This document shows, one piece after another, positions 1 to 64,000 of a stretch of 64,000 nucleotides of DNA. The stretch spans positions 32,517 to 96,516 of the forward strand of contig CAYXRA010000002.1 of NCBI GenBank assembly GCA_964467525.1, given 5' to 3'. The stretch is from an uncultured Calditrichaceae bacterium (GTDB lineage Bacteria > Calditrichota > Calditrichia > Calditrichales > Calditrichaceae). Below the pieces are notes generated by a model. That model did not search any database. It was not told where the DNA came from and worked only from the letters and a program-made list of their open reading frames with translations. Position 1 is the stretch's first letter, and every line of letters begins with the position of its first letter. A program made the translations under genes and the position numbers.

Positions 1-1622
1 AACAAATATACCTGACAGAAGCCGCTTCAATCGAAGTGGCTGCCTCTGAGGCGCCGCAAACACTCTCCACGGGGCAGACATTTCAGTACAGCCTGTCGGC
101 AAACCTGATCAGCGACCTGATCAATCCGGTGGCGCTGATCGAAACATCCGTGGGTTTGGGCGGGAATACGGTCAATATTCCACTGGATCAAAATAACGAA
201 GCCCAGTTGCAAATGTCTGTTCCTGCTCAATACAGCGGAACCGGCGCCGATACTATTCGCGCAATGCTCTACGGAACGGATGCCAACAGCGGCAAAACCG
301 TGACCGCCGCCGCGGTGGATGAAGAAATTGTAACGATTCAGAAAAAGGCCCGCTTAAGCTTGACCAATCCAAGGTTACTGCCCGATTTTGTTAACCGCTC
401 TAAGGAAATCTCACGCGGACAGGGCATCGAGGTCCGCGTGAAACCCGATTCCTCTGCAAAAACAGGCCCGCTGCCCTATGCAGCCATCACCGGTATCGGC
501 AGGGTTGCGCTCGATTCTTCGATAAAATCGCTGGGCTTCACCCTGGATGGCGGCGGTAGCTGGGAAAAATCATTTACCGGATACGGCCAGACGCTGAGCT
601 GGAAAATCAAAGCCCCGCGTGATACAAACGTGACGGTTAGTCTGAACCTGAAATTTACGCAGCTGCCGCTGGATGAAAATATCGGCGAACAAGCCGACAT
701 CGCCGCCGATTCCGGTATTGTTGGCATTCCGGTGCGGGTCAGACAGAAAACAGTTGAAGTGAATGTGCTCAATAATCTGATCACACAGAAACAGTTCAGC
801 AAGGGCGATCAAAACAGACCGCTTCTGGCCTTCAGAATTTCAAATGCTAATTACGATGAAAGTCTGAAAGTTAAAGGGGTGAACCTTGAATTCTTTACCA
901 GCACTGGTGCGCTGATTGAAGAGAATAAACTGAATTCCAAATCTCTGGTCAGTATGTTGAATACACTCAGCGTGGTGGATTACAGCGAAGCCGCATCGTT
1001 ACTTGCGAAACCAAAATCAGTTCGCAGTGTCGATGCATATATCGATTATCAGTTTACCGATACCACCGATAATCCGTTGTGGCTGAATTTCAGCGAAACG
1101 GCGGTAATTCCCGCGGGCGACATCGATACCATGGTAATCATTGCCGAATTTCAGGACAATGCGGTAAACCGTGGATTCCGGACCGTACTGCGAAATATTT
1201 TCGCTTATGACTACGATGAAAATACCGCCCTGGATATTATCGACAGCAGCGGTGTCAATATCACGCAGAGCGGGGCGTTTGAGTCGGAACCCTTAACTAT
1301 TGTTTCCGAAGATCCGGAAGACGCCTTTTACAATTATCCCAATCCCTTCGGCAGACAGTATCCCTCCACATGGATTAAATTCCGTCTCGAAAATCCTTCG
1401 GATGTGCAGATACGTATTTTTACCCTGTTAGGTGAGCTGGTCTGGAGTTGGGAAGGCAGCGACCTGCCCGGGGGTCTGTACGAAAATCTGGTACGCTGGG
1501 ACGGAAAGAATGATCGCGGTAATATTGTTTTAAACGGTGTTTATCTGGGCACCATCGATATTAAGCCGCAAAACGGTCAGTCGGCCAAAAGATATATAAC
1601 AAAGATCGCTTTCATAAAATAA
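1..1622 (+). CDS. Secreted protein with T9SS C-terminal sorting domain, 5'-truncated at the window edge
   Basis: The reading frame is open from nt 3 to the stop at 1620-1622, and the tracked start at 36 is only an internal GTG. The last ~90 aa (YPNPFGRQ...VQIRIFTLLGELVW...WDGKNDRGNIVLNGVYL...) fit the T9SS type-A / FlgD-Ig-like C-terminal domain pattern. I do not recognise the rest. Confidence 0.6.
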   Translation, partial: QIYLTEAASIEVAASEAPQTLSTGQTFQYSLSANLISDLINPVALIETSVGLGGNTVNIPLDQNNEAQLQMSVPAQYSGTGADTIRAMLYGTDANSGKTVTAAAVDEEIVTIQKKARLSLTNPRLLPDFVNRSKEISRGQGIEVRVKPDSSAKTGPLPYAAITGIGRVALDSSIKSLGFTLDGGGSWEKSFTGYGQTLSWKIKAPRDTNVTVSLNLKFTQLPLDENIGEQADIAADSGIVGIPVRVRQKTVEVNVLNNLITQKQFSKGDQNRPLLAFRISNANYDESLKVKGVNLEFFTSTGALIEENKLNSKSLVSMLNTLSVVDYSEAASLLAKPKSVRSVDAYIDYQFTDTTDNPLWLNFSETAVIPAGDIDTMVIIAEFQDNAVNRGFRTVLRNIFAYDYDENTALDIIDSSGVNITQSGAFESEPLTIVSEDPEDAFYNYPNPFGRQYPSTWIKFRLENPSDVQIRIFTLLGELVWSWEGSDLPGGLYENLVRWDGKNDRGNIVLNGVYLGTIDIKPQNGQSAKRYITKIAFIK

Positions 1623-1636
1623 ACGAGAGAATAATC

Positions 1637-3547
1637 ATGCGCAGTGATTTTATAAAAATAATTTGTCCGGCATTTTTAATAGTGCTGCTCGCCACGCAGA
1701 TGAATTATGCCGAAGAAGGTCAGGCCGGAACGGAAAGTAATATTAAAATGGGATTCGGCGCCAGAGCGCTTGGTCTGGGTCAGGCTTTTACGGCGATGGC
1801 CGATGATCCCACCGCCGTGTTCTGGAATCCGTCCGGTCTGGAATTTGTCCATCAGCAAAGCGTCACCTTCTTTCATACCACGCTTTTCGAGGGTACGATG
1901 TACGACTTTTTAGGTTATGCATATCCGACCTTAAACCTGGGTACCTTCGGAATCGGCGTCGGCAGGATAGGCACCGGCAATGTTACGCAGCGCGATATCC
2001 TGGGCAATGATTTGGGCAATTTTACTTTTGAGGAATACCACGGATTTTTTTCCTACGCCAAAAAACTGCCCTGGGATTTTACCGGCGGGCTTAGCGTTCG
2101 GGTAATCCGTCGCGGCTGGAACAGTTTGCAGGAAGAAGGCGATCTGGTCGATACGGGGGTGGGGCTGGATTTCGGTATGATGTACAAACCGCAAATCTTT
2201 ACCTCGGTGCTTTTGCGGGACTGGAGTTTCGGTCTGAGTCTGCGCAATTTATTTGCTCCGCAGGTTAATGAGGGCGAAGCTATTGATGAATTTCCGTTAA
2301 CAGTGCGTCTGGGCATTCTAAGAAAACTTTATCTGATGGGTGAAGGAAATCGGCTCAACTTTTTAATGGATTTCGATTATTCTGAAAAAAGAGATTTACT
2401 GCTTCATTTTGGTTTGGAATACCGTTTCAGGGAAATGGGCATGCTGCGCGCCGGTTTCGACGGCAAAGGATTAACCTTCGGCGCCGGTACGCAATACAGC
2501 ATTTTTCAGATTGATTATGCATTCGGAAGCAGTCCTTATGCTGATGTATTCTCATCGGTACACCGTTTTTCATTATCTGTGAATTTTGGCCGCAATCGTG
2601 ATGAGATGTTCGAAATTGTCGCCGCCGAACAAAAGGCTGAAGAAGAACGCATTATTGCCGAAATAAGAGAAGCAGACCGGCAGCGTTATATCGCTGAGCA
2701 TCTGAAGCAGGGAGAAGAATACTTTGAAGAAGAACGTTATCTGGATGCTATGGTTGAGTATCGTCAGGTATTATTGCAGGATGCCTACAACAACCGGGCC
2801 CGTGTGATGATCGATTCATCGGAAGCGCTCCTGCAGAAAGAATTCGACGAACGGCAGTCAAGCGCCGTACAGCAGGCTTTGGATAAAGATCGTGCCGAAA
2901 GTGACCGAGCGTTTGTAACAGAGCATTTTGAAAAAGGACGGAACTATCTGCAAAATAACCAGTTCACCGAGGCTTTGATAGAATTCAACATTGCCCTGGA
3001 ACGTGATCCGGATAATGAAACGATTATCAATGCCATTAATACCACCGAGCGCCGGATAAGTGAAGAAACGTCCAGACTTATCCAGCAGGGCAGAAGGGAA
3101 TTCCAGGCCGGTAATTATTCGGAGGCCTTGCGACTTTTAGGTGATGCTCGTATTTTAGGCGGTGACGACGCGGAGATTCAACGTGAAATAGCCACGCTCG
3201 CTGAGCGCATCAGGCTGACTGAAAATATTCAACGCGGTCTGGAATTGTTTGATATCGGTGAATTCCAGCAGGCGCTTTCCATCTTCGAAGAAGCTCTGAA
3301 TGTTGATCCGGATAACGAACTGGTTCGCCAGTATTACGAACGGGCAAAAATAGAAACTGCCGGCGACCAGGAAAAAATGAGTCCGGAAGCAGAGAAACGC
3401 TATTTACAGGGTGTGGATAAATTCTTGCTTGGCAAGTACGGAGAAGCTATTGAGATATGGGAAAAAATACTGCAGGATTACCCATATAATAAAAAAGTAC
3501 TGACCGCAATAAGAGGAGCCCGGGAGCGACTGAAAGGTCAAAAATAA
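1637..3547 (+). CDS. PorV/PorQ-like outer-membrane beta-barrel fused to a coiled-coil/TPR domain
   Basis: Hydrophobic N-terminal signal, then GARALGLGQAFTAMADDPTAVFWNPSGL, a motif I associate with PorV/PorQ-type barrels. About 300 aa follow with alternating beta-strand character. The C-terminal ~330 aa hold a charged coiled coil plus TPR-like repeats (NNQFTEALIEFNIALERDPDN, GEFQQALSIFEEALNVDPDN, GKYGEAIEIWEKIL). Starts 14 nt after the upstream gene. Confidence 0.55.
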   Translation: MRSDFIKIICPAFLIVLLATQMNYAEEGQAGTESNIKMGFGARALGLGQAFTAMADDPTAVFWNPSGLEFVHQQSVTFFHTTLFEGTMYDFLGYAYPTLNLGTFGIGVGRIGTGNVTQRDILGNDLGNFTFEEYHGFFSYAKKLPWDFTGGLSVRVIRRGWNSLQEEGDLVDTGVGLDFGMMYKPQIFTSVLLRDWSFGLSLRNLFAPQVNEGEAIDEFPLTVRLGILRKLYLMGEGNRLNFLMDFDYSEKRDLLLHFGLEYRFREMGMLRAGFDGKGLTFGAGTQYSIFQIDYAFGSSPYADVFSSVHRFSLSVNFGRNRDEMFEIVAAEQKAEEERIIAEIREADRQRYIAEHLKQGEEYFEEERYLDAMVEYRQVLLQDAYNNRARVMIDSSEALLQKEFDERQSSAVQQALDKDRAESDRAFVTEHFEKGRNYLQNNQFTEALIEFNIALERDPDNETIINAINTTERRISEETSRLIQQGRREFQAGNYSEALRLLGDARILGGDDAEIQREIATLAERIRLTENIQRGLELFDIGEFQQALSIFEEALNVDPDNELVRQYYERAKIETAGDQEKMSPEAEKRYLQGVDKFLLGKYGEAIEIWEKILQDYPYNKKVLTAIRGARERLKGQK

Positions 3548-3566
3548 TCAAACACGGACGAGTTAA

Positions 3567-6500
3567 ATGTTCAAAAATGTCAAAAAAGAAGAAATAACGA
3601 TTCCGGCACAGATGAGTTACCTCTTGCAGGTGCGCGAATTTATCGAGCACATCGGCAAAAAATACCGCTATGAAGACAAGCTGGTAAACTCATTCAAGCT
3701 GGTGATCGATGAGGCCTGTACCAATGTCATTCGTCATGGTTACCGCGATATCAAAAACGGTGAGATCACCATAAAAGCAATTATCCGCCGTCTCAGTCTG
3801 ACGATAATTATTGTCGACAAGGGAAAGAGTTATGATATACGTCAGGCCAACACGCCTGATCTGGCCAAATATGTGGATATCGGTAAACGGGGCGGACTGG
3901 GCATCCTAATGATGCGTAAGCTGATGGATGATATCCAGTATTCGGTTACCGAACGCGGCAATGAGATGCGCTTAACGAAATATCGCGAAAATTTGCGGGA
4001 ATCGGCCCTGATGCAGCGCTGGCAGTCGCTGAATATGCGCGTTAAATACTCGATTTTTGCATCGATCATTTTCACCCTCGTTTGTGTGATTATTTTCGCA
4101 CCGCTTTTTTTCAGCGTTAACAGCGATGTCCAGGATGAAGTGTTCAGAGCCACGGCCTCCGGAACGCGATCGCTTGCCGACAATGCGATCAATGACATGT
4201 TAAACGGTCTGGATTTTCTTTTATCCGAAAAATCCCGCTCGCTTAAAAATAACTATAAAAATATTATAGAAGAAGTTTACATTGTAGATGAAGACAGTGC
4301 AGTTATAGCTGTCGCTAATCCGGCAAAATATGATTCTCTTGGCCGGTATACGATCCCTGCGCGGGCGGCATTAGTCGATACCATTGGTCAGGTATCCATT
4401 TATAAATATCCCGTAAATGATTCGCTGGCCGTATTTGACCTGAGTACGGAGATCAGGGAAGACCTGATGGGCGGCGGCGATATTCTGGGGTATGTCCATG
4501 TCTGGATCGATCAACAGAAACTGACCGATCTGAGCAATAATAAAAAGATAAGCCTGGCCATTATTTTAACCGTTATACTGATCATTGGCTATTTAAGCGC
4601 TTTCTTCCTCATTCATCGAATCCTGATGCCTTTCCACAGTCTGGCCGACTGGGTTCGGCAGGTTGTGCGCGGCAAGGTCGATCAGGATGAAATCGACATC
4701 GATGCTTCCGACGAACTAGGTGAAATTGCCCAGGCCTTTAATGAAATGACCAATAAATTCCGCGAGGCGCAGGTTACTCTCGTGGAACAGGAAAAGCTTC
4801 AGAAAGAGCTGCAGGTTGCCCAGGAAATTCAGCAAATGCTGCTTCCCAGTGATTTTCCCCATGTAGAAGGTTATGAAATAGCTTCCTATTATGAGGCGGC
4901 CAAGGAGGTGGGCGGCGACCTGTTTGATTTTGTTGATGTCGATGAAGATACGATTGGTATTTGTGTGGCCGACGTTGCCGGTAAAGGCGTGCCCGGTTCG
5001 ATGATTATGACAATGATCCGTACGGCATTGCGCCTTGAATCCCGCGGGAATAAGAATCCGGCCGATGTACTGGCAAAGGTTAACCGCTTTGTTGCCGATG
5101 ATATGAAACGCGGTATGTTTGTTACCATGTTTTATCTTATCCTCGATTCACGCAACCGGATTATTCACTATGCCAGCGCCGGCCACAATCCTATGATCCT
5201 CTACCGCCGGTCGGCCAGGCAAACCTACTATTTGAATCCATCGGGATTTCCTGTAGGTATCCAGTTACCGGATCTGACGCTTTTTGACAGGAAAATCGAA
5301 ACCGATTCCATTCGCCTGCAGGAAGATGATATTTTAGTGCTTTATACCGACGGTATCACCGAGGCAATGAATATTGAAAGAGAGCTCTACCGCGAAGAAC
5401 GTTTCCTCGATGCCATTCGCGATAATGCGCACCTGGACGTCGGAGAGTTTGTCAAAAGCATTAACAGCGACATAAAAACATTCACCGGCGGGGCGCAGCA
5501 AAATGATGACATCACTTTTGTTTCAATCAAAGAAAAATTAATGCAGAGCGAAGTGATACTGCGCGTACATGAAAAACTGGTGAATATGATCGATAACGGT
5601 AAAACCGTTAAAGACGCACTGGAAGAATTACGCGTATCCCCGCATTTTTACTACAAACATAAAAATATTATCGACCGTAAGGGGATCGCCGGTTTAAAGC
5701 AGTATTTGGAAGAACAGGATTACATAGAAAAGAAACACCTGTCCATAGAGACCAAAGCAAAATTATTTGACATTATCCGCGAGCATCCGGACTATGGCCC
5801 GAAACGCATCTGTCATGAACTGCGCGGGGATAAATACGGCAATACCAAAATCGATGATAACCGCCTTTACAATGAACTGGTAAAAATGCGCCTGAATACC
5901 GAAGAACGACGTCGCAAATTTATTGAAAAAGGCGGAAAAAAGCGTCTGAAGCAACCGGGTACGCCGCTGCTGACACTGGATGGCCAGGTTATATTAAATT
6001 TTGAATCTGCGGAAAAACAGGTAAGCGGAGGTAAGAAAGACGAGGCCAACCAGCATTCCAAACAGATGCCGCCGCCTCCGAAACCGGATGAATCAAAACC
6101 GGTCAAAAAAGAAATTATTAAAAGTGCCGACAAACCGGAACCGGGTTTGGAAGCAGCAAGCGCTGATAAATCACCAGGTAAAATGATGCATAAACCGGCG
6201 CGTTATTTTGAATCCAAAGAGGAAGTTAAATCCGCCGATCAGCAACAGACGCTGCCCGAACCGGATAAGAAAAAATCAGAGAAAAAGAGACAGGCGCAGC
6301 CGGCTGCGGAGAAAAAGCAAATAAAAGAAAAAGAAACAAAAAAGGAAAAAGAGCCTGAAGTTGAAGCCGAAATAAGAAAAGCAACGCCGACTAAAGAAGA
6401 ACTCCTCGAACAAGTAAACGGCAGCATTGACCAGAAGAAAATCTCAAAATTCTTTTCACTCGTTGATGATGATTTGCAGGTAATTGTACAGAAAATCAGA

Positions 6501-6929
6501 AGTCTGCATCAGAGCGATCAGATCGGGCCGGACATAAAAAAAATTAATTTAATACTGAAAATTATCCTAAAACATCCGATGCTGAAAGAACTGGGATATA
6601 TAAAGCAGGTATTTGAGCAAGTTCAGGAGATTTTCGGCTTTATAGACTATCATATAGAAGAGATAGAACAGAAGGATATCTATGCAAATGTCAAAGATTT
6701 GTTGAATTATTTTGAAAAAGACAATAAATTAGGTAATTACAATAACTTGTTAGAGGCAATCAATCAGATCGGACTAATTAACAGAAAAATCCGGGCAAAA
6801 ATAAAACCCAAAGATTCAAAACAAGATGATAAAATATTAAAAATCCGGGAAAAGTTAGCCCAAAAGAAAGTAATTACAAAAAAAGAATTATTAGAATCGT
6901 TGTCAAAGGATAAAGAGGGCAGCGCCTGA
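3567..6929 (+). CDS. Fusion protein: RsbW/SpoIIAB-like Ser kinase, 2 TM with extracytoplasmic loop, HAMP, PP2C (SpoIIE/RsbU) phosphatase, HTH_21-like module, K/E/P-rich linker, helical C-terminal domain
   Basis: Kinase motifs: N-box DEACTNVIRHGY, G-boxes DKGKSYD and GGLGILMMRKLMD. TM segments YSIFASIIFTLVCVIIFAPLFF and ISLAIILTVILIIGYLSAFFLIH. HAMP-like SDELGEIAQAFNEMT. PP2C motifs EIQQMLLP, GGDLFDF, VADVAGKGVPGSMIM, YTDGITEA, NDDITFV. Then IIREHPDYGPKRICHELRG...LYNELVKMRLN. RBS-like GGACGAG lies upstream of the ATG. Confidence 0.8.
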   Translation: MFKNVKKEEITIPAQMSYLLQVREFIEHIGKKYRYEDKLVNSFKLVIDEACTNVIRHGYRDIKNGEITIKAIIRRLSLTIIIVDKGKSYDIRQANTPDLAKYVDIGKRGGLGILMMRKLMDDIQYSVTERGNEMRLTKYRENLRESALMQRWQSLNMRVKYSIFASIIFTLVCVIIFAPLFFSVNSDVQDEVFRATASGTRSLADNAINDMLNGLDFLLSEKSRSLKNNYKNIIEEVYIVDEDSAVIAVANPAKYDSLGRYTIPARAALVDTIGQVSIYKYPVNDSLAVFDLSTEIREDLMGGGDILGYVHVWIDQQKLTDLSNNKKISLAIILTVILIIGYLSAFFLIHRILMPFHSLADWVRQVVRGKVDQDEIDIDASDELGEIAQAFNEMTNKFREAQVTLVEQEKLQKELQVAQEIQQMLLPSDFPHVEGYEIASYYEAAKEVGGDLFDFVDVDEDTIGICVADVAGKGVPGSMIMTMIRTALRLESRGNKNPADVLAKVNRFVADDMKRGMFVTMFYLILDSRNRIIHYASAGHNPMILYRRSARQTYYLNPSGFPVGIQLPDLTLFDRKIETDSIRLQEDDILVLYTDGITEAMNIERELYREERFLDAIRDNAHLDVGEFVKSINSDIKTFTGGAQQNDDITFVSIKEKLMQSEVILRVHEKLVNMIDNGKTVKDALEELRVSPHFYYKHKNIIDRKGIAGLKQYLEEQDYIEKKHLSIETKAKLFDIIREHPDYGPKRICHELRGDKYGNTKIDDNRLYNELVKMRLNTEERRRKFIEKGGKKRLKQPGTPLLTLDGQVILNFESAEKQVSGGKKDEANQHSKQMPPPPKPDESKPVKKEIIKSADKPEPGLEAASADKSPGKMMHKPARYFESKEEVKSADQQQTLPEPDKKKSEKKRQAQPAAEKKQIKEKETKKEKEPEVEAEIRKATPTKEELLEQVNGSIDQKKISKFFSLVDDDLQVIVQKIRSLHQSDQIGPDIKKINLILKIILKHPMLKELGYIKQVFEQVQEIFGFIDYHIEEIEQKDIYANVKDLLNYFEKDNKLGNYNNLLEAINQIGLINRKIRAKIKPKDSKQDDKILKIREKLAQKKVITKKELLESLSKDKEGSA

Positions 6930-6958
6930 TTAATTGAATTCCTTTAAAGGAGGCTTGA

Positions 6959-7660
6959 ATGGAAGGAATACAGGTCTCAACCGAGATCGCCGGTAGCCGG
7001 AATCACATTTCAATCATTAAAGTTGGTGGGTACATCGATACAACCACCTCATCCGAACTCGAACGGGCTTTGGATTCACTGTTAAAGCAAGGTCGTTTCT
7101 ATATTATTATCGACCTGGGTAATGTCGACTATATCAGTAGCGCCGGCTGGGGTATTTTCATCAGTGAAATTAAGTCAATCCGGGAGAACGGCGGCGATTT
7201 AAAATTGGTACGCATGGTTCCCGATGTGTATGAGATTTTCGAATTACTGGAGTTTCATCATATTCTCGATGTCTACGATACGGTAGATGAAGCTATAAAT
7301 AAGTTTGAAATGCTTGAGGCAGCGGGAAAACCGGTGGCAAAAGAAATATCCCTGCCGAAAGCCGAGCCGGAACAGGAAACTACAGGTTCCGGGGAAAAAC
7401 AAGAACGTAAAGAAACCTCTGAAGCCGTTATCGCAGAAGAAGAAAAAGAACAGGTAAATCCGGCTGACCTGAGTCTCGATGAAAAACTGAGAATGATTAT
7501 TCGTGAAAATCCCTCCTATGGGGCGTTTAAAATTAAAAAAGAGCTCAATACAGCAAAGTACGGTTATACTAAAGTAGGCTGGTTTATCGTACGTTCCGAG
7601 CTTTCCAAGTTAAACCTGAATACCCGTGCACGCAGATACGAATATGCCACCTCGTTATAA
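6959..7660 (+). CDS. STAS-domain anti-sigma-antagonist-like protein (SpoIIAA/RsbV family) with acidic linker and C-terminal HTH_21-like module
   Basis: The STAS core includes VDYISSAGWGIF, with the candidate phospho-Ser in DYISSAG, and KLVRMVPDVYEIFELLEFHHIL. An E-rich linker follows, then IIRENPSYGAFKIKKELN...VRSELSKLNLN. Strong RBS AAAGGAGG lies upstream. Confidence 0.8.
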   Translation: MEGIQVSTEIAGSRNHISIIKVGGYIDTTTSSELERALDSLLKQGRFYIIIDLGNVDYISSAGWGIFISEIKSIRENGGDLKLVRMVPDVYEIFELLEFHHILDVYDTVDEAINKFEMLEAAGKPVAKEISLPKAEPEQETTGSGEKQERKETSEAVIAEEEKEQVNPADLSLDEKLRMIIRENPSYGAFKIKKELNTAKYGYTKVGWFIVRSELSKLNLNTRARRYEYATSL

Positions 7661-7674
7661 ACAGGGAGATCATT

Positions 7675-8175
7675 ATGCATACGGTTTTGGATATTGCATT
7701 GGTTTCAGTGCTCGTATTTTCCGTGTTTTCTAATTTTTATGGTTTTCCCGGTAATTTTCTCATCGCTCTCGGCAGTCTTTTCTATGGCGTTGGTACCGGC
7801 TTCCGTGAAATTACCGTTTCTTTTGTTATCATAATATTTTGCGTTGTGCTGTTCATCGAATTTGTTGAATTTCTGTTAATCGCATTTACAGCCAGGAAAT
7901 ACGGATCGTCAAAGTGGGGCATTTTCGGAGCGATATTCGGCGGGGTTATCGGTGCTATCGGCGGTACCTATTTTTCACCGTTGCTAGGCGTCATCATCGG
8001 TTCTTCAATCGGCGTTTTTCTCGGGGCGTTTATATTAGAGCTGATTAATAATTCTAATGTGAAACAAAGTCTGCTTTCAGGATTCGGTGCATTTCTGGGC
8101 AGAGTTGGGGGGCTTTCCATAAAGATGATCGGTGCGGTTACCATGGCAAGCATGATCTTATTGAGAATCATATAA
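7675..8175 (+). CDS. Small polytopic membrane protein, DUF456-like
   Basis: 166 aa with four hydrophobic Gly-rich segments. FYGFPGNFLIALGSLFYG near the N-terminus resembles DUF456 proteins as I recall them. It is the last gene of the operon, starting 14 nt after the STAS gene. Confidence 0.45.
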   Translation: MHTVLDIALVSVLVFSVFSNFYGFPGNFLIALGSLFYGVGTGFREITVSFVIIIFCVVLFIEFVEFLLIAFTARKYGSSKWGIFGAIFGGVIGAIGGTYFSPLLGVIIGSSIGVFLGAFILELINNSNVKQSLLSGFGAFLGRVGGLSIKMIGAVTMASMILLRII

Positions 8176-8204
8176 ATTGATTTCAAATAGTATTAAATTG
8201 TCTT

Positions 8205-8237
8205 CCCGAAATGATTCGTCATTCCGGGATTTTTTTT
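8205..8237 (+). terminator. Rho-independent terminator candidate closing the 1-8175 operon
   Basis: CCCGAAATGA-TTCG-TCATTCCGGG forms a 10-position stem with one mismatch, followed by a run of 8 T. Confidence 0.5.
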
Positions 8238-8449
8238 ATCAAACCTTTATACGGCTATCTCATTAAAGTTTTTAACGTTTTGGATTAGTAATGAATTTAC
8301 GCAGATCATTTATTTGGTGCCGTTTAAATTAATTGAAACTTATGAACGTCAGACAGGTTATTAATTTAAATTTGATTTTAATAAATAAAAATAATAAGTA
8401 ATAAAACAGCTAAAGGCATTGTAAACGAAGAAAAGCCCGAAAAGATCAA

Positions 8450-9118
8450 ATGAAGAGGGAAGCGGCTTTGAAACGATATCTTATTTTTGCGTTGATTATG
8501 TTCGCGCTGAAACCGATTTTTGCACAGGAAGTCACGCCGGTGCGCATCAAATATGACGGCGGCGGAGACTGGTACGGAAATAAAACCACCTGGAAGAATA
8601 TTTTAAGTAAAGCAGAAGATGTGCTGGGCCTCGAAGTTACGGATCGTGAGGCGGCTTACCGAATTTTGGATCCGGAATTCAGGCAATATCCGATCGCTTA
8701 TATTTCAGGACACGGCAATATTCATTTTTCTGAAAGGGAAGCACATGCCCTGCGTGAATATTTAATAAACGGCGGATTTCTCTTCGCCGATGATGACTAC
8801 GGGATGGATCAATCATTTCGCCGCGAAATGAAGAAAGTATTTCCGGAACTCGAATTTGTCGATCTGCCGTTTTCTCACACAATCTATCATATTTTTTATC
8901 AGTTTGACAAAGGATTGCCAAAGATTCACGAACATGACGGCGGACCGCCCAGGGGGCTGGGATTGATTTATGAGGATCGTCTGGTATGTTTTTACAGTCT
9001 GAATACCGACATCAGTGATGGCTGTGAAGATCCGGAAATTCACAACGATCCGCCCGATGTGCGTTCCAAAGCGCTAAAAATGGCGCTGAATATCTTATTA
9101 TACGCCATATTAAATTAA
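8450..9118 (+). CDS. DUF4159 domain protein
   Basis: Signal peptide, YDGGGDWY, YPIAYISGHGNIHFSEREAHALREYLINGGFLFADDDYG, LPKIHEHDG and DPEIHNDP match my recollection of the DUF4159 family consensus. Confidence 0.65.
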   Translation: MKREAALKRYLIFALIMFALKPIFAQEVTPVRIKYDGGGDWYGNKTTWKNILSKAEDVLGLEVTDREAAYRILDPEFRQYPIAYISGHGNIHFSEREAHALREYLINGGFLFADDDYGMDQSFRREMKKVFPELEFVDLPFSHTIYHIFYQFDKGLPKIHEHDGGPPRGLGLIYEDRLVCFYSLNTDISDGCEDPEIHNDPPDVRSKALKMALNILLYAILN

Positions 9119-9122
9119 AACC

Positions 9123-12100
9123 ATGCAAAAAGAAGAACAAAAAATAACAGACAAGATTTACCGTTTCGGTAAAAAAAAGTTACTGTTCGAACTGACAGGC
9201 AGTGTTTTATTCTTACTCTTGATCTTAATTATCATCTGGCTGAGCGCTGCCCTTGCTGATAATCTGGTCTATTTTTCCGAAATAACCCGCTGGGGATTGC
9301 TGTCGATTAATACTGTCCTGATTTCGTATTTATTGTTCAAGTTTTTATTTTATCCGCTTAAACGGCTCATTGCTTTAAAAAAACATTCCGATCTCAGCCA
9401 AACAGCCGGGTTGATCGGTAGAATGTATCCTGAAATTAAAGACCGCCTGGTCAACACTTATCAACTGGTTTCGCGCAGTCCTGATGAAAATACTTCAGAC
9501 GCGCTGCATCGTGAAGCGGTTAAATCCAATCTGGCGCAATTCAGGAACCGGAATTTCTCCGCGATACTGAAAATAAAATCATTTTTACCGGCGCCTGTTC
9601 TTTCCGTTGTAGTGCTGATCAGTTTTATTGTGCTGACGGGATTGATGTACAATGATCTATTGCATGCAAGCAAGCGCTTGTTGAATCCCTCTAATGAATA
9701 CAAGATTTTACCGGCTTACCGGTTTGTCGTCGAGCCGGGCGATACACAGATAACCAAAGGACAGTCGCTTACCTTAAACGCCCGCTACAGGGGGCCGCTG
9801 CTCGAAGCCTGCTATTTGTATCTGTGGACACCGGATAATCCGTCCGTATCCCGCGTACTGGAGATGAATTTGGAGGACAGCACTTATTCAGCCGCAATTA
9901 AGGATATAATTAAATCCCAGTCCTACCAGATACGTGGTGTGCCCATGGACAGCCGGCAGTATGAAAATACCATATTTTCGGAACAGTTTACCATTGATGT
10001 GCGCATTCCACCAATGATCGAAACCCTGGATGTGGAGCTGATTCCGCCCGCTTACTCGGGTTTGCCCCGGCAGTTTCCGGACAGAAATATCGGGGATATA
10101 GCAGCATTAGCGGGAACGATTGTCCGTCTTAAGGTCAGCACCAATCACGCCGTGCAGTCGGCCCAAATACAGTTCAAATCCGGAAAAACCGTACCTTCTG
10201 ATATACGGGGCGAACTGCTGAACGGACAATTTCAGATCCGGCAAAATGACAATTATTCCATAATCTTAAACGATACACAGGGATTGCAAAATCAGAATCC
10301 AATCGAATATCAAATAGCTCTGTTGCCGGATAATCCGCCCTTTATCGAAATTACCGAACCGGGCAGAGATGTTGAAATTCAGCTGGATGCCGCCATTCGT
10401 CTGAAGATGGAGGGCAGTGATGATTTCGGCATTGGCAGGGTAAAGCTCTATTATAAATTTCTGCGACAATCAAAAACGGCTACCGATACGAACTGGCAGC
10501 ATATTGTGCTGCCCCTGCAAGCCCAATCTGATAATCGTTTTGAAATTTTCCATTACTGGGATTTCAACAAGCTGCCCCTGGCTTTTAACGACGGCATTAA
10601 GTATTACGCGCATGTCGAGGACAACAACTCGGTTACCGGGCCGGGTATCGGAAAGAGCGAAACCTATTATATTCGCTTTCCTTCGCTGGATGAGATTTTT
10701 GATTCCTTTGCTGAAAAAGAAGCCGAGGAAATAGATAATCTGGAAGAGGTTAACAAAGAGTCGGAAGAGCTTAAAAAATCGCTGGAAGAAATTCAACGTG
10801 AATTGAAGCGGGAAAGTAAACTGGACTGGGAGAAGAAACAACAGCTCGAAAGCGCCCTGGAAAAGCAAAAAGAATTACAGGACAAAGTCGAGGAAATACA
10901 GAAAAACATCGAAGAGCTTGTCAATAAATTAGACGCCAACAATCTTATCAGTGAAGAGATTCTTGAAAAATACAGTCAGTTGCAGGAATTGTTCAGAGAA
11001 GTGATTACGCCGGAAATGATGGAATCTCTGCAAAATTTGCAGGAGGCGCTGGAAAAACCGGATCAGGAAAATATCCGGCAGGCCATGCAGCAATTCAAGC
11101 TGAATCAGGAAGTCTTTAAAGAGCGCATCGAGCGGACAATGGAACTGCTGAAGCAGGTGCAACTGGAGCAACGCATGGATGAGCTGGTTCAAAAGGCGAA
11201 GAAACTAAAGGAACAGCAGGAAAAAATCAGCGAGCAGCTCAATAAGGAATTAGAGCCCGATGAAGGTGAATATGAACAGTTGAAGGCACAGCAGGAGCAA
11301 CAGGCTGAAAAACTGAACAACCTGGAAAAAAGCCTGGAATCGATGCTCAGGGAACCGCGCGTGGCAAAGTTTCAGGAAACGATGCAGCAGTTGGATTCAG
11401 CGCGGCAGCAGATTGGTGCGGAAGACCTGCAGAACGAAATGGGGCAAATGCAGCAGAGTCTGGAACAGAACAATCGTCAACAAGCCGGTCAGCATTCCGA
11501 AAAATTAAGGCAAAATTTTGCCGGCATTCAAAATCAACTGCAACAGGCCCAGTCTCAAATGATGAATCAGAACAAGCAACAGGTTATGCAAAAAATGGCC
11601 TCCGCCATGCAAAAGATGCTCAAACTTTCCCACGAACAGGAAAAACTGCAGCGCGAAACACAGCGCTCTTCCGATTACAGCAGTGGTTTTAAAGATATTG
11701 CCGCAGAGCAGGCGCAATTAAAAAATAATTTCCGCAATCTGATATCCGATCTGGTGCAGCTTTCCAAAGAAACCTTTTTTGTCAATCCCGAATTAAGCAG
11801 GTCGATGGCCAAAAGTATGCGCAATATGGATCAAAGCCTCAGTAACCTATCGGAGCGTAATCGCGGCGCCTCGGCATCGAATCAGGAAAAAGCGCTTGGC
11901 GGATTAAATGAGAGTATTCAAATGATGCATGAATCCATGTCCAGCCTGTCTCAGTCTCAGTCCGGTACCGGTTTCAATCAGTTTCTGGAACAGTTACAAC
12001 AAATGGCCGGTCAGCAGGGACAGATTAATGAGCAGACAATGAGTCTGCTGCAAAAGCAGGGCAATCAGGGCAGTCTGATGATGCGCGAGCAGGCCCGCCG

Positions 12101-12527
12101 AAAACGACTGGCCGCGGAACAGGCCGCCCTGCAGCAAGCCATGGAAGGCATGCAGAAGGGCATGGGCAACAGGCAGGATGTTTTGGGCCGCATGAATGAG
12201 ATTGCGGCGGAAATGGAAAAAGTGGTTGAAGATCTCATTAAAAATAATGTAGACCGCAAAACGATCGAACGGCAAAGAAAGATCCTTTCGCGCATGCTCG
12301 ATGCTCAGAAATCAGTGCGGGAAAGAGAGTTTTCGAAAAAACGCAAGGCGGAAACAGCGAAAGCGTATCTGGCAAAAGATCCAGGTGAACTGCGCAATTT
12401 AACGGATTTGGATAAAAAAGCGATAGAAGAGGCCCTGCGGCGCGCCCTGAATGAAGGCTATAACCGCGATTATCAAAAATTAATCGAAGCCTATTTCAAC
12501 AAATTGATTCGCAGTAAAGAAGAATAA
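9123..12527 (+). CDS. Large membrane-anchored coiled-coil, Q-rich protein, DUF4175-like
   Basis: N-terminal TM segments, a central beta-rich region, then ~600 aa of E/K/Q-rich coiled coil. It starts 4 nt after the DUF4159 gene, and DUF4159 commonly pairs with DUF4175-type proteins. The family call is from memory only. Confidence 0.45.
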   Translation: MQKEEQKITDKIYRFGKKKLLFELTGSVLFLLLILIIIWLSAALADNLVYFSEITRWGLLSINTVLISYLLFKFLFYPLKRLIALKKHSDLSQTAGLIGRMYPEIKDRLVNTYQLVSRSPDENTSDALHREAVKSNLAQFRNRNFSAILKIKSFLPAPVLSVVVLISFIVLTGLMYNDLLHASKRLLNPSNEYKILPAYRFVVEPGDTQITKGQSLTLNARYRGPLLEACYLYLWTPDNPSVSRVLEMNLEDSTYSAAIKDIIKSQSYQIRGVPMDSRQYENTIFSEQFTIDVRIPPMIETLDVELIPPAYSGLPRQFPDRNIGDIAALAGTIVRLKVSTNHAVQSAQIQFKSGKTVPSDIRGELLNGQFQIRQNDNYSIILNDTQGLQNQNPIEYQIALLPDNPPFIEITEPGRDVEIQLDAAIRLKMEGSDDFGIGRVKLYYKFLRQSKTATDTNWQHIVLPLQAQSDNRFEIFHYWDFNKLPLAFNDGIKYYAHVEDNNSVTGPGIGKSETYYIRFPSLDEIFDSFAEKEAEEIDNLEEVNKESEELKKSLEEIQRELKRESKLDWEKKQQLESALEKQKELQDKVEEIQKNIEELVNKLDANNLISEEILEKYSQLQELFREVITPEMMESLQNLQEALEKPDQENIRQAMQQFKLNQEVFKERIERTMELLKQVQLEQRMDELVQKAKKLKEQQEKISEQLNKELEPDEGEYEQLKAQQEQQAEKLNNLEKSLESMLREPRVAKFQETMQQLDSARQQIGAEDLQNEMGQMQQSLEQNNRQQAGQHSEKLRQNFAGIQNQLQQAQSQMMNQNKQQVMQKMASAMQKMLKLSHEQEKLQRETQRSSDYSSGFKDIAAEQAQLKNNFRNLISDLVQLSKETFFVNPELSRSMAKSMRNMDQSLSNLSERNRGASASNQEKALGGLNESIQMMHESMSSLSQSQSGTGFNQFLEQLQQMAGQQGQINEQTMSLLQKQGNQGSLMMREQARRKRLAAEQAALQQAMEGMQKGMGNRQDVLGRMNEIAAEMEKVVEDLIKNNVDRKTIERQRKILSRMLDAQKSVREREFSKKRKAETAKAYLAKDPGELRNLTDLDKKAIEEALRRALNEGYNRDYQKLIEAYFNKLIRSKEE

Positions 12528-12681
12528 GGCACGCATTCCCTGAAAAATATATTCTGGTTTTTATTCTACCCAATTATCAAAATGTTATAAAAATTTTAGA
12601 GAATTAGCATACCGCTATTTATATTTTAGAGTTAATGGTTTGATTAATCATTTTACACGAATCGAATGAGGGGTGATCTTC

Positions 12682-13002
12682 ATGTTTTTTAAAATAATCG
12701 CAATAGCCGCACTAAGCCTGACCATGTTTGGCTGGAGTACTGCTTTTGGGCAGGATCCGGGTGGATTCGATAACTTTATACGCGTGCAGTACTTCGGTGA
12801 AGACTTACAAAATAAACATGGCACCAGCCCGCTCTTTACGGACTGGGATGGTGACGGGGATAAGGATCTGATTGTCGGTCACCATTTTCAGGGACAGATA
12901 TATTACTATCGCAACTCGGGAACTACGGCCAACCCTGTATTTAATAGCGAACGGGTTTTAATGGAAGCGGACAATGCCGTCATTGAGTACGGCAATGTCT
13001 GA
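12682..13002 (+). CDS. FG-GAP/VCBS repeat protein, N-terminal fragment ending at an in-frame TGA
   Basis: Signal peptide (FFKIIAIAALSLTMFGWSTAFG) and an FG-GAP-like repeat (FTDWDGDGDKDLIVG). The ATG at 12682 lies 8 nt after GAGGGG, whereas the tracked start at 12673 is a GTG. Same frame as 13057-13932. Confidence 0.6.
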   Translation: MFFKIIAIAALSLTMFGWSTAFGQDPGGFDNFIRVQYFGEDLQNKHGTSPLFTDWDGDGDKDLIVGHHFQGQIYYYRNSGTTANPVFNSERVLMEADNAVIEYGNV

Positions 13003-13056
13003 TGTGTCAATTCTAATCCGCAGGTTGCGGACTGGGATGAGGACGGCGATCCGGAT

Positions 13057-13932
13057 TTGATTGTCGGCGATTACAGAGGACGGGTCTGGTTATATCTGAA
13101 CAACGGTTCAGGTAAAAATCCGGTACTGAAAAGTGCGGGACGCATAAGCGCAGACGGAGTTGAAATAGATGTCGGCGGTTTTGCCGCGCCTGTGGTTGCC
13201 GACTGGAATAGCGACGGCAAAAAAGACCTGATTGTCGGCTCGGCAAGGGAAAATATCCATGTGTTCATTAATACCGGCAGGAATGATGATCCGGTATTCA
13301 AGTCATCGTTTATCGTGGCCAACGTCCGGCACAACGACAGTCATCCTGAATTTGTTGATATGAATGGTGACGGCAAAAAAGATCTACTGGTCGGTGAGAA
13401 TGAAGGATATGTCTATTTCTATCCGAACCGGGGTTCCGAAAGCAATCCTGCATTTTCCGACCGTCAGCGGCTGCTTTTAAAGGTCAATGCATTTGCCAGA
13501 ATTGAAGTTGCCGACTGGGGCGCGGATGGTCAACTCGATTTGTTAGTCGGATCGGAAGAAGGCTATATCAATATTTACTCCGATTTATCGATTATTTCGG
13601 ATATAAAAAATCCGGTTGTATCGGCAGCATCGCAGTTTAGATTGTTTCAAAATTATCCAAATCCGTTTGGCGGAAGCCACCCCTTTTGGGGTAATCCGGG
13701 CACGACGATCCGATATGCCTTGCCTGCGCTCTCTGACGTACGTATTGAAATATACAACGCGTCCGGTAAACTGATAAGAAATCTGTTTTCCGGCGTTCGC
13801 CCCTCAGGAGAACATACCCTGTTCTGGGACGGCTTGAATGAACATGGCAAACCGGCGGCGAGCGGTATTTACATATATAAATTATTCACCACACAAAATG
13901 TTGTGAGCAGGAAAATGTTACTGTTACGTTGA
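13057..13932 (+). CDS. FG-GAP/VCBS repeat protein with T9SS C-terminal domain, the C-terminal continuation of the 12682 gene
   Basis: Repeats ADWNSDGKKDLIVG, VDMNGDGKKDLLVG and ADWGADGQLDLLVG. C-terminal NYPNPFGG...VRIEIYNASGKLIRNLF...WDGLNEHGKPAASGIYIYKL is a T9SS sorting domain. The frame is open from 13003, and CVNSNPQVADWDEDGDPDLIVGDYRG precedes the tracked Met. Confidence 0.65.
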   Translation: MIVGDYRGRVWLYLNNGSGKNPVLKSAGRISADGVEIDVGGFAAPVVADWNSDGKKDLIVGSARENIHVFINTGRNDDPVFKSSFIVANVRHNDSHPEFVDMNGDGKKDLLVGENEGYVYFYPNRGSESNPAFSDRQRLLLKVNAFARIEVADWGADGQLDLLVGSEEGYINIYSDLSIISDIKNPVVSAASQFRLFQNYPNPFGGSHPFWGNPGTTIRYALPALSDVRIEIYNASGKLIRNLFSGVRPSGEHTLFWDGLNEHGKPAASGIYIYKLFTTQNVVSRKMLLLR

Positions 13933-13979
13933 TTCATGAATTTGGCAGGAATAAGAATCAATGTTCTACACGTTTATCG

Positions 13980-14288
13980 TTTCATCTGTTTAAAATCCCC
14001 ACCCTGCGTCACGCCTTGGCGGGGAGTGGGAGAAGAGCCCCCTCCCCAACCCCTCCCCCGATGAATCGGGGGAGGGGCGAAGGGGTGGGGGGTCTTTTTA
14101 ATCATGCCTTCGTGTGTTTGCCAAATCATGGATGTTTCATCTGTTTAAAATCCCCACCCCCTGCCCCTTTTCACCTGCCTGCCGTCAGGCACGGCGCGTG
14201 GGGAGGGCGGCTTGCTTTACTAACTAAAAAACGGCTTTTGTATATTTAGTCATGCTTTTGTGTGTTTGCTAAAACAGGGATGTTTCAT
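13980..14288 (-). repeat. Two tandem copies of an intergenic repeat element (family also at 29384-29512 and 36176-36330)
   Basis: Unit 1 (13980-14140) and unit 2 (14135-14288) share the termini TTTCATCTGTTTAAAATCCCCACC ... CATGC(C/T)TT(C/T)GTGTGTTTGC...ATGTTTCAT. Unit 1 carries a perfect 13-bp-arm palindrome, CCCCTCCCCCGAT-GA-ATCGGGGGAGGGG (14050-14077). Its termini are the reverse complement of those at the other two loci. Confidence 0.8.
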
Positions 14289-14348
14289 ATTACCGGATTT
14301 AAGGTATACCCCCTATTTTTCTTATCATAAATTGAAATCTTTTCTTTT

Positions 14349-16724
14349 TTGTTTTACTGTAATTTATTATGTTTCGGTCTTTCAGGATTAAAAGAAGTAT
14401 CATTTGTTTTTAACAACAAGAACGGATTATTAGTGGCTAATCAAAAAAGTTCACCTGCGCAAAGTCAGCCTACATTTGCCAGAGACCTGGGACTGTTCGA
14501 TGCATCAATGATCGGCATCGGCGCTATGATCGGCGCCGGAATCTTTGTGTTAACCGGAATAGCGTCCGGTGAAGCCGGACCGGCTTCGCTTTTGGCCTTT
14601 GCCTTAAACGGTGCGGTAACCCTGTTAACTGCCTTTGCCTATGCCGAACTGGCGTCAGCAATACCGCGGGCCGGCGGCGGTTATTCATTCGTTCGCATGG
14701 CCTTTCCAGGGGCTACCGGTTTCGTGGCCGGCTGGATGTTATGGTTTGCCTACACCGTGGCCTGCAGTTTGTATGCTCTGGGATTTGCCGGATATTTTTG
14801 GGAGTTTTTCGAAAAATATATGCCGTTTTTTACCGAAGCGGTTGTTGGCTTGGTGGGTGAGCACTCGGCCATTCTTGTCGTTACTGTAATCATCAGCAGT
14901 CTGTTTATTATGCTCAATGTCCGCGGGGCGGAAGTGACCGGCAAGGCAGAGAACATCCTGACAATATCGAAAATTATCATTTTAATCATTTTTATCTATT
15001 TCGGTTTTCAGCAGATTTTTGCAAGACCGGATTCCGCTTTATCCAATTTTGTGCCCTTTTTACCGAAAGGATTCGGCGGCGTTATTGTGGCGATGGGATT
15101 AACCTTTATTGCGTTCGAGGGATATGATCTTATCGCAACGGTGGCCGAAGAAATTAAGGATCCCAAAAAGAATATTCCGCGGGCTACCTTTATTTCCTTG
15201 GCTATCACCGTAACCATTTACCTGCTGATCCTGTTCGTTTCACTCGGCGCCATTCAGAGCGGCGCGGAAGAAACCTGGAAATTTCTGGGCAAATTCAAAG
15301 AAACGGCTATTGTTAAAGCGGCCGAACAGTTTATGCCCGCTTTCGGTGTTGCGGTGATTGTTTTCGGCGGTCTGCTCTCTACCATGTCCGCACTCAACGC
15401 CACCGTGATGGCCGCATCGCGTGTGGCTTTTTCCATGGGGCGCGATTTATGGCTGCCGAAACGCATGTCCGATATCCATGCAAGGCGCCGGACGCCATAC
15501 ATTGCCATCTTTACAACAGGTGCTATTTTAATTTTAATGGCCCTTACCCTGCCTATAGAGGTGGTCGGATCGGCGGCCAGTTTAATATTTCTCCTTACCT
15601 TTGCAATGGTCAATCTGTCGGTAATTGCATTGCGCAGAAAATATCCGGAGATACCCCGTAAATACAAAGTACCCTTTTATCCGGTTGTACCGCTGCTCGG
15701 TTTTACGCTGAATGTATTTCTGGCCCTGTATCAGTTTAAGTTTCAGCCGTTGGCCTGGTACGTGACGGCGGGCTGGATCGCTTTCGGATTGCTTTTATAT
15801 TACGCCGTTTTTGAAAAGCGCGCCGCGGTGATGGAACCCCAGGTTTTGCTGCCGGGCACCACAAATATGTTGCAGGATGTTACCCCTTCCGTTGTCGTTG
15901 CCCTCCATAATCCGGATACGGTTGAAATGCTGCTGAATTTTGCCTATCCGGTGGCCAGGCAGCGTAATCAGCGGCTGATTGCCATCAGCGTGGTTGAGGT
16001 ACCCCGACAAATTCCGATTCACGAGGGGATGCGTTTTGCCCGTCATAAAGAAGCTTTTTTAAATAAAGCCCAGAAACAGGCAAAATCAAAGGGTATCGAT
16101 CTGGAAACCGATGTGGTGATTGCACATCAGTCGTCCGACGGCATACTGGCCGCACTCGAACGTCACAGAGCTTCCGCTCTGGTGATGGGCTGGAAGGGTT
16201 TTACCAATGCCAGAGACCGGATATTCGGCGAAGTTGCCGATACGATCATTCGTTATGCCACCTGTGATTTAATGGTTTTGAAACAGGGTGATAAGGCAGT
16301 TTTTAGAAGCTGCCTGTTACCGACCGCCGGCGGACCGAATGCGAAACTTGCCGCGGGTATTTTAGGCGCCATCGCAAAATATAATAAAATGGCCGTAACG
16401 GCAGGTTATATTTTCCCCGAGCAGAACGGGGCGGCCAGAGAAGCGCAGGCTCAGGAACGCATGGATGAAACGCTGGCATTGATGGATCAAAATATCGAAC
16501 AGTCGAAAAAGCTGATCCGTTCAAAATCCGTTGCCGGCGGTATCGCCAAAGCCAGCCGCGATTATGATCTGGTGGTGATCGGCGCCGCGAAGGAACCGTT
16601 TTTTAAAAAAATGCTCTTCGGAGAAATCCCGGAAAAAGTAGCACGCTATTCGCCAACCTCCGTATTGGTTGTGAAAAAATACGAAGGCGTACTGAAATCG
16701 GTATTGAAACGCGTACTGGGGTGA
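14349..16724 (+). CDS. APC-family amino acid/polyamine permease fused to two C-terminal universal stress protein (USP) domains
   Basis: LGLFDASMIGIGAMIGAGIFVLTG and about 12 hydrophobic helices are typical of APC transporters. The C-terminal ~270 aa hold two USP-like halves (VVVALHNP...LVMGWKG...DLMVLK and CLLPTAGGPN...YDLVVIGAAKE...VLVVKK). The tracked start is a TTG, so the true start may be the in-frame GTG at 14433. Confidence 0.8.
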   Translation: MFYCNLLCFGLSGLKEVSFVFNNKNGLLVANQKSSPAQSQPTFARDLGLFDASMIGIGAMIGAGIFVLTGIASGEAGPASLLAFALNGAVTLLTAFAYAELASAIPRAGGGYSFVRMAFPGATGFVAGWMLWFAYTVACSLYALGFAGYFWEFFEKYMPFFTEAVVGLVGEHSAILVVTVIISSLFIMLNVRGAEVTGKAENILTISKIIILIIFIYFGFQQIFARPDSALSNFVPFLPKGFGGVIVAMGLTFIAFEGYDLIATVAEEIKDPKKNIPRATFISLAITVTIYLLILFVSLGAIQSGAEETWKFLGKFKETAIVKAAEQFMPAFGVAVIVFGGLLSTMSALNATVMAASRVAFSMGRDLWLPKRMSDIHARRRTPYIAIFTTGAILILMALTLPIEVVGSAASLIFLLTFAMVNLSVIALRRKYPEIPRKYKVPFYPVVPLLGFTLNVFLALYQFKFQPLAWYVTAGWIAFGLLLYYAVFEKRAAVMEPQVLLPGTTNMLQDVTPSVVVALHNPDTVEMLLNFAYPVARQRNQRLIAISVVEVPRQIPIHEGMRFARHKEAFLNKAQKQAKSKGIDLETDVVIAHQSSDGILAALERHRASALVMGWKGFTNARDRIFGEVADTIIRYATCDLMVLKQGDKAVFRSCLLPTAGGPNAKLAAGILGAIAKYNKMAVTAGYIFPEQNGAAREAQAQERMDETLALMDQNIEQSKKLIRSKSVAGGIAKASRDYDLVVIGAAKEPFFKKMLFGEIPEKVARYSPTSVLVVKKYEGVLKSVLKRVLG

Positions 16725-16785
16725 TGATTTGTAAGCGCAGCAGTGAAATAACATGCTTGCTGCGAATCATCGCGTAAATTTTGAA

Positions 16786-19200
16786 CTACTCCACGTATTC
16801 CTTAACCAGGCGTTTTAACATTAACCCGTAAAACATTTCGAGATAACGGCGTATTTCATCGCGTTCCAGATTGGATACAAATTTCCAGAATCCGTAAATG
16901 CGGGACAGGGATAATAGCCGTTTCGCGTATAAGTCCCAGGTATATTTTTCCTGAATACGCTTGATAGCCCCGTCCGAGATTTTTTTCCAGTGCTCCGGCT
17001 CGGACTGGCATTTTTCAAAAAATTTGGTCATTAATGTTGAAGCCTGAAATCCATGATTGGGATCAATGTGAAATCCTGATTTATTATGCATGATGATTTC
17101 CAGCGGTCCGCCGTACTGGGTGGCGAAGGTTGGCAATCCCGAACTCATTGCCTCAATGATGGTTAAGCCAAAGGCCTCAAACAGGGCCGGCTGAACAAAG
17201 ATGCCTTTATGATCGGCAATCACCCGGTACAGTTCGCCGACAAAATTTTTGTCCGATTGCTTTTCATACCAGCGCACCTGGTCGTGCAACTGGTATTCAT
17301 CCATCAGCTTATGCATCCGTTCGATTTGATGCTTTTCCTCATCATCGAGCGCTTTATCAATATCAACAGAACCGGCCACGACGAACACATTTGCCAGACT
17401 GCGCAGCTTGTCGCTTTCTCCATACCACTCAATCAGACCGGTGATATTTTTTATGTAGTCCAGTCGGGCGATGCTGAATATCAAGGGTTTATCCTTGTCC
17501 TTGAGTATTCCCCGCCCTTTTTGCAGATTATCACCATAAATCATTTCTTCAATCTCGGGTTGCAGTTCTTTAAGGCGGCGGTCATGTTCCGAGTAGGGAA
17601 AATAAATGTTGGCATCGCATCCCGGCGAAACGATGTTGAATTTGGGATCGTAAACGTTAATTCCGTGGACAACACGATAGAGCTCCGGCATGGTAAATGA
17701 CGTGTAACTTTCATATTGTCCAACCGCCTCTTTGGTCCCGGCGATTTCCTGATAGGTGCTGGTAATGATGAAATCTGCCGAATTCATGGCAATAAGATCG
17801 GCGGTAAACTGAGATGAAAAGTGATACTGGGCTTCATTTTCTTTCCAGTACAGGGCAGAGAAAAGATATTTCGTCTTTTCAAGGGCATGTGCGATGTTGC
17901 ACTGGGTAACGCCCATGCGCTGGGCAAGCAGTGTGGCGACCAGATTTCCATCGGAGTAATTTCCAATGATAAAATCGGGGCGGACGCCCAGCTCGGCCAA
18001 AATTTCCTTTTCAACATCGACGGTAAATCGTTCGAGATAGGGCCAGATGTCAAAACGCGAAATCCAATAGGGAATGATTTCACCGGCTTCATTGCGAAAA
18101 GGGATGCGCAAAATTTTTGCCCGCTCGGTACCGATCACTTTTTCTTCCCTGATGTTGCAGGTTGTGTTTTCCGCTTCCGGGATCAGGCGGGTAATAATCA
18201 GAATCCGCGGTTCGATATCAAGACCCTGCTTATAGATTTCAGCGCGCATTTCTTTTTCCAGAGCGCGCACCTGGTCGAGGATATATACTACCTGTCCGCC
18301 GGTATCCGGTTTGCCCAGTACGTTGGACTGGCCGAAATAACCGTGCGGCGACAGAATGACAAGATTAAACAACATCGGAATACGGCTGAGAAATTTTTCG
18401 AGAATTCTTGGCGAAGACGCTTCCAGAATATCCAGCAACAGATTCATATTTTCTGAAACGCGGGCAACAGTCCGGCCCCAGCCCACCTCAAAACCCATGT
18501 CCTGCATATCATATTCGATCTCATTCCAGGTGACGTCTTCTTCTTTGGTTTCTAAGTAATTAACCGCTTCACGCAGTTTTTCCTGCAATTCTTCATCATC
18601 TTTGATGCGTTCGTTGAGCATTAATTGCTGCCCGCGATACTTGTGCATTCGCAAGAATCTGTAGAGCATTTTGTAACCTTTTCCATTGCCTGAAAAAAGG
18701 AGCGACGAAAGGTGGCGGTTGAGGAATTCTACCCCCCGGCCTATCGACCGTCTCTCTTTCATATGCGGAAAGCTGCGGGTGAAAGGGTTCAGATCTACTT
18801 CAACAGTATATATATTATCATGCAGATGCGGTTCGACAATTTGCTCTTCAAAGGCCAGATATTCTGAAACATCGGCTTCATGAAATGATACATCCTCAAT
18901 GTGAAAACGCAGGTATTTCCAGTCGGCTATATTGAAACGCACGGAGAAAAACATCCATGGATGTTGTACAACGGCGACTTCAACTTTGCTGATAAAATCT
19001 TTAAAAACGGAATCCCAAAGATTTTTTGCATTGTTACTTTTGCAAAACTCCTGGAATTCAAACCAGATGTCCGATTTCAAAAGCAGTTGACGATTCATCT
19101 GGCTGTAATGTCTTAAAAGTAAATAGACCTCTTTTCTGTTTGATTGAATTACTTCATCTAATTTTCTGATCATTCTACTATCCCTGTACTCTGATTTCAT
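16786..19200 (-). CDS. Sucrose synthase (GT4)
   Basis: About 800 aa. [43 protein letters not shown] is the hallmark sucrose synthase block, and the C-terminal GT-B region has [27 protein letters not shown]. An alternative start (ATG at 19173, MIRKLDEV) would remove the overlap with the upstream gene. Confidence 0.9.
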
Positions 19201-21328
19201 CCAAAAAATTATAATGTTTTATGCCTTCGATAATACCGTCCGAATAAGTCTGATCGGCAAAGTATATGCGCGGCTTACCGTATAAATGCTTCAATTCGGA
19301 GCTGTAATTGCCTACTACGACGCCAAGAGTATGTCCGCGTAGCATTTCTTCGTCATTACCCGAATCACCGGCTACGAGAATACGTTCCGGGGTCAGATTC
19401 CATTTCATTACCAGATATCTGATAGCCAAACCTTTCGAAGCGCGGATGGGTAAAATATCAAGATAGGCGTTATGAGAGTGTATTACCTTTACCTTGAGAT
19501 TCTTTTCGCGTAATGCCCGGATAATTTTGCGTTTACCCGGCGCTTTCCTGTTGTCGATATAATAACTGATTTTGTACTTCCTCTGGTCTTCTTCAGGTTG
19601 CAGCCGCAATCCGGGTAGTTCATCCAGCACCTCGCGGATTTTTTCCGGTTGCCAGTTAAAGTCGAGATGATGCTCCCAGCTGCGGTCGCGTACCAACCCC
19701 AACCCATAGTAAATTTCACTGCCGACCGAAGTGATTAGAATATCCGGCATCCGTACCTGCCATTTGTTAAGCACTTCAATGGCGCTGGTCAGGCGGCGGC
19801 CGGTAGCCACGCTAAATCCGACATTGGCGTCGGTCTCATCGAGCAGCTTTAAAAATCTTTTCAATCCTTCCTCGTCACCCAACAGGGTATTATCTATGTC
19901 GGTGATTATCAGACGATCTATAATGGGTAATTTACTTTTCGACTTGGTCAGGAGATTTTTTGAATAATATTTTTCTTCGATGATATTTTCCACGCGATCC
20001 AGATAAGCGGTGGCATGACTGCGCCAGGAATAATACTTCTTTACATTGCTAATACCGTTTTTGGACAATTTTTGCCAGCGACTGCGATCTTCGATAATCG
20101 ACTGAATCGCTTTTCCCATTCGTTCAGTATCCAGCGGATCAATGAGTTCGCCGTTTTCACACTTTCCGATAATGCCCGTGGGACCGCCGTCATTGGTGGC
20201 AACAAGCGGCACGCCGCAGGCGCCGGCCTCGAGCAGTGTCAGTCCGAACGGCTCGGTCAATGCCGGATTTACAAACACGCCGTTTAATTTGGCGGTGAGC
20301 CGGTAGATTTCCGGGACATCATCCTGCTCATGGTGTTTGGGATAGGCGGCTCTGCCGTATAAATCGTATTTATCAATGAGATAGAGAATATTGCTGAGTA
20401 CGTTTTTGGCGTTCGAATCCAGCTTCCTGATGTCGTCACGATTTCCGGCGAAGACAATTAGGTTTGCATTTTCTTTTAGATATTTGTTTTCCCCGAATGC
20501 CTTAATGAGACTGCCGATATTCTTCCGTTCGTCGGCGCGGGACAGGGCCAAAACAATTGGTCTGTCGGTGTCGGTCAGAAAGCGTTCCAGTTCACTTAAA
20601 ATTTTGGGTTTTTCACTACTTTTTGTATAAGGAAAGAAAAGATCCAGATTTACACCGGGCGGAATTACAACCATACGTTTCGGATCATAATTTTCATAGA
20701 GTTCGTACTGCTCGTTTACCTCCTGATCCGTACTGGCCACAACCAATGATGCCGTATCGAGCGCAAATTCTTCGGCATCGATACGGTGACTGATATTATA
20801 GCGTGCTTCCATTTTCGGCAGTGGCATCCCTTTTTCTTTAAGGCGTGCTTTTTTAACGCGACCAAGAGAGTGACCGGTAAATATAAATGGCACGCCTAAC
20901 AGCCGGGCAACCTGAGCGCCTACATATCCGGCATCCGCATAGTGGGCATGAATCAGATCGGGGATTTTGCCGATATTTCGGAAATGCTGCACGGTGGCGT
21001 CTGAAAAACCGTCAAGATATGGCCAGAGCACCTCTTTACGCAGATAGCGTTTTGGTCCGCAAGCGATGCGGATGATATTGGCGTTGTCTGCAATTGGCTC
21101 CACACTCTGTGCATAGTCGTCGTCAATTTTGGGGTCGATTATTTTCCGGGTAAACAAGTCGATCCGCTCTATACGTGGATCGCCGGCCAGCTTTTTCGTC
21201 AGTTCAACAACGTACTTGGTCTGACCGCCCGTATCCGCATCCCGACCCAGCTCCAGATTCTGACTACGAATGAGTCCGTGAATACTTAATAGTGCGATGT
21301 ACAGTTTATTTTCATTTTTGTTATCCAT
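19178..21328 (-). CDS. Sucrose-phosphate synthase with C-terminal sucrose-phosphate-phosphatase-like HAD domain
   Basis: [30 protein letters not shown] and [31 protein letters not shown] are SPS/GT4 signatures. The C-terminal third has the HAD motifs [10 protein letters not shown] (DxDxT), SVATGRR and [11 protein letters not shown]. The start is placed at the ATG preceded by AAGAGGA, because the tracked ORF extends 16 codons further upstream. Confidence 0.9.
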
Positions 21329-21567
21329 GACATATTCCTCTTTGTGAAACTGGCTTAATATAGAAAAAATCGCCAAATATGCAAAATGGCGAATCCGGCT
21401 GTAATTTTAATTTCAGCATTGTTTATAAAAATAGAATCCGTATCGAATTAACTACAAAGATGGATTGATTACAAAAAATTCCAACTATTAGTATATTTAA
21501 AGGAAAAGATACATCAGGCTTTTAAATCGGGAATGGCGGATGGACGTATTTCTTTGAAATTTTAATG

Positions 21568-23367
21568 TTACTCCTTCATCAGTTCCGGATAAAGTTCTTC
21601 CATGCACCCAGGACAGATGCTGTGGGTGAAATCTGCTTCGGAATTTTTACGAATGTAAATTTCAACTTCATCCCAGTACCCTTTATCATCACGGATTTTT
21701 TTACAGGATGCACAGATCGGCAAAAGTCCGTGCAATGTTTTGACGTGATCCAGGGTATGCTTCAGCTCTTTGATTAATGTTTCATTTTGGTTGTTGACTT
21801 GTTGTATTTCCCGGTTTTGCCGGTAAAGTAATTTATTAGCCCGTTTCTGCGATTTATAGCGGTAGAAAACGAGCGCCAGGATTAAAAATATCAATATACA
21901 AATGACAATAATGAAATTTCTTACTTCGGCATGACGTCTGATTTCCAGTTTTTGAATCTTGTTGTCTTTTCGAAGCAGCGCATTTTCTTTTTCTTTTTTG
22001 TCTGCATCGAAGCGCACCTGCATTTCCGCAACTTTGCGATTCTTTTCTTCATTAAAAATCGAATCTTTAATGGCGGCGGCTTTTTTGAAATAATTCAGGC
22101 TTACGGTATACTGCTGTTTCTGTTCATGGATGCCGGCAAGCAGTGTGTAATTATCCATTATGAGGGCCTTGTAATTCTGAGAAAGAGAAAGCTGAAGACT
22201 TTTCCCGGCGAAGTCAAGAGATCGGTTCAGCATCTGCTGCTTGTTCAGAACACTGGCCAGGGCATGTTGAGCAATAGCAAGACGATGATCGTTACGAATC
22301 CGTTTTGCTTCTTTCAGTGATTTTTGATAATAGTCTTTTGCTTCTTTCAGATTTCCCTTTTCTTCATAGGTCTGGCCGATTTCTTTATAACAGTAACTGA
22401 GAAAACGTTCCAGATCGGATTTTACATAATTGGCCTGCGCCTTTTTGAGATATTCGAGCGCCCGGTCATACTTTTGCTGCTTTCTGTAATATTTTGCGAG
22501 ATTAATCTGCGAATAGGCCAAGCCCCGGTAAGCTTCAATTTCTCCTGCAAGTTGTTCCGCCTGTTGATGATGGCTTAACGCCAATTCCAATTTACCGTAA
22601 TCCTGATAAACAAGACCGATGTTGTTTAAAACAAGCACCGCACCTTCGTGGTCAGCACAGGCCTGGCGGATGGAAAGCGACTGTTGGAAATGGTTCAATG
22701 CCCGGCCATAATCACCCACACCCCAGTATATTGTACCAATATTATTGAGGGTAATGCCGGTCCAGGCGGAATCATTGACTGTTTTAAAATTTTCATAAGC
22801 GGATTCGTAGTAAGACAGGGCTTCCGAAAATGCCCCTTTTTGCCAGTTGATGTAACCGATCTGATTTTTAATCCAGCCTGACTTTTTGCGGTCCGCTTCC
22901 GACTTGCTGATGTCCAGTGCTGATGAGAGATAATCAATGGCTTTGTCTTTTTGATCAAGGCCATTGTGTAACAGGGCCAGGTCGATATAAAGCGCGCCGA
23001 TTTTATCCTGATCGTCCAACTCGCGGTACAGGTCGAGACTGCGGATATAGTGTTCACGGGCTTTGGGAAAGTCATTGGCTGCTTTCCGCGCCGCGCCCAA
23101 ATTTTTTTCCGCCTCGGCCTGCAGTGCTTTATGTTCCAAATTTATTGCTGTATGCAAGGCACGGCCGGCGAAAACAGCAGCAGAGTCCGGATTTGTATCC
23201 AAAATGCTTTCGGATAACCGGTTCAGTATTTCAGCACGGCTCTTCAGATTATCCGCGGCGTTCAGGGCATGTCTGAGGCTATCAACTGAATTTGCCATAC
23301 ACATTGGTTGACTTGAAAAGTAGAACAGGCCGACAATTAACAGGCCAAATAATTCGATTCGATTCAT
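21568..23367 (-). CDS. TPR-repeat sensor-like protein with one TM, a coiled coil and a C-terminal Cys4 module
   Basis: Signal peptide, about 9 TPR units (for example GDYGRALNHFQQSLSI, QKYDRALEYLKKAQ, GNLKEAKDYYQKSLKEA) and TM segment FIIVICILIFLILALVFY. The C-terminus is LPICASCKKIRDDKGYWDEVEIYIRKNSEADFTHSICPGCMEE. Confidence 0.6.
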   Translation of the reverse strand: MNRIELFGLLIVGLFYFSSQPMCMANSVDSLRHALNAADNLKSRAEILNRLSESILDTNPDSAAVFAGRALHTAINLEHKALQAEAEKNLGAARKAANDFPKAREHYIRSLDLYRELDDQDKIGALYIDLALLHNGLDQKDKAIDYLSSALDISKSEADRKKSGWIKNQIGYINWQKGAFSEALSYYESAYENFKTVNDSAWTGITLNNIGTIYWGVGDYGRALNHFQQSLSIRQACADHEGAVLVLNNIGLVYQDYGKLELALSHHQQAEQLAGEIEAYRGLAYSQINLAKYYRKQQKYDRALEYLKKAQANYVKSDLERFLSYCYKEIGQTYEEKGNLKEAKDYYQKSLKEAKRIRNDHRLAIAQHALASVLNKQQMLNRSLDFAGKSLQLSLSQNYKALIMDNYTLLAGIHEQKQQYTVSLNYFKKAAAIKDSIFNEEKNRKVAEMQVRFDADKKEKENALLRKDNKIQKLEIRRHAEVRNFIIVICILIFLILALVFYRYKSQKRANKLLYRQNREIQQVNNQNETLIKELKHTLDHVKTLHGLLPICASCKKIRDDKGYWDEVEIYIRKNSEADFTHSICPGCMEELYPELMKE

Positions 23368-23596
23368 ATGCCTAATTGTATATTTTAGAAGTTCGATGTC
23401 TCATTTAAAATTCATCCGCTAATTGCATTCAATCCTTTATCGTCAGGATAATTCAATTTTTAAGCCAAACGACAGTGACGGTAAAAAATATTATATTTAG
23501 TATCGTTTCTCATCAGGCCGATATTTTGCTGATTTGATATAATTTTAGTTTTTAGTAAATTAAAAGTTTACAACAAAAACAAAAGGAAGTTATGCA

Positions 23597-25735
23597 ATGT
23601 ATAAAAAAATTATCAGGGCCTTAATTATTATCAATACAGGATTAATCATGATAGCTTGCGATCAGACAGCCGATATGCAGCCCCCGGTGGCGAAGAAAAT
23701 TCCCGCGCAGGATACGCTTTTTAATGAGGTGCGCATCGATAACTATTACTGGCTGCGCGATAAAAGCAATCCGGAAGTGATTAACTATCTGGAAGCGGAA
23801 AACGCCTATACCGAAGCGATGATGGAGCATACGGAAGACCTGCAGGATCAGCTGTACAAAGAAATGTTGGGCAGGATAAAAGAAACCGATTTATCGGTGC
23901 CGGTGGAAAAAGACGGCTATTTTTATTATTCCAGAACGGAGCAGGGCAAGCAGTATAAAAGTCACTGCCGTAAAAAGGGCAGCCTCGATGCGGAAGAAGA
24001 AATCATCCTGGATGAAAATGAACTGGCCGCCGGACACGAATATTTCAACCTTGGCGTGTTTGAAATCAGTCCCGATCATAAGCTGCTGGCATTTTCCGTT
24101 GATACTACGGGTGGCGAGGCCTATACGGTATATGTTAAAAATCTGCAGACCGGCCGCATCCTCGAAGATGAAATACCCAATACCTACTATTCGCTGGCCT
24201 GGGCCAGTGACAACAAAACCTTTTTCTACACGGTTTTGGATCATGCCAAGCGCCCTTATCAGGTTTACCGGCACAAACTGGACCACGGTGCAGCCGATGA
24301 TAAGCTGGTTTATCATGAAGAGGACGACAGATATTTTGTCGATATCGAACGCACCAAAAGCGGCGGATATATTCTGATCAACCTGAACAGTATAATCACA
24401 ACCGAAGTCCGTTTTTTGAAAGCGGATGATCCGGAAGGAAAGTTTAAAATTTTTCAAAGTCGGAAAGAAGGCGTTGAGTACGAAATAGATCATCACTCCC
24501 GCTATTTTTATTTTCTCATTAATGAAGGGGCGATGAATTTTAAACTCATGCGCACGCCGGTAAATAAAACGGAAAAGAAATACTGGCAAACCGTCCTGGC
24601 CCATGATCCGAAAATCAAACTGGATAATATAGATTTGTTTGAAAAATATATGGTCATTTACCTGCGGGAAAACGGCTTGCGCGGCATTCATGTCTGTTCC
24701 CTGAAAAACGGCCGTACGCACAAGGTCGCATTTCCTGAACCCGTCTATACCTTTCGCATAGCTGAAAATCCTGAATTTGATACGCAATGGCTGCGCTTTT
24801 CATACATGTCATTTGTTACGCCGCCAACCGTGTATGATTTCAATATGAAAACCCATGAGCGGGTGCTGAAAAAACAAAAAGAAGTGCCGGGCGGATACGA
24901 TCCTGAAAATTACATAATGCAACGATTGTTTGCCGAAGCGAAGGACGGTACAAAAATACCCATTTCACTGGTTTACCGGAAAAATCTTACAATGAATGGT
25001 GAAAATCCATTATTACTTTACGGATACGGTTCGTATGGTTCGAGTCGTGAACCCAATTTTTCATCGAATATTTTCAGTCTGATCGATCGCGGTTTCGTAT
25101 ATGCCATCGCCCATGTCCGCGGCGGCGGCGAGATGGGGCGCTACTGGTACGAAGAAGGTAAACTGCTCAATAAGAAAAACACATTTTTTGATTTTATTGC
25201 CTGCGCCGAGCATCTGATCGAAAACCAGTACACCGGCAGCGAAAAACTGGTGATCCGCGGCGGCAGCGCCGGTGGGTTGTTGATGGGTGCGGTTACCAAT
25301 TTACGTCCCGACTTATTCGAGGTTGTCATTGCCCATGTGCCTTTTGTTGATGTGATTAATACGATGCTCGATGAATCGATTCCTTTAACCGTGATTGAAT
25401 ATGACGAGTGGGGAAATCCCGCTGAGGAAGAATATTATCATTATATAAAATCATACTCACCATATGATAATTTAAAAGCAAGGGATTACCCGGATATGCT
25501 GATTACCGCCGGACTCAATGATCCGCGCGTACAGTACTGGGAACCGGCAAAATTCACGGCCAGGCTCAGGGCGCTTAAGACAGATAATAATCTCCAGTTA
25601 CTGAAAGTCAACATGGGCGCCGGCCATGGCGGCGCTTCCGGTCGCTACGATTATCTCGAAGAAGTGGCCTTTGAGTATGCTTTTATTCTCGACCGGCTTA
25701 ATATGGTTAAGCAAACTACGGGATCGGGGTTTTAA
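23597..25735 (+). CDS. ptrB: Oligopeptidase B (S9A prolyl oligopeptidase family, protease II)
   Basis: PPVAKKIP...RIDNYYWLRDK at the N-terminus, catalytic GGSAGGLLMG, NDPRVQYWEPAKF and GAGHGGASGR. The length and lipoprotein-like signal also fit. Confidence 0.9.
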   Translation: MYKKIIRALIIINTGLIMIACDQTADMQPPVAKKIPAQDTLFNEVRIDNYYWLRDKSNPEVINYLEAENAYTEAMMEHTEDLQDQLYKEMLGRIKETDLSVPVEKDGYFYYSRTEQGKQYKSHCRKKGSLDAEEEIILDENELAAGHEYFNLGVFEISPDHKLLAFSVDTTGGEAYTVYVKNLQTGRILEDEIPNTYYSLAWASDNKTFFYTVLDHAKRPYQVYRHKLDHGAADDKLVYHEEDDRYFVDIERTKSGGYILINLNSIITTEVRFLKADDPEGKFKIFQSRKEGVEYEIDHHSRYFYFLINEGAMNFKLMRTPVNKTEKKYWQTVLAHDPKIKLDNIDLFEKYMVIYLRENGLRGIHVCSLKNGRTHKVAFPEPVYTFRIAENPEFDTQWLRFSYMSFVTPPTVYDFNMKTHERVLKKQKEVPGGYDPENYIMQRLFAEAKDGTKIPISLVYRKNLTMNGENPLLLYGYGSYGSSREPNFSSNIFSLIDRGFVYAIAHVRGGGEMGRYWYEEGKLLNKKNTFFDFIACAEHLIENQYTGSEKLVIRGGSAGGLLMGAVTNLRPDLFEVVIAHVPFVDVINTMLDESIPLTVIEYDEWGNPAEEEYYHYIKSYSPYDNLKARDYPDMLITAGLNDPRVQYWEPAKFTARLRALKTDNNLQLLKVNMGAGHGGASGRYDYLEEVAFEYAFILDRLNMVKQTTGSGF

Positions 25736-25807
25736 CAGCCAAATACGGATTAGCCAAAATTCCAAATAAAATCAGATTTTTGTACAATTGAGTGCGTGAA
25801 TTGATTT

Positions 25808-26329
25808 ATGAAAAACTTTGCGCAGATCGTTTTGGAGCATATCGGGCGTTATCCGGAAATGCAGATCCGGGATTTGTATAAACTGGCCTATCAGGCGGTT
25901 TTTGGCAACGCCCATCTGGGAATGGATCGTAAAAAAGCACGGGATGCTTTGCTTTCAGAGTTGAATGTTGTGAAACCCGGCTTTGCGCTTCCCCTGATCG
26001 AGATCATTGGTGCGGACACTTTAATGCTGCGCATAAATCTCGGCGCCTTTAAAGCCCTGAATGGCAATCCTGAATCGCTACTGTCCGCTCTTGTCGGGAC
26101 GGCAAATCATCACCGCGGGTCAATATCCGAATTTAAAAATTACTTAAATTTTATTCTCGTGCAAGCTGAACAAGGTGCATTACCATTTAATAAATCCGAG
26201 ATGCGCCGGTGGTTTAATGAAATGGAACAGCGAAGATTTCCCCAGGCCCACCATTCGCAGGTCTATCGCAGTTTATATAATCCTGCATACCGGGTGGTGC
26301 GGGCTGATTTCCTGAAAAAACTGATTTAA
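25808..26329 (+). CDS. Hypothetical protein
   Basis: A clean 173-aa ORF with coding-like composition. I recognise no family. Its C-terminus is HHSQVYRSLYNPAYRVV. Confidence 0.4.
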   Translation: MKNFAQIVLEHIGRYPEMQIRDLYKLAYQAVFGNAHLGMDRKKARDALLSELNVVKPGFALPLIEIIGADTLMLRINLGAFKALNGNPESLLSALVGTANHHRGSISEFKNYLNFILVQAEQGALPFNKSEMRRWFNEMEQRRFPQAHHSQVYRSLYNPAYRVVRADFLKKLI

Positions 26330-26478
26330 CAGAGCCGGGACAATTATAAATATGCTTTGATTTCAATCCGTGGTGTGAATAACTTTAGGTCTTTAAGTGA
26401 ACGCCGGACGCTTACCCTGGTTGGTAAGAGGGTGATCCGTAGTATAGAATCTAAAATTTCAAGTATCGGGAAAATTCT

Positions 26479-27495
26479 ATGAAAAAGATTTTCGGGTTGA
26501 TTATTTTACTGATTCCGTTGTGTTTATTATTTGCGCAGCCTGCGCAGCAGTTTGCCGAATTAGGGGATTTTAAACTTGAAAACGGTGCGCTGATCAAAGA
26601 TTGTAAAATCGGCTACCGGTTGTTTGGTGAACTGAACGCAGACAAATCAAACATCATTCTCTGGCCGACCTGGTTCGGCGGCACAACGAAACATTTAATC
26701 GGTTTGATCGGTGAAGATAAACTGATTGATGACCGCGAATATTATGTTATAGCCGTCGATGCCCTTGGTAATGGTGTGTCATCTTCACCATCGAACAGCA
26801 GGTCGCAGCCCGGATCGGCGTTTCCCAAAATCACCATCGCGGATATGGTACGTTCACAGCACTTCCTGTTAACGGAAAAATTTGATATCGACCATGTTTA
26901 TGCGGTGATTGGCGGATCGATGGGCGGCATGCAAACATTTGAATGGGCGGTAAGTTATCCGGATTTTATGGATAAAGCGATCCCCTATGTGGGTTCGCCG
27001 CGTTTATCCGCATACGATTTAATGCTGCATATGCTGCGACTCGAAATAATTGAAGCAGGCAGGCAGTACGGCTGTCCGAATGATACCATACTGGGACTGA
27101 TCCGCTCGGTCGAACATCTCGTGGCGCGGACGCCGGATTATTTTGCCGGTAATACCGATCGGGAAGCGGTGCCGGGCATCATCGCTGATTTCATGGAAAA
27201 TCAGTCGCAAACATTTACACTGGACAATTATGCGGCACAGCTTCAGGCAATGGTCAGTCACAATGTGGCCCGCAATTTTGATAATGATCTGCAAAAAGCA
27301 GCCCAACAGGTAGAGGCGGAAGTTTTTGTTATCGTCGGATTACAGGATCATATCGTGCATCCGGCGCCGGCGCTGGCATTTGCCGAATTGCTCGATGCCC
27401 GTACGCTGAAGCTGGACAGCGATTGCGGTCACCTGTGCGTTGGCTGTGAAATGGACACGGTAAAACAGGTTGTCGCGCAATTCCTGAAGGAATAA
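26479..27495 (+). CDS. Alpha/beta hydrolase, homoserine O-acetyltransferase (MetX)-like fold, with signal peptide
   Basis: The nucleophile elbow GGSMGGMQTFEW and C-terminal DHIV...CGHL resemble the MetX family. The N-terminal signal peptide argues against a cytoplasmic biosynthetic MetX. Confidence 0.55.
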   Translation: MKKIFGLIILLIPLCLLFAQPAQQFAELGDFKLENGALIKDCKIGYRLFGELNADKSNIILWPTWFGGTTKHLIGLIGEDKLIDDREYYVIAVDALGNGVSSSPSNSRSQPGSAFPKITIADMVRSQHFLLTEKFDIDHVYAVIGGSMGGMQTFEWAVSYPDFMDKAIPYVGSPRLSAYDLMLHMLRLEIIEAGRQYGCPNDTILGLIRSVEHLVARTPDYFAGNTDREAVPGIIADFMENQSQTFTLDNYAAQLQAMVSHNVARNFDNDLQKAAQQVEAEVFVIVGLQDHIVHPAPALAFAELLDARTLKLDSDCGHLCVGCEMDTVKQVVAQFLKE

Positions 27496-27604
27496 TTATT
27501 TTAAAAATTGCATTACAATTGAAGTTGAGATGGCGTATTTTCAATCGCTCATAATGTAACAAATCCGAATAATTTATTTGTAATCAGGGAGCGCTGAATT
27601 TTAT

Positions 27605-28417
27605 ATGAAAAAAACTATTTTGGTAACAGGCGCCACAGACGGCATCGGCATGCAGACAGCCAGAGAACTGGCAGACAGAGGCAATCATGTTATACTGCAC
27701 GGCAGGAATAAAAGTAAGGCCGAAAAAATAAAGCAGGACATTGAAAAAGAAAACGGTGATGCGGCGTTGGATATTATAAGCGCAGATCTGGCATCTTTTG
27801 CACAAATTCGTAAAATGTCGGAACAAGTCCACGTCAAATATGATCGTCTGGATGTGCTGATCAATAATGCCGGCGTTTATGAAAAAAACCGCCGGATGAC
27901 TGAAGACGGTTTTGAATTTACGTTCGCCGTTAATCATCTTGCCGTGTTTTTTTTAAGCGGCCTGTTGCTGGATTTAATTCGAAATAGTGAGCAGGGGCGA
28001 ATTGTGGTTGTCAGCTCCATGGCCCACAATAGCCGGATCGATTTCGACAACCTGAACGGCGAAAAGGACTATGACGGATGGCAGGCTTACGGATTGTCCA
28101 AATTATGCAATATCCTCTATACCTTTGAACTGGCCGCCCGTCTGCCGGATGAACAGGTCACGGCAAACTGCCTGCATCCGGGTGTAATTTCTACAAAACT
28201 GCTGCATGCCGCTTTCGGATCCGGCGGCGCTTCACTTAAAGAAGGGGCGAAAACGTCGGTGTATCTGGCAGACAGCCCGGATCTCAAAAGTACGACCGGC
28301 AAATATTTTTCAAACATGCGCGAAGCGAGTCCGGCTCCGATCGCTCATAACAACGATGTCAGGCAAAAACTCTGGTCAATCAGTTCCGAAATGACCGGAT
28401 TTGAATATGAATTTTGA
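27605..28417 (+). CDS. Short-chain dehydrogenase/reductase (SDR)
   Basis: Cofactor motif TGATDGIGMQTA, NNAG, and catalytic YGLSK (YxxxK). Confidence 0.8.
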   Translation: MKKTILVTGATDGIGMQTARELADRGNHVILHGRNKSKAEKIKQDIEKENGDAALDIISADLASFAQIRKMSEQVHVKYDRLDVLINNAGVYEKNRRMTEDGFEFTFAVNHLAVFFLSGLLLDLIRNSEQGRIVVVSSMAHNSRIDFDNLNGEKDYDGWQAYGLSKLCNILYTFELAARLPDEQVTANCLHPGVISTKLLHAAFGSGGASLKEGAKTSVYLADSPDLKSTTGKYFSNMREASPAPIAHNNDVRQKLWSISSEMTGFEYEF

Positions 28418-28470
28418 TGTTTATGATTGTCCTTAACTGGTCGTCAGATTAATTTAATGCTGAGGTTGAT

Positions 28471-29283
28471 ATGAACGAACAGAATCTATTGATTGCGTTC
28501 GGTTTAACGCTGTTTGCCGGACTTTCTACAGGCATTGGCAGCGCTTTAGCCTTTTTCGCCAACAGAACCAATACGAAATTTCTGTCCATTGCACTGGGTT
28601 TTTCAGCAGGCGTGATGATCTATGTATCCATGGTAGAAATTATCGTAAAAGCGCGCGAAGCCCTGGTTGCCTCAACCGATTTGATTGCGGGAAACTGGTT
28701 AACTGTGGCCGGATTTTTTTCAGGGATTATCTTTATCGGTATCATTGATAAACTGGTGCCTTCCGCGGAGAATCCCCATGAAATTCATACAATCGAAGAA
28801 GTCGGCGGCGAAAAAAAAGCAAATGATTACAGGAAGCTGTCCCGGATGGGCGTATTCACGGCCCTTGCCATTGCAATTCACAATTTCCCGGAAGGTCTGG
28901 CTACATTTATGGCAGCGATGCAGGATCCGGCTCTCGGTATTCCCATTGCCGTGGCCATCGCCATTCATAATATTCCTGAAGGTATTGCAGTTTCCGTACC
29001 TATTTATTATGCCACCAATAATCGACTGAAGGCCTTTTTGTTGTCATTTTCCTCGGGACTGGCCGAACCGGTCGGGGCCATCGTCGGTTATTTTTTGATC
29101 ATCCGGTTTGTCAGCGATATTTTTTTTGGCTTTGTGTTTGCTTCTGTTGCCGGTATCATGGTTTTCATTTCCATCGATGAATTGCTGCCCGCGGCGCGGG
29201 AATTCGGACAGCATCACCTGTCAATTTACGGCATGGTTGTGGGTATGGCGGTTATGGCGGTAAGCCTGCTGATGTTTTTATAG
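28471..29283 (+). CDS. zupT: ZIP-family zinc transporter ZupT
   Basis: [10 protein letters not shown] and [10 protein letters not shown] motifs, about 8 TM segments, 270 aa. Confidence 0.85.
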
Positions 29284-29383
29284 GAATTTATGCCGGGGAT
29301 TGAACAATACGCTGTTGAGTCGTTAAATTCGTATAGAGAATTTTCTCCGGACAAACCGTTTGATGAGAATTGGATATAAAAAA

Positions 29384-29512
29384 ATGAAACATTCATGATT
29401 TTGCAAACACACAAAGGCATGATTAAATAAACAAAGGGCTTTCGCCCCCCTCCCCTTTGCCCCTCCCCACGCGTGGGGAGGGGTTGGGGTGGGGATTTTA
29501 AACAGATGAAAA
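29384..29512 (+). repeat. Intergenic repeat element (same family as 13980-14288 and 36176-36330)
   Basis: ATGAAACATTCATGATTTTGCAAACACACAAAGGCATGATTAA ... CCCCTCCCCACGCGTGGGGAGGGG (perfect 24-nt palindrome, 29460-29483) ... GGGGATTTTAAACAGATGAAA. The termini match the reverse complement of the 13980-14288 units. Confidence 0.8.
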
Positions 29513-30480
29513 AAATAAAACTCGGAAACACGGACATCAAAATAACGCCCATCGGCCTGGGCTGCTGGCAATTTTCCCGCGGCGCCGGTTTTGCCGGTAA
29601 ATACTGGGATAATCTGGAAACCGCGCTTATTGATGAGATCGTAAAAATTTCACTGGATGAAGGGATCAACTGGTTCGACACGGCTGAGGTTTACGGCTGG
29701 GGAAACTCGGAAAAGGCACTTGCTGAAGCGCTGCAAAAATGCGGGGTAGAGCGGGGTAAAGTTGTGATAGCCACCAAATGGCACCCGGTTTTTCGAACCG
29801 CAAAATCCATTTTAAATACTTTTGATAAGCGTATCGAAGCATTATCCGGATATCCGGTTGACTTGCATCAGATTCATTCCCCGTTCAGTTTTTCCAGTAT
29901 CCGCAATCAGATGCAGGCCATGGCAGAGTTACTGCGCGAAAAAAAGATTAAGGCCGTGGGTGTCAGTAATTTTTCCGCCGAACAGATGTGTACCGCGGAT
30001 GATGTGCTGAAAGAGGAAGGCTTTTCCCTGGCATCGAATCAGGTTCGTTATAGTTTGCTGGACCGCAAAACGGAACGCAAAGAAGTGTTCGCTGCGGCAA
30101 AAGAGCGGGATATTACGATCATTGCCTATTCGCCGCTGGCCCAGGGTATTCTGAGCGGTAAATTTCATGAAAATCCAAAACTGATCAAAGATCGGCCGGG
30201 ACCGCGTAAAATGTTGTCCGGTTTTAAGGAAAAAGGACTGAAAAAATCAGAACCGCTGATCAATATGCTCAGAGAGCTGGCCAAGAATTATAAAGTGACG
30301 CCCGCGCAGGTCGCCTTAAACTGGACGGTGCACTTCCATGGCGATTTCGTTGTGGCGATTCCCGGTGCAACCAGTGCGGAACAGGCCAGGGATAATGCCC
30401 GCGCTTTAAGCTTCAAATTAAAAAAAACGGAACTGGAAGGGCTCGATGCCATTTCGCGTTCTATTAAACAAATGGAGTAA
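29506..30480 (+). CDS. Aldo/keto reductase
   Basis: MKKIKLGNTDIKITPIGLGCWQFS, FDTAEVYG and IPGATSAEQARDN are AKR signatures. The start is placed at the ATG at 29506, because the tracked ORF start (29473) lies inside the repeat element. Confidence 0.85.
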   Translation: MKKIKLGNTDIKITPIGLGCWQFSRGAGFAGKYWDNLETALIDEIVKISLDEGINWFDTAEVYGWGNSEKALAEALQKCGVERGKVVIATKWHPVFRTAKSILNTFDKRIEALSGYPVDLHQIHSPFSFSSIRNQMQAMAELLREKKIKAVGVSNFSAEQMCTADDVLKEEGFSLASNQVRYSLLDRKTERKEVFAAAKERDITIIAYSPLAQGILSGKFHENPKLIKDRPGPRKMLSGFKEKGLKKSEPLINMLRELAKNYKVTPAQVALNWTVHFHGDFVVAIPGATSAEQARDNARALSFKLKKTELEGLDAISRSIKQME

Positions 30481-30604
30481 GGGGTTGACTACTGAATAAT
30501 GGATGGAAAATCATCCCCGTTTATTAAATAAATCATGGACATCCGATTTCGTTTTAATCGGGCGATATATAAGTAAAAATAATCGTAATCTCAGATAATT
30601 AATC

Positions 30605-31507
30605 ATGTCAGAAAATCACGCAGTTTTGCACGAACATCATCACTATCATCATGGCAGTAAAAATCTGAAGCTGGCCTTCGCCCTGAATTCGGTCTTTACG
30701 GTCATCGAAATTATCGGCGGATTGCTGACCAATTCGATGGCCATCCTTTCCGACGCCCTGCATGATATGGGCGATAGCCTGGCAATCGGACTGGCCCTGT
30801 ATTTTGAGCGGCTTGCGCGCAGGAAACGCGATCAACGGTTTTCCTATGGTTACAAACGCGTCAGCCTGCTTTCGGCGCTGATCAATGCAATCATACTGCT
30901 GGTTGGCTCGGTTATCATTATTACCGAATCCATTCCCCGTTTGATGAATCCCGAAGCGGTGAATGAAACCGGGATGCTGATTCTGGCCGTAATCGGTGTA
31001 TTGGTGAACGGATTTGCCGTGTTCCGTTTGAAGTCGGAAGCATCTTCCAATCAAAAAGTGGTGCGCTTGCATCTTTTGGAAGATGTTTTAGGCTGGTTTG
31101 CCATATTGATCGGCAGTTTGATCATGATGTTTTTCGGCTTGCCCATTATCGATCCTTTGTTGTCATTGGCCATCGCCGCTTATATTCTCTGGAATGTATT
31201 CAAAAACTTACGCGAATTTATCCGGATATTTCTGCAGGGGATTCCCCGCGGTATTGATCTTGATAAGATTTCAAAAAAAATAGTAAATATTTCCGGTGTG
31301 AGATCAGTACATGACGTGCATATCTGGTCGATGGACGGAACCTATGATGTTTTTTCGGCGCACATCGTCGTGGAGGATGATATAGGCCAGAAGAAAATTA
31401 TGGCGATAAAGAATGAAGTAAAGAAGCTGCTCAAAGAATTTGAAATAGACCATGAAACGATTGAAATCGATTTTGCAAGCGAGGTATGCGGTTATTTGGA
31501 ATGTTAA
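30605..31507 (+). CDS. Cation diffusion facilitator (CDF) Zn/Co/Cd efflux transporter
   Basis: His-rich N-terminus (HEHHHYHHGS), HDMGDSLA in TM2, HLLEDVLGW in TM5, and a C-terminal cytoplasmic domain with VHDVHIW. Confidence 0.85.
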   Translation: MSENHAVLHEHHHYHHGSKNLKLAFALNSVFTVIEIIGGLLTNSMAILSDALHDMGDSLAIGLALYFERLARRKRDQRFSYGYKRVSLLSALINAIILLVGSVIIITESIPRLMNPEAVNETGMLILAVIGVLVNGFAVFRLKSEASSNQKVVRLHLLEDVLGWFAILIGSLIMMFFGLPIIDPLLSLAIAAYILWNVFKNLREFIRIFLQGIPRGIDLDKISKKIVNISGVRSVHDVHIWSMDGTYDVFSAHIVVEDDIGQKKIMAIKNEVKKLLKEFEIDHETIEIDFASEVCGYLEC

Positions 31508-31634
31508 GCATGTGGTGAATGGTTCGCCTCACTTAAAATAAAAGTGTTAAATGAGCAGTGCGTCAAAAAAAAATTATAAACAAATATATTACTGAAACAC
31601 AAACTGTAATGTCTTTTATAACCAGGAGGCAATT

Positions 31635-33413
31635 TTGAAAAAGCATTTGAAACTGTTATTCATCATCTGTTTGGCTTTGCCCTTTCTACTGCAGGCTCAG
31701 GGCAGTGAAGCGATTACAATTCCCGAAATTAAATCCCATGTAAATTACCTGGCATCGGATGAACTGGCCGGGCGTAAACCGGGAACCGAGGGCGGCCACC
31801 TGGCCGCGGAATATATCAGAGATCAACTACGCGAGATTGGTTTAGAGTTACTCGGCGAAGAGGGCTTCCAGTATTTTGATGTGGTTACCGATGTGGAAAC
31901 GGGGGAAAATAATCAATTCCGCTTTGACGGGGTGAGCGGAACTTTGGGCGCGGATTTTTCACCGCTTTCTTTTTCCGAAAACGGAACGCATGAGGCGGAA
32001 GTCGTTTTTGCCGGTTACGGATTCGACATTGAAACGGATTCGCTGAAATGGGATGATTATGCGGACATTGAGGTTGACGACCGCTTTGTGATGATCCTGC
32101 GCGGTGATCCGGATATTGACAGCGATTCCAGCTTATTTATACCTTACACCCCGCTCCGTAAAAAAGTACTCACCGCGAAGGATCACGGCGCTGCCGGAGT
32201 TATTTTTGTATCCGGTCCGAAATTCGACAAGGATGACGAACTGATCGGCGTCAGTCTCGATCAGGCCCGCGCCGCCGCCGGTATCCAGGTGGTGCATATC
32301 AAACGGACGCTGGCCGACAGTTTGCTCCAGGGCAGCGGGCATACGATCGCCGATCTCGAAAATAAACTGATCGAATCAATGCAGCCGTTAAGTTTTGATT
32401 TGGGCAGGAAAGCAGCCATCACCACCGAAATCATAAAAAAAGAAGTGCAGACCCAAAATGTGGTTGGCTATCTTGAAGGCAGCGATCCGCTGATTAAAAA
32501 TGAATACATCGTTCTGGGCGCCCATTTCGATCACTTAGGTTTTGGCGGACCCGGCTCGGGATCGCGGCGGCCGGATACCACGGCTATTCATAACGGCGCC
32601 AATGATAATGCCTCCGGCGTGGCTGCTGTGCTTGAAATCATCGAAAAAATCGCCGCCAATCCTTTCAAACGCAGCATTCTTTTTATTGCCTTTGGTGCGG
32701 AGGAAATGGGATTGCTCGGGGCAAAGCACTTTACCGCAAATCCGCTCGTCGATCTCGATAAAATAAAATTTATGTTCAATCTCGATATGATCGGCGGTAT
32801 GGATGCCGATTCCAGTGTGATTACCATCGGCGGAACCGGCACTGCCGATGGTCTGAGCGATTTAATCGATGCACAGGCTGAAAACACCGGTCTGCGTGTT
32901 GAGCAATCGACCGCCGGTTACGGACCTTCCGATCATGCCGCATTTTATATGAAAAATATTCCCGTGCTGTTTTTTTTCACCGGGGCGGAGGATTACTACC
33001 ACACGCCCGCGGATGATCCGGAAAATTTGAATTACCGCGGTATTGAAATGATTGCCGGTTATGCATTCGATCTGCTCACCGATATCGCCAACCGTCCGGT
33101 GGCCATGGTTTACCAGGAGGCCGGCCCAAAAGAACGTGACACAGGCAGGATGGGAATGAAGGTCACGCTGGGCATCATGCCCGATTTCGCCGGCGTGATT
33201 AAAAACGGACTCCGGGTGGATGCGGTGATACCGGACCGTCCCGCCCATTGCGCCGGAATGAAAAAGGGCGATGTTATCGTGGCTATCGAAGGCAAAACCG
33301 TGAATAATATTTATGATTATATGGGACGGCTGAGCGAGTTTAAAAAAGGCCGGCGCATCAGTGTCGATGTCATGCGCGATGGAAAGAAAGAGGTTTTAAT
33401 TGTAGAATTATAA
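31635..33413 (+). CDS. M28-family zinc aminopeptidase with PA domain and C-terminal PDZ domain
   Basis: HNGANDNASGVAAVLEI, FGAEEMGLLGAKHF and GPSDHAAF are M28 metal and catalytic motifs. The C-terminus GMKKGDVIVAIEGKTV is PDZ-like. TTG start follows AGGAGG. Confidence 0.8.
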   Translation: MKKHLKLLFIICLALPFLLQAQGSEAITIPEIKSHVNYLASDELAGRKPGTEGGHLAAEYIRDQLREIGLELLGEEGFQYFDVVTDVETGENNQFRFDGVSGTLGADFSPLSFSENGTHEAEVVFAGYGFDIETDSLKWDDYADIEVDDRFVMILRGDPDIDSDSSLFIPYTPLRKKVLTAKDHGAAGVIFVSGPKFDKDDELIGVSLDQARAAAGIQVVHIKRTLADSLLQGSGHTIADLENKLIESMQPLSFDLGRKAAITTEIIKKEVQTQNVVGYLEGSDPLIKNEYIVLGAHFDHLGFGGPGSGSRRPDTTAIHNGANDNASGVAAVLEIIEKIAANPFKRSILFIAFGAEEMGLLGAKHFTANPLVDLDKIKFMFNLDMIGGMDADSSVITIGGTGTADGLSDLIDAQAENTGLRVEQSTAGYGPSDHAAFYMKNIPVLFFFTGAEDYYHTPADDPENLNYRGIEMIAGYAFDLLTDIANRPVAMVYQEAGPKERDTGRMGMKVTLGIMPDFAGVIKNGLRVDAVIPDRPAHCAGMKKGDVIVAIEGKTVNNIYDYMGRLSEFKKGRRISVDVMRDGKKEVLIVEL

Positions 33414-33606
33414 ATGAAGTATAAATCCATTAACCGGGATCAATGGTTGATTTCGAGGCAATACCAGCCATAGTCCCGGTGATTTTTCTTAAAAAATATT
33501 CTGCAATTGAATTACGAACAGTAAAAGTATTTGTCTTAAATGCTTATAAAAAGGCAGTCTGATAAGATTAGAAACTAAAGGAAAACCTTAAGAAAGGATA
33601 GTCATT

Positions 33607-34035
33607 TTGAAAAAAATCGGCATTTTATTAATATTGCTACTATCAATTTCAACCTTATTTGCGGGAACAAAGGAAGACATGGAAACAACCAATAATCCTA
33701 AAGATACCTTAGCCGTACTCTGGACCAGCGGCGATCCGGAAGTGGCTGAAAAAGTGTGTTTTATGTACACCCATAATGCGAAGAAACTTGGCTGGTTTGA
33801 ATCGGTCATTCTCATCGTTTGGGGACCTTCGGCAAAGCTGCTGTCAGAAAATACCGGGCTTCAGACTCAGGTAAAGGCCATGATGGCTGATGGCGTGGAA
33901 TTGAAAGCCTGCAAGGCCTGCGCCGACTCTTACGGGGTATCGGAAAAATTGAGCAGTCTGGGCATCGAGGTGATTTATATGGGTATGCCTTTGACGCAGT
34001 ACCTGAAAAACGGTAATTCTATCCTGAATTTTTAA
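33607..34035 (+). CDS. DsrE/DsrF-like family protein with signal peptide
   Basis: 142 aa. The pattern LAVLWTSGDPEVAEKV...VILIVWGPS...GVELKACKACADSYGV resembles DsrE-like small sulfur-relay-fold proteins, recalled from memory only. Confidence 0.45.
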   Translation: MKKIGILLILLLSISTLFAGTKEDMETTNNPKDTLAVLWTSGDPEVAEKVCFMYTHNAKKLGWFESVILIVWGPSAKLLSENTGLQTQVKAMMADGVELKACKACADSYGVSEKLSSLGIEVIYMGMPLTQYLKNGNSILNF

Positions 34036-34094
34036 TGACTGAAAAATTACTGCATTCTTTAGATTTCAAGATTAAGAATCAAAACTCATATCCC

Positions 34095-34129
34095 TCGGGG
34101 TCGGGGTCGCTATCGGGATCGGTATCGGA
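34095..34129 (-). repeat. 35-bp GAT/CCC-rich repeat (copy 1), embedded in a 17-codon acidic mini-ORF at 34079-34132 (-)
   Basis: The reverse complement TCCGATACCGATCCCGATAGCGACCCCGACCCCGA matches 38596-38630 at 33 of 35 positions. On the minus strand, ATG (34132) ... TGA (34079) reads MSDTDPDSDPDPEGYEF. Confidence 0.6.
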
Positions 34130-34458
34130 CATGGGCTGTATCAATCCCAATATTGATGCCGACTCCGATTAGATTGTCGTGCTATCTTCAAATAAATCAT
34201 TAATTCATCAATTCAAAAGCGAGTCCGTATAAGCAGTGATAAGATTTCAAATCGAAGAATTTAAGGCAAATTTGATACGATAAAAAAGCATATGTCTTGA
34301 AATCCGGATGCTTACTCACGATTATCCGGCTTGCCAACCAACTGTTTTGCCATTTATTTTCTTTTACCTTAATTTGGGTTGAATATTAGTTTTATAAAAC
34401 CTATTTTCAAATAATCTCTTCAAATTTATTTTGTTGTATAAATATTGGAGTTCGCAAA

Positions 34459-35079
34459 ATGCCGGGCTATTTAAAAGGATTAAATGAGTACCTTGAAAAA
34501 CAGTACAAGAAAAGTATTTTCGATGAAATTCAGCAAGCCAAAGATCCGTGGGATTTTTACCTGCATGAACAAAAGGTAATACGGGGTACTGTGGCCGAAA
34601 ATCTGGTTTATGATGTCAAGATTGACGTGGAAGGAAAAGGCATCGAACAGATCCCCAAAGTTCAGATTAAGCTGCTGCACAAGGCCGAATTTAAAGATGC
34701 TTTCCAATCTCTGCTTAAAACAAATCAGAATGTTAAAGCAGAGCAGCATGAATTTATCCTGTCACCGGCAAAGCGATATCATATTAAAAACAAATCCCTG
34801 TATCCATTGATGATGGAAAGGGAAGTCCTTTTTTTCACTTTGCTGGAGGGGGAGGTTATCCGCGGTATTATCGATAATTTTACCCGGTTTGAAATCACGG
34901 TGAATTTAAAAGGCGGTGTTCCTGTAACCATCCTGCGTCATGCCATTTACGATGTCCGCAATAAGAAGGGGCGTTCTTTTCTGAAATCGGTGCAAAAGAA
35001 GGCAAAAGAATGGGAAAAAAGTGATTTGTATGTGGAAGGGGAAGAGCCAAATGAAGCGCAGCCGAAAGCAGCAAAATAA
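34459..35079 (+). CDS. Tandem Sm/Hfq-like domain protein with basic/acidic tail
   Basis: The second half, REVLFFTLLEGEVIRGIIDNFTRFEITVNLKGGVPVTILRHAIYDV, aligns by eye to the Hfq core (V.IYL.NG.KL.G.I..FD.F.ILL......VYKHAI..V). The first half, KVIRGTVAENLVYDVKIDVEGKGIEQIPKVQIKLL, repeats the pattern more weakly. Confidence 0.45.
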   Translation: MPGYLKGLNEYLEKQYKKSIFDEIQQAKDPWDFYLHEQKVIRGTVAENLVYDVKIDVEGKGIEQIPKVQIKLLHKAEFKDAFQSLLKTNQNVKAEQHEFILSPAKRYHIKNKSLYPLMMEREVLFFTLLEGEVIRGIIDNFTRFEITVNLKGGVPVTILRHAIYDVRNKKGRSFLKSVQKKAKEWEKSDLYVEGEEPNEAQPKAAK

Positions 35080-35096
35080 AACTTCCGGAGTAACTT

Positions 35097-35942
35097 GTGT
35101 TTAAAGAAAATATACTGCGGAATAAAACATTCATCATCACCGGCGGCGGAACGGGTCTTGGCCGCTCGATGGGCTTTCGCTTTTCCGAGCTGGGCGCCAA
35201 CCTGGTTATTGTCAGCCGCAAGATGGATGTGCTGGAACGGACCGCCGCGGAAATCGAGCAGCGCACCGGTAATGCCGTGCTGCCGATTGAACACGACGTG
35301 CGTGATTACCGTCGTTTAAAAAAAGTAATAAAGCAGGCGCTCGACCGTTTTGGACAAATCGACGGTCTGATAAATAATGCTGCCGGTAATTTTATCAGTC
35401 CCACGGAACGGCTCACGGTTAAGGCATTTGATACGCTCATTGATATCGTATTGAAGGGCAGTTGTTATTTTACGCTGGAACTGGGCAAACACTGGATTGA
35501 AAATAAAACACCGGGCACGGTGCTCAATATTGTAACCACTTACGCTTTCACCGGATCCGGCTATGTGGTGCCTTCATCGGTAAGCAAGGCCGGCGTGTTG
35601 AATCTGACCCGCTCCCTTGCCGCAGAATGGGGCAAGTATAAAATTCGCCTGAATGCCATTGCGCCGGGACCTTTTCCCACCAAGGGAGCCTGGGAACGGT
35701 TATTTCCTGATCCGGCATTTGAAAAACAACTAATTAACCGGATTCCCCTGAAACGTACCGGCGATCATATCGAGCTGGCAAATCTGGCTGCTTATCTGAT
35801 GTCCGATTATTCCGCTTACATCACAGGGGAGGTGATCACGATTGACGGCGGGGAGTGGCTGGCCGGTGCCGGGCAGTTTAATTTTCTCGAGCAGATCGAT
35901 ACGGAAACCTGGGATGCAATGCAAAAAAATCGAAAAAAATAA
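35097..35942 (+). CDS. SDR-family oxidoreductase, 2,4-dienoyl-CoA-reductase-like
   Basis: IITGGGTGLGRSM, NNAAGNF and SSVSKAGVLNLTRSLA resemble the DECR-like SDR subgroup. GTG start follows GGAG. Confidence 0.7.
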   Translation: MFKENILRNKTFIITGGGTGLGRSMGFRFSELGANLVIVSRKMDVLERTAAEIEQRTGNAVLPIEHDVRDYRRLKKVIKQALDRFGQIDGLINNAAGNFISPTERLTVKAFDTLIDIVLKGSCYFTLELGKHWIENKTPGTVLNIVTTYAFTGSGYVVPSSVSKAGVLNLTRSLAAEWGKYKIRLNAIAPGPFPTKGAWERLFPDPAFEKQLINRIPLKRTGDHIELANLAAYLMSDYSAYITGEVITIDGGEWLAGAGQFNFLEQIDTETWDAMQKNRKK

Positions 35943-36175
35943 AAGTGTATCAACAATAATTTATCAATTCAAATCAATGCTGTCCAAAATAACGCAAAGA
36001 ATGATAAATTATCGTTGGTTCTTAATGAATTATGTCAGCAATATTTACAGTCTTTGACCCACACCTGTCCCCTTACTGCGAGCAGGGAACGAAAGCTGAA
36101 GGCTGGGTGGGTTGCTTTCAAGGCGAAAATTTTAAGTCACTAACATTATTTTGGAAAATCTGAATTCAAATAGTA

Positions 36176-36330
36176 ATGAAACATCCATGATTTAGGTACC
36201 ACACAAAGGGATGATTAAGTCAATAAGGTAAGTTCATTCGGTAAAAAAACAAGAAGATAAAAACAGAGCCCCCACCCCTTCCCCTCTCCACGCGTGGGGA
36301 GGGGAAGAAGTGGGGGGTAAACAGATGAAA
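36176..36330 (+). repeat. Intergenic repeat element (same family as 13980-14288 and 29384-29512)
   Basis: ATGAAACATCCATGATTTAGGTACCACACAAAGGGATGATTAA ... CCCCTCTCCACGCGTGGGGAGGGG (36281-36304) ... GGGGGGTAAACAGATGAAA. Confidence 0.8.
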
Positions 36331-36361
36331 TAAAAGTCTTACATTCAATAATGTAAATTCT

Positions 36362-37504
36362 ATGCAAATTACGACGTTACTGATTATTCTTGGTATTGCC
36401 CAGGGCTTATTTTTGGGCATGATTTTGATAACCATCCGCCGCGGCAACCGGCGGGCGAATCTTGTAATGGGCACACTGATTATTCTATTCGCCGTAAGCA
36501 TCAGCCATTTTGCATTTCTGAAAACCAATGTATACGAGATTTATCCCCATCTTTATAAAACCGCCCAGCCGCTGCTGTTTTTGTTCGGGCCTCTGTTTCT
36601 GCTCTACGTTCGCATCCACACGGAGCGCAACTTTCGTTTTCATGCTTCATTTTTATTGCATTTCATACCTTTTGTTCTGTTTATCATTTACTTGCTGCCT
36701 GTTTATACCATGCCGGCAAGCGAAAAAATAGGTTATATCCGCAGCGCTTCGGACAGTGTAACCGTTTTTGATTATTTGATTATGCCCCTGCAGGTTATCC
36801 ATATCTTCATTTATATGTGGATCGTTGACCGGAAAATCGATCGCAACACAGCACGCCTCAAAGAATCCTTTTCTTCCATTGAAAGAATCAATCTGGCCTG
36901 GTTAAAACGCAGCACGGTGGGATTCGTGGGCGTTTTCGTGGTTATTGCCGTATTGATCGTGCTGAAGATCAGTGGCTTCGACTATTTTGTGTCGCAATTC
37001 GGCCAGGATCTCATCGCCATTATTGTAGCTGTAGTTATTTATTATATCGGGTATAAGGGACTGCGTCAGCCGGAGATCTTTATCGGGGAGAACGATCCGG
37101 ATCAGGTTAAAAAATATGAGAAATCAACCCTGCAGCGGGATGCGGCGCTGATTTATAAAAATAAACTGCTTGAATATATGCGGGAAGAAAAACCGTTCAG
37201 CGATGCCCAGCTCACGATAAAGGAACTGGCTCAAAAAACAAGGATTCCCGCTTATCATCTGTCGCAGGTTATCAATGAACAATTCGGAAAGAATTTTTTT
37301 GATTTCATTAACAGCTACCGGATTGAGGAAGCTAAAATGCAGTTGAGCGATCCGAAAAATGATTATCTGTCCATTCAGGCAATCGCATTTGAGGTGGGTT
37401 TTAATTCCAAGTCTGCTTTTAATAATGCCTTTAATAAATTTGCCGGCATTACACCCTCCCAATTTCGTACCAACAGAAATACAATTAAAAACGCGTCGCA
37501 ATAA
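36362..37504 (+). CDS. AraC-family transcriptional regulator with N-terminal multi-TM domain
   Basis: About 6 hydrophobic helices are followed by a C-terminal HTH (LAQKTRIPAYHLSQVINEQFGKNFFDFINSYRIEEAK ... IAFEVGFNSKSAFNNAFNKFAGITPSQFR). Confidence 0.8.
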   Translation: MQITTLLIILGIAQGLFLGMILITIRRGNRRANLVMGTLIILFAVSISHFAFLKTNVYEIYPHLYKTAQPLLFLFGPLFLLYVRIHTERNFRFHASFLLHFIPFVLFIIYLLPVYTMPASEKIGYIRSASDSVTVFDYLIMPLQVIHIFIYMWIVDRKIDRNTARLKESFSSIERINLAWLKRSTVGFVGVFVVIAVLIVLKISGFDYFVSQFGQDLIAIIVAVVIYYIGYKGLRQPEIFIGENDPDQVKKYEKSTLQRDAALIYKNKLLEYMREEKPFSDAQLTIKELAQKTRIPAYHLSQVINEQFGKNFFDFINSYRIEEAKMQLSDPKNDYLSIQAIAFEVGFNSKSAFNNAFNKFAGITPSQFRTNRNTIKNASQ

Positions 37505-38351
37505 CCGCTTCCTGTTCTTTAAGCTGATTCAGGAACCGACTCAGCCCGTTCAGATCATTTGTATTGATCAGATCCACGCCGGCATCAATTAATTGTCGCC
37601 AGATACTTTGTCTTCCGGAAGAAGGCTGGTCCGGCGTGGCCCAGAAACGGATCAGGCGTCCGTTTTGATGGGCGGTTTCGACGATTCGCCGCAGTTTAAT
37701 TTTTTCATCGACCGGCATTTCTCCTTCGCCGCGCCAGCTAAAATGACGGGTCCACTTATCACTGATCAGGGGCATGAAAGCGGTCGAAGCGGTAGATTGC
37801 AGATCGCTCAGCCTTCCGTCAATGGCGCAGTACCTGATTTGTTCCTGCTGCATTAAGCGGCGCGGACGATTGCCGGAGATAACGGCCATTACCGGGCCGG
37901 GTTGCATGCCATCATCGCTAAAGATACAAAACATATCCCGGTAATTTTCAAGCAGATCATGCAATTTTTTGTAGGTCGGGCGCGCTGATGTTTTGATATC
38001 AATCAGTAAAATTAACGGAAGGTTATCATTGGCAATCTGTTCCCGGTTTTGGTTGATATGCTCGCGCAAAGGTTTCAGATATAGTTTTTCAAGCGTACGT
38101 CCGAAGCGGACACCGAAAATGGTGTGCGCGACATACAGCTCGCCACCCACCAGATGCACATCGGCCTCAATACTGCGGAAGCCGTGGGCCAGGGCATCGA
38201 GCAGCGGACGGTCATGGGCATAATCATTGTGGGCATGGGCGCGAATCAGTGGTGTTCGGCAATCCTGAAACGATATGGTTGTATGACAGCCAAAAAGTAA
38301 ATACAAAAATAACAATCCGATCAATAACTGCTTTCCGGTTTTCAAAACCAC
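37485..38351 (-). CDS. PI-PLC X-domain / GDPD-superfamily phosphodiesterase-like lipoprotein
   Basis: RAHAHNDYAHDRPLLDALAHGFRSIEADVHLVGGELYVAH resembles the AIM6/PLC-like phosphodiesterase family as I recall it. A lipobox-like LLFGC is present. The true start may be the TTG at 38345, which lies 5 nt after GGAG. Confidence 0.5.
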   Translation of the reverse strand: MVLKTGKQLLIGLLFLYLLFGCHTTISFQDCRTPLIRAHAHNDYAHDRPLLDALAHGFRSIEADVHLVGGELYVAHTIFGVRFGRTLEKLYLKPLREHINQNREQIANDNLPLILLIDIKTSARPTYKKLHDLLENYRDMFCIFSDDGMQPGPVMAVISGNRPRRLMQQEQIRYCAIDGRLSDLQSTASTAFMPLISDKWTRHFSWRGEGEMPVDEKIKLRRIVETAHQNGRLIRFWATPDQPSSGRQSIWRQLIDAGVDLINTNDLNGLSRFLNQLKEQEAVIATRF

Positions 38352-38595
38352 TCCGCTGTTTTTTTTGAGGAAAATATCTAAATAGAATATTAACAGCTTA
38401 TGAGTTATGATTGGATTGGTTTAGCGTTTGGTTAGAATATTGTTTTAATTTCTGATTATCATGTTATTAAGTGAAATAGGTGAGGATGATAGTTTTCCTT
38501 ATTTCTGAATAGGATGCCGTTGTATTCGCAACCATTTATATAATGAATTGCTGAAAAATATCACGGTGTCCCCATCTGAATGTCGTCCACTTATA

Positions 38596-38630
38596 TCCGA
38601 TACCGATCCCGATTGCGATCCCGACCCCGA
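38596..38630 (+). repeat. 35-bp GAT/CCC-rich repeat (copy 2)
   Basis: TCCGATACCGATCCCGATTGCGATCCCGACCCCGA matches copy 1 at 33 of 35 positions. A possible ORF from the GTG at 38566 to the TAA at 38650 reads MSPSECRPLISDTDPDCDPDPEINKIGS. The flanking GGTTCTTAAT is also similar to copy 1 (GATTCTTAAT). Confidence 0.6.
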
Positions 38631-38660
38631 AATCAATAAAATTGGTTCTTAATAATCCGC

Positions 38661-40613
38661 TCAGGTGGAAAACATAATATTTGCCGGCCAGGCGCTGCGA
38701 TCCTGTAGCAATGCCTCGTAATAGAATTTCATGATAAAATAAGGCTTAAGGTTTATAATTTGTCCGTCGGGAGTGGCGGGATCAATCTGTGCCGAATGCA
38801 TTGTTTCATTATTGAATTCGAAGCGGCCCCAGGGGGTAAACCACAGGTAGCTGTTATCGCCGGGCATGGGATTCAGCCTGTAAGCGGCATGATCGATGCG
38901 GGCCAGCATTTCATTATACTGATTGATAAAAAATCCGTCTGATTGCGCGTGTTCATTAAATGATCCTTCGCTCAGGAAGAAGCGGGCTTTTTTAATAAAC
39001 GGTCCGCCCGATTCGGGACAAAAGGTATCGCAGTTTCCGCAGGCATTGCAAAATTCGGCAAGATTGGCGATTTGATTATCTTCGGCCAGTTCCAGGGTTT
39101 GATTCCGTTGATATTCTACTTTTCCATTCTTCACGATAAACACCGGAACAGCAAGTTTCTGCTTTCCGGTTTTGATTTTGAAGTTGGCGGCATTGGGGCA
39201 CACGGGTATGCATATTTCACAACTCAGGCAGTCGAGCAGGGTAAGTTGGGAATCAATCTTGCGCGGCCGGGCGGCATTCCTGTTTTGCTGATAGCGGGAC
39301 CTGATTTCCGGGTCTTTTAATATTTTGTCCGCATTTTTCATTCCGGCCTGATGGGTGCTCAGATTGGACGCTGTCTGTGCATAATTCTGTATAAATGCAT
39401 TGATGGAGGTCGCGTCCACTGCTTCCATTTGTTGTTTCAATTTTTGAAAATAATCATACATGCGCCGGTAACCGCGTTTTTTCAGTAAATCGCTGCAAAC
39501 GGTAACCGGCAGCAAATTGCAGGCAACCGCATCGCCGAAATTGTGTTTATCGATACCTCCGGAAAATGATACCGCTATCTCGATATCAAGTTCGCGGCGA
39601 AAACGCTGCATGGCATGCATGGCGATTATATATAGCGGAGGCCCGGAAAGATAGCGCTGTTTCCCGTCAAAAATATGTTCATCATTCTTTACGACCAGTG
39701 TATTGGTAAACTTGGCGCCCACCGTTCGGCCGTGATCGTGTGCGAACTGATGTAAGCGCCGCATCATTTTCAGCGCCTCGCTTAATTTCAGATCATGCTT
39801 AAATGCCTCCGGGTCCGGTTCGATCCGCTTATATCCCAGTTGCTTCTGCAGCAGGTCCTTTACAAACTTGTAGCCGGGCAGGGTCGGATTCATTTTAACA
39901 GTTACATGTAAATTGTGGGTTTTTATCAAATATTTAACCATTGATTCAATTTCATCTGCCGGACAGCCATGGAAAGTGGACAGGGTTACCGTGTCGGACA
40001 GTTGAGCGGGGATTTCCAGACTTTTAAACTTTTGAAATGCATCGGGCAAAGATGCTAGCCGTTTCTCGATCGCCCCGCGGGCATCGATCATATTTTTTAA
40101 CCATTTGTTAATCGCAGGCGAGCTAATACCTTTCAAATCGTAGCCCAAAGAAATATCAAAAACAAAGTCATAAATATTATCGGCCGCCGGACAATCCAAA
40201 ACCTGCATGTCCCGCAGGATGTGAAGCAAAATCCAGGCATTCAGATATTCGGTAAATGATCCGGCCAGGGGCAGTTCCTGCGACCATTCCACATTATAGC
40301 CGATGTTGCGCATATCGATGCAGGGACGCGGAATGGTCAGTTGATCATTTTGCTGAACTGTTTTTAATTCAATGAATCGACCGCCGTGCAGGTATGAAAG
40401 AATGATATTCTGGGTCATTTGCGTGTGCGGGCCGGCTGCCGGCCCCAGCGGTGTTCCCGCTTTTTTTTGATTTATTTTTACACTGAAATCATGTCCGGTG
40501 AAGCCCCTGAAAAAATATTGTTTGCCGTAGCCGTAAACTGAGTTATGATCGGAATACTCCCGTATAATGGCTGACAAATGTTTTGTAAATTCGAGTCCTG
40601 AAAGGCCATACAT
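38661..40613 (-). CDS. YgfK-N-terminal-like oxidoreductase (DHOD/DPD-like barrel plus 2x[4Fe-4S] ferredoxin motifs)
   Basis: GPAAGPHTQMTQNIILSYLHGGRFIELKTVQ matches the N-terminus of E. coli YgfK as I recall it. CLSCEICIPVCP and CNACGNCDTFCP are ferredoxin-type cluster motifs. The protein ends at 650 aa without the GltD-like FAD/NAD(P) half. Confidence 0.6.
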   Translation of the reverse strand: MYGLSGLEFTKHLSAIIREYSDHNSVYGYGKQYFFRGFTGHDFSVKINQKKAGTPLGPAAGPHTQMTQNIILSYLHGGRFIELKTVQQNDQLTIPRPCIDMRNIGYNVEWSQELPLAGSFTEYLNAWILLHILRDMQVLDCPAADNIYDFVFDISLGYDLKGISSPAINKWLKNMIDARGAIEKRLASLPDAFQKFKSLEIPAQLSDTVTLSTFHGCPADEIESMVKYLIKTHNLHVTVKMNPTLPGYKFVKDLLQKQLGYKRIEPDPEAFKHDLKLSEALKMMRRLHQFAHDHGRTVGAKFTNTLVVKNDEHIFDGKQRYLSGPPLYIIAMHAMQRFRRELDIEIAVSFSGGIDKHNFGDAVACNLLPVTVCSDLLKKRGYRRMYDYFQKLKQQMEAVDATSINAFIQNYAQTASNLSTHQAGMKNADKILKDPEIRSRYQQNRNAARPRKIDSQLTLLDCLSCEICIPVCPNAANFKIKTGKQKLAVPVFIVKNGKVEYQRNQTLELAEDNQIANLAEFCNACGNCDTFCPESGGPFIKKARFFLSEGSFNEHAQSDGFFINQYNEMLARIDHAAYRLNPMPGDNSYLWFTPWGRFEFNNETMHSAQIDPATPDGQIINLKPYFIMKFYYEALLQDRSAWPANIMFST

Positions 40614-41342
40614 AATGATACAATCCCCGGGATTATAAATGAAACCGTATTTAGCTGATCGAAATAAAATTTACAAATTTAAGCGCTATTTTAAAAAATT
40701 ATTCATCTTGTGTACCAAATTGGTATTATAAGGCGCGCCTTGTCATTTTTAAGTTATTTTTATCAGCCACGGACCCGGTTGCCGGATCCGGCTGTTTCAT
40801 AAAAAGGCAGTCTGAATTTATCGGATTAAAATTCCTGGAATAGTAACAGTTGAAGCAGGGTTATATGATATGGCCCGAAGTGAAATATTTCGTATTAATA
40901 CAAGGTGAAAATCATTAGTTGTTGAGTCCGATTTGACTAAAGAGTTGCCTGCACGGTACGATAATCCTGTTAAACTATCCCGTTGCCTGCAGCAATTAGA
41001 ATGATAGTAAAAGAATACAACTAAACGGAGCCGGATTCATACGCAGGCATAATTTGAGCGACAAGCACCAGCGACAAAACTAAATTAATATAAATGTCCG
41101 ATAAGGATTCGGATTTAACGCAGAATGAGCATGTTTGAATAACGACCTTACATTCGTATTTTTTACAGACTGTCCGGATTAACGTCGGGGACAGTGTAAT
41201 GAATTAATTTTGCAGTAAAGTTGCAGGTCAAGGGTAAAAAAATAACATGCTTGATTTTAGCGGACATCTAATTTAAATTGAATTTACTTGGTTTATGAAT
41301 CCTCAAATATTCCGAAACATGCCAATCAAAGAGGAGCGCATT

Positions 41343-44300
41343 ATGTTTTCTAAAAGCAGCTTCTATTTCAATATTTTAGCCATTGTAATACTGATGTTTA
41401 CTGTTTCCAACGCTCAGGAGGCCAGCGCCGAGTTCATTAGTTCTCACGTGCCCCATGTTTTGAGCGAAGGCGAACAGGTTGCAGACGGTATCCAGAATAT
41501 TTTCCTCAAAGATAATTTATTATATGTAACTAATGTATGGTCGGGTCTGCAGATTCTCGATGTTTCCAATCTGGAAGACCCGAAAGAGATCGGTGCATTC
41601 ATCACCGAAAACCGTAGTTTTAATACTTATGTTGAAGACAACTACGCCTACATTTCCAATGAACTGGGCGGTGTCGTCGTACTCGATGTGAGCGATCCGG
41701 CAAATATGCGCCAGGTTGCCCGCATTGAAACGGAAGGAAAAGCGCACTGGGTTGTGGCACGCTTTCCGTATGTTTATGTTGCGGAAGAGGCTGCCGGCGT
41801 TCGTATCTACAATATTGAAAATCTGAATACACCGCGGCATGTCGGCAGCTATGACAGTCCGGGCTGGGCCTGGGGACTTTTCCTGGACGGGGACAATCTC
41901 TATCTGTCCGATAAGTCCGGCGGCATGCGCATCCTGGATGTTTCCAATCCTGCCAGTCCCACGGAGATTGGAAAATACGACAGAATGAAGCATGTCAAAA
42001 CCGTGCAGGTTGTGGATGATATCGCCTATGTATCCAACGGACCTGCCGGCTTATGGATCTTTGACGTATCCAATCCGTCGTCACCGCTGCTCATCAGCCA
42101 TCTGGCTGTTGACGGCTACATTTTTGACGCTTATAAATTCGGTAACTCGGTATTTCTGGCCAACGAATCAAAAAGCAAGCTGAATATCATCGACGTCTCT
42201 GATATTAAGAATCCAAAACAAGAGGCTGTTTATGAAGCCGAAGGGAAAGTGTACTCCGCGTTAAAGCACGATGTATATGTGTACGTTGCCGCCGATACAA
42301 AAACACTTATTCTGCGCCATAATCATCCGCCGCAAATCGCCGCTATCAGTGATAAAAAAGTAAGGGAAAATGAAACCCTGGAAATCTCGGCAGACGCCTT
42401 TGATCCCGATGGCGACCGGATCGTTTTCTCGGTTGAGAATATGCCGGATAGAGCCAGTTTCGATTCTCTCGCCGGGTTTTTAAACTGGCTGCCCGATTTC
42501 GAGCAGTCCGGGATGTATCCCAATGTAAAAATAACGGCAACCGAACTGACGGACAGCAAACTTTCGGAATCAACTACTTTTGATATCAGGGTTGTTCATG
42601 TAAACCGGCCGCCGGAAATTCCCGATATTCCCGATACGGTTGTCAATGAAAACGAGTTGCTCACGTTTACGATTCCCGAAGGCGCCGATCCCGATAAGGA
42701 AGACCAGGGATTGCTGACTTATTTTGCGGAAAATTTGGCGGAAGGGGCATTGTTTGATATTAATACACGTGAATTTAGCTGGACGCCATCTTTTGAACAA
42801 TCGGGTATTTACTCGGTGGATTTCGGCGTAAGAGATACTGCCGGCGCCGTTGACCGCGATGTGTCTAATATTACGGTGAATCACGTAGACCGCAGTCCGG
42901 TGCTGCAGCCGCTGGCCGATCAGACGGTGACCGAAAATGATACGCTGATCATCGTTCTCGAGGGCAGCGATCCGGACGCCGAAGATCAGTACGCCTTAAG
43001 TTATTCGGCTGATAATTTGCCGGAAGGCGCCACATTTGATCCGGAAAGTAAAAAATTGACCTGGGTGCCCACTTACGATCAGTCCGGTCAGTATGAGAAC
43101 CTGCAGTTTATTTTCCGGGCCGGAGCGCTGGCCGATTCCATTTCGCTCGATGTCGCTGTTGAGCATGTGAACCGGCCGCCCGTACTCGATCCGATTGAAA
43201 ATAAGATGGTCGATGAAAATCGATTACTGGAGTTCGGTATTTCAGGAAAAGATTATGATGTGGAAGATAAAGGCAAACTGGTTTACAGCGCCGAAAACCT
43301 GCCGGAAGGCGCCACTTTTGATGCGGATTCCCTGATATTCCGCTGGACACCGGGCTTCGAACAATCCGGCATTTATGAAGATGTTAAATTTTCCGTATCC
43401 GATCCTGACGGACTGGAAGACAGTCAAACCATATCAATTACGGTTAACCACGTCAACCGCAAACCGCAGCTTGCGGAAATCGGAGCCAAAAGCGTCGATG
43501 AAAATGCACTGCTTACCTTCAATTTAAACGGCGGCGACCCCGACGCCGAAGATGCCGGCAAGTTAACCTATTCAGCCGAAGGTATGCCGGAAGGCGCGAC
43601 GCTGGACAGCGCTACCTTCAACTGGACGCCCACATACACTCAGTCAGGTAATTATACGATAGCATTCACCGTCAGTGATGGCAATCTGACCGACAGCAAA
43701 AGCGCATCGATTACTGTCGATCATGTGAACCGCCCGCCAGCGCTTGAGGCAATTGCAGACCAGACGGTCAATGAGAATGAACAGCTCACCTTTGCCGTAA
43801 CCGGATCCGATCCGGACAGTGAAGATGCGGGCAAGTGGAAACTATCTGCGGAAAATATGCCGGAAGGCGCCAGCCTCGATACGGCAAATGCCCAATTCAA
43901 CTGGACGCCGGATTTTGATCAGTCGGGTACTTATGATGTCAAATTCCTGATTACCGATCCTGCCGGTCTGACTGCCGAAACGAGCGCCAAAATTACGGTG
44001 AACCATGTTAACAGGGATCCGGTGTTCGCAGCGCTTGAGGCAAAGACCATCGATGAAAACAGCCGTTTTGAATTCAACGTCCCGCCGGCCGGCGATCCGG
44101 ATGCCGAGGATAAAGGCAAATTGGTGTATTGGGCACAGCAACTGCCGGAAGGTGCTGTTTTTGATTCGACGAACCTGATTTTAACCTGGCGCCCCGATTT
44201 TGATCAGTCGGGCAACTACACGGTCAATTTTCTGGTCAGTGACGGGGAATTTACCGTTGAACAGCCCCTGAACATTACGGTTAATCATGTCAACCGTCCG

Positions 44301-45983
44301 CCAGAGATTGCGCCGCTTCAGAACCAGGTTGTCGATGAAAACGCACCGTGGCAATTAACGGTGGATTATTCGGATCCGGATAAAGAAGATCAGGGTAAAC
44401 TGCAGATTACGGCTTCGAATTTACCGGAGGGTGCGTCTTTCGATGAAGCGACTGCCCAGGTAAGCTGGACGCCAACCTTCGAGCAATCAGGGGAATACAC
44501 CGGCATAACCTTTACGGTAGTCGATCCGGCCGGATTGAGCGACGCCAAAGCGCTGACTGTCACCGTAAATCATGTTAACCGGCCGCCGGTTCTGGAAGCC
44601 GTAGCAGCGCAGAACGCGGTTGAAAACAGCGCCTTAACTTTCACGCTCAACGGCAGCGATCCCGATGCGGAAGACGAGGGCAAGTTGGTTTACAGCGCAA
44701 CTGGTCTCCCGGATGGTGCGATGCTTAACGGGCAAACGGGGGCATTCAACTGGACGCCGAACTTTCTGCAGGCCGGGGTGTATCAGGTGACTCTCAAAGT
44801 AACCGATTCCGGGGATTTATCGGATGAACAGCAAACGACAATCACCATCGAAGATTTAAACCGGCCGCCGGAGCTGGAAGCGATTCCGGCCCAAACGGTC
44901 AATGAAAATGAAAAACTGAGTCTCACGATCAGCGGCAGCGATCCGGACACGGATAATACATTAAAATATCAGGCTGCCGGTCTGCCCCAGGGCGCAAGCT
45001 TCGATACGGCCAGCCATGTATTCGACTGGACACCGACCTTCGAACAAGCCGGCGATTATACGGTCAATTTTACCGTCAGCGACGGAAAGGAAGAAGCAAA
45101 CGCGGCTATGCAGATCACGGTGGCTAATGTGAATCGTCCGCCAAAATTTGAAGATATTGCCGCACAAACCGTGGATGAAAATAAAACACTTACGTTCAAA
45201 GTTACCGCCAGTGATGCGGACGCGGGGACGGAACTGACTTTCGGCGCCGCCCAATTGCCCGAAGGCGCCACATTTAGCGAGGTTGATCAAACCTTTAGCT
45301 GGACACCGGGTTTCGAGCAGGCCGGAACCTACAGCCCCCGGTTTACGGTCAGTGACGGTACCGATGAAGTGAGCATGTCGGTAAATATTACCGTAAATAA
45401 TGTAAACCGCGCCCCGAAAATCGAAGAGATCGCAGCGCAGACAACGAAGGAAAATGAAATGATTTCTTTCACGGTGGAAGCCAGCGATGAAGACAGCGGA
45501 ACAGAATTAACCACGCGCGCCGTAAGTCTGCCGGACGGGGCAAAGTTTGACGCGGGCGCAAATACCTTTCGCTGGAAACCGGGCTATGATCAGGCCGGAA
45601 GTTATACCGCTGAATTTGAAGTCAGCGACGGCGAAGCCGCGGTTACCCTGCCGGTTCAGATCACGGTGGAAAATGTCAATCGTGAGCCAACCATCAACGG
45701 ACCGCGCTCGCGGGAAGTTCAGGCCGGACAGCCGCTGGAATTGCAATATGAAGTCAACGATCCCGATAATGATGAAATTACTTTCAGTGCCGATAATTTA
45801 CCGTCCGGCGCGTCTATCGATGCGGATAACGGCAGGTTGACCTGGCAGCCCGGTACCGATCAGGCCGGTGATTATACCATCGATATTAAAGCCAGCGACG
45901 GGGAAGCGGAAGCCGCCATGCAAACCCTGATTCAGGTAACGGAACCCCCGCAGACCCCGGCGGATACCAGCGGATCGATGTAA
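41343..45983 (+). CDS. Giant surface protein: signal peptide, LVIVD-repeat beta-propeller and 13 cadherin-like / He_PIG-type Ig repeats
   Basis: The start is placed at the ATG after AAAGAGGAG (MFSKSSFYFNILAIVILMFTVSNAQEA). The N-terminal ~330 aa have repeated YAY(I/V)...G(L/V)x(I/V)xDVS(N/D)PxxP units (LVIVD type). Thirteen ~93-aa units follow, each VNHVNRPP...ENxxLxF...DPDxEDxGKLxYSAxNLPEGAxFD...F.WTPxFxQSGxY. Confidence 0.8.
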   Translation: MFSKSSFYFNILAIVILMFTVSNAQEASAEFISSHVPHVLSEGEQVADGIQNIFLKDNLLYVTNVWSGLQILDVSNLEDPKEIGAFITENRSFNTYVEDNYAYISNELGGVVVLDVSDPANMRQVARIETEGKAHWVVARFPYVYVAEEAAGVRIYNIENLNTPRHVGSYDSPGWAWGLFLDGDNLYLSDKSGGMRILDVSNPASPTEIGKYDRMKHVKTVQVVDDIAYVSNGPAGLWIFDVSNPSSPLLISHLAVDGYIFDAYKFGNSVFLANESKSKLNIIDVSDIKNPKQEAVYEAEGKVYSALKHDVYVYVAADTKTLILRHNHPPQIAAISDKKVRENETLEISADAFDPDGDRIVFSVENMPDRASFDSLAGFLNWLPDFEQSGMYPNVKITATELTDSKLSESTTFDIRVVHVNRPPEIPDIPDTVVNENELLTFTIPEGADPDKEDQGLLTYFAENLAEGALFDINTREFSWTPSFEQSGIYSVDFGVRDTAGAVDRDVSNITVNHVDRSPVLQPLADQTVTENDTLIIVLEGSDPDAEDQYALSYSADNLPEGATFDPESKKLTWVPTYDQSGQYENLQFIFRAGALADSISLDVAVEHVNRPPVLDPIENKMVDENRLLEFGISGKDYDVEDKGKLVYSAENLPEGATFDADSLIFRWTPGFEQSGIYEDVKFSVSDPDGLEDSQTISITVNHVNRKPQLAEIGAKSVDENALLTFNLNGGDPDAEDAGKLTYSAEGMPEGATLDSATFNWTPTYTQSGNYTIAFTVSDGNLTDSKSASITVDHVNRPPALEAIADQTVNENEQLTFAVTGSDPDSEDAGKWKLSAENMPEGASLDTANAQFNWTPDFDQSGTYDVKFLITDPAGLTAETSAKITVNHVNRDPVFAALEAKTIDENSRFEFNVPPAGDPDAEDKGKLVYWAQQLPEGAVFDSTNLILTWRPDFDQSGNYTVNFLVSDGEFTVEQPLNITVNHVNRPPEIAPLQNQVVDENAPWQLTVDYSDPDKEDQGKLQITASNLPEGASFDEATAQVSWTPTFEQSGEYTGITFTVVDPAGLSDAKALTVTVNHVNRPPVLEAVAAQNAVENSALTFTLNGSDPDAEDEGKLVYSATGLPDGAMLNGQTGAFNWTPNFLQAGVYQVTLKVTDSGDLSDEQQTTITIEDLNRPPELEAIPAQTVNENEKLSLTISGSDPDTDNTLKYQAAGLPQGASFDTASHVFDWTPTFEQAGDYTVNFTVSDGKEEANAAMQITVANVNRPPKFEDIAAQTVDENKTLTFKVTASDADAGTELTFGAAQLPEGATFSEVDQTFSWTPGFEQAGTYSPRFTVSDGTDEVSMSVNITVNNVNRAPKIEEIAAQTTKENEMISFTVEASDEDSGTELTTRAVSLPDGAKFDAGANTFRWKPGYDQAGSYTAEFEVSDGEAAVTLPVQITVENVNREPTINGPRSREVQAGQPLELQYEVNDPDNDEITFSADNLPSGASIDADNGRLTWQPGTDQAGDYTIDIKASDGEAEAAMQTLIQVTEPPQTPADTSGSM
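42318..45938 (+). repeat. 13 tandem in-frame coding repeats of about 279 bp (cadherin-like domains) inside the 41343-45983 CDS
   Basis: The protein-level landmarks (N/E/D)HVNR(P/K/D/S)P and WTP.F.Q(S/A)G.Y recur 13 times. The last four units switch from QSG to QAG and from HVNR to NVNR. Confidence 0.85.
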
Positions 45984-45989
45984 ATTTTT

Positions 45990-46013
45990 AACCCGCCTTC
46001 GGGCGGGTTTTTT
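45990..46013 (+). terminator. Rho-independent terminator
   Basis: AACCCGCC-TTCG-GGCGGGTT forms a perfect 8-bp stem with a tetraloop, followed by a T run, 7 nt after the stop codon. Confidence 0.75.
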
Positions 46014-46026
46014 ATTTGAACAATAC

Positions 46027-48132
46027 ATGAAAATAGTCATTTCAAAATATCTGCTTTTACTTTTGGCCTTAATTCTGATTTCCGGCTGTACCTGGTTTAC
46101 CGCCCGTGAAAAAGTTTGGACCGATCTGCCGGATATCGATTATGTTCAACCCATCTATGCCGCGTATTTGCGGGACTGGAAAATTCTGCTGGATCCCGGT
46201 CACGGTGGCCAAAGTCATTTACCCGGTTATAAACGGGGACCGACCGGCGTGCGCGAGGCCGAGGTCAATTTACGCGTGGCGAATTATCTGAAAGCCCTTC
46301 TGGAAGAAGCCGGCGCAGAAGTTTATCTTACCCGTTACAACGATTCCTTTGTCAGTCTGGAAGCGAGAGCGCAGATGGCCGACAGTCTGAAGGTCGATTT
46401 TATGATCTCACTGCATCACAATGCTTCGGGAAATCCTTCGACTAATTTTGTTTCCGTGTATTATCACAAAAGGCCCGATCTCTCACCGGTTAGCATGGAT
46501 CTGGCCCGCTATGTGTATCAATCACTGGTCGACGGATTGCGACTGCCCCAGCTTTCACCGCTGGGACTGCATTCCGATCAGCTCATTTATCCGGATGGCT
46601 TTGGCCTGCTGCGCCGCACAAACGTACCGGCCATTCTCTGCGAGAGCTCCTTTCATTCCAATCCTGAAGAAGAACAGCGTTTAACGGACCGCGATTATAA
46701 CAAACGTGAAGCATACGCAATATTCAGAGGCGTCTGTCATTATGCCCTCGGCGGTATCCCCGAAGTAGAAATTTTCAGTACGGATATCATTCAGAGAACC
46801 AAAAAGCCGCGCCTTCGTGTTACCGTAAATGACGGCGTGAATGACAGAATCCGAAGAAACCGCCTGGATGTTTTCAACGATATGATTGCCGTTCATATTG
46901 ACGGCCGTAAGACGCCTTTTGTATTTGATAAGCATGCGGGAACGATTTCCGTAAGTACGGACAGCATCCTGGAAAACGGCGCTCACGAACTCGATGTTTC
47001 CATCGTTAATCTTTTCAAAAACAGTAATTGGTCACCCACCCAAAAATTCATCGTTGCCTCACCCTGCCGGGAAATTCGCTTTGAATATCCGCGTGATTCC
47101 ATCCTTGCTGATCAAAGAGCATACCTGCCTGTTGACATTATATTTTTTGATAAGGACCGGATGCCCGTTTGGGATAAATCACCAGTAGTTATCGAAGCAT
47201 CCGCGGGTATGCTCGAGCAACCGGATAGTCATTTAACCGATGGGAAAATGCGTGTTTATTTGCATCATGCAGGATCGACGCCATCGGCAACCCTTTACGC
47301 AAGGATGGACAGCGTCCGCGATTCGCTGAAAATCTATTTCAGGGAAAGCGGGCTGAATCTTTACCAGGGCGAGGTGCGGTCGGCTATGACCTTCGAGGCG
47401 CTCAATGGCGCCAAATTATTTTTGGATGACAGCCTGATTGCCGAATGTGATGCTTACGGCAGTTTCTTTGTCGATGGCCTGTCACCGGGTCGCTACAAAA
47501 TAAAAGTTGAAAAAAGGGGCTATCACCCCCATTCCGAAAATATTATTATTGCAGAAAATCAGACCACGGTTGGGAATTATTATCCCGGACCGATCGAAAA
47601 CGGCATATTTTTTAATCGTACGATCATAATCGATCCGCAATATGGAGGAGCTGAAAAAGGGGATTTACTGGCCGACACGCTAAGCGCCGCTAACTACAAT
47701 CTGGCCCTTGCACAATCTCTGGGCAAGCGGCTCCATGAAGCGGGGGCAGAAGTCCGGTATATCCGGGACAGTGACACGTTAATTACCGTAAATGACCGCA
47801 TAGACTCGGTGAATGTATTATCAGGCGACTGGTATCTGCGGCTGGGCAGCACTAAGATTACCGATGATACGGCATCGGCGGTATGTACTGTTTATCCGGG
47901 AAGTGTGAAAGGTGAACGCATCGCAGAACATCTGCTGGAATATCTCAGCCGGTTTAATTTTAAAACAGGACTAGAGCGGGGATTGTCTGTTCCGGAAGTA
48001 CGCAATACAAATAAAACTGCCCTTGCTCTGGAAATCAGAATCAAAGAACCACGACCGCCGGAGCAAATCGCCGCCCTTTTGTATAAGGCTCTTATTGACT
48101 ACTATACGGACAACTCGAATCAAAAGCAGTGA
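46027..48132 (+). CDS. N-acetylmuramoyl-L-alanine amidase (Amidase_3) lipoprotein with a second, degenerate amidase-like domain
   Basis: Lipobox LISGC. The N-terminal domain has ILLDPGHGG, EAEVNLRVANYLKALLEEAGAEVYLTR and MISLHHNA. A CarboxypepD_reg-like GSFFVDGLSPGRYKIKVEKRGYHP follows. The C-terminal IIIDPQYGGAEKGD...LALAQSLGKRLHEAGAEVRYIRD repeats the amidase layout. Confidence 0.8.
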   Translation: MKIVISKYLLLLLALILISGCTWFTAREKVWTDLPDIDYVQPIYAAYLRDWKILLDPGHGGQSHLPGYKRGPTGVREAEVNLRVANYLKALLEEAGAEVYLTRYNDSFVSLEARAQMADSLKVDFMISLHHNASGNPSTNFVSVYYHKRPDLSPVSMDLARYVYQSLVDGLRLPQLSPLGLHSDQLIYPDGFGLLRRTNVPAILCESSFHSNPEEEQRLTDRDYNKREAYAIFRGVCHYALGGIPEVEIFSTDIIQRTKKPRLRVTVNDGVNDRIRRNRLDVFNDMIAVHIDGRKTPFVFDKHAGTISVSTDSILENGAHELDVSIVNLFKNSNWSPTQKFIVASPCREIRFEYPRDSILADQRAYLPVDIIFFDKDRMPVWDKSPVVIEASAGMLEQPDSHLTDGKMRVYLHHAGSTPSATLYARMDSVRDSLKIYFRESGLNLYQGEVRSAMTFEALNGAKLFLDDSLIAECDAYGSFFVDGLSPGRYKIKVEKRGYHPHSENIIIAENQTTVGNYYPGPIENGIFFNRTIIIDPQYGGAEKGDLLADTLSAANYNLALAQSLGKRLHEAGAEVRYIRDSDTLITVNDRIDSVNVLSGDWYLRLGSTKITDDTASAVCTVYPGSVKGERIAEHLLEYLSRFNFKTGLERGLSVPEVRNTNKTALALEIRIKEPRPPEQIAALLYKALIDYYTDNSNQKQ

Positions 48133-48167
48133 CTGCCTTTATTCTTAATCATAAAGAGCGAAAAACT

Positions 48168-48431
48168 TTAATTGAGCCGTTCCGGGTTGACATTCAAGCG
48201 GTTCGAATAGCGTTTTTCACGATTCGGATCACCCACACGGGCTATATCTTTTAAAGCGGCATTTTCATCAACTGGCTGTGTCATTTTTGTATCGCAGGTG
48301 CAGCTGCCGCACGATTCGGCTTCGCTGCCGCCTTTACATGTATGTAATTCGGTGTCTTTACCTAAAATTTTTCCCAGTGACAGGAGTCCCAGGGCTATGG
48401 CAAATAAAACCGGTACTATTATAAATTCCAT
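48168..48431 (-). CDS. Small membrane-anchored Cys-rich protein (possibly NqrM/DUF539-like)
   Basis: 87 aa with an N-terminal TM segment (FIIVPVLFAIALGLLSL) followed by HTCKGGSEAESCGSCTC. RBS AAGGA lies upstream. The family assignment is weak. Confidence 0.35.
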   Translation of the reverse strand: MEFIIVPVLFAIALGLLSLGKILGKDTELHTCKGGSEAESCGSCTCDTKMTQPVDENAALKDIARVGDPNREKRYSNRLNVNPERLN

Positions 48432-48533
48432 ATCACATCCTTATTTTATCTTCGGAAATGTTAACATAATTTCGAATACGGATATTTCCAAATATAATTT
48501 AATCCGCAGCGCTTTGATTACTTTTTTAGCCAA

Positions 48534-49586
48534 TCAGCTGACGGCTGACTCCAGCAAACTGAGTTTGCCGCGTTTTCCATCAAATTTTACTTTTATGCCA
48601 AGTGGCAACGTCGGTTTGTCCTTGATATGTCCGATAGAGAAGCCGATACAAACCGGAAAATCGAAATCGCGGAAAATATCATCGATAACTTCTTCGACGC
48701 TGAGTGTATTGTTAAAGGCCGGCCTGTAGGAGGGCGGCTCAACGCGATCCATCTGATCGAACAATACACCGCGGCAGCTATCGAACTTACCGGCCTGCTT
48801 CAGGTGATTAAGCATTCTGTCCAGATCGTAGGGTTCTTCACCCACTTCTTCAATGAACAGAACGGCATCGGAAGCATCGAATTCATAGGGGGTGCCAATC
48901 GTCGCCTGTAACAAAGTCAGGTTGCCGCCGGTGAGCTTACCCGTGCCTTCCCCATCGCGATAGCTCCAGATGCGGTTGGTTTGCTGCAGATTTTTTTCGT
49001 AGGGGGCATCCTCAATTTCGCCGACCGGCTCCGCCCTGGTTAGTGTATCGAAAAAATATTTTTTGGTGTAATCGGTAAAAGTGGATATGGCCACCGGTCC
49101 GTGAAAGGTTACCAGTCCCGTCTGCCGGTGAATCCCTAAAAGGAGTGAGGTGATATCACTGTAGCCCAGTAAAATTTTCGGATTCCGGCGAATCAAATCG
49201 TAGTCGAGATGGGGCAACAACTGGCCACTGCCATAGCCGCCGCGAATGGCAACGATTGCCCGGACGGCATCGTCGGCAAACATGGCATGCAAATCATCGA
49301 CACGGTCTTTGACGGCGCCGGCCAGATACCCTTTTTTCTTGAGAACATTTTCAGCGATTTTTACTTTGAATCCCAGCGCTTCCATTTTTTCCGTCGCTTC
49401 GATTAGTGTCCGTTCCGCTTCGAATAAGGCAGACGCCGGCGTTACCAGTCCGACCGTATCGCCCAAGGAAAGTGCTTTAGGCTTGATGAGTGTTTGATCT
49501 TCGTTTGCTGTTCCTGCAAATTTTGGTAAAAAAATCAGGCTGCTGCCAAGCAGTGAATGGCTGATAAATTTTCTGCGTGAAAACAT
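48534..49586 (-). CDS. ldcA: LD-carboxypeptidase (peptidase S66, muramoyltetrapeptide carboxypeptidase)
   Basis: GYSDITSLLLG (nucleophile Ser motif), RGGYGSG and a C-terminal GHI block. The Tat/Sec-like leader MFSRRKFISHSLLGSS is chosen as the start (ATG after GGAG), because the tracked ORF extends 22 codons upstream. Confidence 0.8.
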   Translation of the reverse strand: MFSRRKFISHSLLGSSLIFLPKFAGTANEDQTLIKPKALSLGDTVGLVTPASALFEAERTLIEATEKMEALGFKVKIAENVLKKKGYLAGAVKDRVDDLHAMFADDAVRAIVAIRGGYGSGQLLPHLDYDLIRRNPKILLGYSDITSLLLGIHRQTGLVTFHGPVAISTFTDYTKKYFFDTLTRAEPVGEIEDAPYEKNLQQTNRIWSYRDGEGTGKLTGGNLTLLQATIGTPYEFDASDAVLFIEEVGEEPYDLDRMLNHLKQAGKFDSCRGVLFDQMDRVEPPSYRPAFNNTLSVEEVIDDIFRDFDFPVCIGFSIGHIKDKPTLPLGIKVKFDGKRGKLSLLESAVS

Positions 49587-49781
49587 GATGACTCCATATT
49601 GATCATATTTTTGTTGTCCGACTAAATTAGCATTCCTGTCATTTTTATGCAATTTTTGCAGATCAATTTTTTAAGATAAAGAATTTTCAAAGAAAAAATT
49701 CATTTTAAAAGGCTTTGTTATTAATTTAATCTTTGTCGGATTTACATCCATGTTTTTTCAGGCTGGAAGAATCAATTGGTT

Positions 49782-50765
49782 ATGGAAAAAAAACATCACT
49801 ATTTAACCGGTATTGCGGTATTTGTAATTTTCATTTCCGCATTTACTATAACTCCGCTAATCGGTGACAGCGAAATCAGTTTAAAAAAGGCGTTTCTGAA
49901 TCCCGGTTCACTGAGCGCACAGGTGATTTTATCCGTAAGGTTGCCGCGTATTGTTTTTGCGTTTCTTGTCGGCGGCGGCCTGGCGCTGGTGGGGGCGGTT
50001 TTTCAGGCTTTGCTGCGTAACGATCTGGCCACGCCTTACACGCTTGGTGTATCATCCGGCGGGGCATTCGGTGCCGTGGTGGCAATTAAAAGCGGCCTGA
50101 TATTGCATGTTTTTGGCCTTTCGACCATATCTTTGTTTTCGGTGGTCGGCAGTCTGCTGACGATTTTCATCATTTATATGATTGCCAGCAACCGCTGGGG
50201 CATTTCGACCTTTACATTGATTCTGGCAGGTGTTACGATCAGCCTGTTTTTTTCAGCTTTAATTTTGTTTATTCATTACATTGCCGACTACACGGAAACC
50301 TATCGCATGGTACGCTGGTTGATGGGTGCGCTCGATGTGGCGGGTTGGCAATACCCGCTGTTGCTTTTGGCAACCCTCGTTATTGTTTTCCTTTATTTCT
50401 ATTTTAATGTACCGGCTTTTAATTTGCTGCTCGCCGGTACGGATATCGCCATTACCAAAGGTGTCAATGTTAAGCTGCTGCAAAAAAGCAGTTTTATTCT
50501 GGCATCGATATTGGTTGGGATTACCGTTTCGCTGGCCGGGCCCATCGGCTTTGTGGGGCTGATTGTGCCGCATGTGATTCGTCTGCTGATCGGGCCGGAT
50601 CATCGCTGGCTTTTTCCTGTGGTTGTTATTACCGGCGGTTCGTTTTTAGTGTGGTGCGATACCATCGCCCGAACCATCATTTACCCGGCCGAACTGCCGG
50701 TTGGCATTATTACATCCCTCCTTGGCGGTCCGTTTTTTATTTATCTGCTCATTCGAAAAAAATAA
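49782..50765 (+). CDS. FecCD-family ABC permease (iron-siderophore / cobalamin type)
   Basis: SVRLPRIVFAFLVGGGLALVGAVFQALLRNDLATPYTLGVSSG and LLGGPFFIYLL are typical of BtuC/FecCD permeases. About 9-10 TM segments. Confidence 0.8.
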   Translation: MEKKHHYLTGIAVFVIFISAFTITPLIGDSEISLKKAFLNPGSLSAQVILSVRLPRIVFAFLVGGGLALVGAVFQALLRNDLATPYTLGVSSGGAFGAVVAIKSGLILHVFGLSTISLFSVVGSLLTIFIIYMIASNRWGISTFTLILAGVTISLFFSALILFIHYIADYTETYRMVRWLMGALDVAGWQYPLLLLATLVIVFLYFYFNVPAFNLLLAGTDIAITKGVNVKLLQKSSFILASILVGITVSLAGPIGFVGLIVPHVIRLLIGPDHRWLFPVVVITGGSFLVWCDTIARTIIYPAELPVGIITSLLGGPFFIYLLIRKK

Positions 50766-50834
50766 TGGTGAGCCGGAACACCGAATCAGTTATTCAGTGA
50801 AGATCGGGAACAAATGGCCGGCATCTGCCCGGCA

Positions 50835-51722
50835 TCACTTGCAATAGTTGTATTTAAAATATTCTCCGTTTTTGTCTTCCAGGTAATACAACCTGCATAT
50901 AGAACTGTCTTCAGGTTTATAATCTTTGTTTTTCAGATACCTGAGACCGGCGGTGTTATCCGTTGCCAGATATACTTCGGCTTTGGTATACGGAATGGCA
51001 TAGGTTGCCGATATGCGTCGTGCGGTTTCCAGCAATGCCTCCCGGGAAACTGAATCGGGTACCGCAACAAAGACTTTAACCTGATAATTTTTTTCAAGGA
51101 GACCGACAAGCCGTCCGGTTTGCACAATAGGCACAGGCACACCGGCATTGCCGATCTTATCGAGATTGAGTGTCAGAAAAAGATCGTCGGTATTTTTTTC
51201 AAGCACGCGTATTTCAATTGCACCCGGGAATACTTTTTCCTGGTATGCCCGGCCTGTTTTGCGGGCCCGTGCTTCCGCTTTCTGTTCAGATTCGTAAAAG
51301 TCGGAATCAAGTCTTAAATATATAGTTTTATATAGATCTTCCTTGTCGAAAAACATTTCCGCGTTAAAGGCCGGGAGGATGCTGTCGACGAAGGCCGCGG
51401 CCATTTTAGTGCGGCTCAAATGCCGCGGACCGACCAGATCACTGCGTACCCAGCCCGTATGACCACTTTCACCGGTTTGCACCTGGTACCAGCCGTTGAC
51501 ATTTCGCTCGATTATAACCCGTTCACCGTCCTTTAATTGCCTGATGACTTCCGCGTTGGTGGAGTGATCGGAGCGCAGATTAACCGTTTCCGCATGCACG
51601 AAAGCAACGGGCGCAGATAATGCAGCGGTTCCATTTGCCGGCTCCGCTTCCTTTTTTACGGCTTCGGGTGTACAGGCAAAAAGTGCCAGCAGGATCGGCA
51701 GGATTGCGTAAATACGCAGCAT
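50835..51722 (-). CDS. SH3b-domain lipoprotein, function unknown
   Basis: Lipobox LALFAC. VNLRSDHSTNAEVIRQLKDGERVIIERNVNGWYQVQTGESGHTGWVRSDLV is a bacterial SH3-like pattern. I do not recognise the rest. Confidence 0.5.
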   Translation of the reverse strand: MLRIYAILPILLALFACTPEAVKKEAEPANGTAALSAPVAFVHAETVNLRSDHSTNAEVIRQLKDGERVIIERNVNGWYQVQTGESGHTGWVRSDLVGPRHLSRTKMAAAFVDSILPAFNAEMFFDKEDLYKTIYLRLDSDFYESEQKAEARARKTGRAYQEKVFPGAIEIRVLEKNTDDLFLTLNLDKIGNAGVPVPIVQTGRLVGLLEKNYQVKVFVAVPDSVSREALLETARRISATYAIPYTKAEVYLATDNTAGLRYLKNKDYKPEDSSICRLYYLEDKNGEYFKYNYCK

Positions 51723-51846
51723 AAATCGTCTCCGGTAATTTGATTTAAAAATGAGCGCTAAATTAAATAAAAATGGTACGCTTTACAACAGTCCCGATCT
51801 TCGAATCCCTGTAGTCACCTTCTGCAAGTAACGTGAAATCTATTTT

Positions 51847-52176
51847 CTATTTTGCCTCCTTGGCCTCCTGCTGCGAAAGAAAATTGGAAACAGCCATTTC
51901 TCTTTCCGCTTCATCACGCATACCTTTTTGTACATAAAGCCGGGAAAGCGCCGTGTGTGCAAGGGGATCGTATTTATTAATTTCGATCCACTTTTTTACC
52001 ACGGGAATCGCTTCATCTATTTTTCCCATCCGGTTAAGGGCCTCGGACAGGGCGCTGTAAGCCGCTTCGAAGTTATTGTCTAATTCTATCGCTTTGCGAA
52101 AAAAAATCGTGGCCCGTTCGTAGTGTCGTTCAGCAAAATGCTGAAATCCTTTATTTAAAAGATCTTGTTTTGTCAT
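51847..52176 (-). CDS. Small TPR-repeat protein
   Basis: The start is placed at the ATG after AAGGGGG (MTKQDLLNKGFQHFAERHYERATIFFRKAIELD...). Three TPR-like units. The tracked ORF is 35 codons longer. Confidence 0.6.
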   Translation of the reverse strand: MTKQDLLNKGFQHFAERHYERATIFFRKAIELDNNFEAAYSALSEALNRMGKIDEAIPVVKKWIEINKYDPLAHTALSRLYVQKGMRDEAEREMAVSNFLSQQEAKEAK

Positions 52177-52545
52177 AGTTCCCCCTTTTAAGCTTTTGCC
52201 AACGCAAAACGTGAAGGAAATATTTTCGTTGCCTGAAATTTTAAATAATGGGGATAATATTGCGGGAAAAGATATCCGCATAATCCAGGGTAATCATTTG
52301 AATATATATGAATATTATTGAATCGCGGATCGGTGAGTTTTATCAGAAAATACTAATCCGGCTAAGGGACGATTTTAATTATTGAATGATTTCATCATAC
52401 AACTAACTTTAAGTTGTAAAAAATATAAAAAATTGTTAGTTTTATGCATAACGCATTGAGAGCGTATTAACGGGCATAATTACAATTTAGTTTTAAAGGA
52501 ATTGTATAATTATTTATTGATTTTGTATAAAAATTAACAAGGTTT

Positions 52546-52995
52546 ATGATTATGTCTTCCAAACATTTGCGCCAGTCCAAAATAAAAGAGATCATTACAA
52601 CCCAGGTTGTTTCGAGCCAGGAACAATTATTGGATGTATTACGTAACGCGGGTTTTGATACCACCCAGGCAACGCTTTCCAGGGATTTACATGAGATCGG
52701 CATTGTACGGGTACCTAATGAACGGGGATTCAAATATGTTTTTCATAAAGATGATAATTCCCAGGCTATTAAACAAATTATCGGGATGGAAATCATCAAT
52801 GTCTTAAATAATGAATCAACCGTAGTTGTAAGAACCATGCCGGGCAGAGCTCAGGGCGTAGGTATTTATCTCGATAAATTGCAAAACAGCCACATTATCG
52901 GTACCGTTGCCGGTGATGATGCGATTATTATTATTCCTGACTCTCATGAAAATATTCCGCTTCTGGTCGAAAAAATAAAAATGATTATGGGCTGA
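52546..52995 (+). CDS. argR: Arginine repressor ArgR
   Basis: The winged-helix N-terminus is RQSKIKEIITTQVVSSQEQLLDVLRNAGFDTTQATLSRDLHEIGIV. The C-terminal oligomerisation/arginine-binding region is GTVAGDDAIIII. The ATG at 52552 is an alternative start. Confidence 0.85.
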   Translation: MIMSSKHLRQSKIKEIITTQVVSSQEQLLDVLRNAGFDTTQATLSRDLHEIGIVRVPNERGFKYVFHKDDNSQAIKQIIGMEIINVLNNESTVVVRTMPGRAQGVGIYLDKLQNSHIIGTVAGDDAIIIIPDSHENIPLLVEKIKMIMG

Positions 52996-53113
52996 ATGTA
53001 AATATCGGGGATTTTTCGAATACCGGTAAATCTTTTATTTACATCTGCTTTATTATAATCCGCATTTGACCGATCTGTCGTTTGGAAAAGATAAAAATAC
53101 GTTATAAAATAAT

Positions 53114-53142
53114 TTGACTAAATTGTAATATCTTGTTAAATT
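53114..53142 (+). promoter_or_regulatory. Sigma70-like promoter candidate for rplM-rpsI
   Basis: TTGACT, a 17-nt spacer, then TAAATT, about 45 nt upstream of the rplM start. A Bacteroidetes-style TAnnTTTG (TATTTTTG) also occurs within 53150-53160, so the promoter type is ambiguous. Confidence 0.3.
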
Positions 53143-53184
53143 CAAGGCTCTATTTTTGAAAATTATTGACCGGGAGGAAGTGTC

Positions 53185-53625
53185 TTGAAAACATATATTG
53201 CGCGGGAACAGGAAATAATCGATTCAAAGCGCTGGTATTTAGTGGACGCCGAAGATCAGGTTCTTGGTCGGATGGCAAGTAATATCGCCCGAATATTAAT
53301 CGGCAAGAATAAGCCGATTTATTCTCCGCATCAGGATGTCGGTGATTTTGTTGTTGTGGTTAATGCCGATAAGGTTGCACTGACCGGACGGAAGATGCAA
53401 ACGAAAACTTATTTTCGCCATTCCGGATATATCGGTGGTGAAAAAATCACCCCCATATCCGCAATGATGAAACATCATCCTGAACGCGTGGTTGAAAGTG
53501 CGGTAAAACGCATGATGCCCAAAAATGCATTGGGACGGCGGATGTTCAAAAAGCTGAAGGTTTATGCAGGTCCGGATCATCCGCACAAAGCTCAGCAACC
53601 GCAGGAATTAAATTTTGACAAATAG
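53185..53625 (+). CDS. rplM: 50S ribosomal protein L13
   Basis: WYLVDAEDQVLGRMASNIARILIGKNKPIYSPHQDVGDFVVVVNADK. TTG start follows GGGAGGAAG. Confidence 0.95.
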   Translation: MKTYIAREQEIIDSKRWYLVDAEDQVLGRMASNIARILIGKNKPIYSPHQDVGDFVVVVNADKVALTGRKMQTKTYFRHSGYIGGEKITPISAMMKHHPERVVESAVKRMMPKNALGRRMFKKLKVYAGPDHPHKAQQPQELNFDK

Positions 53626-53638
53626 TCAGGAGAAATAG

Positions 53639-54028
53639 ATGGAAGTATACGTATCAACAGGCAGGCGCAAATCTTCGACAGCCCGAATTCGTATGATCCC
53701 CGGAAACGGTAAATTTTCGATCAATGGCGATAATGATTTGCTCTCCTATTTCAAACGTGAAGTACTGAAAATGGATATTGAACAACCGCTTGAAGCGACT
53801 GAGAATCTGGATAAATTTGACTTTCAGGTTCGTGTTGACGGCGGCGGGCTTTCGGGTCAGGCCGGCGCGGTGCGTCTGGGAATTGCCCGGTGTTTGCTGG
53901 CTTACAGCGAAGATTATCGCAAGGTTTTGCGGCAGGGAGGTTTTTTAACCAGAGATCCGCGTGCCAAGGAAAGGAAGAAATACGGTCTGGCAAAAGCGCG
54001 CAAGCGTTTTCAATTTTCAAAACGTTAA
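53639..54028 (+). CDS. rpsI: 30S ribosomal protein S9
   Basis: GRRKSSTARI, GGGLSGQAGAVRLGIARCL and a C-terminal RKRFQFSKR. Confidence 0.95.
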   Translation: MEVYVSTGRRKSSTARIRMIPGNGKFSINGDNDLLSYFKREVLKMDIEQPLEATENLDKFDFQVRVDGGGLSGQAGAVRLGIARCLLAYSEDYRKVLRQGGFLTRDPRAKERKKYGLAKARKRFQFSKR

Positions 54029-54050
54029 TCAGAACTTTAAAAATTTTTTA

Positions 54051-54077
54051 AAAAAGCCAGAGCTATCTGGCTTTTTT
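54051..54077 (+). terminator. Rho-independent terminator after rpsI
   Basis: AAAAAGCCAG-AGCTAT-CTGGCTTTTTT, a hairpin followed by a T run. Confidence 0.6.
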
Positions 54078-54188
54078 AATGTCGAATATCAATACACACA
54101 TTAACCGTTTGCATTCCGGGTGTTCGTTTAAATAATGAATTGGGATGTTATAGGTTGATGGAGGCTTAACCCAACAAAGGAGAAACTT

Positions 54189-55034
54189 ATGCCTACAGTA
54201 ACACTGGAACAGCTGCTCTCAGCAGGCGCCCATTTTGGACATTTAACCCGCCGCTGGAATCCCAAAATGAAAGAATACATCTTTATGCAGAAAAGCGGCA
54301 TTCATATCATTGATTTAAAGAAAACCCAATCCGCGATTGATCAGGCGCTTAATGTTATCCGCAAAGTCGTTTCGGAGGGTTACGATGTGCTTTTCGTCGG
54401 TACAAAAGTTCAGGCCAAAGAGATTATTGCTTCGGAAGCGCAGCGCTGCAATCAGTTTTATGTATCCAATCGCTGGCTGGGCGGGATGATTACAAATTTT
54501 TCAACGATCAAGAAATCGATTAAACATTATAAAAATCTGGTTAAAATGAGCACCGATGGTACTTATGAGAAGCTCACCAAAAAAGAAGGTTTGATGATAG
54601 ATCGCGAGAAGGAAAAACTGTATAATGTTCTGGGCGGCATCGAAGATATGAAGCGTTTGCCCGGAGCCATTTTCGTGGTCGATACTAAAAAAGAATATAT
54701 TGCCGTTAATGAAGCGCGCAAGCTGAACATCCCGGTTATCGCCATGGTCGACACAAATTCTGATCCTACGATCATCGATTATCCGATTCCGGCCAATGAT
54801 GACGCGGCAAAGAGCATTCATTTGGTTACCAGTTTAATTGCCGATGCGATTATCGATGCTAAACAAAAAGTGCAGGAAGAGAAAGCGCTGGAAGAAAAAG
54901 TTAAGGAAGAAAAAAAGGTAAAAGAAGAGAAGAAGGCGCAGGATAAGAAGCAGGAGCAGCCTAAAAAGGATGCCGGGGAAACCAGAAAGAAAAAAGAAGT
55001 TAAAACCGAAAGTTCTAAAAAGGAGTCAGAATAA
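54189..55034 (+). CDS. rpsB: 30S ribosomal protein S2 with K/E-rich C-terminal extension
   Basis: [19 protein letters not shown] and [11 protein letters not shown]. The last ~50 aa are lysine/glutamate-rich low complexity. Confidence 0.95.
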
Positions 55035-55630
55035 TGGCAGATATTACAGCAGCAATGGTTAAAGAATTGCGGGAAAAAAGCGGCGCCGGTATGATGGATT
55101 GCAAAAAAGCGCTGCAGGAGGCCGACGGAGACTTCGATAAAGCAATCGAGATATTGAGAAAAAAGGGAATTGCCAAAGCTGCAAAACGTGCCGATCGTGA
55201 AGCGAAGGAAGGCTTAATCGCCTCATACATTCATCCCGGCAGCAAACTGGGCGTACTGGTCGAGGTTAATTGTGAGACGGATTTTGTGGCCAATAATGAG
55301 AATTTTAAGGAATTTGCCAAAAATGTTGCCATGCATATCGCGGCAAGCAATCCCCTGGCCGTAAGTCGTGAAGAACTCGATCCGGCGCTTGTTGCCAAAG
55401 AAATGGAAATTTTTAAAGATCAGGCCAAGCAAACCGGCAAACCCGATCATATACTTGAAAAAATTGCCCAGGGACGTTTGGAGAAATATTACGGCGAGGT
55501 TTGTCTTTTGGAACAATCCTATGTGCGCGATCCGGATAAAACGATAAAAGATATTCTTACGGAAGCTGTCGCGCAGATCGGTGAAAACATTACTATCAAA
55601 AGATTTGCAAGATTTCGTATCGGGGAATAA
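55034..55630 (+). CDS. tsf: Translation elongation factor Ts (short form)
   Basis: [42 protein letters not shown]. The ATG overlaps the rpsB stop codon (TAATG). Confidence 0.95.
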
Positions 55631-55631
55631 A

Positions 55632-56354
55632 ATGGCAAAGTCTGCCCTGAAATATAAGCGTATCCTTTTGAAGCTCAGCGGTGAGTCGCTGGCCGGTGCT
55701 ACTAAAACCGGAATATCCGGGGATGTGCTTAAGCATTTTGCCGCTGAAATAAAAAAAGCTTACGCCTTGGGAGTGGAAATAGGCATTGTGATTGGAGGTG
55801 GAAATATTTTCCGCGGCCTTTCCGAATATGCCAAAAAAATGGATCGGGTTACCGCCGATCATATGGGCATGCTGGCCACAGTTATTAATGCACTTGCACT
55901 TCAGGATATATTGGAACAGAACGGTGTGCCGGCCCGTGTGCTGACGGCGACCAGCATGCCCGAATTTACCGAACATTTTACCAGGCAGAAAGTAATAAGG
56001 CACTTGCAAAAGAAACGTGTCGTAATTCTGGGCGGCGGTACGGGGAATCCCTATTTTACGACCGACACCGCAGCAATATTGCGTGCAGTTGAAATAGATG
56101 CCGATGTGATTTTGAAAGGCACACGGGTTGATGGCGTATATAATGCGGATCCGGAAAAAGTTGAAGATGCGATTAAATTTGATACGCTGACCTACCTTGA
56201 TATCATAAAAAAGAATCTTCGTGTTATGGATATCACGGCTATCACCCTTTCGATGGAGAATAATATGCCGATTATTGTTTTCAATTTCGATAAATCAGAC
56301 AATTTACAAAAAGTCGTTTTAGGTAAATCTATTGGAACAAAAGTGCAGGGGTGA
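55632..56354 (+). CDS. pyrH: UMP kinase
   Basis: [27 protein letters not shown] and [15 protein letters not shown]. The start is placed at the ATG at 55632, directly after the tsf stop, because the tracked start (55581) would overlap tsf by 50 nt. Confidence 0.95.
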
Positions 56355-56357
56355 TTT

Positions 56358-56918
56358 ATGGAAGCAAAAGAACTTATCAGAGATGCCAGGCGTCGTATGG
56401 ACGGGGCAATCGATGCGCTCATTACGGAGCTAAATAAAATACGTACCGGACGTGCAACACCGGCATTGCTCGACTCCATCCGGGTCGATTATTATGGCCA
56501 GCACGTACCGCTTAACCAGACGGCAACCATTACCGTTCCGGAACCGCGTCTGATTGTAGTGCAGCCCTGGGAAAAAAAGATGCTGCCCGTCATCGAAAAG
56601 GAAATTCAAAAAGCAGAAATGGGGCTCAATCCTGCCAATGACGGACAGGTGATCCGCATCCCTATACCACAGCTCAGTGAAGAACGCCGAAAAGATTTGG
56701 TAAAACTTGTCCATAAATTCAGTGAAGATGCAAAAATTGCCGTACGTAATGTTCGCAGAGATGTGAACGATCATCTGAAAAAACTGGAAAAGGATAAAAA
56801 GTTATCCGAAGACGAACTTAGTGTTGAGCTCGATAGTGTTCAGGAACTTACTGATGAGCATGTAAAAAAAATAGATGAGATCATGCAGAACAAAGAAATT
56901 GAGATAATGGAAGTTTAA
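56358..56918 (+). CDS. frr: Ribosome recycling factor
   Basis: LNKIRTGRATPALLDSIRVDYYG, NPANDGQVIRIPIPQLSEERRKDLVK. Confidence 0.95.
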   Translation: MEAKELIRDARRRMDGAIDALITELNKIRTGRATPALLDSIRVDYYGQHVPLNQTATITVPEPRLIVVQPWEKKMLPVIEKEIQKAEMGLNPANDGQVIRIPIPQLSEERRKDLVKLVHKFSEDAKIAVRNVRRDVNDHLKKLEKDKKLSEDELSVELDSVQELTDEHVKKIDEIMQNKEIEIMEV

Positions 56919-56940
56919 AACAAATCTCAGTTCGCAGTTT

Positions 56941-56975
56941 AAGCCGGATAAATGAATTTTATCCGGCTTTTTTTT
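56941..56975 (+). terminator. Rho-independent terminator after frr
   Basis: AAGCCGGATAAA-TGAAT-TTTATCCGGCTT forms a perfect 12-bp stem, followed by a T run. Confidence 0.7.
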
Positions 56976-57304
56976 AATATCAGGATAATTAAATCATCAC
57001 CCTAAATCAATTGGCTTAAGTTTTAATTAAAAATCTCGAAAGTGGAAGAACGAAAAAATGTGATTATTCGGATAAAACCACATTGTTGTTTAATTAAATT
57101 AAGGATCATTAATTCGTGAAAAAAAATCAATTTTTGGGAATTTTATGACTTAAAGCACAATTTTGTATATGTTAATTATTTTATTTAACACAAAACGAAA
57201 ATATATAATAATGTCAAATATTTTAATGAAAAAATTTATATTTCCGATATTTTAAAAGGCAGCTTATTTAATAGAGGGATCGTTTGTTAGCCAGCATTGA
57301 TACA

Positions 57305-58267
57305 ATGGAAAAACAAGAATTGAAAAACACACTGATCGTCGGCTGGAATGTCGAGGCGGTTTCGCTTTACGATCGACTTCTGGATGCCCCTTATCTTGGC
57401 TATAACGTTCGTGGGTTTATCAAGCCGGCCGGCGTTGGAAAAAGTACGCATTACAAAAATGTTCCGGTCGTAGGAGATTTGTCTGATCTGGCGGAAGTCA
57501 GTAAAAGGCTTGAAATTGCCGAGATCCTGATTGTCCTTACGGACAATGAAAAAAAGTACCTGGCTGAAGTCATCCGTGAGTGTACTAAGTACAATATCGG
57601 ATATAAAGTTGTTGCGGATACCTATGATTCTCATTATGGACATGTTGTTCGTGATATTATCAGGGACGCCTGGAAACCACAGGAATTTGGCATTCGGCGG
57701 ATACTTGATGTGGTTGGCGCTTTAGTCTTGTTGATTTTGTTGTTTCCTTTATTTATAATCGTGGCAACGGCAATTAAGCTGGAATCGCACGGACCGGTAT
57801 TTTATTCCCAGCAACGATATGGAAAAGACGGAACCATATTCGCCGTACATAAATTTCGTTCAATGGTTCAGGATGCGGAAATGCGGTCTGGGCCAGTCTG
57901 GGCGACAAAATCAGATCCAAGAATTACGAGAGTAGGCCGTTTCATGCGCAAAACCCGTATCGATGAACTGCCACAGCTAATGAATGTGCTGAAAGGAGAT
58001 ATGAGTTTTATCGGACCGCGGCCGGAACGGCCCTTTTTTGCTGATAATTTTAAAAAACAGATACCCTTCTACATGAATCGCTTACGTGTGAAACCGGGCA
58101 TTTCTGGTTTGGCACAGGTTACTGTGGGGTATGATGAAACGCTTGAGGACGTTAAGGAGAAAGTTGCCCAGGATAATGCTTATATTGAGCAGAGAGATTC
58201 ATTAAAAATGAACCTGAAAATAATCTGGAAAACATTTGCCGTTCTATTAATGGGAGAAGGACAATAA
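57305..58267 (+). CDS. Polyprenyl-phosphate glycosyl-1-phosphate transferase (Bac_transf family, EPS priming enzyme)
   Basis: [47 protein letters not shown] and [10 protein letters not shown]. The N-terminus has a CoA-binding-like fold and a single TM segment. Confidence 0.85.
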
Positions 58268-58508
58268 TTTTTGTAAAGTTGATAAATTTAACTAAAAAAA
58301 TCCCAAAAAATGGCGAATCTAAATAATAAGATAAAGTGGACACTTTATCTGAAGCGTAGAAATTTTTTTAATTTAAAAAGCGTCTCACAAAAAATTACGC
58401 TGAAATACATGTCGGCCCGTAAGCTAAGCATGTAGACATTTAAGCTTGCAGTAAAACGCCATACTGTAATTAACGGGGCGGAGCTATAAAAAAAAGGCAA
58501 TATTTGAT

Positions 58509-59321
58509 ATGGAAAAAATAAAAATTGATTCTAAATTTGCTGATCAGAGTGGCGAGATAATGGTCGTTGAATTGGGCGGCCATGTGGATCAATCCAATAG
58601 TTATCAATTACAAAAAATGTTTGATAATATCATCCAGAGCGGCTGCTTTAAGGTGATTGTCGATTTTAATGATCTGTATTACATGAGCAGCGCCGGCTGG
58701 GGTATCTTCGTCGGTGAAATCAAAAGATTCCGTGAAAACGGCGGTGATATAAAACTGGCTAATATGAATCCGGAAATTTATGATGTTTATCAAATGCTTG
58801 AATTTTATCATATACTTGAAGATTATTCAGACGTGGAAAATGCCGCCGCTTCATTCAGAAAATCCGAAAGTGAACTGGATTTGGTACTTGACTCGGATGA
58901 CGATGAAGCAGTGCCAGATAATCTGAGTGATATTGAAGAAAGCACCGAGGAAATCGAGCTTGTCGATCCCCTGATGGAAGATACTTCAGATTACTCCGGG
59001 ACGGCTGACAGTGAAGACAATGAAGTAATAGATTTTAGTTCGGAAAAAACAACCGAATTTGATGCAAACAAAAAAGGACTAACAGAGTTTATTCCGCATA
59101 CGCTTACCACAGATGTAAAACTTGCCGATCTGCCTCTGGCTGAAAAAATAAAACGGGTTGTGGCGCAAAATCCACTGGTCGGTCTTTTTGGAATCAGAAA
59201 AGTTTTGAGACATGAACAATTCGGGAAAACTAAGGTAGGCGTTTTCCGCCTTATGAGATTACTGAGGGAACTGGACCTGCATACGAAGGAAAAAAGGTAT
59301 CGTTATTATCGTTCCTGCTAA
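58509..59321 (+). CDS. STAS-domain protein, paralogue of 6959-7660, with acidic linker and C-terminal HTH_21-like module
   Basis: The STAS core LYYMSSAGWGIFVGEIKRFRENGGDIKLANMNPEIYDVYQMLEFYHIL closely matches the 6959 protein. A D/E-rich linker of ~90 aa follows, then VVAQNPLVGLFGIRKVLRHEQFGKTKVGVFRLMRLLRELDLHTKEKRYRY. Confidence 0.75.
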   Translation: MEKIKIDSKFADQSGEIMVVELGGHVDQSNSYQLQKMFDNIIQSGCFKVIVDFNDLYYMSSAGWGIFVGEIKRFRENGGDIKLANMNPEIYDVYQMLEFYHILEDYSDVENAAASFRKSESELDLVLDSDDDEAVPDNLSDIEESTEEIELVDPLMEDTSDYSGTADSEDNEVIDFSSEKTTEFDANKKGLTEFIPHTLTTDVKLADLPLAEKIKRVVAQNPLVGLFGIRKVLRHEQFGKTKVGVFRLMRLLRELDLHTKEKRYRYYRSC

Positions 59322-59337
59322 TAATAAGGAATTGAAA

Positions 59338-60045
59338 ATGCATATAAACATTTTTATGAAATTAATAATCATAATGCTGATTTTTGTCTTCGCATCGATG
59401 ACATTTGCCCAGCAAAATAATTTTAACAGTGATGAGCTCGTCGGCGATCCGGACTTAGCGGTTTACCCGTTTAAACCCGGTGATGCGATTTTTATCAGTA
59501 ATTTACCGGACACCACCTCACTTCTGAATGGCATATTTGCAATTGATGATCGCGGTTTCGCTGAATTTCCCATGATAGGGAAAGCCAATGTCAGTAAAAT
59601 GACCAGAGATGAACTCATCGAATTTTTAAAAACCAGGCTTCGGGATCAACTGAAATATCCCAACCTGTATGTAAAGCCGGTGGTTCGGATTAGCCTGCTC
59701 GGCGGTTTCAGAAGACCGGGGTTATATTATGTCGATATAAACAGTTCACTCTGGGAAACCGTCAGACTTGCCGGTGGCACGATCATGGAAGAAGGTATTT
59801 ATGAGCTGCGCTGGGAGCGGAACGGTGACGAAAAATCAGATGAAGTAGTTAAATTTTTTGAAAGCGGGACTTCATTAAAAAGAATGGGTTTCAAATCCGG
59901 CGACCAGGTCTGGACGCCGTCACCGGATAGAGAAACATTCTGGGATAAGGTACGCGATATGATGCCTATTCTGACTTTCGCCACAACAGTGTTTGTTGTG
60001 TACAGTACCTATCAGCGCGATCAGGTTCTGCTAAATCGTTATTAA
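59338..60045 (+). CDS. Polysaccharide export protein (Wza/Poly_export plus SLBB-like)
   Basis: Signal peptide, PGDAIFISNLPD (a PGD...I motif as in the Poly_export domain), and a downstream beta-grasp-like GDQVWTP. Its position directly upstream of the Wzc-like gene also supports the call. ATG follows AAGGA. Confidence 0.55.
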   Translation: MHINIFMKLIIIMLIFVFASMTFAQQNNFNSDELVGDPDLAVYPFKPGDAIFISNLPDTTSLLNGIFAIDDRGFAEFPMIGKANVSKMTRDELIEFLKTRLRDQLKYPNLYVKPVVRISLLGGFRRPGLYYVDINSSLWETVRLAGGTIMEEGIYELRWERNGDEKSDEVVKFFESGTSLKRMGFKSGDQVWTPSPDRETFWDKVRDMMPILTFATTVFVVYSTYQRDQVLLNRY

Positions 60046-60064
60046 ATTTAAGGGATACTTTAAG

Positions 60065-62407
60065 ATGAAAGAAAATAGATCCAAAAGTTATTCTAGCTCT
60101 GAAAGCGGCTTTGATTTCGCCAAATATCTGAGATTGTTCAGACGAAAGAAATGGACAATTCTCACTATTTTTCTTATTGTGTTTGCTCTGTGGATGGCCT
60201 TTGCCATTAAATTCGGTCCCCGTCCCACCTACCAGGCTTATGCTTTATTACAACTGGAAGACCGGCGCGAATTATCGGCGACGACCATTGATTCCAGGGG
60301 CAGACCGCAGAACGAGGCTAAATTAGGTTTGCTGATGAGCCGTAACTTTCTGGGAAAAGTTGTAGACGAATTATCATTGCAAGTGCGCTTTAAAAATATG
60401 AACCGTTCCAGTGTAGTGGATACCGTTTTACTTGAGGACGAGTACATAAACGGAAGGTATCTGTTAAAAAAGGAAAAAGGTTATCTCCAGCTCTTTTATA
60501 CCAACCCCGAAGGAACGATCGAAAATAAACGGGTGCTTGAAGTCGTATTTCCCAAAGATAATTCCGTAGCCTATGATGGCTTCCGACTGGTGTTTAAGCC
60601 CGGTTTCTGGGATTATAATAAGGAACTTGAATTTGCCATTATCAAAAAAGCAGACGCCATCGAGGGCCTGCGTAACGCCCTGTCACCGAACTTTAGAAAC
60701 AGGGATCGCACCCTGCTTAATGTGACGATTGAAGGACCCGACCGCTTTTTTATTGCCAGGGTATTGAATGTATTGGTTGATGAGTTTGTAAAACAAAATT
60801 TAGATGTAAAAAAATACCGCACGCGGGAAGTACTCAACATCCTGACAGAACAGTTAAATACGGCTAAAAGAGATTTGGACAGGGCGGAAGAAGAGTTGAA
60901 AGAATTCCGCGAAAAATATCCCTGGGTTGGATTAACAGCAGACGCCAGTGGCGTTATTTCCGGGATGTCGACATACGAAGCGGAAAAGCGTACACTCGAA
61001 AATAACATCACCGAGCTCGATCTTTTAATATCACGCTATAATTCCAGTAACGAAAACGATAAATATCCCATTTTAAATGAAATTATTACCTTTCTTTCTG
61101 CTAAGGGGGTACCGACGGCAGCAGCGCTGGCTTCAGAGTTTGCTACGCTAACCAGCGAACGGTCCCGACTTTTGAACTCCTATGCCCCCACACACCAGGT
61201 CGTTAAAGAAAACGAGCGCAAATTGGCGGCATTGGAAGAAAAAGTATTATTGACCGCTGAAAATTATAAAAACCAGATCCGTGATAGAATAAAAGTTACC
61301 GAAAGCAAAATACAGGAAAGCAATTATAAAATCAGAAAACTTCCGGCACGGGAATTACAATTAGCCGAACTGCAGCGCAGCCGGTCCGTCGCAGATCAGA
61401 TCTATGAATCGCTGTTAGTCCGTTATAATCAGGCACAAATCGCCGATGCGGTTGAAGTAGGCGATATCATTATCCTCGATCCCGCCGTGGTGCCGCAATC
61501 GAGCAGTGAAATCAAAGTTCTGATTCGCAATGTGCTCATTGGAATTATTCTCGGACTGGGATTTGGCTTTGGATTTGTATTAATTTCAAACTTTCTCGAT
61601 AAAACAGTCCGTACCTCGGATGAGCTGGAAAAAATTATTCCGGTGCGTGTTCTGGCTAAAATTCCGGTAATCGGAGATGATAAGGACATAACCATCGAAA
61701 AAGTAGAAGACCGGGCGCGGATCGATCCAAAACTGGTTACCGCCGATTATTCACCGACCCCTGTCGGTGAAGCCTATCGTAGTTTGCGCACGCAGATTCT
61801 GTTCAATGACAGCGAACATAAGATTAAATCTTTTTTTATTACTTCGCTCAATCCGGGTGAAGGAAAATCGCTTAACGCCGGTAACATTGCGATTACCTTT
61901 GCCCAGCAGAAACTACCGACGCTAATTGTTGATGGCGATCTCCGTCGCGGGGTTTTGCACCACTCTTTTGCATGTAAAAAGAAACCGGGTTTATCGGATT
62001 TTTTGTACAGCAATGCCGATATTACCGATGAAAATATCCGCAAAATTATTCAGCAGACACATATTCCTAATCTGTATCTGCTCAGCAGCGGTATGCCCAT
62101 TCCCAATCCTTCGGAAATCCTGGGCAGTCAGCGCGGCCGTGATGTCATACAATTTTTAACGAAAAGATTTGGATTTGTGATTATAGATACGCCGCCGATT
62201 ATGGTAACTTCCGATGCTATCATCATTTCACAATATGTGGATAGCGGGCTGTTTGTGGTTCGTGCCGGAAAATCAAATGTTGATCAGATAAAAGATAAAA
62301 TTTCAGAATACAAAGATTTCTCGAAGAAATTATCCGGTATTCTTTTAAACTTTGCCAAACTGGATATAAAGAAGAGCGCCTATCGCTATTCATATTATAA
62401 CTATTAA
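60065..62407 (+). CDS. Wzc/GumC-like polysaccharide co-polymerase fused to BY-kinase (chain-length determinant plus tyrosine autokinase)
   Basis: N-terminal Wzz-like TM segment, a long periplasmic coiled coil and a second TM segment. The kinase part has Walker A SLNPGEGKS, Walker A' LIVDGDLRR, Walker B VIIDTPP and a C-terminal Tyr cluster (YRYSYYNY). Confidence 0.85.
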   Translation: MKENRSKSYSSSESGFDFAKYLRLFRRKKWTILTIFLIVFALWMAFAIKFGPRPTYQAYALLQLEDRRELSATTIDSRGRPQNEAKLGLLMSRNFLGKVVDELSLQVRFKNMNRSSVVDTVLLEDEYINGRYLLKKEKGYLQLFYTNPEGTIENKRVLEVVFPKDNSVAYDGFRLVFKPGFWDYNKELEFAIIKKADAIEGLRNALSPNFRNRDRTLLNVTIEGPDRFFIARVLNVLVDEFVKQNLDVKKYRTREVLNILTEQLNTAKRDLDRAEEELKEFREKYPWVGLTADASGVISGMSTYEAEKRTLENNITELDLLISRYNSSNENDKYPILNEIITFLSAKGVPTAAALASEFATLTSERSRLLNSYAPTHQVVKENERKLAALEEKVLLTAENYKNQIRDRIKVTESKIQESNYKIRKLPARELQLAELQRSRSVADQIYESLLVRYNQAQIADAVEVGDIIILDPAVVPQSSSEIKVLIRNVLIGIILGLGFGFGFVLISNFLDKTVRTSDELEKIIPVRVLAKIPVIGDDKDITIEKVEDRARIDPKLVTADYSPTPVGEAYRSLRTQILFNDSEHKIKSFFITSLNPGEGKSLNAGNIAITFAQQKLPTLIVDGDLRRGVLHHSFACKKKPGLSDFLYSNADITDENIRKIIQQTHIPNLYLLSSGMPIPNPSEILGSQRGRDVIQFLTKRFGFVIIDTPPIMVTSDAIIISQYVDSGLFVVRAGKSNVDQIKDKISEYKDFSKKLSGILLNFAKLDIKKSAYRYSYYNY

Positions 62408-62430
62408 AATCAAAATTCAAATTCGTTCTA

Positions 62431-62464
62431 AAGGGATTTTGCTGATAGTGAAATCCCTTTTTTC
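62431..62464 (+). terminator. Rho-independent terminator candidate after the Wzc-like gene
   Basis: AAGGGATTT, an 11-nt loop, AAATCCCTT, then TTTTT. Confidence 0.45.
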
Positions 62465-62519
62465 TCCAATTTTTAATAAGTAATTCAAAGAAAAATCAAA
62501 TAACACATTTGTTGGTTAC

Positions 62520-63551
62520 ATGCAAGTTAAGTATTTGACCGAAGCAGAATACGATCGGTGGGATGATTATGTGGACAACCATCCCGGGTCAAAAATATAT
62601 CATAAAATTGCCTGGAAAAAAATAATTGAGCAGGCTTTCGAAAAAAAGTCCTTATATTTTTATGTGGAACAGGAAGGACAGATTCGGGGAATCATGCCCT
62701 TGATAAAGTTCTCAGGCTTTTTGACCGGTAAGGTTTTGATATCGTTGCCATTTGTGAACTACGGCGGTATGATTTACGATAATGAAAAGGTTAGGGATGC
62801 CATTTTAGCAGAATTACAGGAAGTCCGTGAAAGAGAAGACGCCGATTCCGTGGAATTGCGCACATCGGGATATCAGCAATTCGAATTGCCGGAACGGTCA
62901 AATAAGATCACATTTTTGATGGACCTTCCCGATTCAACGGATGAACTCATGAAACAGTTCAAATCCAAAGTACGCAGTCAGATCCGCCGGCCTGAAAAAG
63001 AAGAAATGTATGTAAAGTGCGGCGGCAGTGAACTGCTTGACGGATTCTATCGAATATTTTGCAGAAATATGCGGGATTTGGGTACGCCCGTTTACGGTAA
63101 GAAATTTTTTAAAACAATTTTAAATGAAATTCCTGATCATTCAAATATTATCACCGTATATACCAAAAATCATCTGCCGGTAGCAAGCGCTTTTATTATC
63201 GGTTACGGTAATATTATGGAGATACCATGGGCCTCATCATTGAGGGAATACAATCGTTATAGTCCGAATATGCTGCTTTATTGGGAAGTTATGTCCGAAG
63301 CGATCCGTCAGGGCCGGAAAATTTTCGATTTTGGCCGCGGCACCAAAGACGGCGGGACATATCGCTTCAAAAAACAATGGGGCGGTGAAGAAGTGCAGCT
63401 GCGCTGGTATTATCTGTTGGCGGAAGAAGCAGCTATGCCCGAACTTAATAAAGAAAACCCCAAATATGCTCTGGCAATCAGAGCCTGGCAAAAAATACCG
63501 CTTTCACTTGCAAATTTAATCGGACCTGTCATTATAAAAAATATACCATAA
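62520..63551 (+). CDS. FemAB-like acyltransferase-fold protein (resembles the PEP-CTERM-system-associated FemAB family)
   Basis: WDDYVDNHPGSKIYHKIAWKKII...GIMPLIKFSGFLTGKVLISLPFVNYGG and C-terminal YRFKKQWG resemble that family as I recall it. Confidence 0.65.
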   Translation: MQVKYLTEAEYDRWDDYVDNHPGSKIYHKIAWKKIIEQAFEKKSLYFYVEQEGQIRGIMPLIKFSGFLTGKVLISLPFVNYGGMIYDNEKVRDAILAELQEVREREDADSVELRTSGYQQFELPERSNKITFLMDLPDSTDELMKQFKSKVRSQIRRPEKEEMYVKCGGSELLDGFYRIFCRNMRDLGTPVYGKKFFKTILNEIPDHSNIITVYTKNHLPVASAFIIGYGNIMEIPWASSLREYNRYSPNMLLYWEVMSEAIRQGRKIFDFGRGTKDGGTYRFKKQWGGEEVQLRWYYLLAEEAAMPELNKENPKYALAIRAWQKIPLSLANLIGPVIIKNIP

Positions 63552-63558
63552 TGGATTA

Positions 63559-64000
63559 TGAGCTACACTTACAAAATCATTTCCGATATCGAAACATTTG
63601 ATCAGTACAAAAATACGTGGAATGAATTACTCAAAACTGCCCGGGCCAACAATCCTTTCCTGACTTTCTGCTGGATCAGATTCTGGACAAGCAGTTTTGC
63701 GGGCCATTCAGACATTCGTATTTATTTGTTTTTTAATGATAAAGAGAAGTTAATTGCCGCACTGCCGCTGATTTATCACCGGGAAAGACAAAAAATCCTG
63801 AATTACAATATACTGTCCTATACCGCGAACTCGCATTCTTTTCGCAGTGATTTGCTGATAGACAGAGATTATGCAAAAGCAGCGCTTTTTGAATATATCT
63901 TTGCTGCAATAAGGGACAACGAGACATTCGATTTTATAAAAATTCGCGAATTTTGGGTAGCCGGAAACGAGAATTTTGAAATGCTGATGCTGGCCGCTGA
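63559..64000 (+). CDS. GNAT/CelD-like acetyltransferase-fold protein, 3'-truncated at the window edge
   Basis: Not in the ORF track, because there is no stop codon before the window end. My own translation from the ATG at 63559 gives MSYTYKIISDIETFDQYKNTWNELLKTARANNPFLTFCWIRFW... and stays open to nt 64000. The W..L....NPF.T..W pattern is typical of BioF2-like/CelD-like EPS acetyltransferases. Confidence 0.5.

Follow-up and report, generated by a model that had tools for sequence, protein, structure and literature searches.

A predicted membrane kinase/phosphatase and its STAS-HTH partners beside surface-protein and exopolysaccharide genes in the Calditrichota

Introduction

What does a partner-switching kinase and phosphatase control when no sigma factor is in view and its neighbors are envelope genes? 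The question is raised by five plus-strand genes, g1 to g5, at the 5′ end of a 64,000-nt stretch of DNA from an uncultured Calditrichaceae bacterium (the window). The reading offered here is computational: domain content, catalytic motifs, topology, a module shared by two of the proteins, and gene order were computed.

Gene Layout and Envelope Proteins

The genes and the main features of the first two are as follows.

1..1622, +, g1, C-terminal ~540 aa of a giant surface protein (orthology; open at the window edge)
~1335-1619, +, g1 T9SS/FlgD_ig-like sorting domain, C-terminal ~95 aa (sub-threshold profile matches)
1637..3547, +, g2, outer-membrane protein with signal peptide, barrel and TPR (profile matches)
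1745-2587, +, g2 PorV/PorQ-family beta-barrel, aa 37-317 (NF033709)
g2 aa ~350-620, +, C-terminal TPR domain (TPR_2, E 5e-16)
3567..6929, +, g3, 1120-aa bifunctional membrane sensor (domain and topology calls)
6959..7660, +, g4, STAS-HTH protein (STAS, 74.6 bits)
7675..8175, +, g5, DUF456 membrane protein, accessory (DUF456, 94 bits)
8204-8237, +, intrinsic-terminator-like hairpin (8204-8229) plus T8, ending the five-gene unit

The gaps of 14, 19, 29 and 14 nt leave no room for promoters, and the promoter of the predicted operon lies upstream of the giant gene g1. The hairpin folds with -11.5 kcal/mol (z = -2.1), is directly followed by T8, and has a 274-nt gap downstream; an automated terminator scan did not include it among its listed sites. 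The coordinates, hairpin and T8 agree with the proposal of five closely spaced genes that share one terminator, and the domain scans matched HATPase_c_2, HAMP, SpoIIE, STAS, the PorV/PorQ family and DUF456.

As for g1, its frame has no stop codon from nt 3, so that it is open at the 5′ end of the window. Full-length orthologues have 4,659-4,930 aa, and g1 is 42% identical to an internal-to-C-terminal part of a 4710-aa Caldithrix abyssi protein; by orthology it is predicted to be the C-terminal tail of a protein of roughly 4,700 aa. What the initial annotation had described as the gene of a T9SS-sorted protein is thus present only as this tail. Its role as T9SS cargo is plausible, although the C-terminal domain scores below every curated cutoff: TIGR04183 gives 15.9 against 23 (E 0.01), CHU_C 20.9 against 27 (E 4e-4), and the matches to the C-termini of PorU, PorZ and an M6-like protein are likewise below cutoff. 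FlgD_ig is found in g1 orthologues.

The description of g2 as a PorV-like/TPR outer-membrane protein stands. It has a hydrophobic N-terminus and scores 152.6 with the PorV/PorQ family model NF033709 (cutoff 90), which KSB1-like and far-Calditrichota orthologues also pass, and it falls outside the PorV and PorQ equivalog models. The TPR repeats that follow the barrel are presumably periplasmic, and they match the TPR region of PorE weakly (E 3e-5).

A comparable pairing exists in SprB-SprF and PG1035-PorP-PorE: the gene of a giant repetitive surface protein, which has a T9SS C-terminal domain, adjoins that of a dedicated FadL-type 14-strand barrel of the PorV/PorP group, which anchors its cognate cargo, and the TPR-containing periplasmic PorE is part of the system (PMC9143113). 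Here too a giant surface protein adjoins a barrel, with TPR repeats weakly resembling PorE. However, g2 belongs to the PorV/PorQ family model, not with SprF/PorP, and fuses barrel and TPR in one protein; the g1 C-terminal domain is sub-threshold and looks type-A/FlgD_ig-like; and the Bacteroidota examples of that paper have no attached signaling genes.

A Kinase and a Phosphatase in One Membrane Protein

Along g3 the following parts can be distinguished.

aa 12-138, nt 3600-3980, +, RsbW-type kinase (HATPase_c_2, 85 bits)
aa 163-181, +, TM1 (hydropathy)
aa 182-330, nt 4110-4556, +, extracytoplasmic loop, ~150 aa (hydropathy)
aa 331-349, +, TM2 (hydropathy)
aa 347-397, +, HAMP (Pfam)
aa 460-655, nt 4944-5531, +, PP2C (SpoIIE, 170 bits)
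aa 667-722, +, HTH1
aa 723-789, nt 5733-5933, +, HTH module (39% identical to the g4 module)
aa 790-815, nt 5934-6011, +, conserved motif
after aa 815, before the helical bundle, +, disordered K/E/P linker
aa ~950-1085, +, helical bundle (AF2)

Domains and hydropathy agree with the original picture of a kinase, which lies N-terminal of TM1, and a PP2C phosphatase on one polypeptide, separated by the two-TM loop and HAMP. Among solved structures, RsbW (PDB 6m36) is the best match to the N-terminus. Might the catalytic residues be degenerate? Alignment finds them intact: the kinase has an N-box (EACTNVIRHGY), G1 (DKGKSYD) and G2 (GGLG), kept in 70/70 orthologous kinase regions on contigs covering the domain, and the PP2C motifs GGDLFD, ADVAGKG, AGHNP, YTDG and NDDIT are likewise kept wherever the contig covers that domain. 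In the AF2 model, pLDDT is ~90 across aa 656-790 and lies at 82-91 across aa 955-1080.

The domain order, at first thought undescribed, is already known. SypE of Vibrio fischeri has an N-terminal serine kinase, a central module and a C-terminal PP2C, and its STAS protein SypA is the downstream effector (PMC10120452). Like SypE, g3 places an RsbW-type kinase, a central regulatory module and a PP2C on one polypeptide that would act on a STAS protein. The central module differs, being REC in SypE and two TM segments, a periplasmic loop and HAMP in g3, which also has a long C-terminal extension (the HTH pair, the conserved motif, and a helical bundle or TPR). From TM2 to the PP2C, g3 follows the HAMP-coiled-coil-PP2C design described as general for PPM phosphatases (PMC12143880), and over aa 326-654 it can be aligned along the full length of the TM-HAMP-PP2C part of SiaA (NF038263 positions 306-655 of 658; PDB 6k4e), with a score of 67, far under the equivalog cutoff of 700. 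SiaABCD of Pseudomonas aeruginosa similarly uses a membrane PP2C sensor to control a biofilm pathway via a phospho-switch protein; there, however, the kinase is separate and the target of the switch protein is a diguanylate cyclase, which it activates, whereas no GGDEF gene occurs here. Rv1364c of Mycobacterium tuberculosis is also a multidomain fusion of PP2C and RsbW-like kinase, and its PP2C aligns with that of g3 (3ke6), but it is soluble, ordered PAS-PP2C-kinase-STAS with the substrate STAS fused in, and tied to SigF.

A STAS Protein with a Possible Output Domain of Its Own

The next gene encodes the presumptive substrate.

g4 aa 1-121, +, STAS domain (STAS profile)
nt 7139-7141, +, putative phospho-acceptor Ser61 (alignment to RsbV and SpoIIAA)
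g4 aa 125-165, +, acidic disordered linker
g4 aa 166-233, nt 7454-7657, +, basic HTH module (similarity to the g3 module)

The STAS match and the alignment of Ser61, within DYISSAG, with the phospho-serines of RsbV and SpoIIAA are consistent with that role. The AF2 model superimposes on SpoIIAA/RsbV (Foldseek TM 0.84-0.90, rmsd 1.6-1.7), and g4 scores 69 with the anti-sigma-antagonist superfamily model TIGR00377 (cutoff 53).

The claim that the operon has no classical output overlooked the C-terminal part of g4, which is 39% identical to aa 715-785 of g3 (E 3e-12). The STAS and kinase proteins share a basic module that appears to be a transposase-type HTH, HTH_21/HTH_32-like, an assignment that rests on sub-threshold single-sequence matches: HTH_21 matches were obtained for 11 of 26 members (best E 4.8e-5), and HTH_32 and Tc3_2 match too. 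A protein of five tandem modules reaches 82 bits with HTH_21 (cutoff 28), and HTH1 of one g3 orthologue clears the HTH_28 and HTH_23 cutoffs. Neither Foldseek nor a PDB profile search returned a significant structural match for the module. At 81/84 loci both g3 and g4 carry it, the other three being cut or split at one gene. With 336 matches among 1.84e9 cluster representatives, it is nearly restricted to STAS and g3-like proteins. One STAS-HTH relative (L164) sits apart from any g3-like gene. The modules have a pI of 9.6-10.6, whereas STAS domains and linkers are acidic (in g4, 9.85 against 4.6 for the STAS domain). Because the g3 copy is without the basic third helix and g3 resides in the membrane, at least this copy may not bind DNA.

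Is a sigma factor then needed? None was found by Pfam among the non-overlapping ORFs of at least 129 aa in the window, as the initial annotation had stated, nor in the 10 kb on either side of the cassette at four orthologous loci with annotation, nor among the scanned downstream genes of two KSB1-like loci. In classical switching the g3 kinase would be an anti-sigma for a factor encoded elsewhere, released by unphosphorylated g4. The kinase is indeed closest to RsbW and SpoIIAB, g4 is above the cutoff of the antagonist model, and the search in this genome covered the 64 kb of the window, which begins inside the giant gene. We nonetheless consider this very unlikely, given the negative searches, a kinase tethered to the membrane and fused to its antagonistic phosphatase, the downstream position of the STAS protein in SypE, and the effector-like domain of the STAS proteins. 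Folds, motifs and phospho-serine position are those of RsbU-RsbV-RsbW and SpoIIE-SpoIIAA-SpoIIAB; what differs is the fusion of kinase and phosphatase, their membrane embedding, the lack of a sigma factor in view and the additional effector-like domain of the STAS protein. Since this domain is DNA-binding-like, the pathway probably needs no sigma factor.

By analogy, g4 may be the output itself, like CapS, a STAS-wHTH repressor gated by serine phosphorylation without a sigma factor; CapK, a GHKL anti-sigma-type kinase with its own HTH, phosphorylates it (EMBO J 2026, PMC13373217). Both systems combine a STAS-HTH protein with an HTH-bearing kinase. However, CapS has a MarR-like winged helix as its HTH, while the putatively DNA-binding module here is of the transposase HTH_21/HTH_32 type, joined by an acidic disordered linker of 40-80 aa; g4 has no sequence-level match to STAS-HTH structures. 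CapK is soluble, ssDNA-activated and without a fused phosphatase, in contrast to the membrane-bound g3 with its PP2C, and CapK/CapS adjoin immune operons rather than envelope genes.

A Second STAS-HTH Protein in an Exopolysaccharide Operon

A paralogue of g4, STAS2, lies elsewhere in the window.

57284..62407, +, EPS genes around STAS2 (profile matches)
57284-58267, +, polyprenyl glycosylphosphotransferase (TIGR03025, 337 vs 295)
58464..58493, +, conserved 30-nt promoter-like element upstream of STAS2 (orthologue comparison)
58509..59321, +, STAS2, paralogous STAS-HTH protein, 270 aa (similarity to g4)
59115-59318, +, STAS2 HTH module
59332-60045, +, Wza-like exporter (Poly_export, 26.7 vs 28, sub-threshold)
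60065-62407, +, Wzc-like tyrosine autokinase (TIGR01007, 166 vs 108)

Along its full length STAS2 shares 32% identity with g4 (E 5e-50); it keeps the SSAG motif and is the first gene of a conserved wza/wzc-type EPS operon. In every long-enough locus (L085-L095; at L097 only the transferase was found) its orthologues are flanked by the EPS sugar transferase on one side and Wza/Wzc on the other, with no g3-like gene nearby; STAS2 is a probable second substrate of g3. The 30-nt element (-35 yTGTAA and -10 TAAATA, separated by an invariant, G+C-rich spacer of 17 nt) occurs upstream of the nine closer STAS2 orthologues; the 2.16 Mb of fetched loci contain no other copy.

The location of STAS2 recalls SypA, whose STAS gene is also inside an exopolysaccharide locus and likewise involves no sigma factor. 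Could the output then be nontranscriptional? Unphosphorylated STAS domains of g4 and STAS2 would bind envelope or polysaccharide-assembly proteins, and their modules would dock on or tether to the g3 copy, giving kinase/phosphatase specificity or membrane recruitment with no DNA binding. This alternative is possible, but we rate it as less likely than a transcriptional output. SypA acts on a protein target in an EPS pathway, an Anabaena STAS domain controls an EPS glycosyltransferase, and STAS2 has the initiating sugar transferase and Wza/Wzc as its immediate neighbors; a module in enzyme and substrates alike suits homotypic interaction, the g3 copy has no basic third helix, and the extreme STAS conservation suggests several protein partners. 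Against it, the module is strongly basic and of a transposase HTH family, CapK and CapS both bear an HTH and yet CapS binds DNA, and canonical STAS-kinase recognition requires no extra docking domain. SypA also differs in that g4 and STAS2 carry the C-terminal module, and in that a giant surface protein and a PorV-like barrel go with the cassette here, in Calditrichota and KSB1 rather than Vibrio.

Conservation of the Cassette

The order g1-g2-g3-g4 is kept in all sufficiently long loci (84 genome and about 24 metagenome loci) across Calditrichota and KSB1-like genomes. The proposed five-gene block is therefore conserved in its first four members: g5 is a real gene, but it is missing from many Calditrichota loci and, L077 apart, from all 11 informative KSB1-like loci, and is dispensable and outside the conserved core.

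Might g3-g4 be an independent signaling pair that inherited its place after g1-g2 with no functional coupling? Calditrichota synteny extends far past the cassette (DUF4159, DUF4175, patatin-Omp85, MutY), so that the order could be inertia. We regard this as unlikely: in KSB1-like genomes icd/obg/dprA/gltX (obg/dprA in L079) replaces the downstream block while g1-g4 stay intact and co-directional, no cassette without g2 was found wherever the contig permitted the test, and the short gaps have no promoter room. The link to envelope genes hence exceeds local coincidence.

Identity to near-Calditrichota, far-Calditrichota and KSB1-like orthologues is highest for the STAS domain (94/83/75%), followed by PP2C (84/70/65%) and kinase (83/71/54%), which fits a role of the STAS domain as the hub of the signaling. 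The sensor loop is the least conserved element (34/25%/undetectable), as expected of a ligand-binding domain.

Proposed Mechanism and Outlook

The explanation we favor, in which we place about even confidence, is that a signal-controlled PP2C opposes the kinase fused to it, with STAS-HTH regulators as their common substrates and a coupling to exopolysaccharide and a surface adhesin. From these data we infer which substrates g3 acts on, what kind of signal it receives, DNA binding, the target genes and the output step. As an inner-membrane STAS-serine kinase/phosphatase, g3 would phosphorylate Ser61 of g4, and probably the equivalent serine of STAS2, with its N-terminal domain, and its more C-terminal PP2C would remove the phosphate. 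The extracytoplasmic loop would sense an envelope cue, and TM2, HAMP and a coiled coil would relay it in turn to the dimeric PP2C, a route already suggested for other HAMP-PPM phosphatases. How far STAS is phosphorylated would then depend on the balance of the two opposed activities. Most likely the cue is connected with g1-g2, always encoded just upstream: g1 would usually be a giant surface protein with a T9SS-like C-terminal domain, g2 its dedicated barrel, and the periplasmic TPR domain of g2 could reach the sensor loop.

The HTH module shared by g3 and g4, the second STAS-HTH paralogue in an EPS operon and the giant size of g1 had gone unnoticed in the first reading of the sequence. Instead of releasing a sigma factor, the STAS proteins would themselves be the effectors through their basic modules; g4 and STAS2 are most probably phosphorylation-gated DNA-binding regulators, CapS-like, of the genes for the surface protein and the exopolysaccharide.

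Gene order and conservation of the cassette

The five genes at the start of the window are all read from the forward strand and are arranged as follows.

..1622, forward strand, g1, the tail of a giant surface protein
1637-3547, forward strand, g2, a PorV-like/TPR protein
3567-6929, forward strand, g3, a kinase/phosphatase of 1120 aa
6959-7660, forward strand, g4, a STAS-HTH protein of 233 aa
7675-8175, forward strand, g5, a DUF456 membrane protein (Pfam)

The initial annotation described these as closely packed genes ending at one terminator, and both points are borne out. The gaps from g1 to g5 are 14, 19, 29 and 14 nt, and the last gene is followed by a hairpin at 8204-8229 with an eight-T run (-11.5 kcal/mol, z = -2.1 vs shuffles), then by an A+T-rich gap of 274 nt before the next gene. 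This hairpin was not among the predictions of a dedicated terminator scan of the window. Rfam gave no match over the entire window, and a search of three intergenic regions for operator-like inverted repeats returned A+T-rich chance pairs alone. Reading back through g1, no stop codon is encountered as far as nt 3, so the gene is truncated by the window edge.

How widely is this arrangement kept? With each GTDB species represented by a single genome, a scan found 206 relatives of g4, and the best 80 of these 206 were retained. The close homologues are all from Calditrichota, including the cultured Caldithrix abyssi DSM 13497 at 66% identity. In tblastn searches with the window proteins, the g1 tail, g2, g3 and g4 are co-directional in every sufficiently long locus, and g2-g3-g4 occur in about 24 additional metagenome loci; because of this, the concern that the block might be peculiar to one genome can be dismissed. 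Complete genomes with the cassette include that of C. abyssi (CM001402.1, around 882-906 kb), OZ254086.1 and OZ245730.1. The genes around the cassette are shared between C. abyssi and three further long contigs, in this order: giant protein, PorV-TPR, kinase/phosphatase, STAS, DUF456 (sometimes missing), DUF4159, DUF4175, patatin-POTRA-Omp85, and MutY. As for the downstream part, the DUF4159-DUF4175 pair (8450-12527) is the direct 3' neighbour of the cassette in almost every Calditrichota locus (in locus L038 the distance is 5.6 kb), and in relatives patatin-POTRA-Omp85 and MutY come next; the pair is absent from the KSB1-like loci.

These KSB1-like loci form the deepest group (L073-L084, L077 apart), with g4 51-57% identical; several of the genomes bear the label candidate division KSB1, a group assigned by NCBI to Candidatus Zhuqueibacterota within the FCB group. 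The genes downstream are different here, namely icd, obg, dprA, gltX and dnaX in L083 and obg and dprA in L079, and the four-gene core is retained, so that its order is kept across Calditrichota and KSB1-like genomes alike. That the core persists despite the replaced downstream genes argues, at the level of sequence comparison, for retention owed to function and not merely to inherited order. Of the five-gene block first proposed, g1-g4 are thus conserved; DUF456 is missing from many Calditrichota and from all these KSB1-like loci, and for this reason is considered accessory.

Table. Conservation (identity) of cassette elements in near Calditrichota, far Calditrichota and KSB1-like loci
g4 STAS domain (6959-7333, aa 1-125): near 94% (median), far 83%, KSB1-like 75%
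g3 kinase: near 83%, far 71%, KSB1-like 54%
g3 PP2C: near 84%, far 70%, KSB1-like 65%
g3 HAMP: near 84%, far 77%, KSB1-like 54%
g3 extracytoplasmic loop: near 34%, far 25%, KSB1-like undetectable
g3 motif aa 790-815: near 83%, far 72%, KSB1-like 67%

The best-kept element is the STAS domain of g4, nearly invariant across Calditrichota and above the kinase and PP2C domains of its presumed modifier, and the least kept is the extracytoplasmic loop of g3. This pattern is the one expected if STAS were a signalling hub, the loop a lineage-tuned sensor, and the catalytic domains constrained.

Kinase and phosphatase domains on one membrane protein

The domains recognized in g3 are these.

aa 12-138, HATPase_c_2 kinase domain (Pfam, 85 bits)
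aa 163-181 and 331-349, two TM helices around a loop of ~150 aa (hydropathy)
aa 347-397, HAMP (Pfam)
aa 460-655, SpoIIE/PP2C (Pfam, 170 bits)

The nearest kin of the N-terminus is RsbW (PDB 6m36; NCBIfam RsbW E 9e-22). The kinase boxes of this GHKL Ser kinase, as required for partner switching, are N = EACTNVIRHGY, G1 = DKGKSYD and G2 = GGLG; EACTN..H, DxG and GGLG are visible in the alignment with RsbW (6m36), and the N, G1 and G2 motifs are retained in 70/70 orthologues covering the domain. The second activity, a PP2C (PPM) phosphatase, contains the metal-binding Asp motifs, reading GGDLFD, ADVAGKG, AGHNP, YTDG and NDDIT. An alignment of 43 sequences shows the kinase and PP2C motifs, GGDxFD, DVxGKG, TDG and NDD among them, at 90% conservation or more. 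The possibility that one of the two domains is degenerate was checked, and it does not hold, because the motifs are conserved to this extent and the kinase and PP2C signatures are found in all orthologous loci whose contig spans the domain. The membrane sensor placed between the domains by the initial annotation was recovered as well; a PDB search with its loop gave no match.

Is this domain order new, as was first suggested? It is not: an N-terminal Ser kinase, a regulatory domain and a C-terminal PP2C on a single chain are already known from SypE of Vibrio fischeri (PMC10120452). The two proteins differ in the centre, which is a REC receiver in SypE; in g3 no Response_reg match was obtained there, and the sensor and HAMP (aa 163-397) with the two TM helices are found instead. 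The TM-HAMP-PP2C half of g3 also aligns end to end with SiaA, of the SiaABCD system, far below the equivalog cutoff.

The region after the phosphatase is more variable. Foldseek against the PDB with aa 656-1120 gave a best E of 0.58, which is not significant, and a weak TnsB match. An HPt identity was considered for the C-terminal helical bundle, which has only a weak CheA-P1/HPt-like topology (Foldseek); it was rejected because the His is not 90% conserved and is followed by Pro. In the KSB1-like orthologues, of 1458-1481 aa (L083 5542-9918, L079 5299-9744), TPR repeats replace the bundle, and the far-Calditrichota orthologues, of ~870 aa, have neither. A short motif at aa 790-815 (5934-6011), KKRLKQPGTPLLTLDGQVILNFES, is better kept than the HTH module that it directly follows; AF2 models it, with low confidence, as two short strands.

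The putative STAS substrate and a transposase-type module

The protein next to g3 had been named as its presumptive substrate; it is confirmed as a STAS protein (STAS 74.6 bits; TIGR00377 69 vs 53) and remains the candidate for that role. The AF2 model of its STAS domain superposes on SpoIIAA/RsbV with a TM of 0.84-0.90, and the putative phospho-acceptor Ser61, where helix 2 begins, aligns to the phospho-Ser of RsbV and SpoIIAA. This residue is invariant across 29 aligned sequences and present in 84/84 loci.

The initial annotation held that no classical output was present. As regards a sigma factor within the 64 kb this is correct, but an effector-like module on g4 itself was overlooked. Past the STAS domain, g4 continues with an acidic disordered linker of ~40 aa and then a basic module of 68 aa (pI 9.85), predicted as four helices (pLDDT 79-85) and not as a winged helix. 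g3 has a copy of this module (aa 723-789; 39% identity, E 3e-12), preceded by another HTH, HTH1, at aa 667-722. Both copies are present in 81/84 loci, including the KSB1-like ones; the remaining 3 are cut or split at one gene.

To which family does this module belong? The g3 segment aa 671-784 resembles the N-terminal DNA-binding region of IS481 transposases (NCBIfam, E 7.5e-6), and HTH1 of a shorter g3 orthologue scores above the HTH_28 and HTH_23 cutoffs. Among 26 module sequences, matches are to HTH_21 (11), HTH_32 (7) and HTH_Tnp_Tc3_2 (4), each singly below cutoff; a metagenomic protein with five tandem modules, P0250, reaches 82 bits with HTH_21, for which the cutoff is 28. When the modules of the window were searched on their own, Pfam gave no match at E <= 0.01, and the best hit of a PDB profile search, the DNA-binding domain of the Sleeping Beauty transposase, was not significant (E 0.93). 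The HTH assignment is a family-level one, partly sub-threshold.

A profile of the three window copies gave 336 matches among 1.84 billion cluster representatives. Those examined are STAS-plus-module or g3-like proteins, with the exception of two consisting of tandem HTHs only and three without a Pfam match. P0250 and P0292 are metagenomic proteins built solely from tandem HTH repeats, the latter with nine to ten IS630-type units (HTH_Tnp_IS630, 225 bits).

The pairing of g3 with a STAS-HTH protein is not universal, since around one relative, 50% identical to g4 (L164 10001-13987), the 10 kb to each side contain no g3-like gene. This relative adjoins an M1-family peptidase; the idea that this neighbour was a divergent g3 was ruled out by that identity.

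A second STAS-HTH protein in an exopolysaccharide operon

A paralogue of g4 missed on first reading, STAS2, lies at 58509-59321 and is 32% identical to g4 along its whole length (E 5e-50). STAS2 opens an operon, followed by a gene for a Wza-like exporter and one for a Wzc-like tyrosine autokinase (wider region 57284-63551), and an initiating polyprenyl glycosylphosphotransferase is directly upstream of the operon. The placement is the same in all orthologue metagenome loci that are long enough (L085-L095), down to 43% identity; at the most distant orthologue (L097, 41%) the transferase alone was found. No g3-like gene occurs near the STAS2 orthologues in the loci examined. In front of the gene is a further feature.

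58464-58493, forward strand, conserved promoter-like element of 30 nt, lying 16-45 nt before the start codon of STAS2

Its consensus is yTGTAAyTGACnnrGCGGAGCTryAwAw, with an invariant G+C-rich spacer. The element precedes the 9 closer STAS2 orthologues and is absent from the remainder of the 2.16 Mb of fetched loci.

The surface genes

g2 has a signal peptide, a PorV/PorQ-family barrel and a C-terminal TPR domain. Its description as a PorV-like/TPR outer-membrane protein is upheld by NF033709 (152.6 vs a cutoff of 90; 133.5 for the KSB1-like and 110.5 for the far-Calditrichota orthologue), and it stays below the equivalogs for PorV (NF033710, 61.5 vs 250) and PorQ (NF033711, 74.7 vs 220).

That g1 is a T9SS cargo is a claim that stands in part: a sorting-domain-like match is found at the extreme C-terminus, but it scores below the TIGR04183 cutoff (15.9 vs 23). 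The same end matches, also sub-threshold, the C-termini of PorU, PorZ and an M6-like protein, and the g1 orthologues carry FlgD_ig. The organism appears to use T9SS-type sorting domains, because the C-terminal domain of a small FG-GAP repeat protein at 13057-13932 passes TIGR04183 (33.2 vs 23). A word-indexed protein search with g1 returned contig-end fragments alone. Judging from the orthologues' neighbourhood, g1 as seen in the window is the C-terminal ~540 aa of such a protein of giant size, exposed at the surface. Full-length orthologues have 4,659-4,930 aa, with Big_1 and other Ig-like matches, and in L004 the gene is split into several called genes; the KSB1-like g1 has only ~1,100 aa. 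Where g1 is giant, the 10-kb flanks stop within it; where it has the shorter KSB1-like form, they end ~60 nt ahead of it. SprB-SprF and PG1035-PorP-PorE (PMC9143113) offer parallels for a giant surface protein encoded beside its own FadL-type barrel.

Other genes in the window include a surface protein of 1562 aa (41295-45983) with 11 He_PIG and 10 Big_9/cadherin-like repeats; in the C-terminal third it resembles the same part of myxosortase-dependent M36 peptidases (NF038112, 294 bits, below cutoff). On the reverse strand, sucrose synthase and a sucrose-phosphate synthase/phosphatase fusion are adjacent genes (16786-21376), and they are adjoined by a gene (14349-16724) for a fusion of an amino-acid permease with two Usp domains.

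Partner switching and the sigma factor

Sigma-free partner-switching modules, such as SypE/SypA, SiaABCD, HsbR/HsbA and CapK/CapS, are a growing and poorly understood class, and to our knowledge the effector step is unknown in most of them. Does the present system belong here? Pfam on all non-overlapping ORFs of at least 129 aa confirmed that the 64 kb hold no sigma factor, the only regulators being an AraC-type protein and ArgR, and the annotated regions flanking the cassette at four orthologous loci show no sigma-factor domain either. A sigma factor immediately upstream of the window had been mentioned as a possible objection; the next ~12 kb are, by orthology, the giant gene, and the stretch checked ends there. 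Classical switching through a sigma factor encoded elsewhere in the genome finds little support in the sequence covered. A STAS Ser, a GHKL kinase and a PP2C phosphatase are all present, and the system is one that, to judge from its sequence, works like partner switching and is sigma-independent.

Proposed mechanism

Computation, on which everything here rests, shows which parts are present, how they lie in the membrane, that the active sites are intact and that the gene order is conserved; the mechanism itself is inferred. g3 would be a membrane-embedded kinase/phosphatase acting on Ser61 of g4, and probably on STAS2 too. Its loop would perceive an envelope cue, and HAMP and a coiled coil would then control a PP2C dimer; regulation of PPM phosphatases by HAMP, REC or PAS inputs has been proposed in general (PMC12143880). 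The N-terminal kinase, which precedes TM1, may be constitutive, so that net phosphorylation would track phosphatase activity. The cue is probably tied to g1 and g2, and the periplasmic TPR of g2 seems well placed to touch the g3 loop.

As for the output, CapS offers the favored model. It is a STAS-HTH protein that binds DNA and is turned off when an HTH-bearing anti-sigma-type kinase phosphorylates its Ser (PMC13373217). The substrate architecture of g4 parallels it, with a STAS domain followed by a putative DNA-binding module, but the HTH of CapS is of another type and unrelated in sequence to the g4 module. The main rival is a protein-protein output like that of SypA, in which the module would be a docking domain; it has precedents in SypA itself (PMC10120452) and in the STAS-glycosyltransferase case of Anabaena. 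With g4 as a phosphorylation-gated DNA binder, the favored reading, a complete trans-envelope feedback can be imagined, although it is rather unlikely in all its details: the TPR of g2 would report loading or display of the giant cargo to the g3 loop, and g3 would set the phosphorylation of a family of STAS-HTH transcription factors, carrying a domesticated transposase DNA-binding domain, that co-regulate the adhesin and wza/wzc operons.

Outlook

Overall, the arrangement first noted is confirmed, and the reading first given to it is upheld in part. A literature search found no publication on T9SS in Calditrichota or on the present domain architecture. As far as this search shows, several points are apparently new: the domain combination, the transposase-type module common to g3 and its putative substrates, an operon shared with a PorV-family/TPR barrel and giant cargo, the probable second substrate in an EPS operon, and the occurrence in two FCB-group lineages.

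The cassette fuses a likely effector, the DNA-binding-like module, to the STAS substrate; the likely input, an outer-membrane carrier with its giant cargo, shares the operon with g3-g4; and STAS2 marks exopolysaccharide export as the probable target pathway. Calditrichota are abundant in marine sediments, and the predictions are testable in C. abyssi DSM 13497, a cultured strain in which the cassette is complete. Three points that had not been noticed at first make the system easier to test: the effector-like domain on the substrate, the probable second substrate with its target pathway, and this cultured host. If confirmed, the predictions would tie gene regulation to T9SS-type surface display and reveal a transposase HTH re-used in signalling. 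The trans-envelope circuit, if true, would be a sigma-independent route from a secretion-system carrier to transcription, across two phyla of the FCB group.

Follow-up and report, generated by a model that had tools for sequence, protein, structure and literature searches.

A transposase-like HTH module shared by a kinase/phosphatase fusion and STAS proteins of a putative partner switch in Calditrichota and KSB1

In a 64,000-nt stretch of DNA from an uncultured Calditrichaceae bacterium (GCA_964467525.1, contig CAYXRA010000002.1, positions 32,517-96,516 of the forward strand; hereafter, the window), we identified a module of about 70 aa that is shared by a Ser kinase/phosphatase fusion and two STAS proteins, and that, by its profile matches, is remotely homologous to the second HTH found in transposases of the IS481/IS3 type (Pfam HTH_32/HTH_21). 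Because the module is carried by the fusion and by the STAS proteins throughout Calditrichota and KSB1, these switch proteins may act directly on DNA, controlling surface-polysaccharide genes.

Partner-switching modules are widespread, and in the absence of a sigma factor, their outputs are often unknown, as in the case of the SypA target. Here, a candidate output is written into the protein itself, and with a DNA-binding-type domain on every STAS substrate, the output question becomes directly testable. If the proposed function is correct, STAS-HTH phospho-switches would have been invented independently for a second time, CapS being the first, and the system would clearly illustrate how the DNA-binding region of a transposase can be domesticated into bacterial signalling. 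It would also offer a regulatory handle on XrtA/PEP-CTERM-type exopolysaccharide (EPS) clusters in two poorly studied sediment phyla.

Results

The three ORFs described in an initial annotation of the window, and the peptides quoted from them, were all found; these and all other genes and domains described below lie on the + strand. The fusion gene (3567..6929) encodes 1120 aa, with the quoted peptide at aa 732-785 (nt 5760-5921), and is followed by the STAS-1 gene (6959..7660; 233 aa; quoted peptide at aa 176-229, nt 7484-7645). Upstream of the fusion gene, the region 36..3547 encodes, according to Pfam, the C-terminal end of a giant protein with a weak match to CHU_C, followed by a protein of 636 aa that combines a UPF0164-like N-terminus with TPR repeats. 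The STAS-2 gene (58509..59321; 270 aa; quoted peptide at aa 213-266, nt 59145-59306) is located in an EPS cluster, downstream of a gene for an EPS_sugtrans priming glycosyl-phosphotransferase (57284..58267; TIGR03025, 337 bits against a cut-off of 295.55; Pfam Bac_transf) and upstream of three genes (59332..63551) that encode a Wza-like exporter (59332-60045; Pfam Poly_export), a Wzc-like chain-length/tyrosine kinase (60065-62407; Pfam GNVR, Wzz and AAA_31) and an XrtA/PEP-CTERM-associated FemAB protein (62520-63551; TIGR03019, 364 bits against a cut-off of 260).

The fusion consists, in order, of an RsbW-like Ser kinase, a TM-sensor-TM region, HAMP, PP2C, an HTH domain (HTH1), the module, a K/E/P-rich low-complexity region and a conserved C-terminal helical domain, an architecture retained in 74 orthologues. 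The kinase domain is HATPase_c_2 (RsbW/SpoIIAB-type serine kinase; 3600..3980, aa 12-138; PF13581, 4.3e-24, 85.4 bits against a cut-off of 27.4) and also matches the NCBIfam RsbW model (9e-22, under the cut-off of that model). Two TM-like windows (approximately aa 157-189 and 322-356) flank the sensor region, followed by HAMP (4605..4757, aa 347-397; PF00672, 1.7e-8, 35 bits against a cut-off of 25) and the SpoIIE/PP2C serine phosphatase domain (4944..5531, aa 460-655; PF07228, 6.6e-50, 170 bits). HTH1 (5574..5699, aa 670-711), which is HTH_28/HTH_23-like, was missed in the initial annotation; it is restricted to the fusion and sits directly before the module. Pfam matches to HTH1 are weak in the window protein (E 0.15-0.16), and in orthologues HTH_23 is matched by 16 of 21 (4.9e-14) and HTH_28 by 14 of 21 (2.3e-13), and its motif G-x-S-[IV]-[KR]-[ED]-A-C...Y-Y-x-K-Y-K is kept in both phyla.

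Both STAS proteins comprise a STAS domain, an acidic linker and the module. The STAS domains are found at 6998..7294 in STAS-1 (aa 14-112; Pfam 74.6 bits; TIGR00377 69 bits) and at 58542..58844 in STAS-2 (aa 12-112; PF01740, 57.2 bits; TIGR00377 65.1 bits), with the TIGR00377 cut-off at 53.45 bits, and the nearest solved relatives of the STAS-2 domain are SpoIIAA and RsbV. The predicted phospho-acceptor is Ser61 in both proteins, within Y-I-S-S-A-G of STAS-1 (codon 7139-7141) and Y-M-S-S-A-G of STAS-2 (codon 58689-58691); it aligns with the phospho-serine of TM1442 and RsbV (M-D-S-[AT]-G) at the start of helix 2. Of 102 orthologues, 101 retain the corresponding motif Y-[IMV]-S-S-[AS]-G (67/67 of the STAS-1 type and 34/35 of the STAS-2 type). 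Considering what is known of these families and the adjacency of the genes in about 68 of the 80 loci fetched, Ser61 is probably phosphorylated by the kinase domain of the fusion and dephosphorylated by its PP2C domain.

Residue counts agree with the acidic linker that had been described in both STAS proteins. The linker is acidic and of low complexity in STAS-1 (7313..7444; 7 K/R and 14 D/E counted over the 52 aa of aa 119-170) and strongly acidic in STAS-2 (58863..59108; 4 K/R and 29 D/E counted over the 88 aa of aa 119-206). Among orthologues, its median length and net charge are 50 aa and -3 in the STAS-1 type (67 proteins), and 90 aa and -10 in the STAS-2 type (35 proteins).

One homologous module is indeed common to the fusion, STAS-1 and STAS-2, with similarity well above chance in both BLASTP and hhalign. 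STAS-1 matches the fusion with a BLASTP E-value of 1e-10 (39% identity over 71 aa) and STAS-2 matches it at 7e-4; the two STAS proteins match each other over their full length (5e-50). When the profile of 111 STAS-borne modules was aligned with that of 35 fusion-borne modules, hhalign returned a probability of 99.3% (E 1.2e-20). The module had been correctly located but drawn slightly too short: the homologous unit spans about 70 aa and begins about 10 aa earlier, at a start marked by the conserved motif L-[SP]-[IL]-x-E-K. It occupies 5715..5930 in the fusion (aa 717-788; family HMM 76 bits), where it is the second, HTH_32/HTH_21-like HTH, and the extreme C-terminus of STAS-1 (7445..7657, aa 163-233; 104.6 bits) and of STAS-2 (59109..59318, aa 201-270; 102 bits), terminating in the latter in the conserved K-R-Y-R-Y-Y-R-S-C. 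The family HMM detected no fourth copy within the window, and the databases contain no annotation that would make it a known extension of STAS proteins.

The module is strongly basic, with a net charge of +7 in STAS-1 and +10 in STAS-2. Across orthologues, STAS-borne modules carry a net +8 to +10 in 64 aa, next to STAS domains of -9 to -10, and fusion-borne copies carry +4 to +5. In lists of the sequences, the STAS-borne and fusion-borne classes each have their own residues at the surface of the predicted third helix and do not share them.

Matches to profile databases suggest a transposase ancestry of the module. When 65 members of the module family were scanned singly with Pfam, HTH_21 was matched by 23 at E<0.1 (best E 3.9e-5), HTH_32 by seven and HTH_Tnp_Tc3_2 by five. 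The previous assignment to HTH_21 holds insofar as the Pfam and NCBIfam matches indicate a transposase-type HTH, but HTH_32 is an about equally good label. Among the window modules, that of STAS-1 matched HTH_21 with 14.5 bits (E 0.044), and those of the fusion and STAS-2 gave no match; none reached the gathering cut-off of HTH_21 (PF13276, 28.1 bits), so that the module is to be considered a remote homologue and not a formal member of this family. The module alone matched the NCBIfam IS3 transposase model in 17 of the 65 cases (positions 133-188 of 369), with the match extending over the basic residues that follow the third helix, and the IS481 model in seven.

The combined HTH1 and module of the fusion (aa 671-784) aligned with positions 5-115 of 284 in the IS481 model (NF033577; E 7.5e-6). 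This match was colinear in all 21 fusion orthologues examined (best E 1.9e-20), and the IS3 model (NF033516) was matched by 19 of them. Pfam HTH_23, HTH_28 and HTH_32 were each found in 14-16 of the 21 fusion segments, and the IS481 leucine-zipper model in four. IS481/IS3 is the nearest full match, and the fusion carries the whole bipartite transposase DNA-binding region, not the second HTH alone. The window fusion scored about 26-30 bits against the IS481 and IS3 models, over the first ~115 model positions only; the curated cut-offs of all family models were not reached by the module or by HTH1 plus module, and a full-length IS481/IS3 match (cut-offs of 224 and 160 bits, including the DDE core) was not obtained. 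A search of 1.84 billion representatives with the module profile retrieved proteins with tandem Pfam-certified HTH_21 repeats, P0004 (E 2.2e-24) and P0094. In hhalign comparisons limited to the N-termini of three Escherichia coli IS3-family OrfB proteins, the module aligned in register (E 2-5e-4, probability 32-45%), a weak match that supports the register but not, by itself, homology.

The order of the HTH domains in IS481/IS3 transposases is the same as in the fusion. The differences are that the module is joined to signalling domains, that the loop leading into its last core helix carries an insertion of 3 residues (Y-G-x-T-K), and that no DDE/rve catalytic domain, IS ends or frameshift accompany it. 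A catalytic domain had been reported to be missing nearby, and, in agreement with this, three IS3-family OrfB proteins compared with the six-frame translation of the window gave a best E-value of 0.7. Similarly, none of the best 150 family representatives showed the transposase architecture, with rve/DDE following HTH_21.

AlphaFold2 predicted confident helical bundles (pLDDT 80 and 83) that are all-helical and lack a wing, with four helices at pLDDT >90 in the fusion module. Foldseek searches of the PDB with both models yielded no significant match (best E 0.19 and 1.4), and profile searches against PDB sequences, with the module or with HTH1 plus module, found nothing meaningful. Of the top non-significant Foldseek matches, which were led by a transposase RED subdomain, Pax paired domains and TnsB, only the kinds of protein (transposase and paired HTHs) are suggestive.

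The census of the module family relied on an exhaustive search of representatives, given the low recall of a word-indexed protein search (2, 11 and 10 matches, all fragments), and related loci were searched with class-specific alignments. The fusion is present in 145 species genomes of Calditrichota and KSB1. Clustering at 50% identity resulted in 324 module-bearing clusters, nearly all with these signalling architectures, and the module is C-terminal in 111 of 152 proteins. Variants include FHA-STAS-module and STAS-module-module proteins and tandem module arrays, with P0004 and P0094 being arrays devoid of any STAS or enzyme partner. KSB1 genomes encode two fusion paralogues and many STAS-module paralogues. 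In the same 80 loci, a STAS-module gene lies immediately 3' of the fusion gene in about 68, and upstream of it are a TPR/UPF0164 homologue in 70 and the giant ORF in 54. STAS-2 orthologues are always found inside an XrtA/PEP-CTERM-type exopolysaccharide cluster in loci that have flanks: in every such related metagenome locus, the sugar transferase gene is followed by the STAS-module gene and then by those for the Wza-like, Wzc-like and FemAB proteins.

The inverted repeat at 58329-58350, which had been suggested as a target of the module, is a genuine palindrome with 10-bp arms, but it is missing from 22 orthologous intergenic regions, and we rejected it as a conserved operator; no other conserved operator was detected in the orthologous intergenic regions. 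A different inverted repeat is conserved just upstream of STAS-2 in eight loci, with covarying pairs; its G-U pairs and the variability of its loop give it the appearance of an RNA hairpin. Rfam gave no match in the window at gathering thresholds.

Discussion

The combination of domains described here partially resembles several known phospho-switches. CapS is a STAS-wHTH repressor that is inactivated by Ser phosphorylation (CapK-CapS, Chambers et al., EMBO J 2026, PMC13373217) and provides an experimental precedent, with a different HTH, for a Ser-phosphorylation-switched STAS-HTH factor. The two systems share an N-terminal STAS domain, a C-terminal HTH or HTH-like domain, a GHKL/HATPase_c_2 Ser kinase partner, here encoded next door, and a conserved serine on STAS helix 2, which in CapS is phosphorylated by a GHKL (anti-sigma-type) kinase (PMC13373217); moreover, CapK itself bears an HTH, as does the fusion (PMC13373217). 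However, whereas DNA binding and transcriptional output have been shown for CapS (PMC13373217), here we infer both. Furthermore, CapS (184 aa) has a MarR/ArsR-type winged HTH joined directly to STAS, unlike the HTH_21/32 module that follows a linker of 50-90 aa, and CapK is a soluble, ssDNA-activated HTH-STAS-GHKL protein without a phosphatase, in contrast to the membrane kinase-HAMP-PP2C fusion. CapK-CapS controls immune operons of Proteobacteria, and the present system is found in the context of EPS and surface-protein loci of Calditrichota and KSB1; a PDB-chain search with the STAS proteins gave no sequence match to CapS chains.

The enzyme can be compared with SypE of Vibrio fischeri, a fused kinase/phosphatase that acts upstream of the STAS protein SypA to control a polysaccharide locus (PMC10120452). 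Both enzymes unite, in one polypeptide, an RsbW-like Ser kinase at the N-terminus with a PP2C domain at the C-terminus, and SypA is encoded within the syp polysaccharide locus, much as STAS-2 is encoded in the EPS cluster. The centre of SypE, however, is a receiver (REC), whereas that of the fusion is the TM-sensor-HAMP region, with two TM-like segments and no REC match, and neither SypE nor SypA, a 105-aa STAS-only protein that acts below transcription (PMC10120452), contains an HTH. In Anabaena, phosphorylation of a STAS protein in the HenR-All4160 pair controls the exopolysaccharide layer (bioRxiv 10.64898/2026.04.08.717354), again without an HTH, unlike the system described here. Canonical partner switches (SpoIIAB/SpoIIAA/SpoIIE and RsbW/RsbV/RsbU) have the same kinase, STAS and PP2C families and the same phospho-serine position, but here a single membrane-bound protein combines kinase and phosphatase, an extra effector-like domain is attached to the STAS proteins, and no sigma factor is evident as an alternative kinase partner.

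From the homology, architecture, conservation, gene context, serine conservation and charge observed, the reading that we favour, with slightly less than even confidence, sees the STAS proteins as regulators that bind nucleic acid and are switched by phosphorylation, comparable to CapS, the fusion as a bifunctional enzyme comparable to SypE, and the module as a domesticated transposase HTH. Under this scenario, the second HTH (HTH_32/HTH_21 type) of an IS481/IS3-like transposase DNA-binding region would have been domesticated, with the fusion keeping HTH1 and the module, and the STAS proteins carrying only the second HTH behind the acidic flexible linker. The membrane-anchored fusion would follow a SypE-like logic, its RsbW-type kinase phosphorylating Ser61 of the STAS domains, its PP2C domain removing the phosphate, and its TM-sensor-HAMP part adjusting these two activities against each other. 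As outputs, the STAS-module proteins would bind nucleic acid through the basic module. The most likely target would be DNA in or close to the home loci, namely, the XrtA/PEP-CTERM-type exopolysaccharide cluster for STAS-2 and the giant-surface-protein operon for STAS-1. The phosphorylation state of the STAS domain would decide whether the module is free to bind, either because phosphorylation alters STAS dimerisation, as in CapS, or because unphosphorylated STAS is sequestered on the membrane kinase. The C-terminal placement of the module, its basic charge, the architectural variants, the location of the STAS-2 type in the EPS cluster and the conserved serine are all expected of an output domain. 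Against this reading count the searches that found no conserved operator, no family-model match at a curated cut-off and no significant Foldseek match. A simple output-domain model, moreover, leaves the module on the enzyme unexplained, membrane anchoring of the enzyme is unusual for a DNA binder, and a flexible linker of 50-90 aa weakens any rigid coupling of the STAS state to HTH geometry. In addition, work on IS911, which is the best studied of the IS3 transposases, attributes specific DNA binding to the first HTH, and the region after the leucine zipper, which probably corresponds to HTH_21, is described as a multimerisation (M) domain (PMC2909936), a division of labour that, by analogy, would count against DNA binding by the module.

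That region of IS911 lends weight to a serious rival, which we regard as possible although the less probable explanation, namely, that the module no longer binds DNA and serves in docking or oligomerisation. Contacts between modules, or between the module and HTH1, would tether the STAS substrates to the kinase/phosphatase, the long flexible linker would allow the STAS domain to reach both catalytic domains, and the enzyme would be specific for the tagged STAS paralogues, with the STAS domain providing the output by acting on some other protein, for example EPS machinery, as proposed for SypA and All4160, both of which control polysaccharide synthesis below the level of transcription. Consistent with docking, the enzyme and all its presumed substrates carry the same module, conserved together in two phyla; the module region of the fusion directly follows the PP2C domain; linkers of 50-90 aa suit a tether; a few orthologues match the IS481 leucine-zipper model; and a specificity tag would be useful in KSB1 because of its multiple fusion and STAS-module paralogues. 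Conversely, the STAS-borne and fusion modules are both positively charged, with no charge complementarity, the third-helix surface differs between the enzyme and STAS classes, canonical STAS-kinase pairs require no additional docking domain, tandem module arrays exist without a STAS or enzyme partner, and the fusion retains a conserved HTH1, the counterpart of the IS911 DNA-binding domain, which would be superfluous for docking. The high positive charge and the aromatic/basic K-R-Y-R-Y-Y-R tail would also suit a non-specific polyanion binder that localises the STAS switch without reading a DNA sequence, by binding RNA, anionic lipids, polysaccharide or a lipid-linked intermediate. The membrane location of the enzyme partner and the hairpin 5' of STAS-2, a possible RNA ligand, are compatible with this explanation, which we nevertheless consider unlikely: in fold and ancestry, the module belongs with HTHs that bind specific DNA sequences, the putative recognition helix is conserved in a class-specific manner, which points to a specific ligand, and nothing links the hairpin to the module.

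A further, more far-reaching proposal, which we consider possible but doubtful, is that a partner-switching network acquired the DNA-binding region of a transposase in a single event and now uses it as a shared address. Throughout Calditrichota and KSB1, the STAS proteins would be transcription factors that are gated by phosphorylation and act directly on adhesin and exopolysaccharide loci. The kinase/phosphatase, STAS-1, STAS-2 and the FHA-STAS and double-module variants would then be brought to the same DNA sites or to each other, in a partner switch without a sigma factor, the output domain of which is a domesticated part of a mobile element.

It appears highly improbable that the modules are functionless relics of IS insertions fused to neighbouring genes, or products of mis-assembly. 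Despite the transposase ancestry, the module is in frame and at fixed positions across the 145 species genomes and 324 clusters, its phospho-switch partners are intact, and catalytic domains and IS ends are missing; an origin from a nearby IS was rejected on the same conservation and the lack of a catalytic domain in the window. Some fragments of module-bearing genes are already labelled "transposase" in public data (JGI), a label that also fits the relic view and that makes the module relevant to annotation.

A homologous module in a kinase/phosphatase fusion and two STAS proteins

Three open reading frames in the window, all on the forward strand, contain copies of a conserved module of ~70 residues (5715-5930, 7445-7657 and 59109-59318), and no fourth copy was found in the window. 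The first encodes a fusion protein of 1120 aa (3567..6929) with matches to HATPase_c_2, the family of RsbW/SpoIIAB-type serine kinases (aa 12-138), HAMP (aa 347-397) and SpoIIE/PP2C (aa 460-655), followed by a first helix-turn-helix (HTH1; aa 670-711), which directly precedes the module and is conserved in all fusion orthologues. Given the two hydrophobic segments (~aa 157-189 and 322-356) flanking a region of ~140 aa, the fusion is very likely a membrane sensor. STAS-1 (233 aa; 6959..7660) is encoded directly downstream of the fusion and STAS-2 (270 aa; 58509..59321) 52 kb away. On sequence evidence, their STAS domains are of the bona fide anti-sigma-antagonist type: they score 69 and 65 bits, respectively, with TIGR00377 (cut-off 53.45), their closest solved relatives are TM1442, RsbV and SpoIIAA, and in alignments the serine that is phosphorylated in these three proteins corresponds to Ser61, within the motif Y-[IM]-S-S-A-G. 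The acidic linker described ahead of the module in both STAS proteins is borne out by composition, with 14 D/E against 7 K/R over 52 aa in STAS-1 and 29 against 4 over 88 aa in STAS-2.

The three peptides from which the initial annotation proposed a common module were all located (fusion aa 732-785, STAS-1 aa 176-229, STAS-2 aa 213-266), although the true start of the module lies ~10 residues earlier, at L-[SP]-[IL]-x-E-K. Their homology holds up, with similarity far above chance: in BLASTP, STAS-1 matched the fusion with an E-value of 1e-10 (39% identity over 71 aa) and STAS-2 with 7e-4, and hhalign comparison of a profile of 111 STAS-borne modules with a profile of 35 fusion-borne modules gave a probability of 99.3% and an E-value of 1.2e-20.

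Two further conserved parts of the fusion were observed. Immediately after the module (aa 789-830; 5931-6056) lies the motif G-G-K-[KR]-R-L-K-x-P-G-T-P-L-L-T-L-D-G-x-V, modeled by AlphaFold2, with low confidence, as a short beta hairpin. Beyond a K/E/P-rich low-complexity region of ~160 aa, a conserved helical domain forms the C-terminus (aa 951-1120; 6417-6926); it has no match in Pfam or NCBIfam, and phmmer finds it in the fusion orthologues of Calditrichota and not in those of candidate division KSB1.

Transposase ancestry of the module

As single sequences, the window proteins gave marginal Pfam matches, STAS-1 to HTH_21 (E-value 0.044) and the fusion to HTH_28, HTH_23 and HTH_32 (0.15-0.2). 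When 65 diverse copies of the module alone were scanned individually, 23 matched HTH_21 (best 3.9e-5), seven HTH_32 and five HTH_Tnp_Tc3_2, and among NCBIfam models an IS3 transposase was matched by 17 (positions 133-188 of 369) and an IS481 transposase by seven. For segments from 21 fusion orthologues comprising HTH1 and the module, the match to the IS481 model was colinear in all 21 (best 1.9e-20; 7.5e-6 for the window fusion, at model positions 5-115 of 284), 19 matched the IS3 model, HTH_23, HTH_28 and HTH_32 were detected in 14-16 (E-values down to 5e-14), and HTH_21 in 10. A module profile searched against 1.84 billion representatives recovered the tandem-repeat proteins P0004 and P0094, which exceed the Pfam threshold for HTH_21. 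Alignment by hhalign with the N-termini of Escherichia coli InsF, InsK and InsD was weak (2-5e-4); the register was as expected, with three residues inserted (Y-G-x-T-K) ahead of the last core helix. AlphaFold2 confidently modeled the module (pLDDT 80) and HTH1 plus module (pLDDT 83, 111 residues at or above 90), each HTH forming a helical bundle, with four helices in the module. A Foldseek search of the PDB yielded no significant match, the top hits being the RED subdomain of Sleeping Beauty, Pax paired domains and the TnsB transposase. The reported lack of a transposase catalytic domain nearby was confirmed for the rve type, which is absent from the window and from the top 150 family members.

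From these results we are highly confident that the module was domesticated from the second HTH in the DNA-binding region of an IS481/IS3-type transposase; the fusion retains this bipartite region whole, as HTH1 plus module. The earlier assignment to the HTH_21 of IS3 transposases is therefore right as to a transposase-type HTH, as the family-wide Pfam and NCBIfam matches indicate, but the nearest relatives are IS481/IS3; and since no match of the module reaches a curated cut-off, we class it as a remote homologue rather than a formal HTH_21 member.

Distribution and gene context

An exhaustive HMM search retrieved 324 clusters (50% identity) at E ≤ 1e-3, 164 of them at E ≤ 1e-10. Among the best 150 of the 324, the STAS–linker–HTH architecture, for which a database survey had been suggested, is the arrangement of 54 clusters, alongside 38 C-terminal fragments, 35 fusion-type proteins, 16 STAS–module proteins extended at the N-terminus (by FHA in two), four tandem HTH arrays, two STAS–module–module proteins and one other. 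The phospho-serine motif is kept in 67/67 STAS-1-type and 34/35 STAS-2-type proteins.

With one genome scanned per species, 145 genomes encode the fusion-type module, and the best 80 of these are labeled mostly Calditrichota or candidate division KSB1. Across these 80 loci, a STAS–module gene lies directly 3' of the fusion gene in ~68, a homologue of the 636-aa protein of the window (UPF0164-like N-terminus plus TPR repeats) lies 5' of it in 70, and a giant ORF (>1900 aa) precedes the latter in 54. The window includes only the C-terminal end of this ORF, with a weak match to CHU_C, a type IX secretion signal (36-3547 together with the 636-aa protein). The pair presumably resembles a large adhesin with a PorP/SprF-type partner; if this likeness holds, a surface adhesin may be what the switch formed by the kinase/phosphatase and STAS-1 is linked to. 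The DUF456, DUF4159 and DUF4175 genes after STAS-1 (7675-12527) are conserved downstream in only ~24-31 of the 80 loci, in Calditrichota and not KSB1 among the loci examined, and probably do not belong to the core of the switch. Three KSB1 genomes each have two fusion loci (L037/L055, L071/L073 and L078/L080), one of each pair with and one without an adjacent STAS–module gene, which suggests paralogous enzymes acting on a common set of tagged STAS substrates.

STAS-2-type modules were also used to scan metagenomes, yielding 41 loci. In every locus with flanking sequence, a priming sugar transferase comes first, followed by the STAS–module protein, Wza-like and Wzc-like proteins and, usually, XrtA/PEP-CTERM-associated FemAB, in agreement with the neighborhood of STAS-2 in the window.

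A proposed model of phosphorylation-gated nucleic acid binding

In Vibrio fischeri, SypE is a single polypeptide that combines a kinase with a PP2C phosphatase and acts on a STAS protein, the downstream output, encoded in a polysaccharide locus (PMC10120452); the enzyme half of the fusion is alike. For the STAS–module output half, the parallel is CapS, a repressor of STAS-wHTH architecture whose dimer is split when a GHKL kinase phosphorylates a conserved serine; the kinase, CapK, also bears an HTH (PMC13373217). These two likenesses are why we favor, tentatively and at a little under even chances, a model in which the membrane-bound fusion would set the Ser61 phosphorylation state of several STAS–module proteins, the basic transposase-derived HTH of these proteins would bind nucleic acid, most likely DNA at their own encoding loci, and the state of the STAS domain would gate this binding, via either dimerization or sequestration on the kinase. 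The three steps are suggested by the DNA-binding ancestry, the charge pattern, the effector-like C-terminal position of the module, the variants with an input domain ahead of STAS–module, the tandem arrays and the gene context. The median net charge is +8 to +10 for the STAS-borne module (~64 residues), compared with -9 to -10 for the STAS domain and -3 (STAS-1 type) or -10 (STAS-2 type) for the linkers. That the module is instead a non-specific binder of polyanions or RNA seems improbable to us, and that it is an inert relic, highly improbable.

The main rival, to which we give a somewhat lower probability, casts the module as a docking or oligomerization tag by which, via the long linkers, substrates would be tethered to the enzyme. 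This would be the simplest reason for enzyme and substrates to have the module in common, and in IS911, where the first HTH was assigned specific DNA binding, the region that follows is called a multimerization domain (PMC2909936); by our own inference, that region is the HTH_21 region. However, the modules of both partners have a net positive charge, HTH1 is retained in the fusion, and arrays of modules occur without a STAS or enzyme partner, all of which argue against docking.

Both STAS–HTH phospho-switches and kinase/phosphatase fusions with EPS-linked STAS proteins as their substrates have precedents, in CapS and SypE/SypA, respectively. What is unusual here is that the HTH was domesticated from a transposase, that it is found on the enzyme as well as on its substrates, and that it is conserved phylum-wide in linkage with an XrtA/PEP-CTERM-type EPS cluster. 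In the literature we came across no work that connects STAS with HTH_21, or Caldithrix with fusion or STAS–module proteins, and the module has no annotation in Pfam or NCBIfam. Automated pipelines mislabel pieces of the fusion signaling protein as "transposase" on account of its domesticated HTHs, as JGI does for P0162 and P0163, metagenome fragments of fusion orthologues.

The region upstream of STAS-2

The palindrome at 58329-58350, put forward as a candidate target of the module, is indeed a perfect inverted repeat with 10-bp arms, AGATAAAGTG-GA-CACTTTATCT, but it was found in none of 22 orthologous intergenic regions and so is unlikely to be a conserved operator. A conserved element lies instead at 58456-58497, ~15-55 nt 5' of the STAS-2 start codon, and also upstream of the STAS–module genes in the STAS-2-type loci L081-L096. 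It comprises a hairpin, TTGCAG-N-loop-N'-CTGTAA, with three covarying pairs, a variable loop length and G-U pairs in 6/8 sequences, followed by an invariant block (orthologue consensus TTGACGTGGCGGAGCTATAAA; window TTAACGGGGCGGAGCTATAAA). Hairpin and block have no match in Rfam; together they look like an RNA element (5'-UTR) or a promoter-proximal signal rather than the operator of a dimer.

Follow-up and report, generated by a model that had tools for sequence, protein, structure and literature searches.

Three described systems are close analogs of the locus considered here. In Vibrio fischeri, the STAS protein SypA is encoded first in the syp polysaccharide locus and is phosphorylated at S56 by SypE, a controller in which a receiver domain lies between an N-terminal RsbW-like kinase and a C-terminal PP2C phosphatase (PMC4517449). 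In Anabaena PCC 7120, HenR, Alr3423 and All4160 make up a STAS phospho-switch that acts on a polysaccharide pathway with no sigma factor, and the non-phosphorylatable form is active (PMC13555669). CapS is a STAS-wHTH repressor that is released by serine phosphorylation, and its kinase CapK also carries an HTH (Chambers et al., 2026; PMC13373217).

The window, by which we mean the whole stretch of 64,000 nucleotides analyzed, contains a STAS gene (STAS-2) inside an exopolysaccharide (EPS) locus, together with a paralog (STAS-1) that follows the gene of an RsbW-HAMP-PP2C fusion protein (Table 1). An initial reading made from the sequence alone took this architecture to be without a known counterpart, a view that has to be abandoned given SypE/SypA (PMC4517449), HenR/Alr3423/All4160 (PMC13555669) and CapK/CapS (PMC13373217). 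As in the SypA/SypE system, the export genes of a polysaccharide locus are preceded by a STAS gene with a conserved phospho-serine position, an RsbW-like kinase and a PP2C domain are joined in one protein (here the presumed controller), and a sigma factor is apparently not involved. However, SypA is a single-domain STAS protein, whereas STAS-2 adds an acidic linker of 78–194 aa and an HTH-like module; and SypE is encoded in the same locus as SypA and has a receiver domain, whereas the fusion is a TM-HAMP protein that is unlinked to STAS-2, has its own adjoining STAS-1 and carries HTH modules.

STAS-2 resembles CapS in having a STAS domain followed by a C-terminal domain (DNA-binding in CapS), in its gene position upstream of an operon (regulated by CapS in that system) and in its conserved serine on helix alpha2, which in CapS is phosphorylated by the RsbW-like GHKL kinase CapK with its HTH. 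This comparison was made by description only. At 184 aa, CapS is a compact protein with a MarR/ArsR-type winged HTH, whereas STAS-2 has a long disordered linker and an apparently transposase-type (HTH_21/32/Tc3-like) module; CapK adjoins CapS and has no phosphatase domain, whereas the presumed STAS-2 enzyme is unlinked and includes PP2C; and CapS controls immune operons, not EPS. The HenR/Alr3423/All4160 system, along with XssP-type STAS-glycosyltransferases, offers a sigma-free STAS switch of polysaccharide synthesis with a kinase unlinked to its substrate, but the STAS domain of All4160 is covalently fused to a glycosyltransferase, whereas STAS-2 has a gene of its own beside that of the priming transferase, and the Anabaena phosphatase and kinase are separate proteins with no HTH module, whereas the Calditrichota fusion unites both with an HTH. 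The SpoIIAA/SpoIIAB/SpoIIE and RsbV/RsbW/RsbU modules share the STAS fold, the phospho-serine position and the chemistry of an RsbW-type kinase and a PP2C phosphatase. Unlike in the SpoIIAA and RsbV modules, no sigma factor was found among the genes read beside STAS-2 and STAS-1 (sugar transferase, Wza-like, fusion, DUF456), the kinase and phosphatase are fused in a membrane protein, and the STAS proteins have an extra output domain.

Table 1. Positions in the window of the STAS-2 locus, of the STAS-1/fusion operon and of their parts.
Feature	Position	Strand	Basis or remark
RsbW-HAMP-PP2C fusion, 1120 aa, candidate trans-acting enzyme	3567..6929	+	Pfam, hydrophobic segments, motifs
HTH module inside the fusion, homologous to the STAS-2 C-terminal module (CTM)	5733..5921	+	tblastn; hhalign 97.7%; CTM profile match at contig C2:38249-38437
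STAS-1, same STAS-linker-CTM architecture, directly after the fusion gene	6959..7660	+	Pfam STAS E=6.1e-21
Priming polyprenyl glycosylphosphotransferase (Bac_transf)	57284..58267 (start maybe ATG 57305)	+	Pfam Bac_transf E=3.7e-66; TIGR03025
27-bp motif CTGTAATTAACGGGGCGGAGCTATAAA	58464..58490	+	Non-palindromic, conserved; ends 18 nt before the STAS-2 ATG
STAS-2 gene	58509..59321	+	ORF, 270 aa: STAS domain, acidic disordered linker, basic HTH-like CTM
STAS-2 STAS domain (aa 12-112), SpoIIAA/RsbV class	58542..58844	+	Pfam PF01740
Ser61 codon, predicted phospho-acceptor	58689..58691	+	Alignment with SpoIIAA S58, RsbV S56
STAS-2 acidic disordered linker (aa 123-201)	58875..59111	+	AF2 pLDDT, net charge
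STAS-2 CTM (aa 205-270), basic four-helix HTH-like domain ending KRYRYYRSC	59121..59318	+	AF2, hhalign
Wza-like outer-membrane polysaccharide export protein	59338..60045	+	Pfam Poly_export; 16 nt after STAS-2
Wzc-like chain-length determinant fused to BY tyrosine autokinase	60065..62407	+	Pfam Wzz, GNVR, AAA_31; TIGR01007
FemAB-family protein, XrtA/PEP-CTERM-associated type	62520..63551	+	TIGR03019: 364 bits, cut-off 260

The STAS-2 gene and its exopolysaccharide locus

The STAS-2 gene is kept ahead of the Wza/Wzc export genes throughout Calditrichota. The order priming transferase, STAS-2, Wza(-Wzc) was found in 19 of 19 near relatives, and STAS-2 is followed by Wza(-Wzc) in every locus reaching that far among 38 contig loci of relatives, a set that overlaps with the former; in one locus (L059), STAS-2 overlaps the upstream EPS gene by 4 nt. 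Six relatives without STAS-2, including genomes that are 99% and 94% complete, are also without the orthologous Wzc and have kept the fusion and STAS-1. One exception is the lineage of a relative (G052), in which a STAS-2-type module is carried on a GH3 hydrolase as a GH3-STAS-CTM fusion, away from Wza/Wzc genes. Within the window, the identity of the neighbors is supported by matches of the priming transferase to TIGR03025 (337 bits; cut-off 295.55), of the Wzc-like protein to TIGR01007 (166.5 bits; cut-off 108) and of the Wza-like protein to Poly_export (26.7 bits, slightly below the cut-off of 28). The gap between the STAS-2 stop, which ends at 59321, and the Wza-like ATG contains an AAGGA Shine-Dalgarno sequence, and no terminator-like site was found in it; a scan for sigma-70 promoters and terminators gave no signal above shuffled controls. 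The last 4.36 kb of the contig past the window encode a GNAT-like protein, a GT2, an unknown protein and an aminotransferase. Some genes of the locus belong to XrtA-associated families, yet the exosortase family PF09721 has no match genome-wide, and the presence of an exosortase was rejected.

The STAS domain of STAS-2 is of the SpoIIAA/RsbV type and has an intact phospho-acceptor serine, S61. It scored above cut-off against both PF01740 in the Pfam scan (E=1.6e-15, 57.2 bits; cut-off 22.6) and the anti-sigma-factor antagonist family TIGR00377 in the NCBIfam scan (65.1 bits; cut-off 53.45). In the AF2 model, pLDDT is about 90 at residues 1-122 and 205-270 and below 50 at residues 123-192 and 196-201; the linker varies in length among 26 STAS-2 orthologs and is negatively charged in all of them (net charge -5 to -25), and the N-terminal sequence MEKxxIDSKFAD is kept. 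A Foldseek search with this model returned SpoIIAA, TM1442 and RsbV as the best structural matches, with target-normalised TM-scores of 0.8-0.9 and E-values of 2e-8 to 1e-6 against 1TID_B, 1VC1 and 6M36, and the PDB matches of STAS-2 at E<=0.01 by phmmer were SpoIIAA, RsbV and TM-type STAS proteins only. S61 falls on the alignment position of RsbV S56 and of SpoIIAA S58, which is the mutated residue of 1TID. S60 and S61 are invariant (26/26 orthologs), and a serine equivalent to S61 is also present in all nine of the other STAS paralogs in the genome. Several claims of the sequence-only reading held: its placement of STAS-2 between the priming transferase and the Wza-/Wzc-like genes, with a 16-nt gap, agrees with the coordinates; the conserved serine on which it had made itself depend is present; and STAS-2 is a genuine STAS paralog of phosphorylatable type, whose tie to the EPS locus is supported by phylum-wide synteny and by the loss of STAS-2 together with the locus.

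STAS-2 is a small regulator that is probably switched by serine phosphorylation. Many STAS proteins function without phosphorylation, which was counted in favor of another reading, in which STAS-2 would serve the EPS locus constitutively, as an adaptor or a ligand-binding subunit, with a serine kept for its structural role. The existence of SypA orthologs in V. vulnificus and V. parahaemolyticus, which have no sypE (PMC4517449), points in the same direction. Nevertheless, we regard an unphosphorylated STAS-2 as very improbable, as neither the YMSSAGWG site nor helix alpha2 varies across the phylum, the closest structures are those of the phosphorylatable SpoIIAA and RsbV, and a kinase/phosphatase with the family-specific CTM co-occurs in every genome.

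The C-terminal module and the candidate enzyme

The CTM of STAS-2 is a module of about 65 aa that was modeled by AF2 with a pLDDT of 81-90, and its net charge ranges from +6 to +13; K262, R263, R265 and R268 are invariant. Profile comparison by hhalign related it both to the CTM of STAS-1 (99.7% probability, E=2.8e-25) and to the module of the fusion protein (97.7% probability, E=1.4e-12). In the window's genome, tblastn, hhalign and a CTM profile found the module in STAS-2, STAS-1 and the fusion only, and a profile search of 61 Calditrichota genomes from 45 genera gave at most three copies per genome. On a wider scale, 240 clusters among 1.84 billion representatives matched the CTM, nearly all at the C-terminal end, and 8 of the 10 matching clusters scanned with Pfam have a STAS domain. 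The YRYY sequence in the STAS-2 tail was also considered as a mimic of the C-terminal tyrosine cluster of Wzc (YRYSYYNY). Since every tyrosine of YRYY gives way to Phe or His in one ortholog or another, this was rejected, and the tail is taken as an aromatic/basic helix rather than a conserved phospho-Tyr site.

As for its origin, the CTM of STAS-2 matched no HTH family in Pfam or NCBIfam, while its homologs gave weak matches below the cut-offs: the STAS-1 CTM to HTH_21 (PF13276; E=0.034, 14.8 bits, gathering score 28.1), the fusion to HTH_32 (PF13565; E=0.03) and, over residues 671-784, to the IS481 transposase N-terminus (E=7.5e-6), and a remote member of the CTM family, P0067, to HTH_Tnp_Tc3_2 (PF01498; 29.7 bits, cut-off 31.5). 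These matches suggest that the CTM may be related to, or descended from, transposase HTH domains. The CTM model had no significant Foldseek match (best E=1.4; LmrR/PadR, FapR and Pax at E 1.4-3), and a PDB profile search with the HTH region of the fusion gave no meaningful match.

The fusion protein combines an RsbW-like kinase (HATPase_c_2, aa 12-138), two transmembrane segments enclosing a sensor loop, a HAMP domain (aa 347-397), a PP2C phosphatase (SpoIIE, aa 460-655), two HTH modules and a K/E-rich tail, in that order. Its hydrophobic segments start at about aa 157-171 and about aa 322-338 in 19-residue windows, and the N-box and G-rich box of the kinase and the GGDLFD, ADVAGKG, YTDGITE and NDDITF motifs of the PP2C domain are legible in the sequence. 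Of 41 relatives, 40 have a single copy of the gene, and it always lies upstream of STAS-1, whose STAS domain hardly varies within the class. A full-length comparison of STAS-1 with STAS-2 gives 32% identity (BLASTP, E=2e-50), and both have the motifs SSAGWGIF, ENGGD(L/I)KL and EF(H/Y)HIL. Moreover, W64, E70, E98 and H101 are common to the STAS-1 and STAS-2 families and occur in none of the nine other STAS paralogs of the genome; W64 and E70 sit on helix alpha2 beside S61. Circumstantial evidence, namely the position of the single-copy fusion beside STAS-1, the common CTM and these signature residues, points to the fusion as the candidate enzyme for STAS-2. One sensor with two STAS outputs, one of them for EPS, is plausible because the CTM was found only in STAS-2, STAS-1 and the fusion and because no PP2C gene was found near STAS-2.

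The genomic setting of these genes agrees with most of what had been read from the sequence at the outset. The STAS cores of STAS-2 and STAS-1 had been called very close, and they do have the quoted motifs in common. The genome Pfam scans placed the only SpoIIE and the only HATPase_c_2 match of the 100.9-kb contig in the fusion, about 51.6 kb upstream of STAS-2, in accordance with the claim that the window's sole RsbW/PP2C enzymes lie in a fusion about 52 kb away; this distance is not conserved, ranging from 187 kb to about 2 Mb in complete relatives. A kinase or phosphatase beside STAS-2 had been said to be missing, and tblastn with all 13 PP2C domains of the genome found no PP2C gene near STAS-2 in any of 38 loci searched together with up to 8 kb of flanking DNA. 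The dedicated pair that had been envisaged past the window is absent from the remainder of the contig. The genome-wide search for paralogs and enzymes that had been proposed returned three CTM proteins, 13 SpoIIE matches (the fusion and 12 others) and about five strong HATPase_c_2 matches (the fusion and about four others).

The 12 SpoIIE-type phosphatases and about four RsbW-like kinases besides the fusion were counted against its being the STAS-2 enzyme. STAS-2 may instead be phospho-regulated by an orphan RsbW-like kinase on contig C162, which has no adjoining STAS gene, or by the RsbU/V/W set of an operon on contig C105, together with one of the 12 other PP2C proteins, and the common CTM would then reflect the descent of STAS-1 and STAS-2 only. 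The C105 operon includes a STAS protein with a near-identical phospho-site (YISSAGLG), and tblastn with five RsbW domains found an RsbW-like gene 3-4 kb upstream of STAS-2 in 3 of the 38 loci, all from distant relatives; in Anabaena, too, the in vivo kinase is unlinked to the substrate gene (PMC13555669). However, the three kinase genes lie outside the EPS operon, past an opposite-strand gene, and the other 35 loci have no adjoining kinase gene; common descent of STAS-1 and STAS-2 leaves the CTM on the fusion enzyme unexplained; the signature residues near S61 are shared with STAS-1 alone; and the C162-type kinase is present irrespective of STAS-2. We regard control by enzymes other than the fusion as unlikely. 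Co-loss of the C162 kinase with STAS-2 was also considered and rejected; the kinase is present in 12 of 12 genomes tested, with or without STAS-2, which makes the co-loss comparison uninformative.

Candidate outputs of the switch

A conserved 27-bp motif, CTGTAATTAACGGGGCGGAGCTATAAA, precedes STAS-2 and may serve the STAS-2/wza/wzc unit as promoter or operator. Most near relatives have it at a constant spacing, 19-32 nt ahead of the ATG. Its 20-nt core occurs in seven copies in the window's genome and four in a relative (G005), against no match of the reversed pattern used as a control. One of the copies precedes a second Wza-like gene; the motif also precedes unrelated genes, namely an XRE-like ORF, MNT-type nucleotidyltransferases and a recombinase, and neither distant lineages nor the fusion/STAS-1 operon have it. 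Two other elements of the 241-nt intergenic gap were rejected: a palindrome with 10-bp arms at 58329-58350, considered as an operator, is not conserved among relatives, and an RNA element is argued against by the absence of an Rfam match and, by eye, of a consistent hairpin around the motif.

We tentatively prefer, with somewhat less than even confidence, a reading in which STAS-2 would be the output of a fusion-driven serine switch dedicated to one EPS locus, with a DNA-binding output like that of CapS. The fusion, a single membrane RsbW-HAMP-PP2C sensor encoded with STAS-1, would phosphorylate and dephosphorylate S61 in trans, and the phosphorylation state of S61 would alter how the basic CTM engages its target. 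STAS-2 would then bind DNA in the EPS promoter region, with the motif just upstream of its own start codon as the candidate site, and would thereby set transcription of the STAS-2/wza/wzc unit, such that an envelope signal sensed by the fusion would turn polysaccharide export on or off in parallel to whatever STAS-1 controls. The weak transposase-HTH matches, the basic CTM, the acidic linker, the upstream motif and the CapS precedent were counted for a DNA-binding output. Counted against this reading were the scores of the CTM below the Pfam cut-offs and its want of a significant Foldseek match, the non-palindromic form and scattered distribution of the motif, the GH3 fusion away from Wza/Wzc genes, and the polytopic membrane nature of the fusion protein, which makes a DNA-binding role of the common module awkward.

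The same switch and the same trans-acting fusion could also have a protein-protein output, in which unphosphorylated STAS-2 would bind and activate the priming transferase, Wzc or Wza, and the CTM would be a docking or tethering domain that recruits both STAS proteins to the fusion in the membrane and thereby confers substrate specificity on that enzyme. Precedents are available, as SypA acts below the transcriptional level and loses activity when SypE phosphorylates S56 (PMC4517449), and a cyanobacterial STAS domain fused to an EPS glycosyltransferase is under the control of a PP2C and an RsbW-like kinase (PMC13555669). The natural GH3-STAS-CTM fusion of the G052 lineage is in line with such an output. 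So is the distribution of the CTM, which is carried by a membrane protein and confined to the enzyme and the two proteins presumed to be its substrates, as expected of a mutual recognition domain. The strongly basic character of the CTM and its apparent relatives, the DNA-binding transposase HTH domains, argue against it, and we consider this output possible but rather doubtful.

A further proposal is that a domesticated transposase HTH module may serve as a private address label on one kinase/phosphatase and exactly two STAS substrates, whereby one sensor would reach two outputs, either by tethering or by co-assembly on DNA sites such as the 27-bp motif, and the STAS-2 branch would gate the export genes directly without a sigma factor. 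Its scope would be at least the 45 Calditrichota genera sampled, and we regard it as decidedly unlikely.

The way in which STAS proteins control polysaccharide output without sigma factors has been worked out in part for All4160 but is still open for SypA. STAS-2 represents a natural variant with a visible output domain, the same domain being present on the presumed enzyme, and the system may therefore provide a handle on substrate choice among 11 STAS paralogs and on the output target, whether DNA or the export machinery. Caldithrix abyssi is a cultured member of the phylum, and since the family is conserved across Calditrichota, the prediction is testable. For the STAS-2 genes of these bacteria, the annotation "STAS domain protein" may be refined to regulator of an EPS locus.

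STAS-2 and its EPS export locus

The sequence-only reading had placed a second STAS–HTH paralogue between a priming transferase and Wza-like/Wzc-like export genes, with 16 nt before the Wza-like gene, and both points were borne out by the open reading frames and profile matches collected in the table. STAS-2 matches Pfam STAS over aa 12–112 (E=1.6e-15, above the gathering score) and, above cut-off, the anti-sigma-factor-antagonist superfamily NCBIfam TIGR00377. Its closeness to STAS-1, the paralogue encoded next to the RsbW–HAMP–PP2C fusion protein, was also recovered (32% identity over the whole length, E=2e-50), with the core motifs quoted in that reading common to both. The gap between the priming transferase gene (BacT) and STAS-2 is 241 nt. 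Each of the facts given in that reading was confirmed.

Features of the STAS-2 and fusion loci and of related loci (window positions unless a contig, genome or locus is named)
Feature	Position	Strand	Remarks
STAS-2 ORF	58509–59321	+	open frame, 270 aa
STAS domain	aa 1–122 of STAS-2		AF2 pLDDT about 90
C-terminal module (CTM)	aa 205–270 of STAS-2		four helices, AF2 pLDDT about 90
BacT, Bac_transf/TIGR03025 priming glycosylphosphotransferase	57284/57305–58267		upstream of STAS-2
Poly_export-like (Wza-like) gene	ATG at 59338		16 nt beyond STAS-2 end
Wzz-GNVR-BY-kinase (Wzc-like) gene			after Poly_export-like gene
FemAB gene, XrtA-associated family TIGR03019	62520–63551		beyond Wzz-GNVR-BY-kinase gene
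27-bp non-palindromic motif CTGTAATT(G/A)ACGGGGCGGAGCTATAAA	58464–58490		19–32 nt before STAS-2 ATG in most near relatives
Other motif copies, own genome	C41:3332, C86:831, C155:5793, C163:3110, C175:1537, C230:1735		
Motif copies, relative G005	1196665, 4068195, 4072183		
Fusion protein	3567–6929		1120 aa, directly upstream of STAS-1 (6959–7660)
Two tandem HTH modules of fusion	5560–6000		fusion aa about 665–810
XrtA-associated-family genes of a relative	L059:5505–6350, L059:6448–7992		
GH3–STAS–CTM fusion gene of G052	L098:4536–7268		910 aa
Asparagine synthase gene	L098:7458–9878		
RsbW-like kinase genes, one deep Calditrichota lineage	L049:4252–4761, L053:978–1880, L058 at about 3850–4185		

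Comparison across Calditrichota showed that STAS-2 lies within one EPS export locus and is inherited together with it. The order BacT–STAS-2–Wza(–Wzc) is kept in 19 of 19 near relatives, and in 38 loci from a species-representative collection (overlapping with these 19; identities down to 33%) Wza and Wzc, usually together with FemAB, follow STAS-2 wherever the DNA reaches. Deeper lineages have an XrtA-type polysaccharide deacetylase, alone or accompanied by an acyl-CoA ligase, inserted between BacT and STAS-2, and at L059 the start of STAS-2 shares 4 nt with the gene before it. Of 41 relatives at the family, order and class levels, about 33 yielded a STAS-2 orthologue and nearly all a STAS-1 orthologue. 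Six genomes, of which two reach 99% and 94% completeness, are missing STAS-2; all six are also without the orthologous Wzc, keeping only a 29–35% paralogue, and all retain the fusion and STAS-1. The exception is the complete genome G052, where a STAS-2-type module forms the C-terminal part of a GH3 hydrolase fusion (Glyco_hydro_3 and Glyco_hydro_3_C, then the STAS domain, then the C-terminal module) and no Wza/Wzc genes adjoin the fusion gene.

BacT itself is short (327 aa): its TIGR03025 alignment begins at model position 122, so that the usual N-terminal membrane segment is missing, while a CoA_binding_3-like region is retained before the Bac_transf domain. The EPS locus uses curated XrtA/PEP-CTERM-associated families, namely FemAB in the window and, in EPS loci of relatives, the deacetylase TIGR03006 (above cut-off, as at L059) and an acyl-CoA ligase resembling TIGR03098 with a score below cut-off; no exosortase (PF09721) was detectable in the window's own 99.6%-complete genome. 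At L098 of G052, an asparagine synthase (GATase_7 and Asn_synthase) has a C-terminal sorting domain of the T9SS type (Por_Secre_tail, E=3.9e-12), which is odd for a cytoplasmic-type enzyme.

Protein anatomy and the candidate kinase/phosphatase

Alignment of 26 orthologues, together with an AF2 model, divided STAS-2 into a STAS domain, a disordered linker and a four-helix basic module, the CTM. The solved structures nearest to the STAS domain are SpoIIAA (in complex with SpoIIAB), TM1442 and RsbV, with TM-scores normalised to target of 0.8–0.9. S61 of STAS-2 aligns with S58 of SpoIIAA and S56 of RsbV, and the surrounding block YMSSAGWG...GEIKRFRxxGGDIKL is essentially invariant, so the concern that the conserved serine might be absent on proper alignment falls away. 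The linker ranges from 78 to 194 aa among orthologues and is acidic in every one (net charge -5 to -25); the CTM has a net charge of +6 to +13 and is closed by a nearly invariant KRYRYYRS(C/A). STAS-2 is a STAS protein of the phosphorylatable class with an extra basic domain.

The fusion consists of an RsbW-like kinase, two hydrophobic segments around a ~140-aa loop, HAMP, PP2C, two HTH modules and a long K/E-rich tail, and what we take to be the kinase N-box and G-rich box and the PP2C motifs GGDLFD, ADVAGKG, YTDGITE and NDDITF can be read in its sequence. The tandem HTH modules follow PP2C in the layout of an IS481 transposase N-terminus; after them come an invariant LK(Q/P)PGTPLLTLDG and the tail of about 330 aa, which has no recognised domain.

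On circumstantial evidence, the fusion is the best candidate enzyme for STAS-2, because it is single-copy, shares the CTM, is accompanied by signature residues in the two STAS families, and has no local competitor. In 40 of 41 relatives there is a single copy of the fusion gene, which always lies immediately upstream of STAS-1. A tblastn search of the 5.0-Mb genome placed the CTM in exactly three proteins (STAS-1, STAS-2 and the fusion), and profile–profile comparison matched the STAS-2 copy to those of STAS-1 (99.7% probability, E=2.8e-25) and the fusion (97.7%, E=1.4e-12). Across 61 Calditrichota genomes (45 genera), the CTM profile never found more than three copies per genome, in the same three classes; among 1.84 billion representative proteins, matches at E<=1e-3 come from only 240 clusters and sit nearly all at the C-terminal end, with a STAS domain in 8 of 10 Pfam-scanned proteins. 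Of the 11 STAS proteins in the genome, only STAS-1 and STAS-2 have W64, E70, E98 and H101, and these residues are conserved within both families; W64 and E70 sit on helix alpha2 beside S61. The earlier claim that the window's RsbW/PP2C-type enzymes are confined to the fusion held for the whole 100.9-kb contig, on which the fusion has the sole SpoIIE and HATPase_c_2 domains; no kinase or phosphatase genes were found in the last 4.36 kb of the contig, past the window, nor any PP2C gene within 8 kb of STAS-2 in the 38 loci.

Other observations count against an exclusive link. The genome has 12 further SpoIIE genes and about four further strong RsbW-like kinases, including one on C162 that has no neighbouring STAS gene and is present regardless of STAS-2, and an RsbU/V/W-like set on C105 includes a STAS protein whose site (YISSAGLG) closely resembles that of STAS-2. 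Three distant loci have an RsbW-like kinase gene outside the operon, 3–4 kb upstream of STAS-2. This deep-lineage gene comes after one for prephenate dehydrogenase, and an opposite-strand CDP-alcohol phosphatidyltransferase gene stands between it and the EPS operon. In addition, the 52-kb proximity of the two loci in the window is not conserved: three relatives for which long assemblies exist have them about 187 kb, 279 kb and about 2 Mb apart.

The basic module, an upstream motif and the possible output

Direct Pfam matches of the CTM are weak (HTH_21, E=0.034, in STAS-1; HTH_32, E=0.03, in the fusion), and the N-terminal DNA-binding region of IS481 transposases resembles fusion aa 671–784 at E=7.5e-6, below cut-off; remote CTM family members reach HTH_Tnp_Tc3_2, HTH_21 and HTH_32. 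Foldseek with the isolated CTM returned nothing significant, the top weak matches being winged-helix regulators and the Pax paired domain. We read the CTM as a transposase-derived HTH-like domain, and infer that it may bind DNA.

The 27-bp motif before STAS-2 was not found in deeper lineages. Its 20-nt core has seven copies in the window's own genome and four in the complete relative G005, with no matches to a reversed control pattern; this low-copy 20–27-bp motif (TGTAAYTRACRKGGCGGAGC) stands 19–38 nt upstream of a start codon in five copies. In both genomes a second, 813-aa Wza-like gene is preceded by the motif, and the other genes so preceded encode an XRE-like ORF, MNT-type nucleotidyltransferases, a tyrosine recombinase and a PRiA4_ORF3-like product. 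Rfam gave no match, and no consistent hairpin was seen around the motif by eye. The motif probably serves as a specialised promoter or operator; a connection with the HTH modules is speculative. A perfect palindrome with 10-bp arms in the BacT–STAS-2 gap (58329–58350) is conserved in none of the aligned relatives and is unlikely to be a conserved operator.

We propose that S61 would be toggled in trans by the RsbW–HAMP–PP2C sensor, and that the state of the STAS domain may alter the action of the basic module. Transcriptional control of the STAS-2/wza/wzc unit is put forward tentatively as the output, favoured by the ancestry and charge of the module, by gene position and by the precedent of CapS, a STAS–wHTH repressor freed by Ser phosphorylation, whose kinase is also HTH-bearing (PMC13373217). 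A protein–protein output, with the CTM as a docking domain, has precedents in SypA (PMC4517449) and in cyanobacterial STAS–glycosyltransferase fusions, and both the GH3–STAS–CTM fusion of G052 and the membrane location of the fusion enzyme count towards it. Both outputs are compatible with the observations, and we rank the transcriptional one slightly higher.

Partner-switch control of polysaccharide is already known, and STAS–HTH regulators have been known since 2026 (PMC13373217). What is new is the joining of a STAS domain to a transposase-type module through an acidic disordered linker, as well as the conserved position of the STAS-2 gene, after the priming transferase and before Wza/Wzc. 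Also new are an EPS-dedicated substrate apart from its presumed enzyme and, in at least 45 sampled Calditrichota genera, one rare module carried by a bifunctional membrane enzyme and exactly two presumed substrates.
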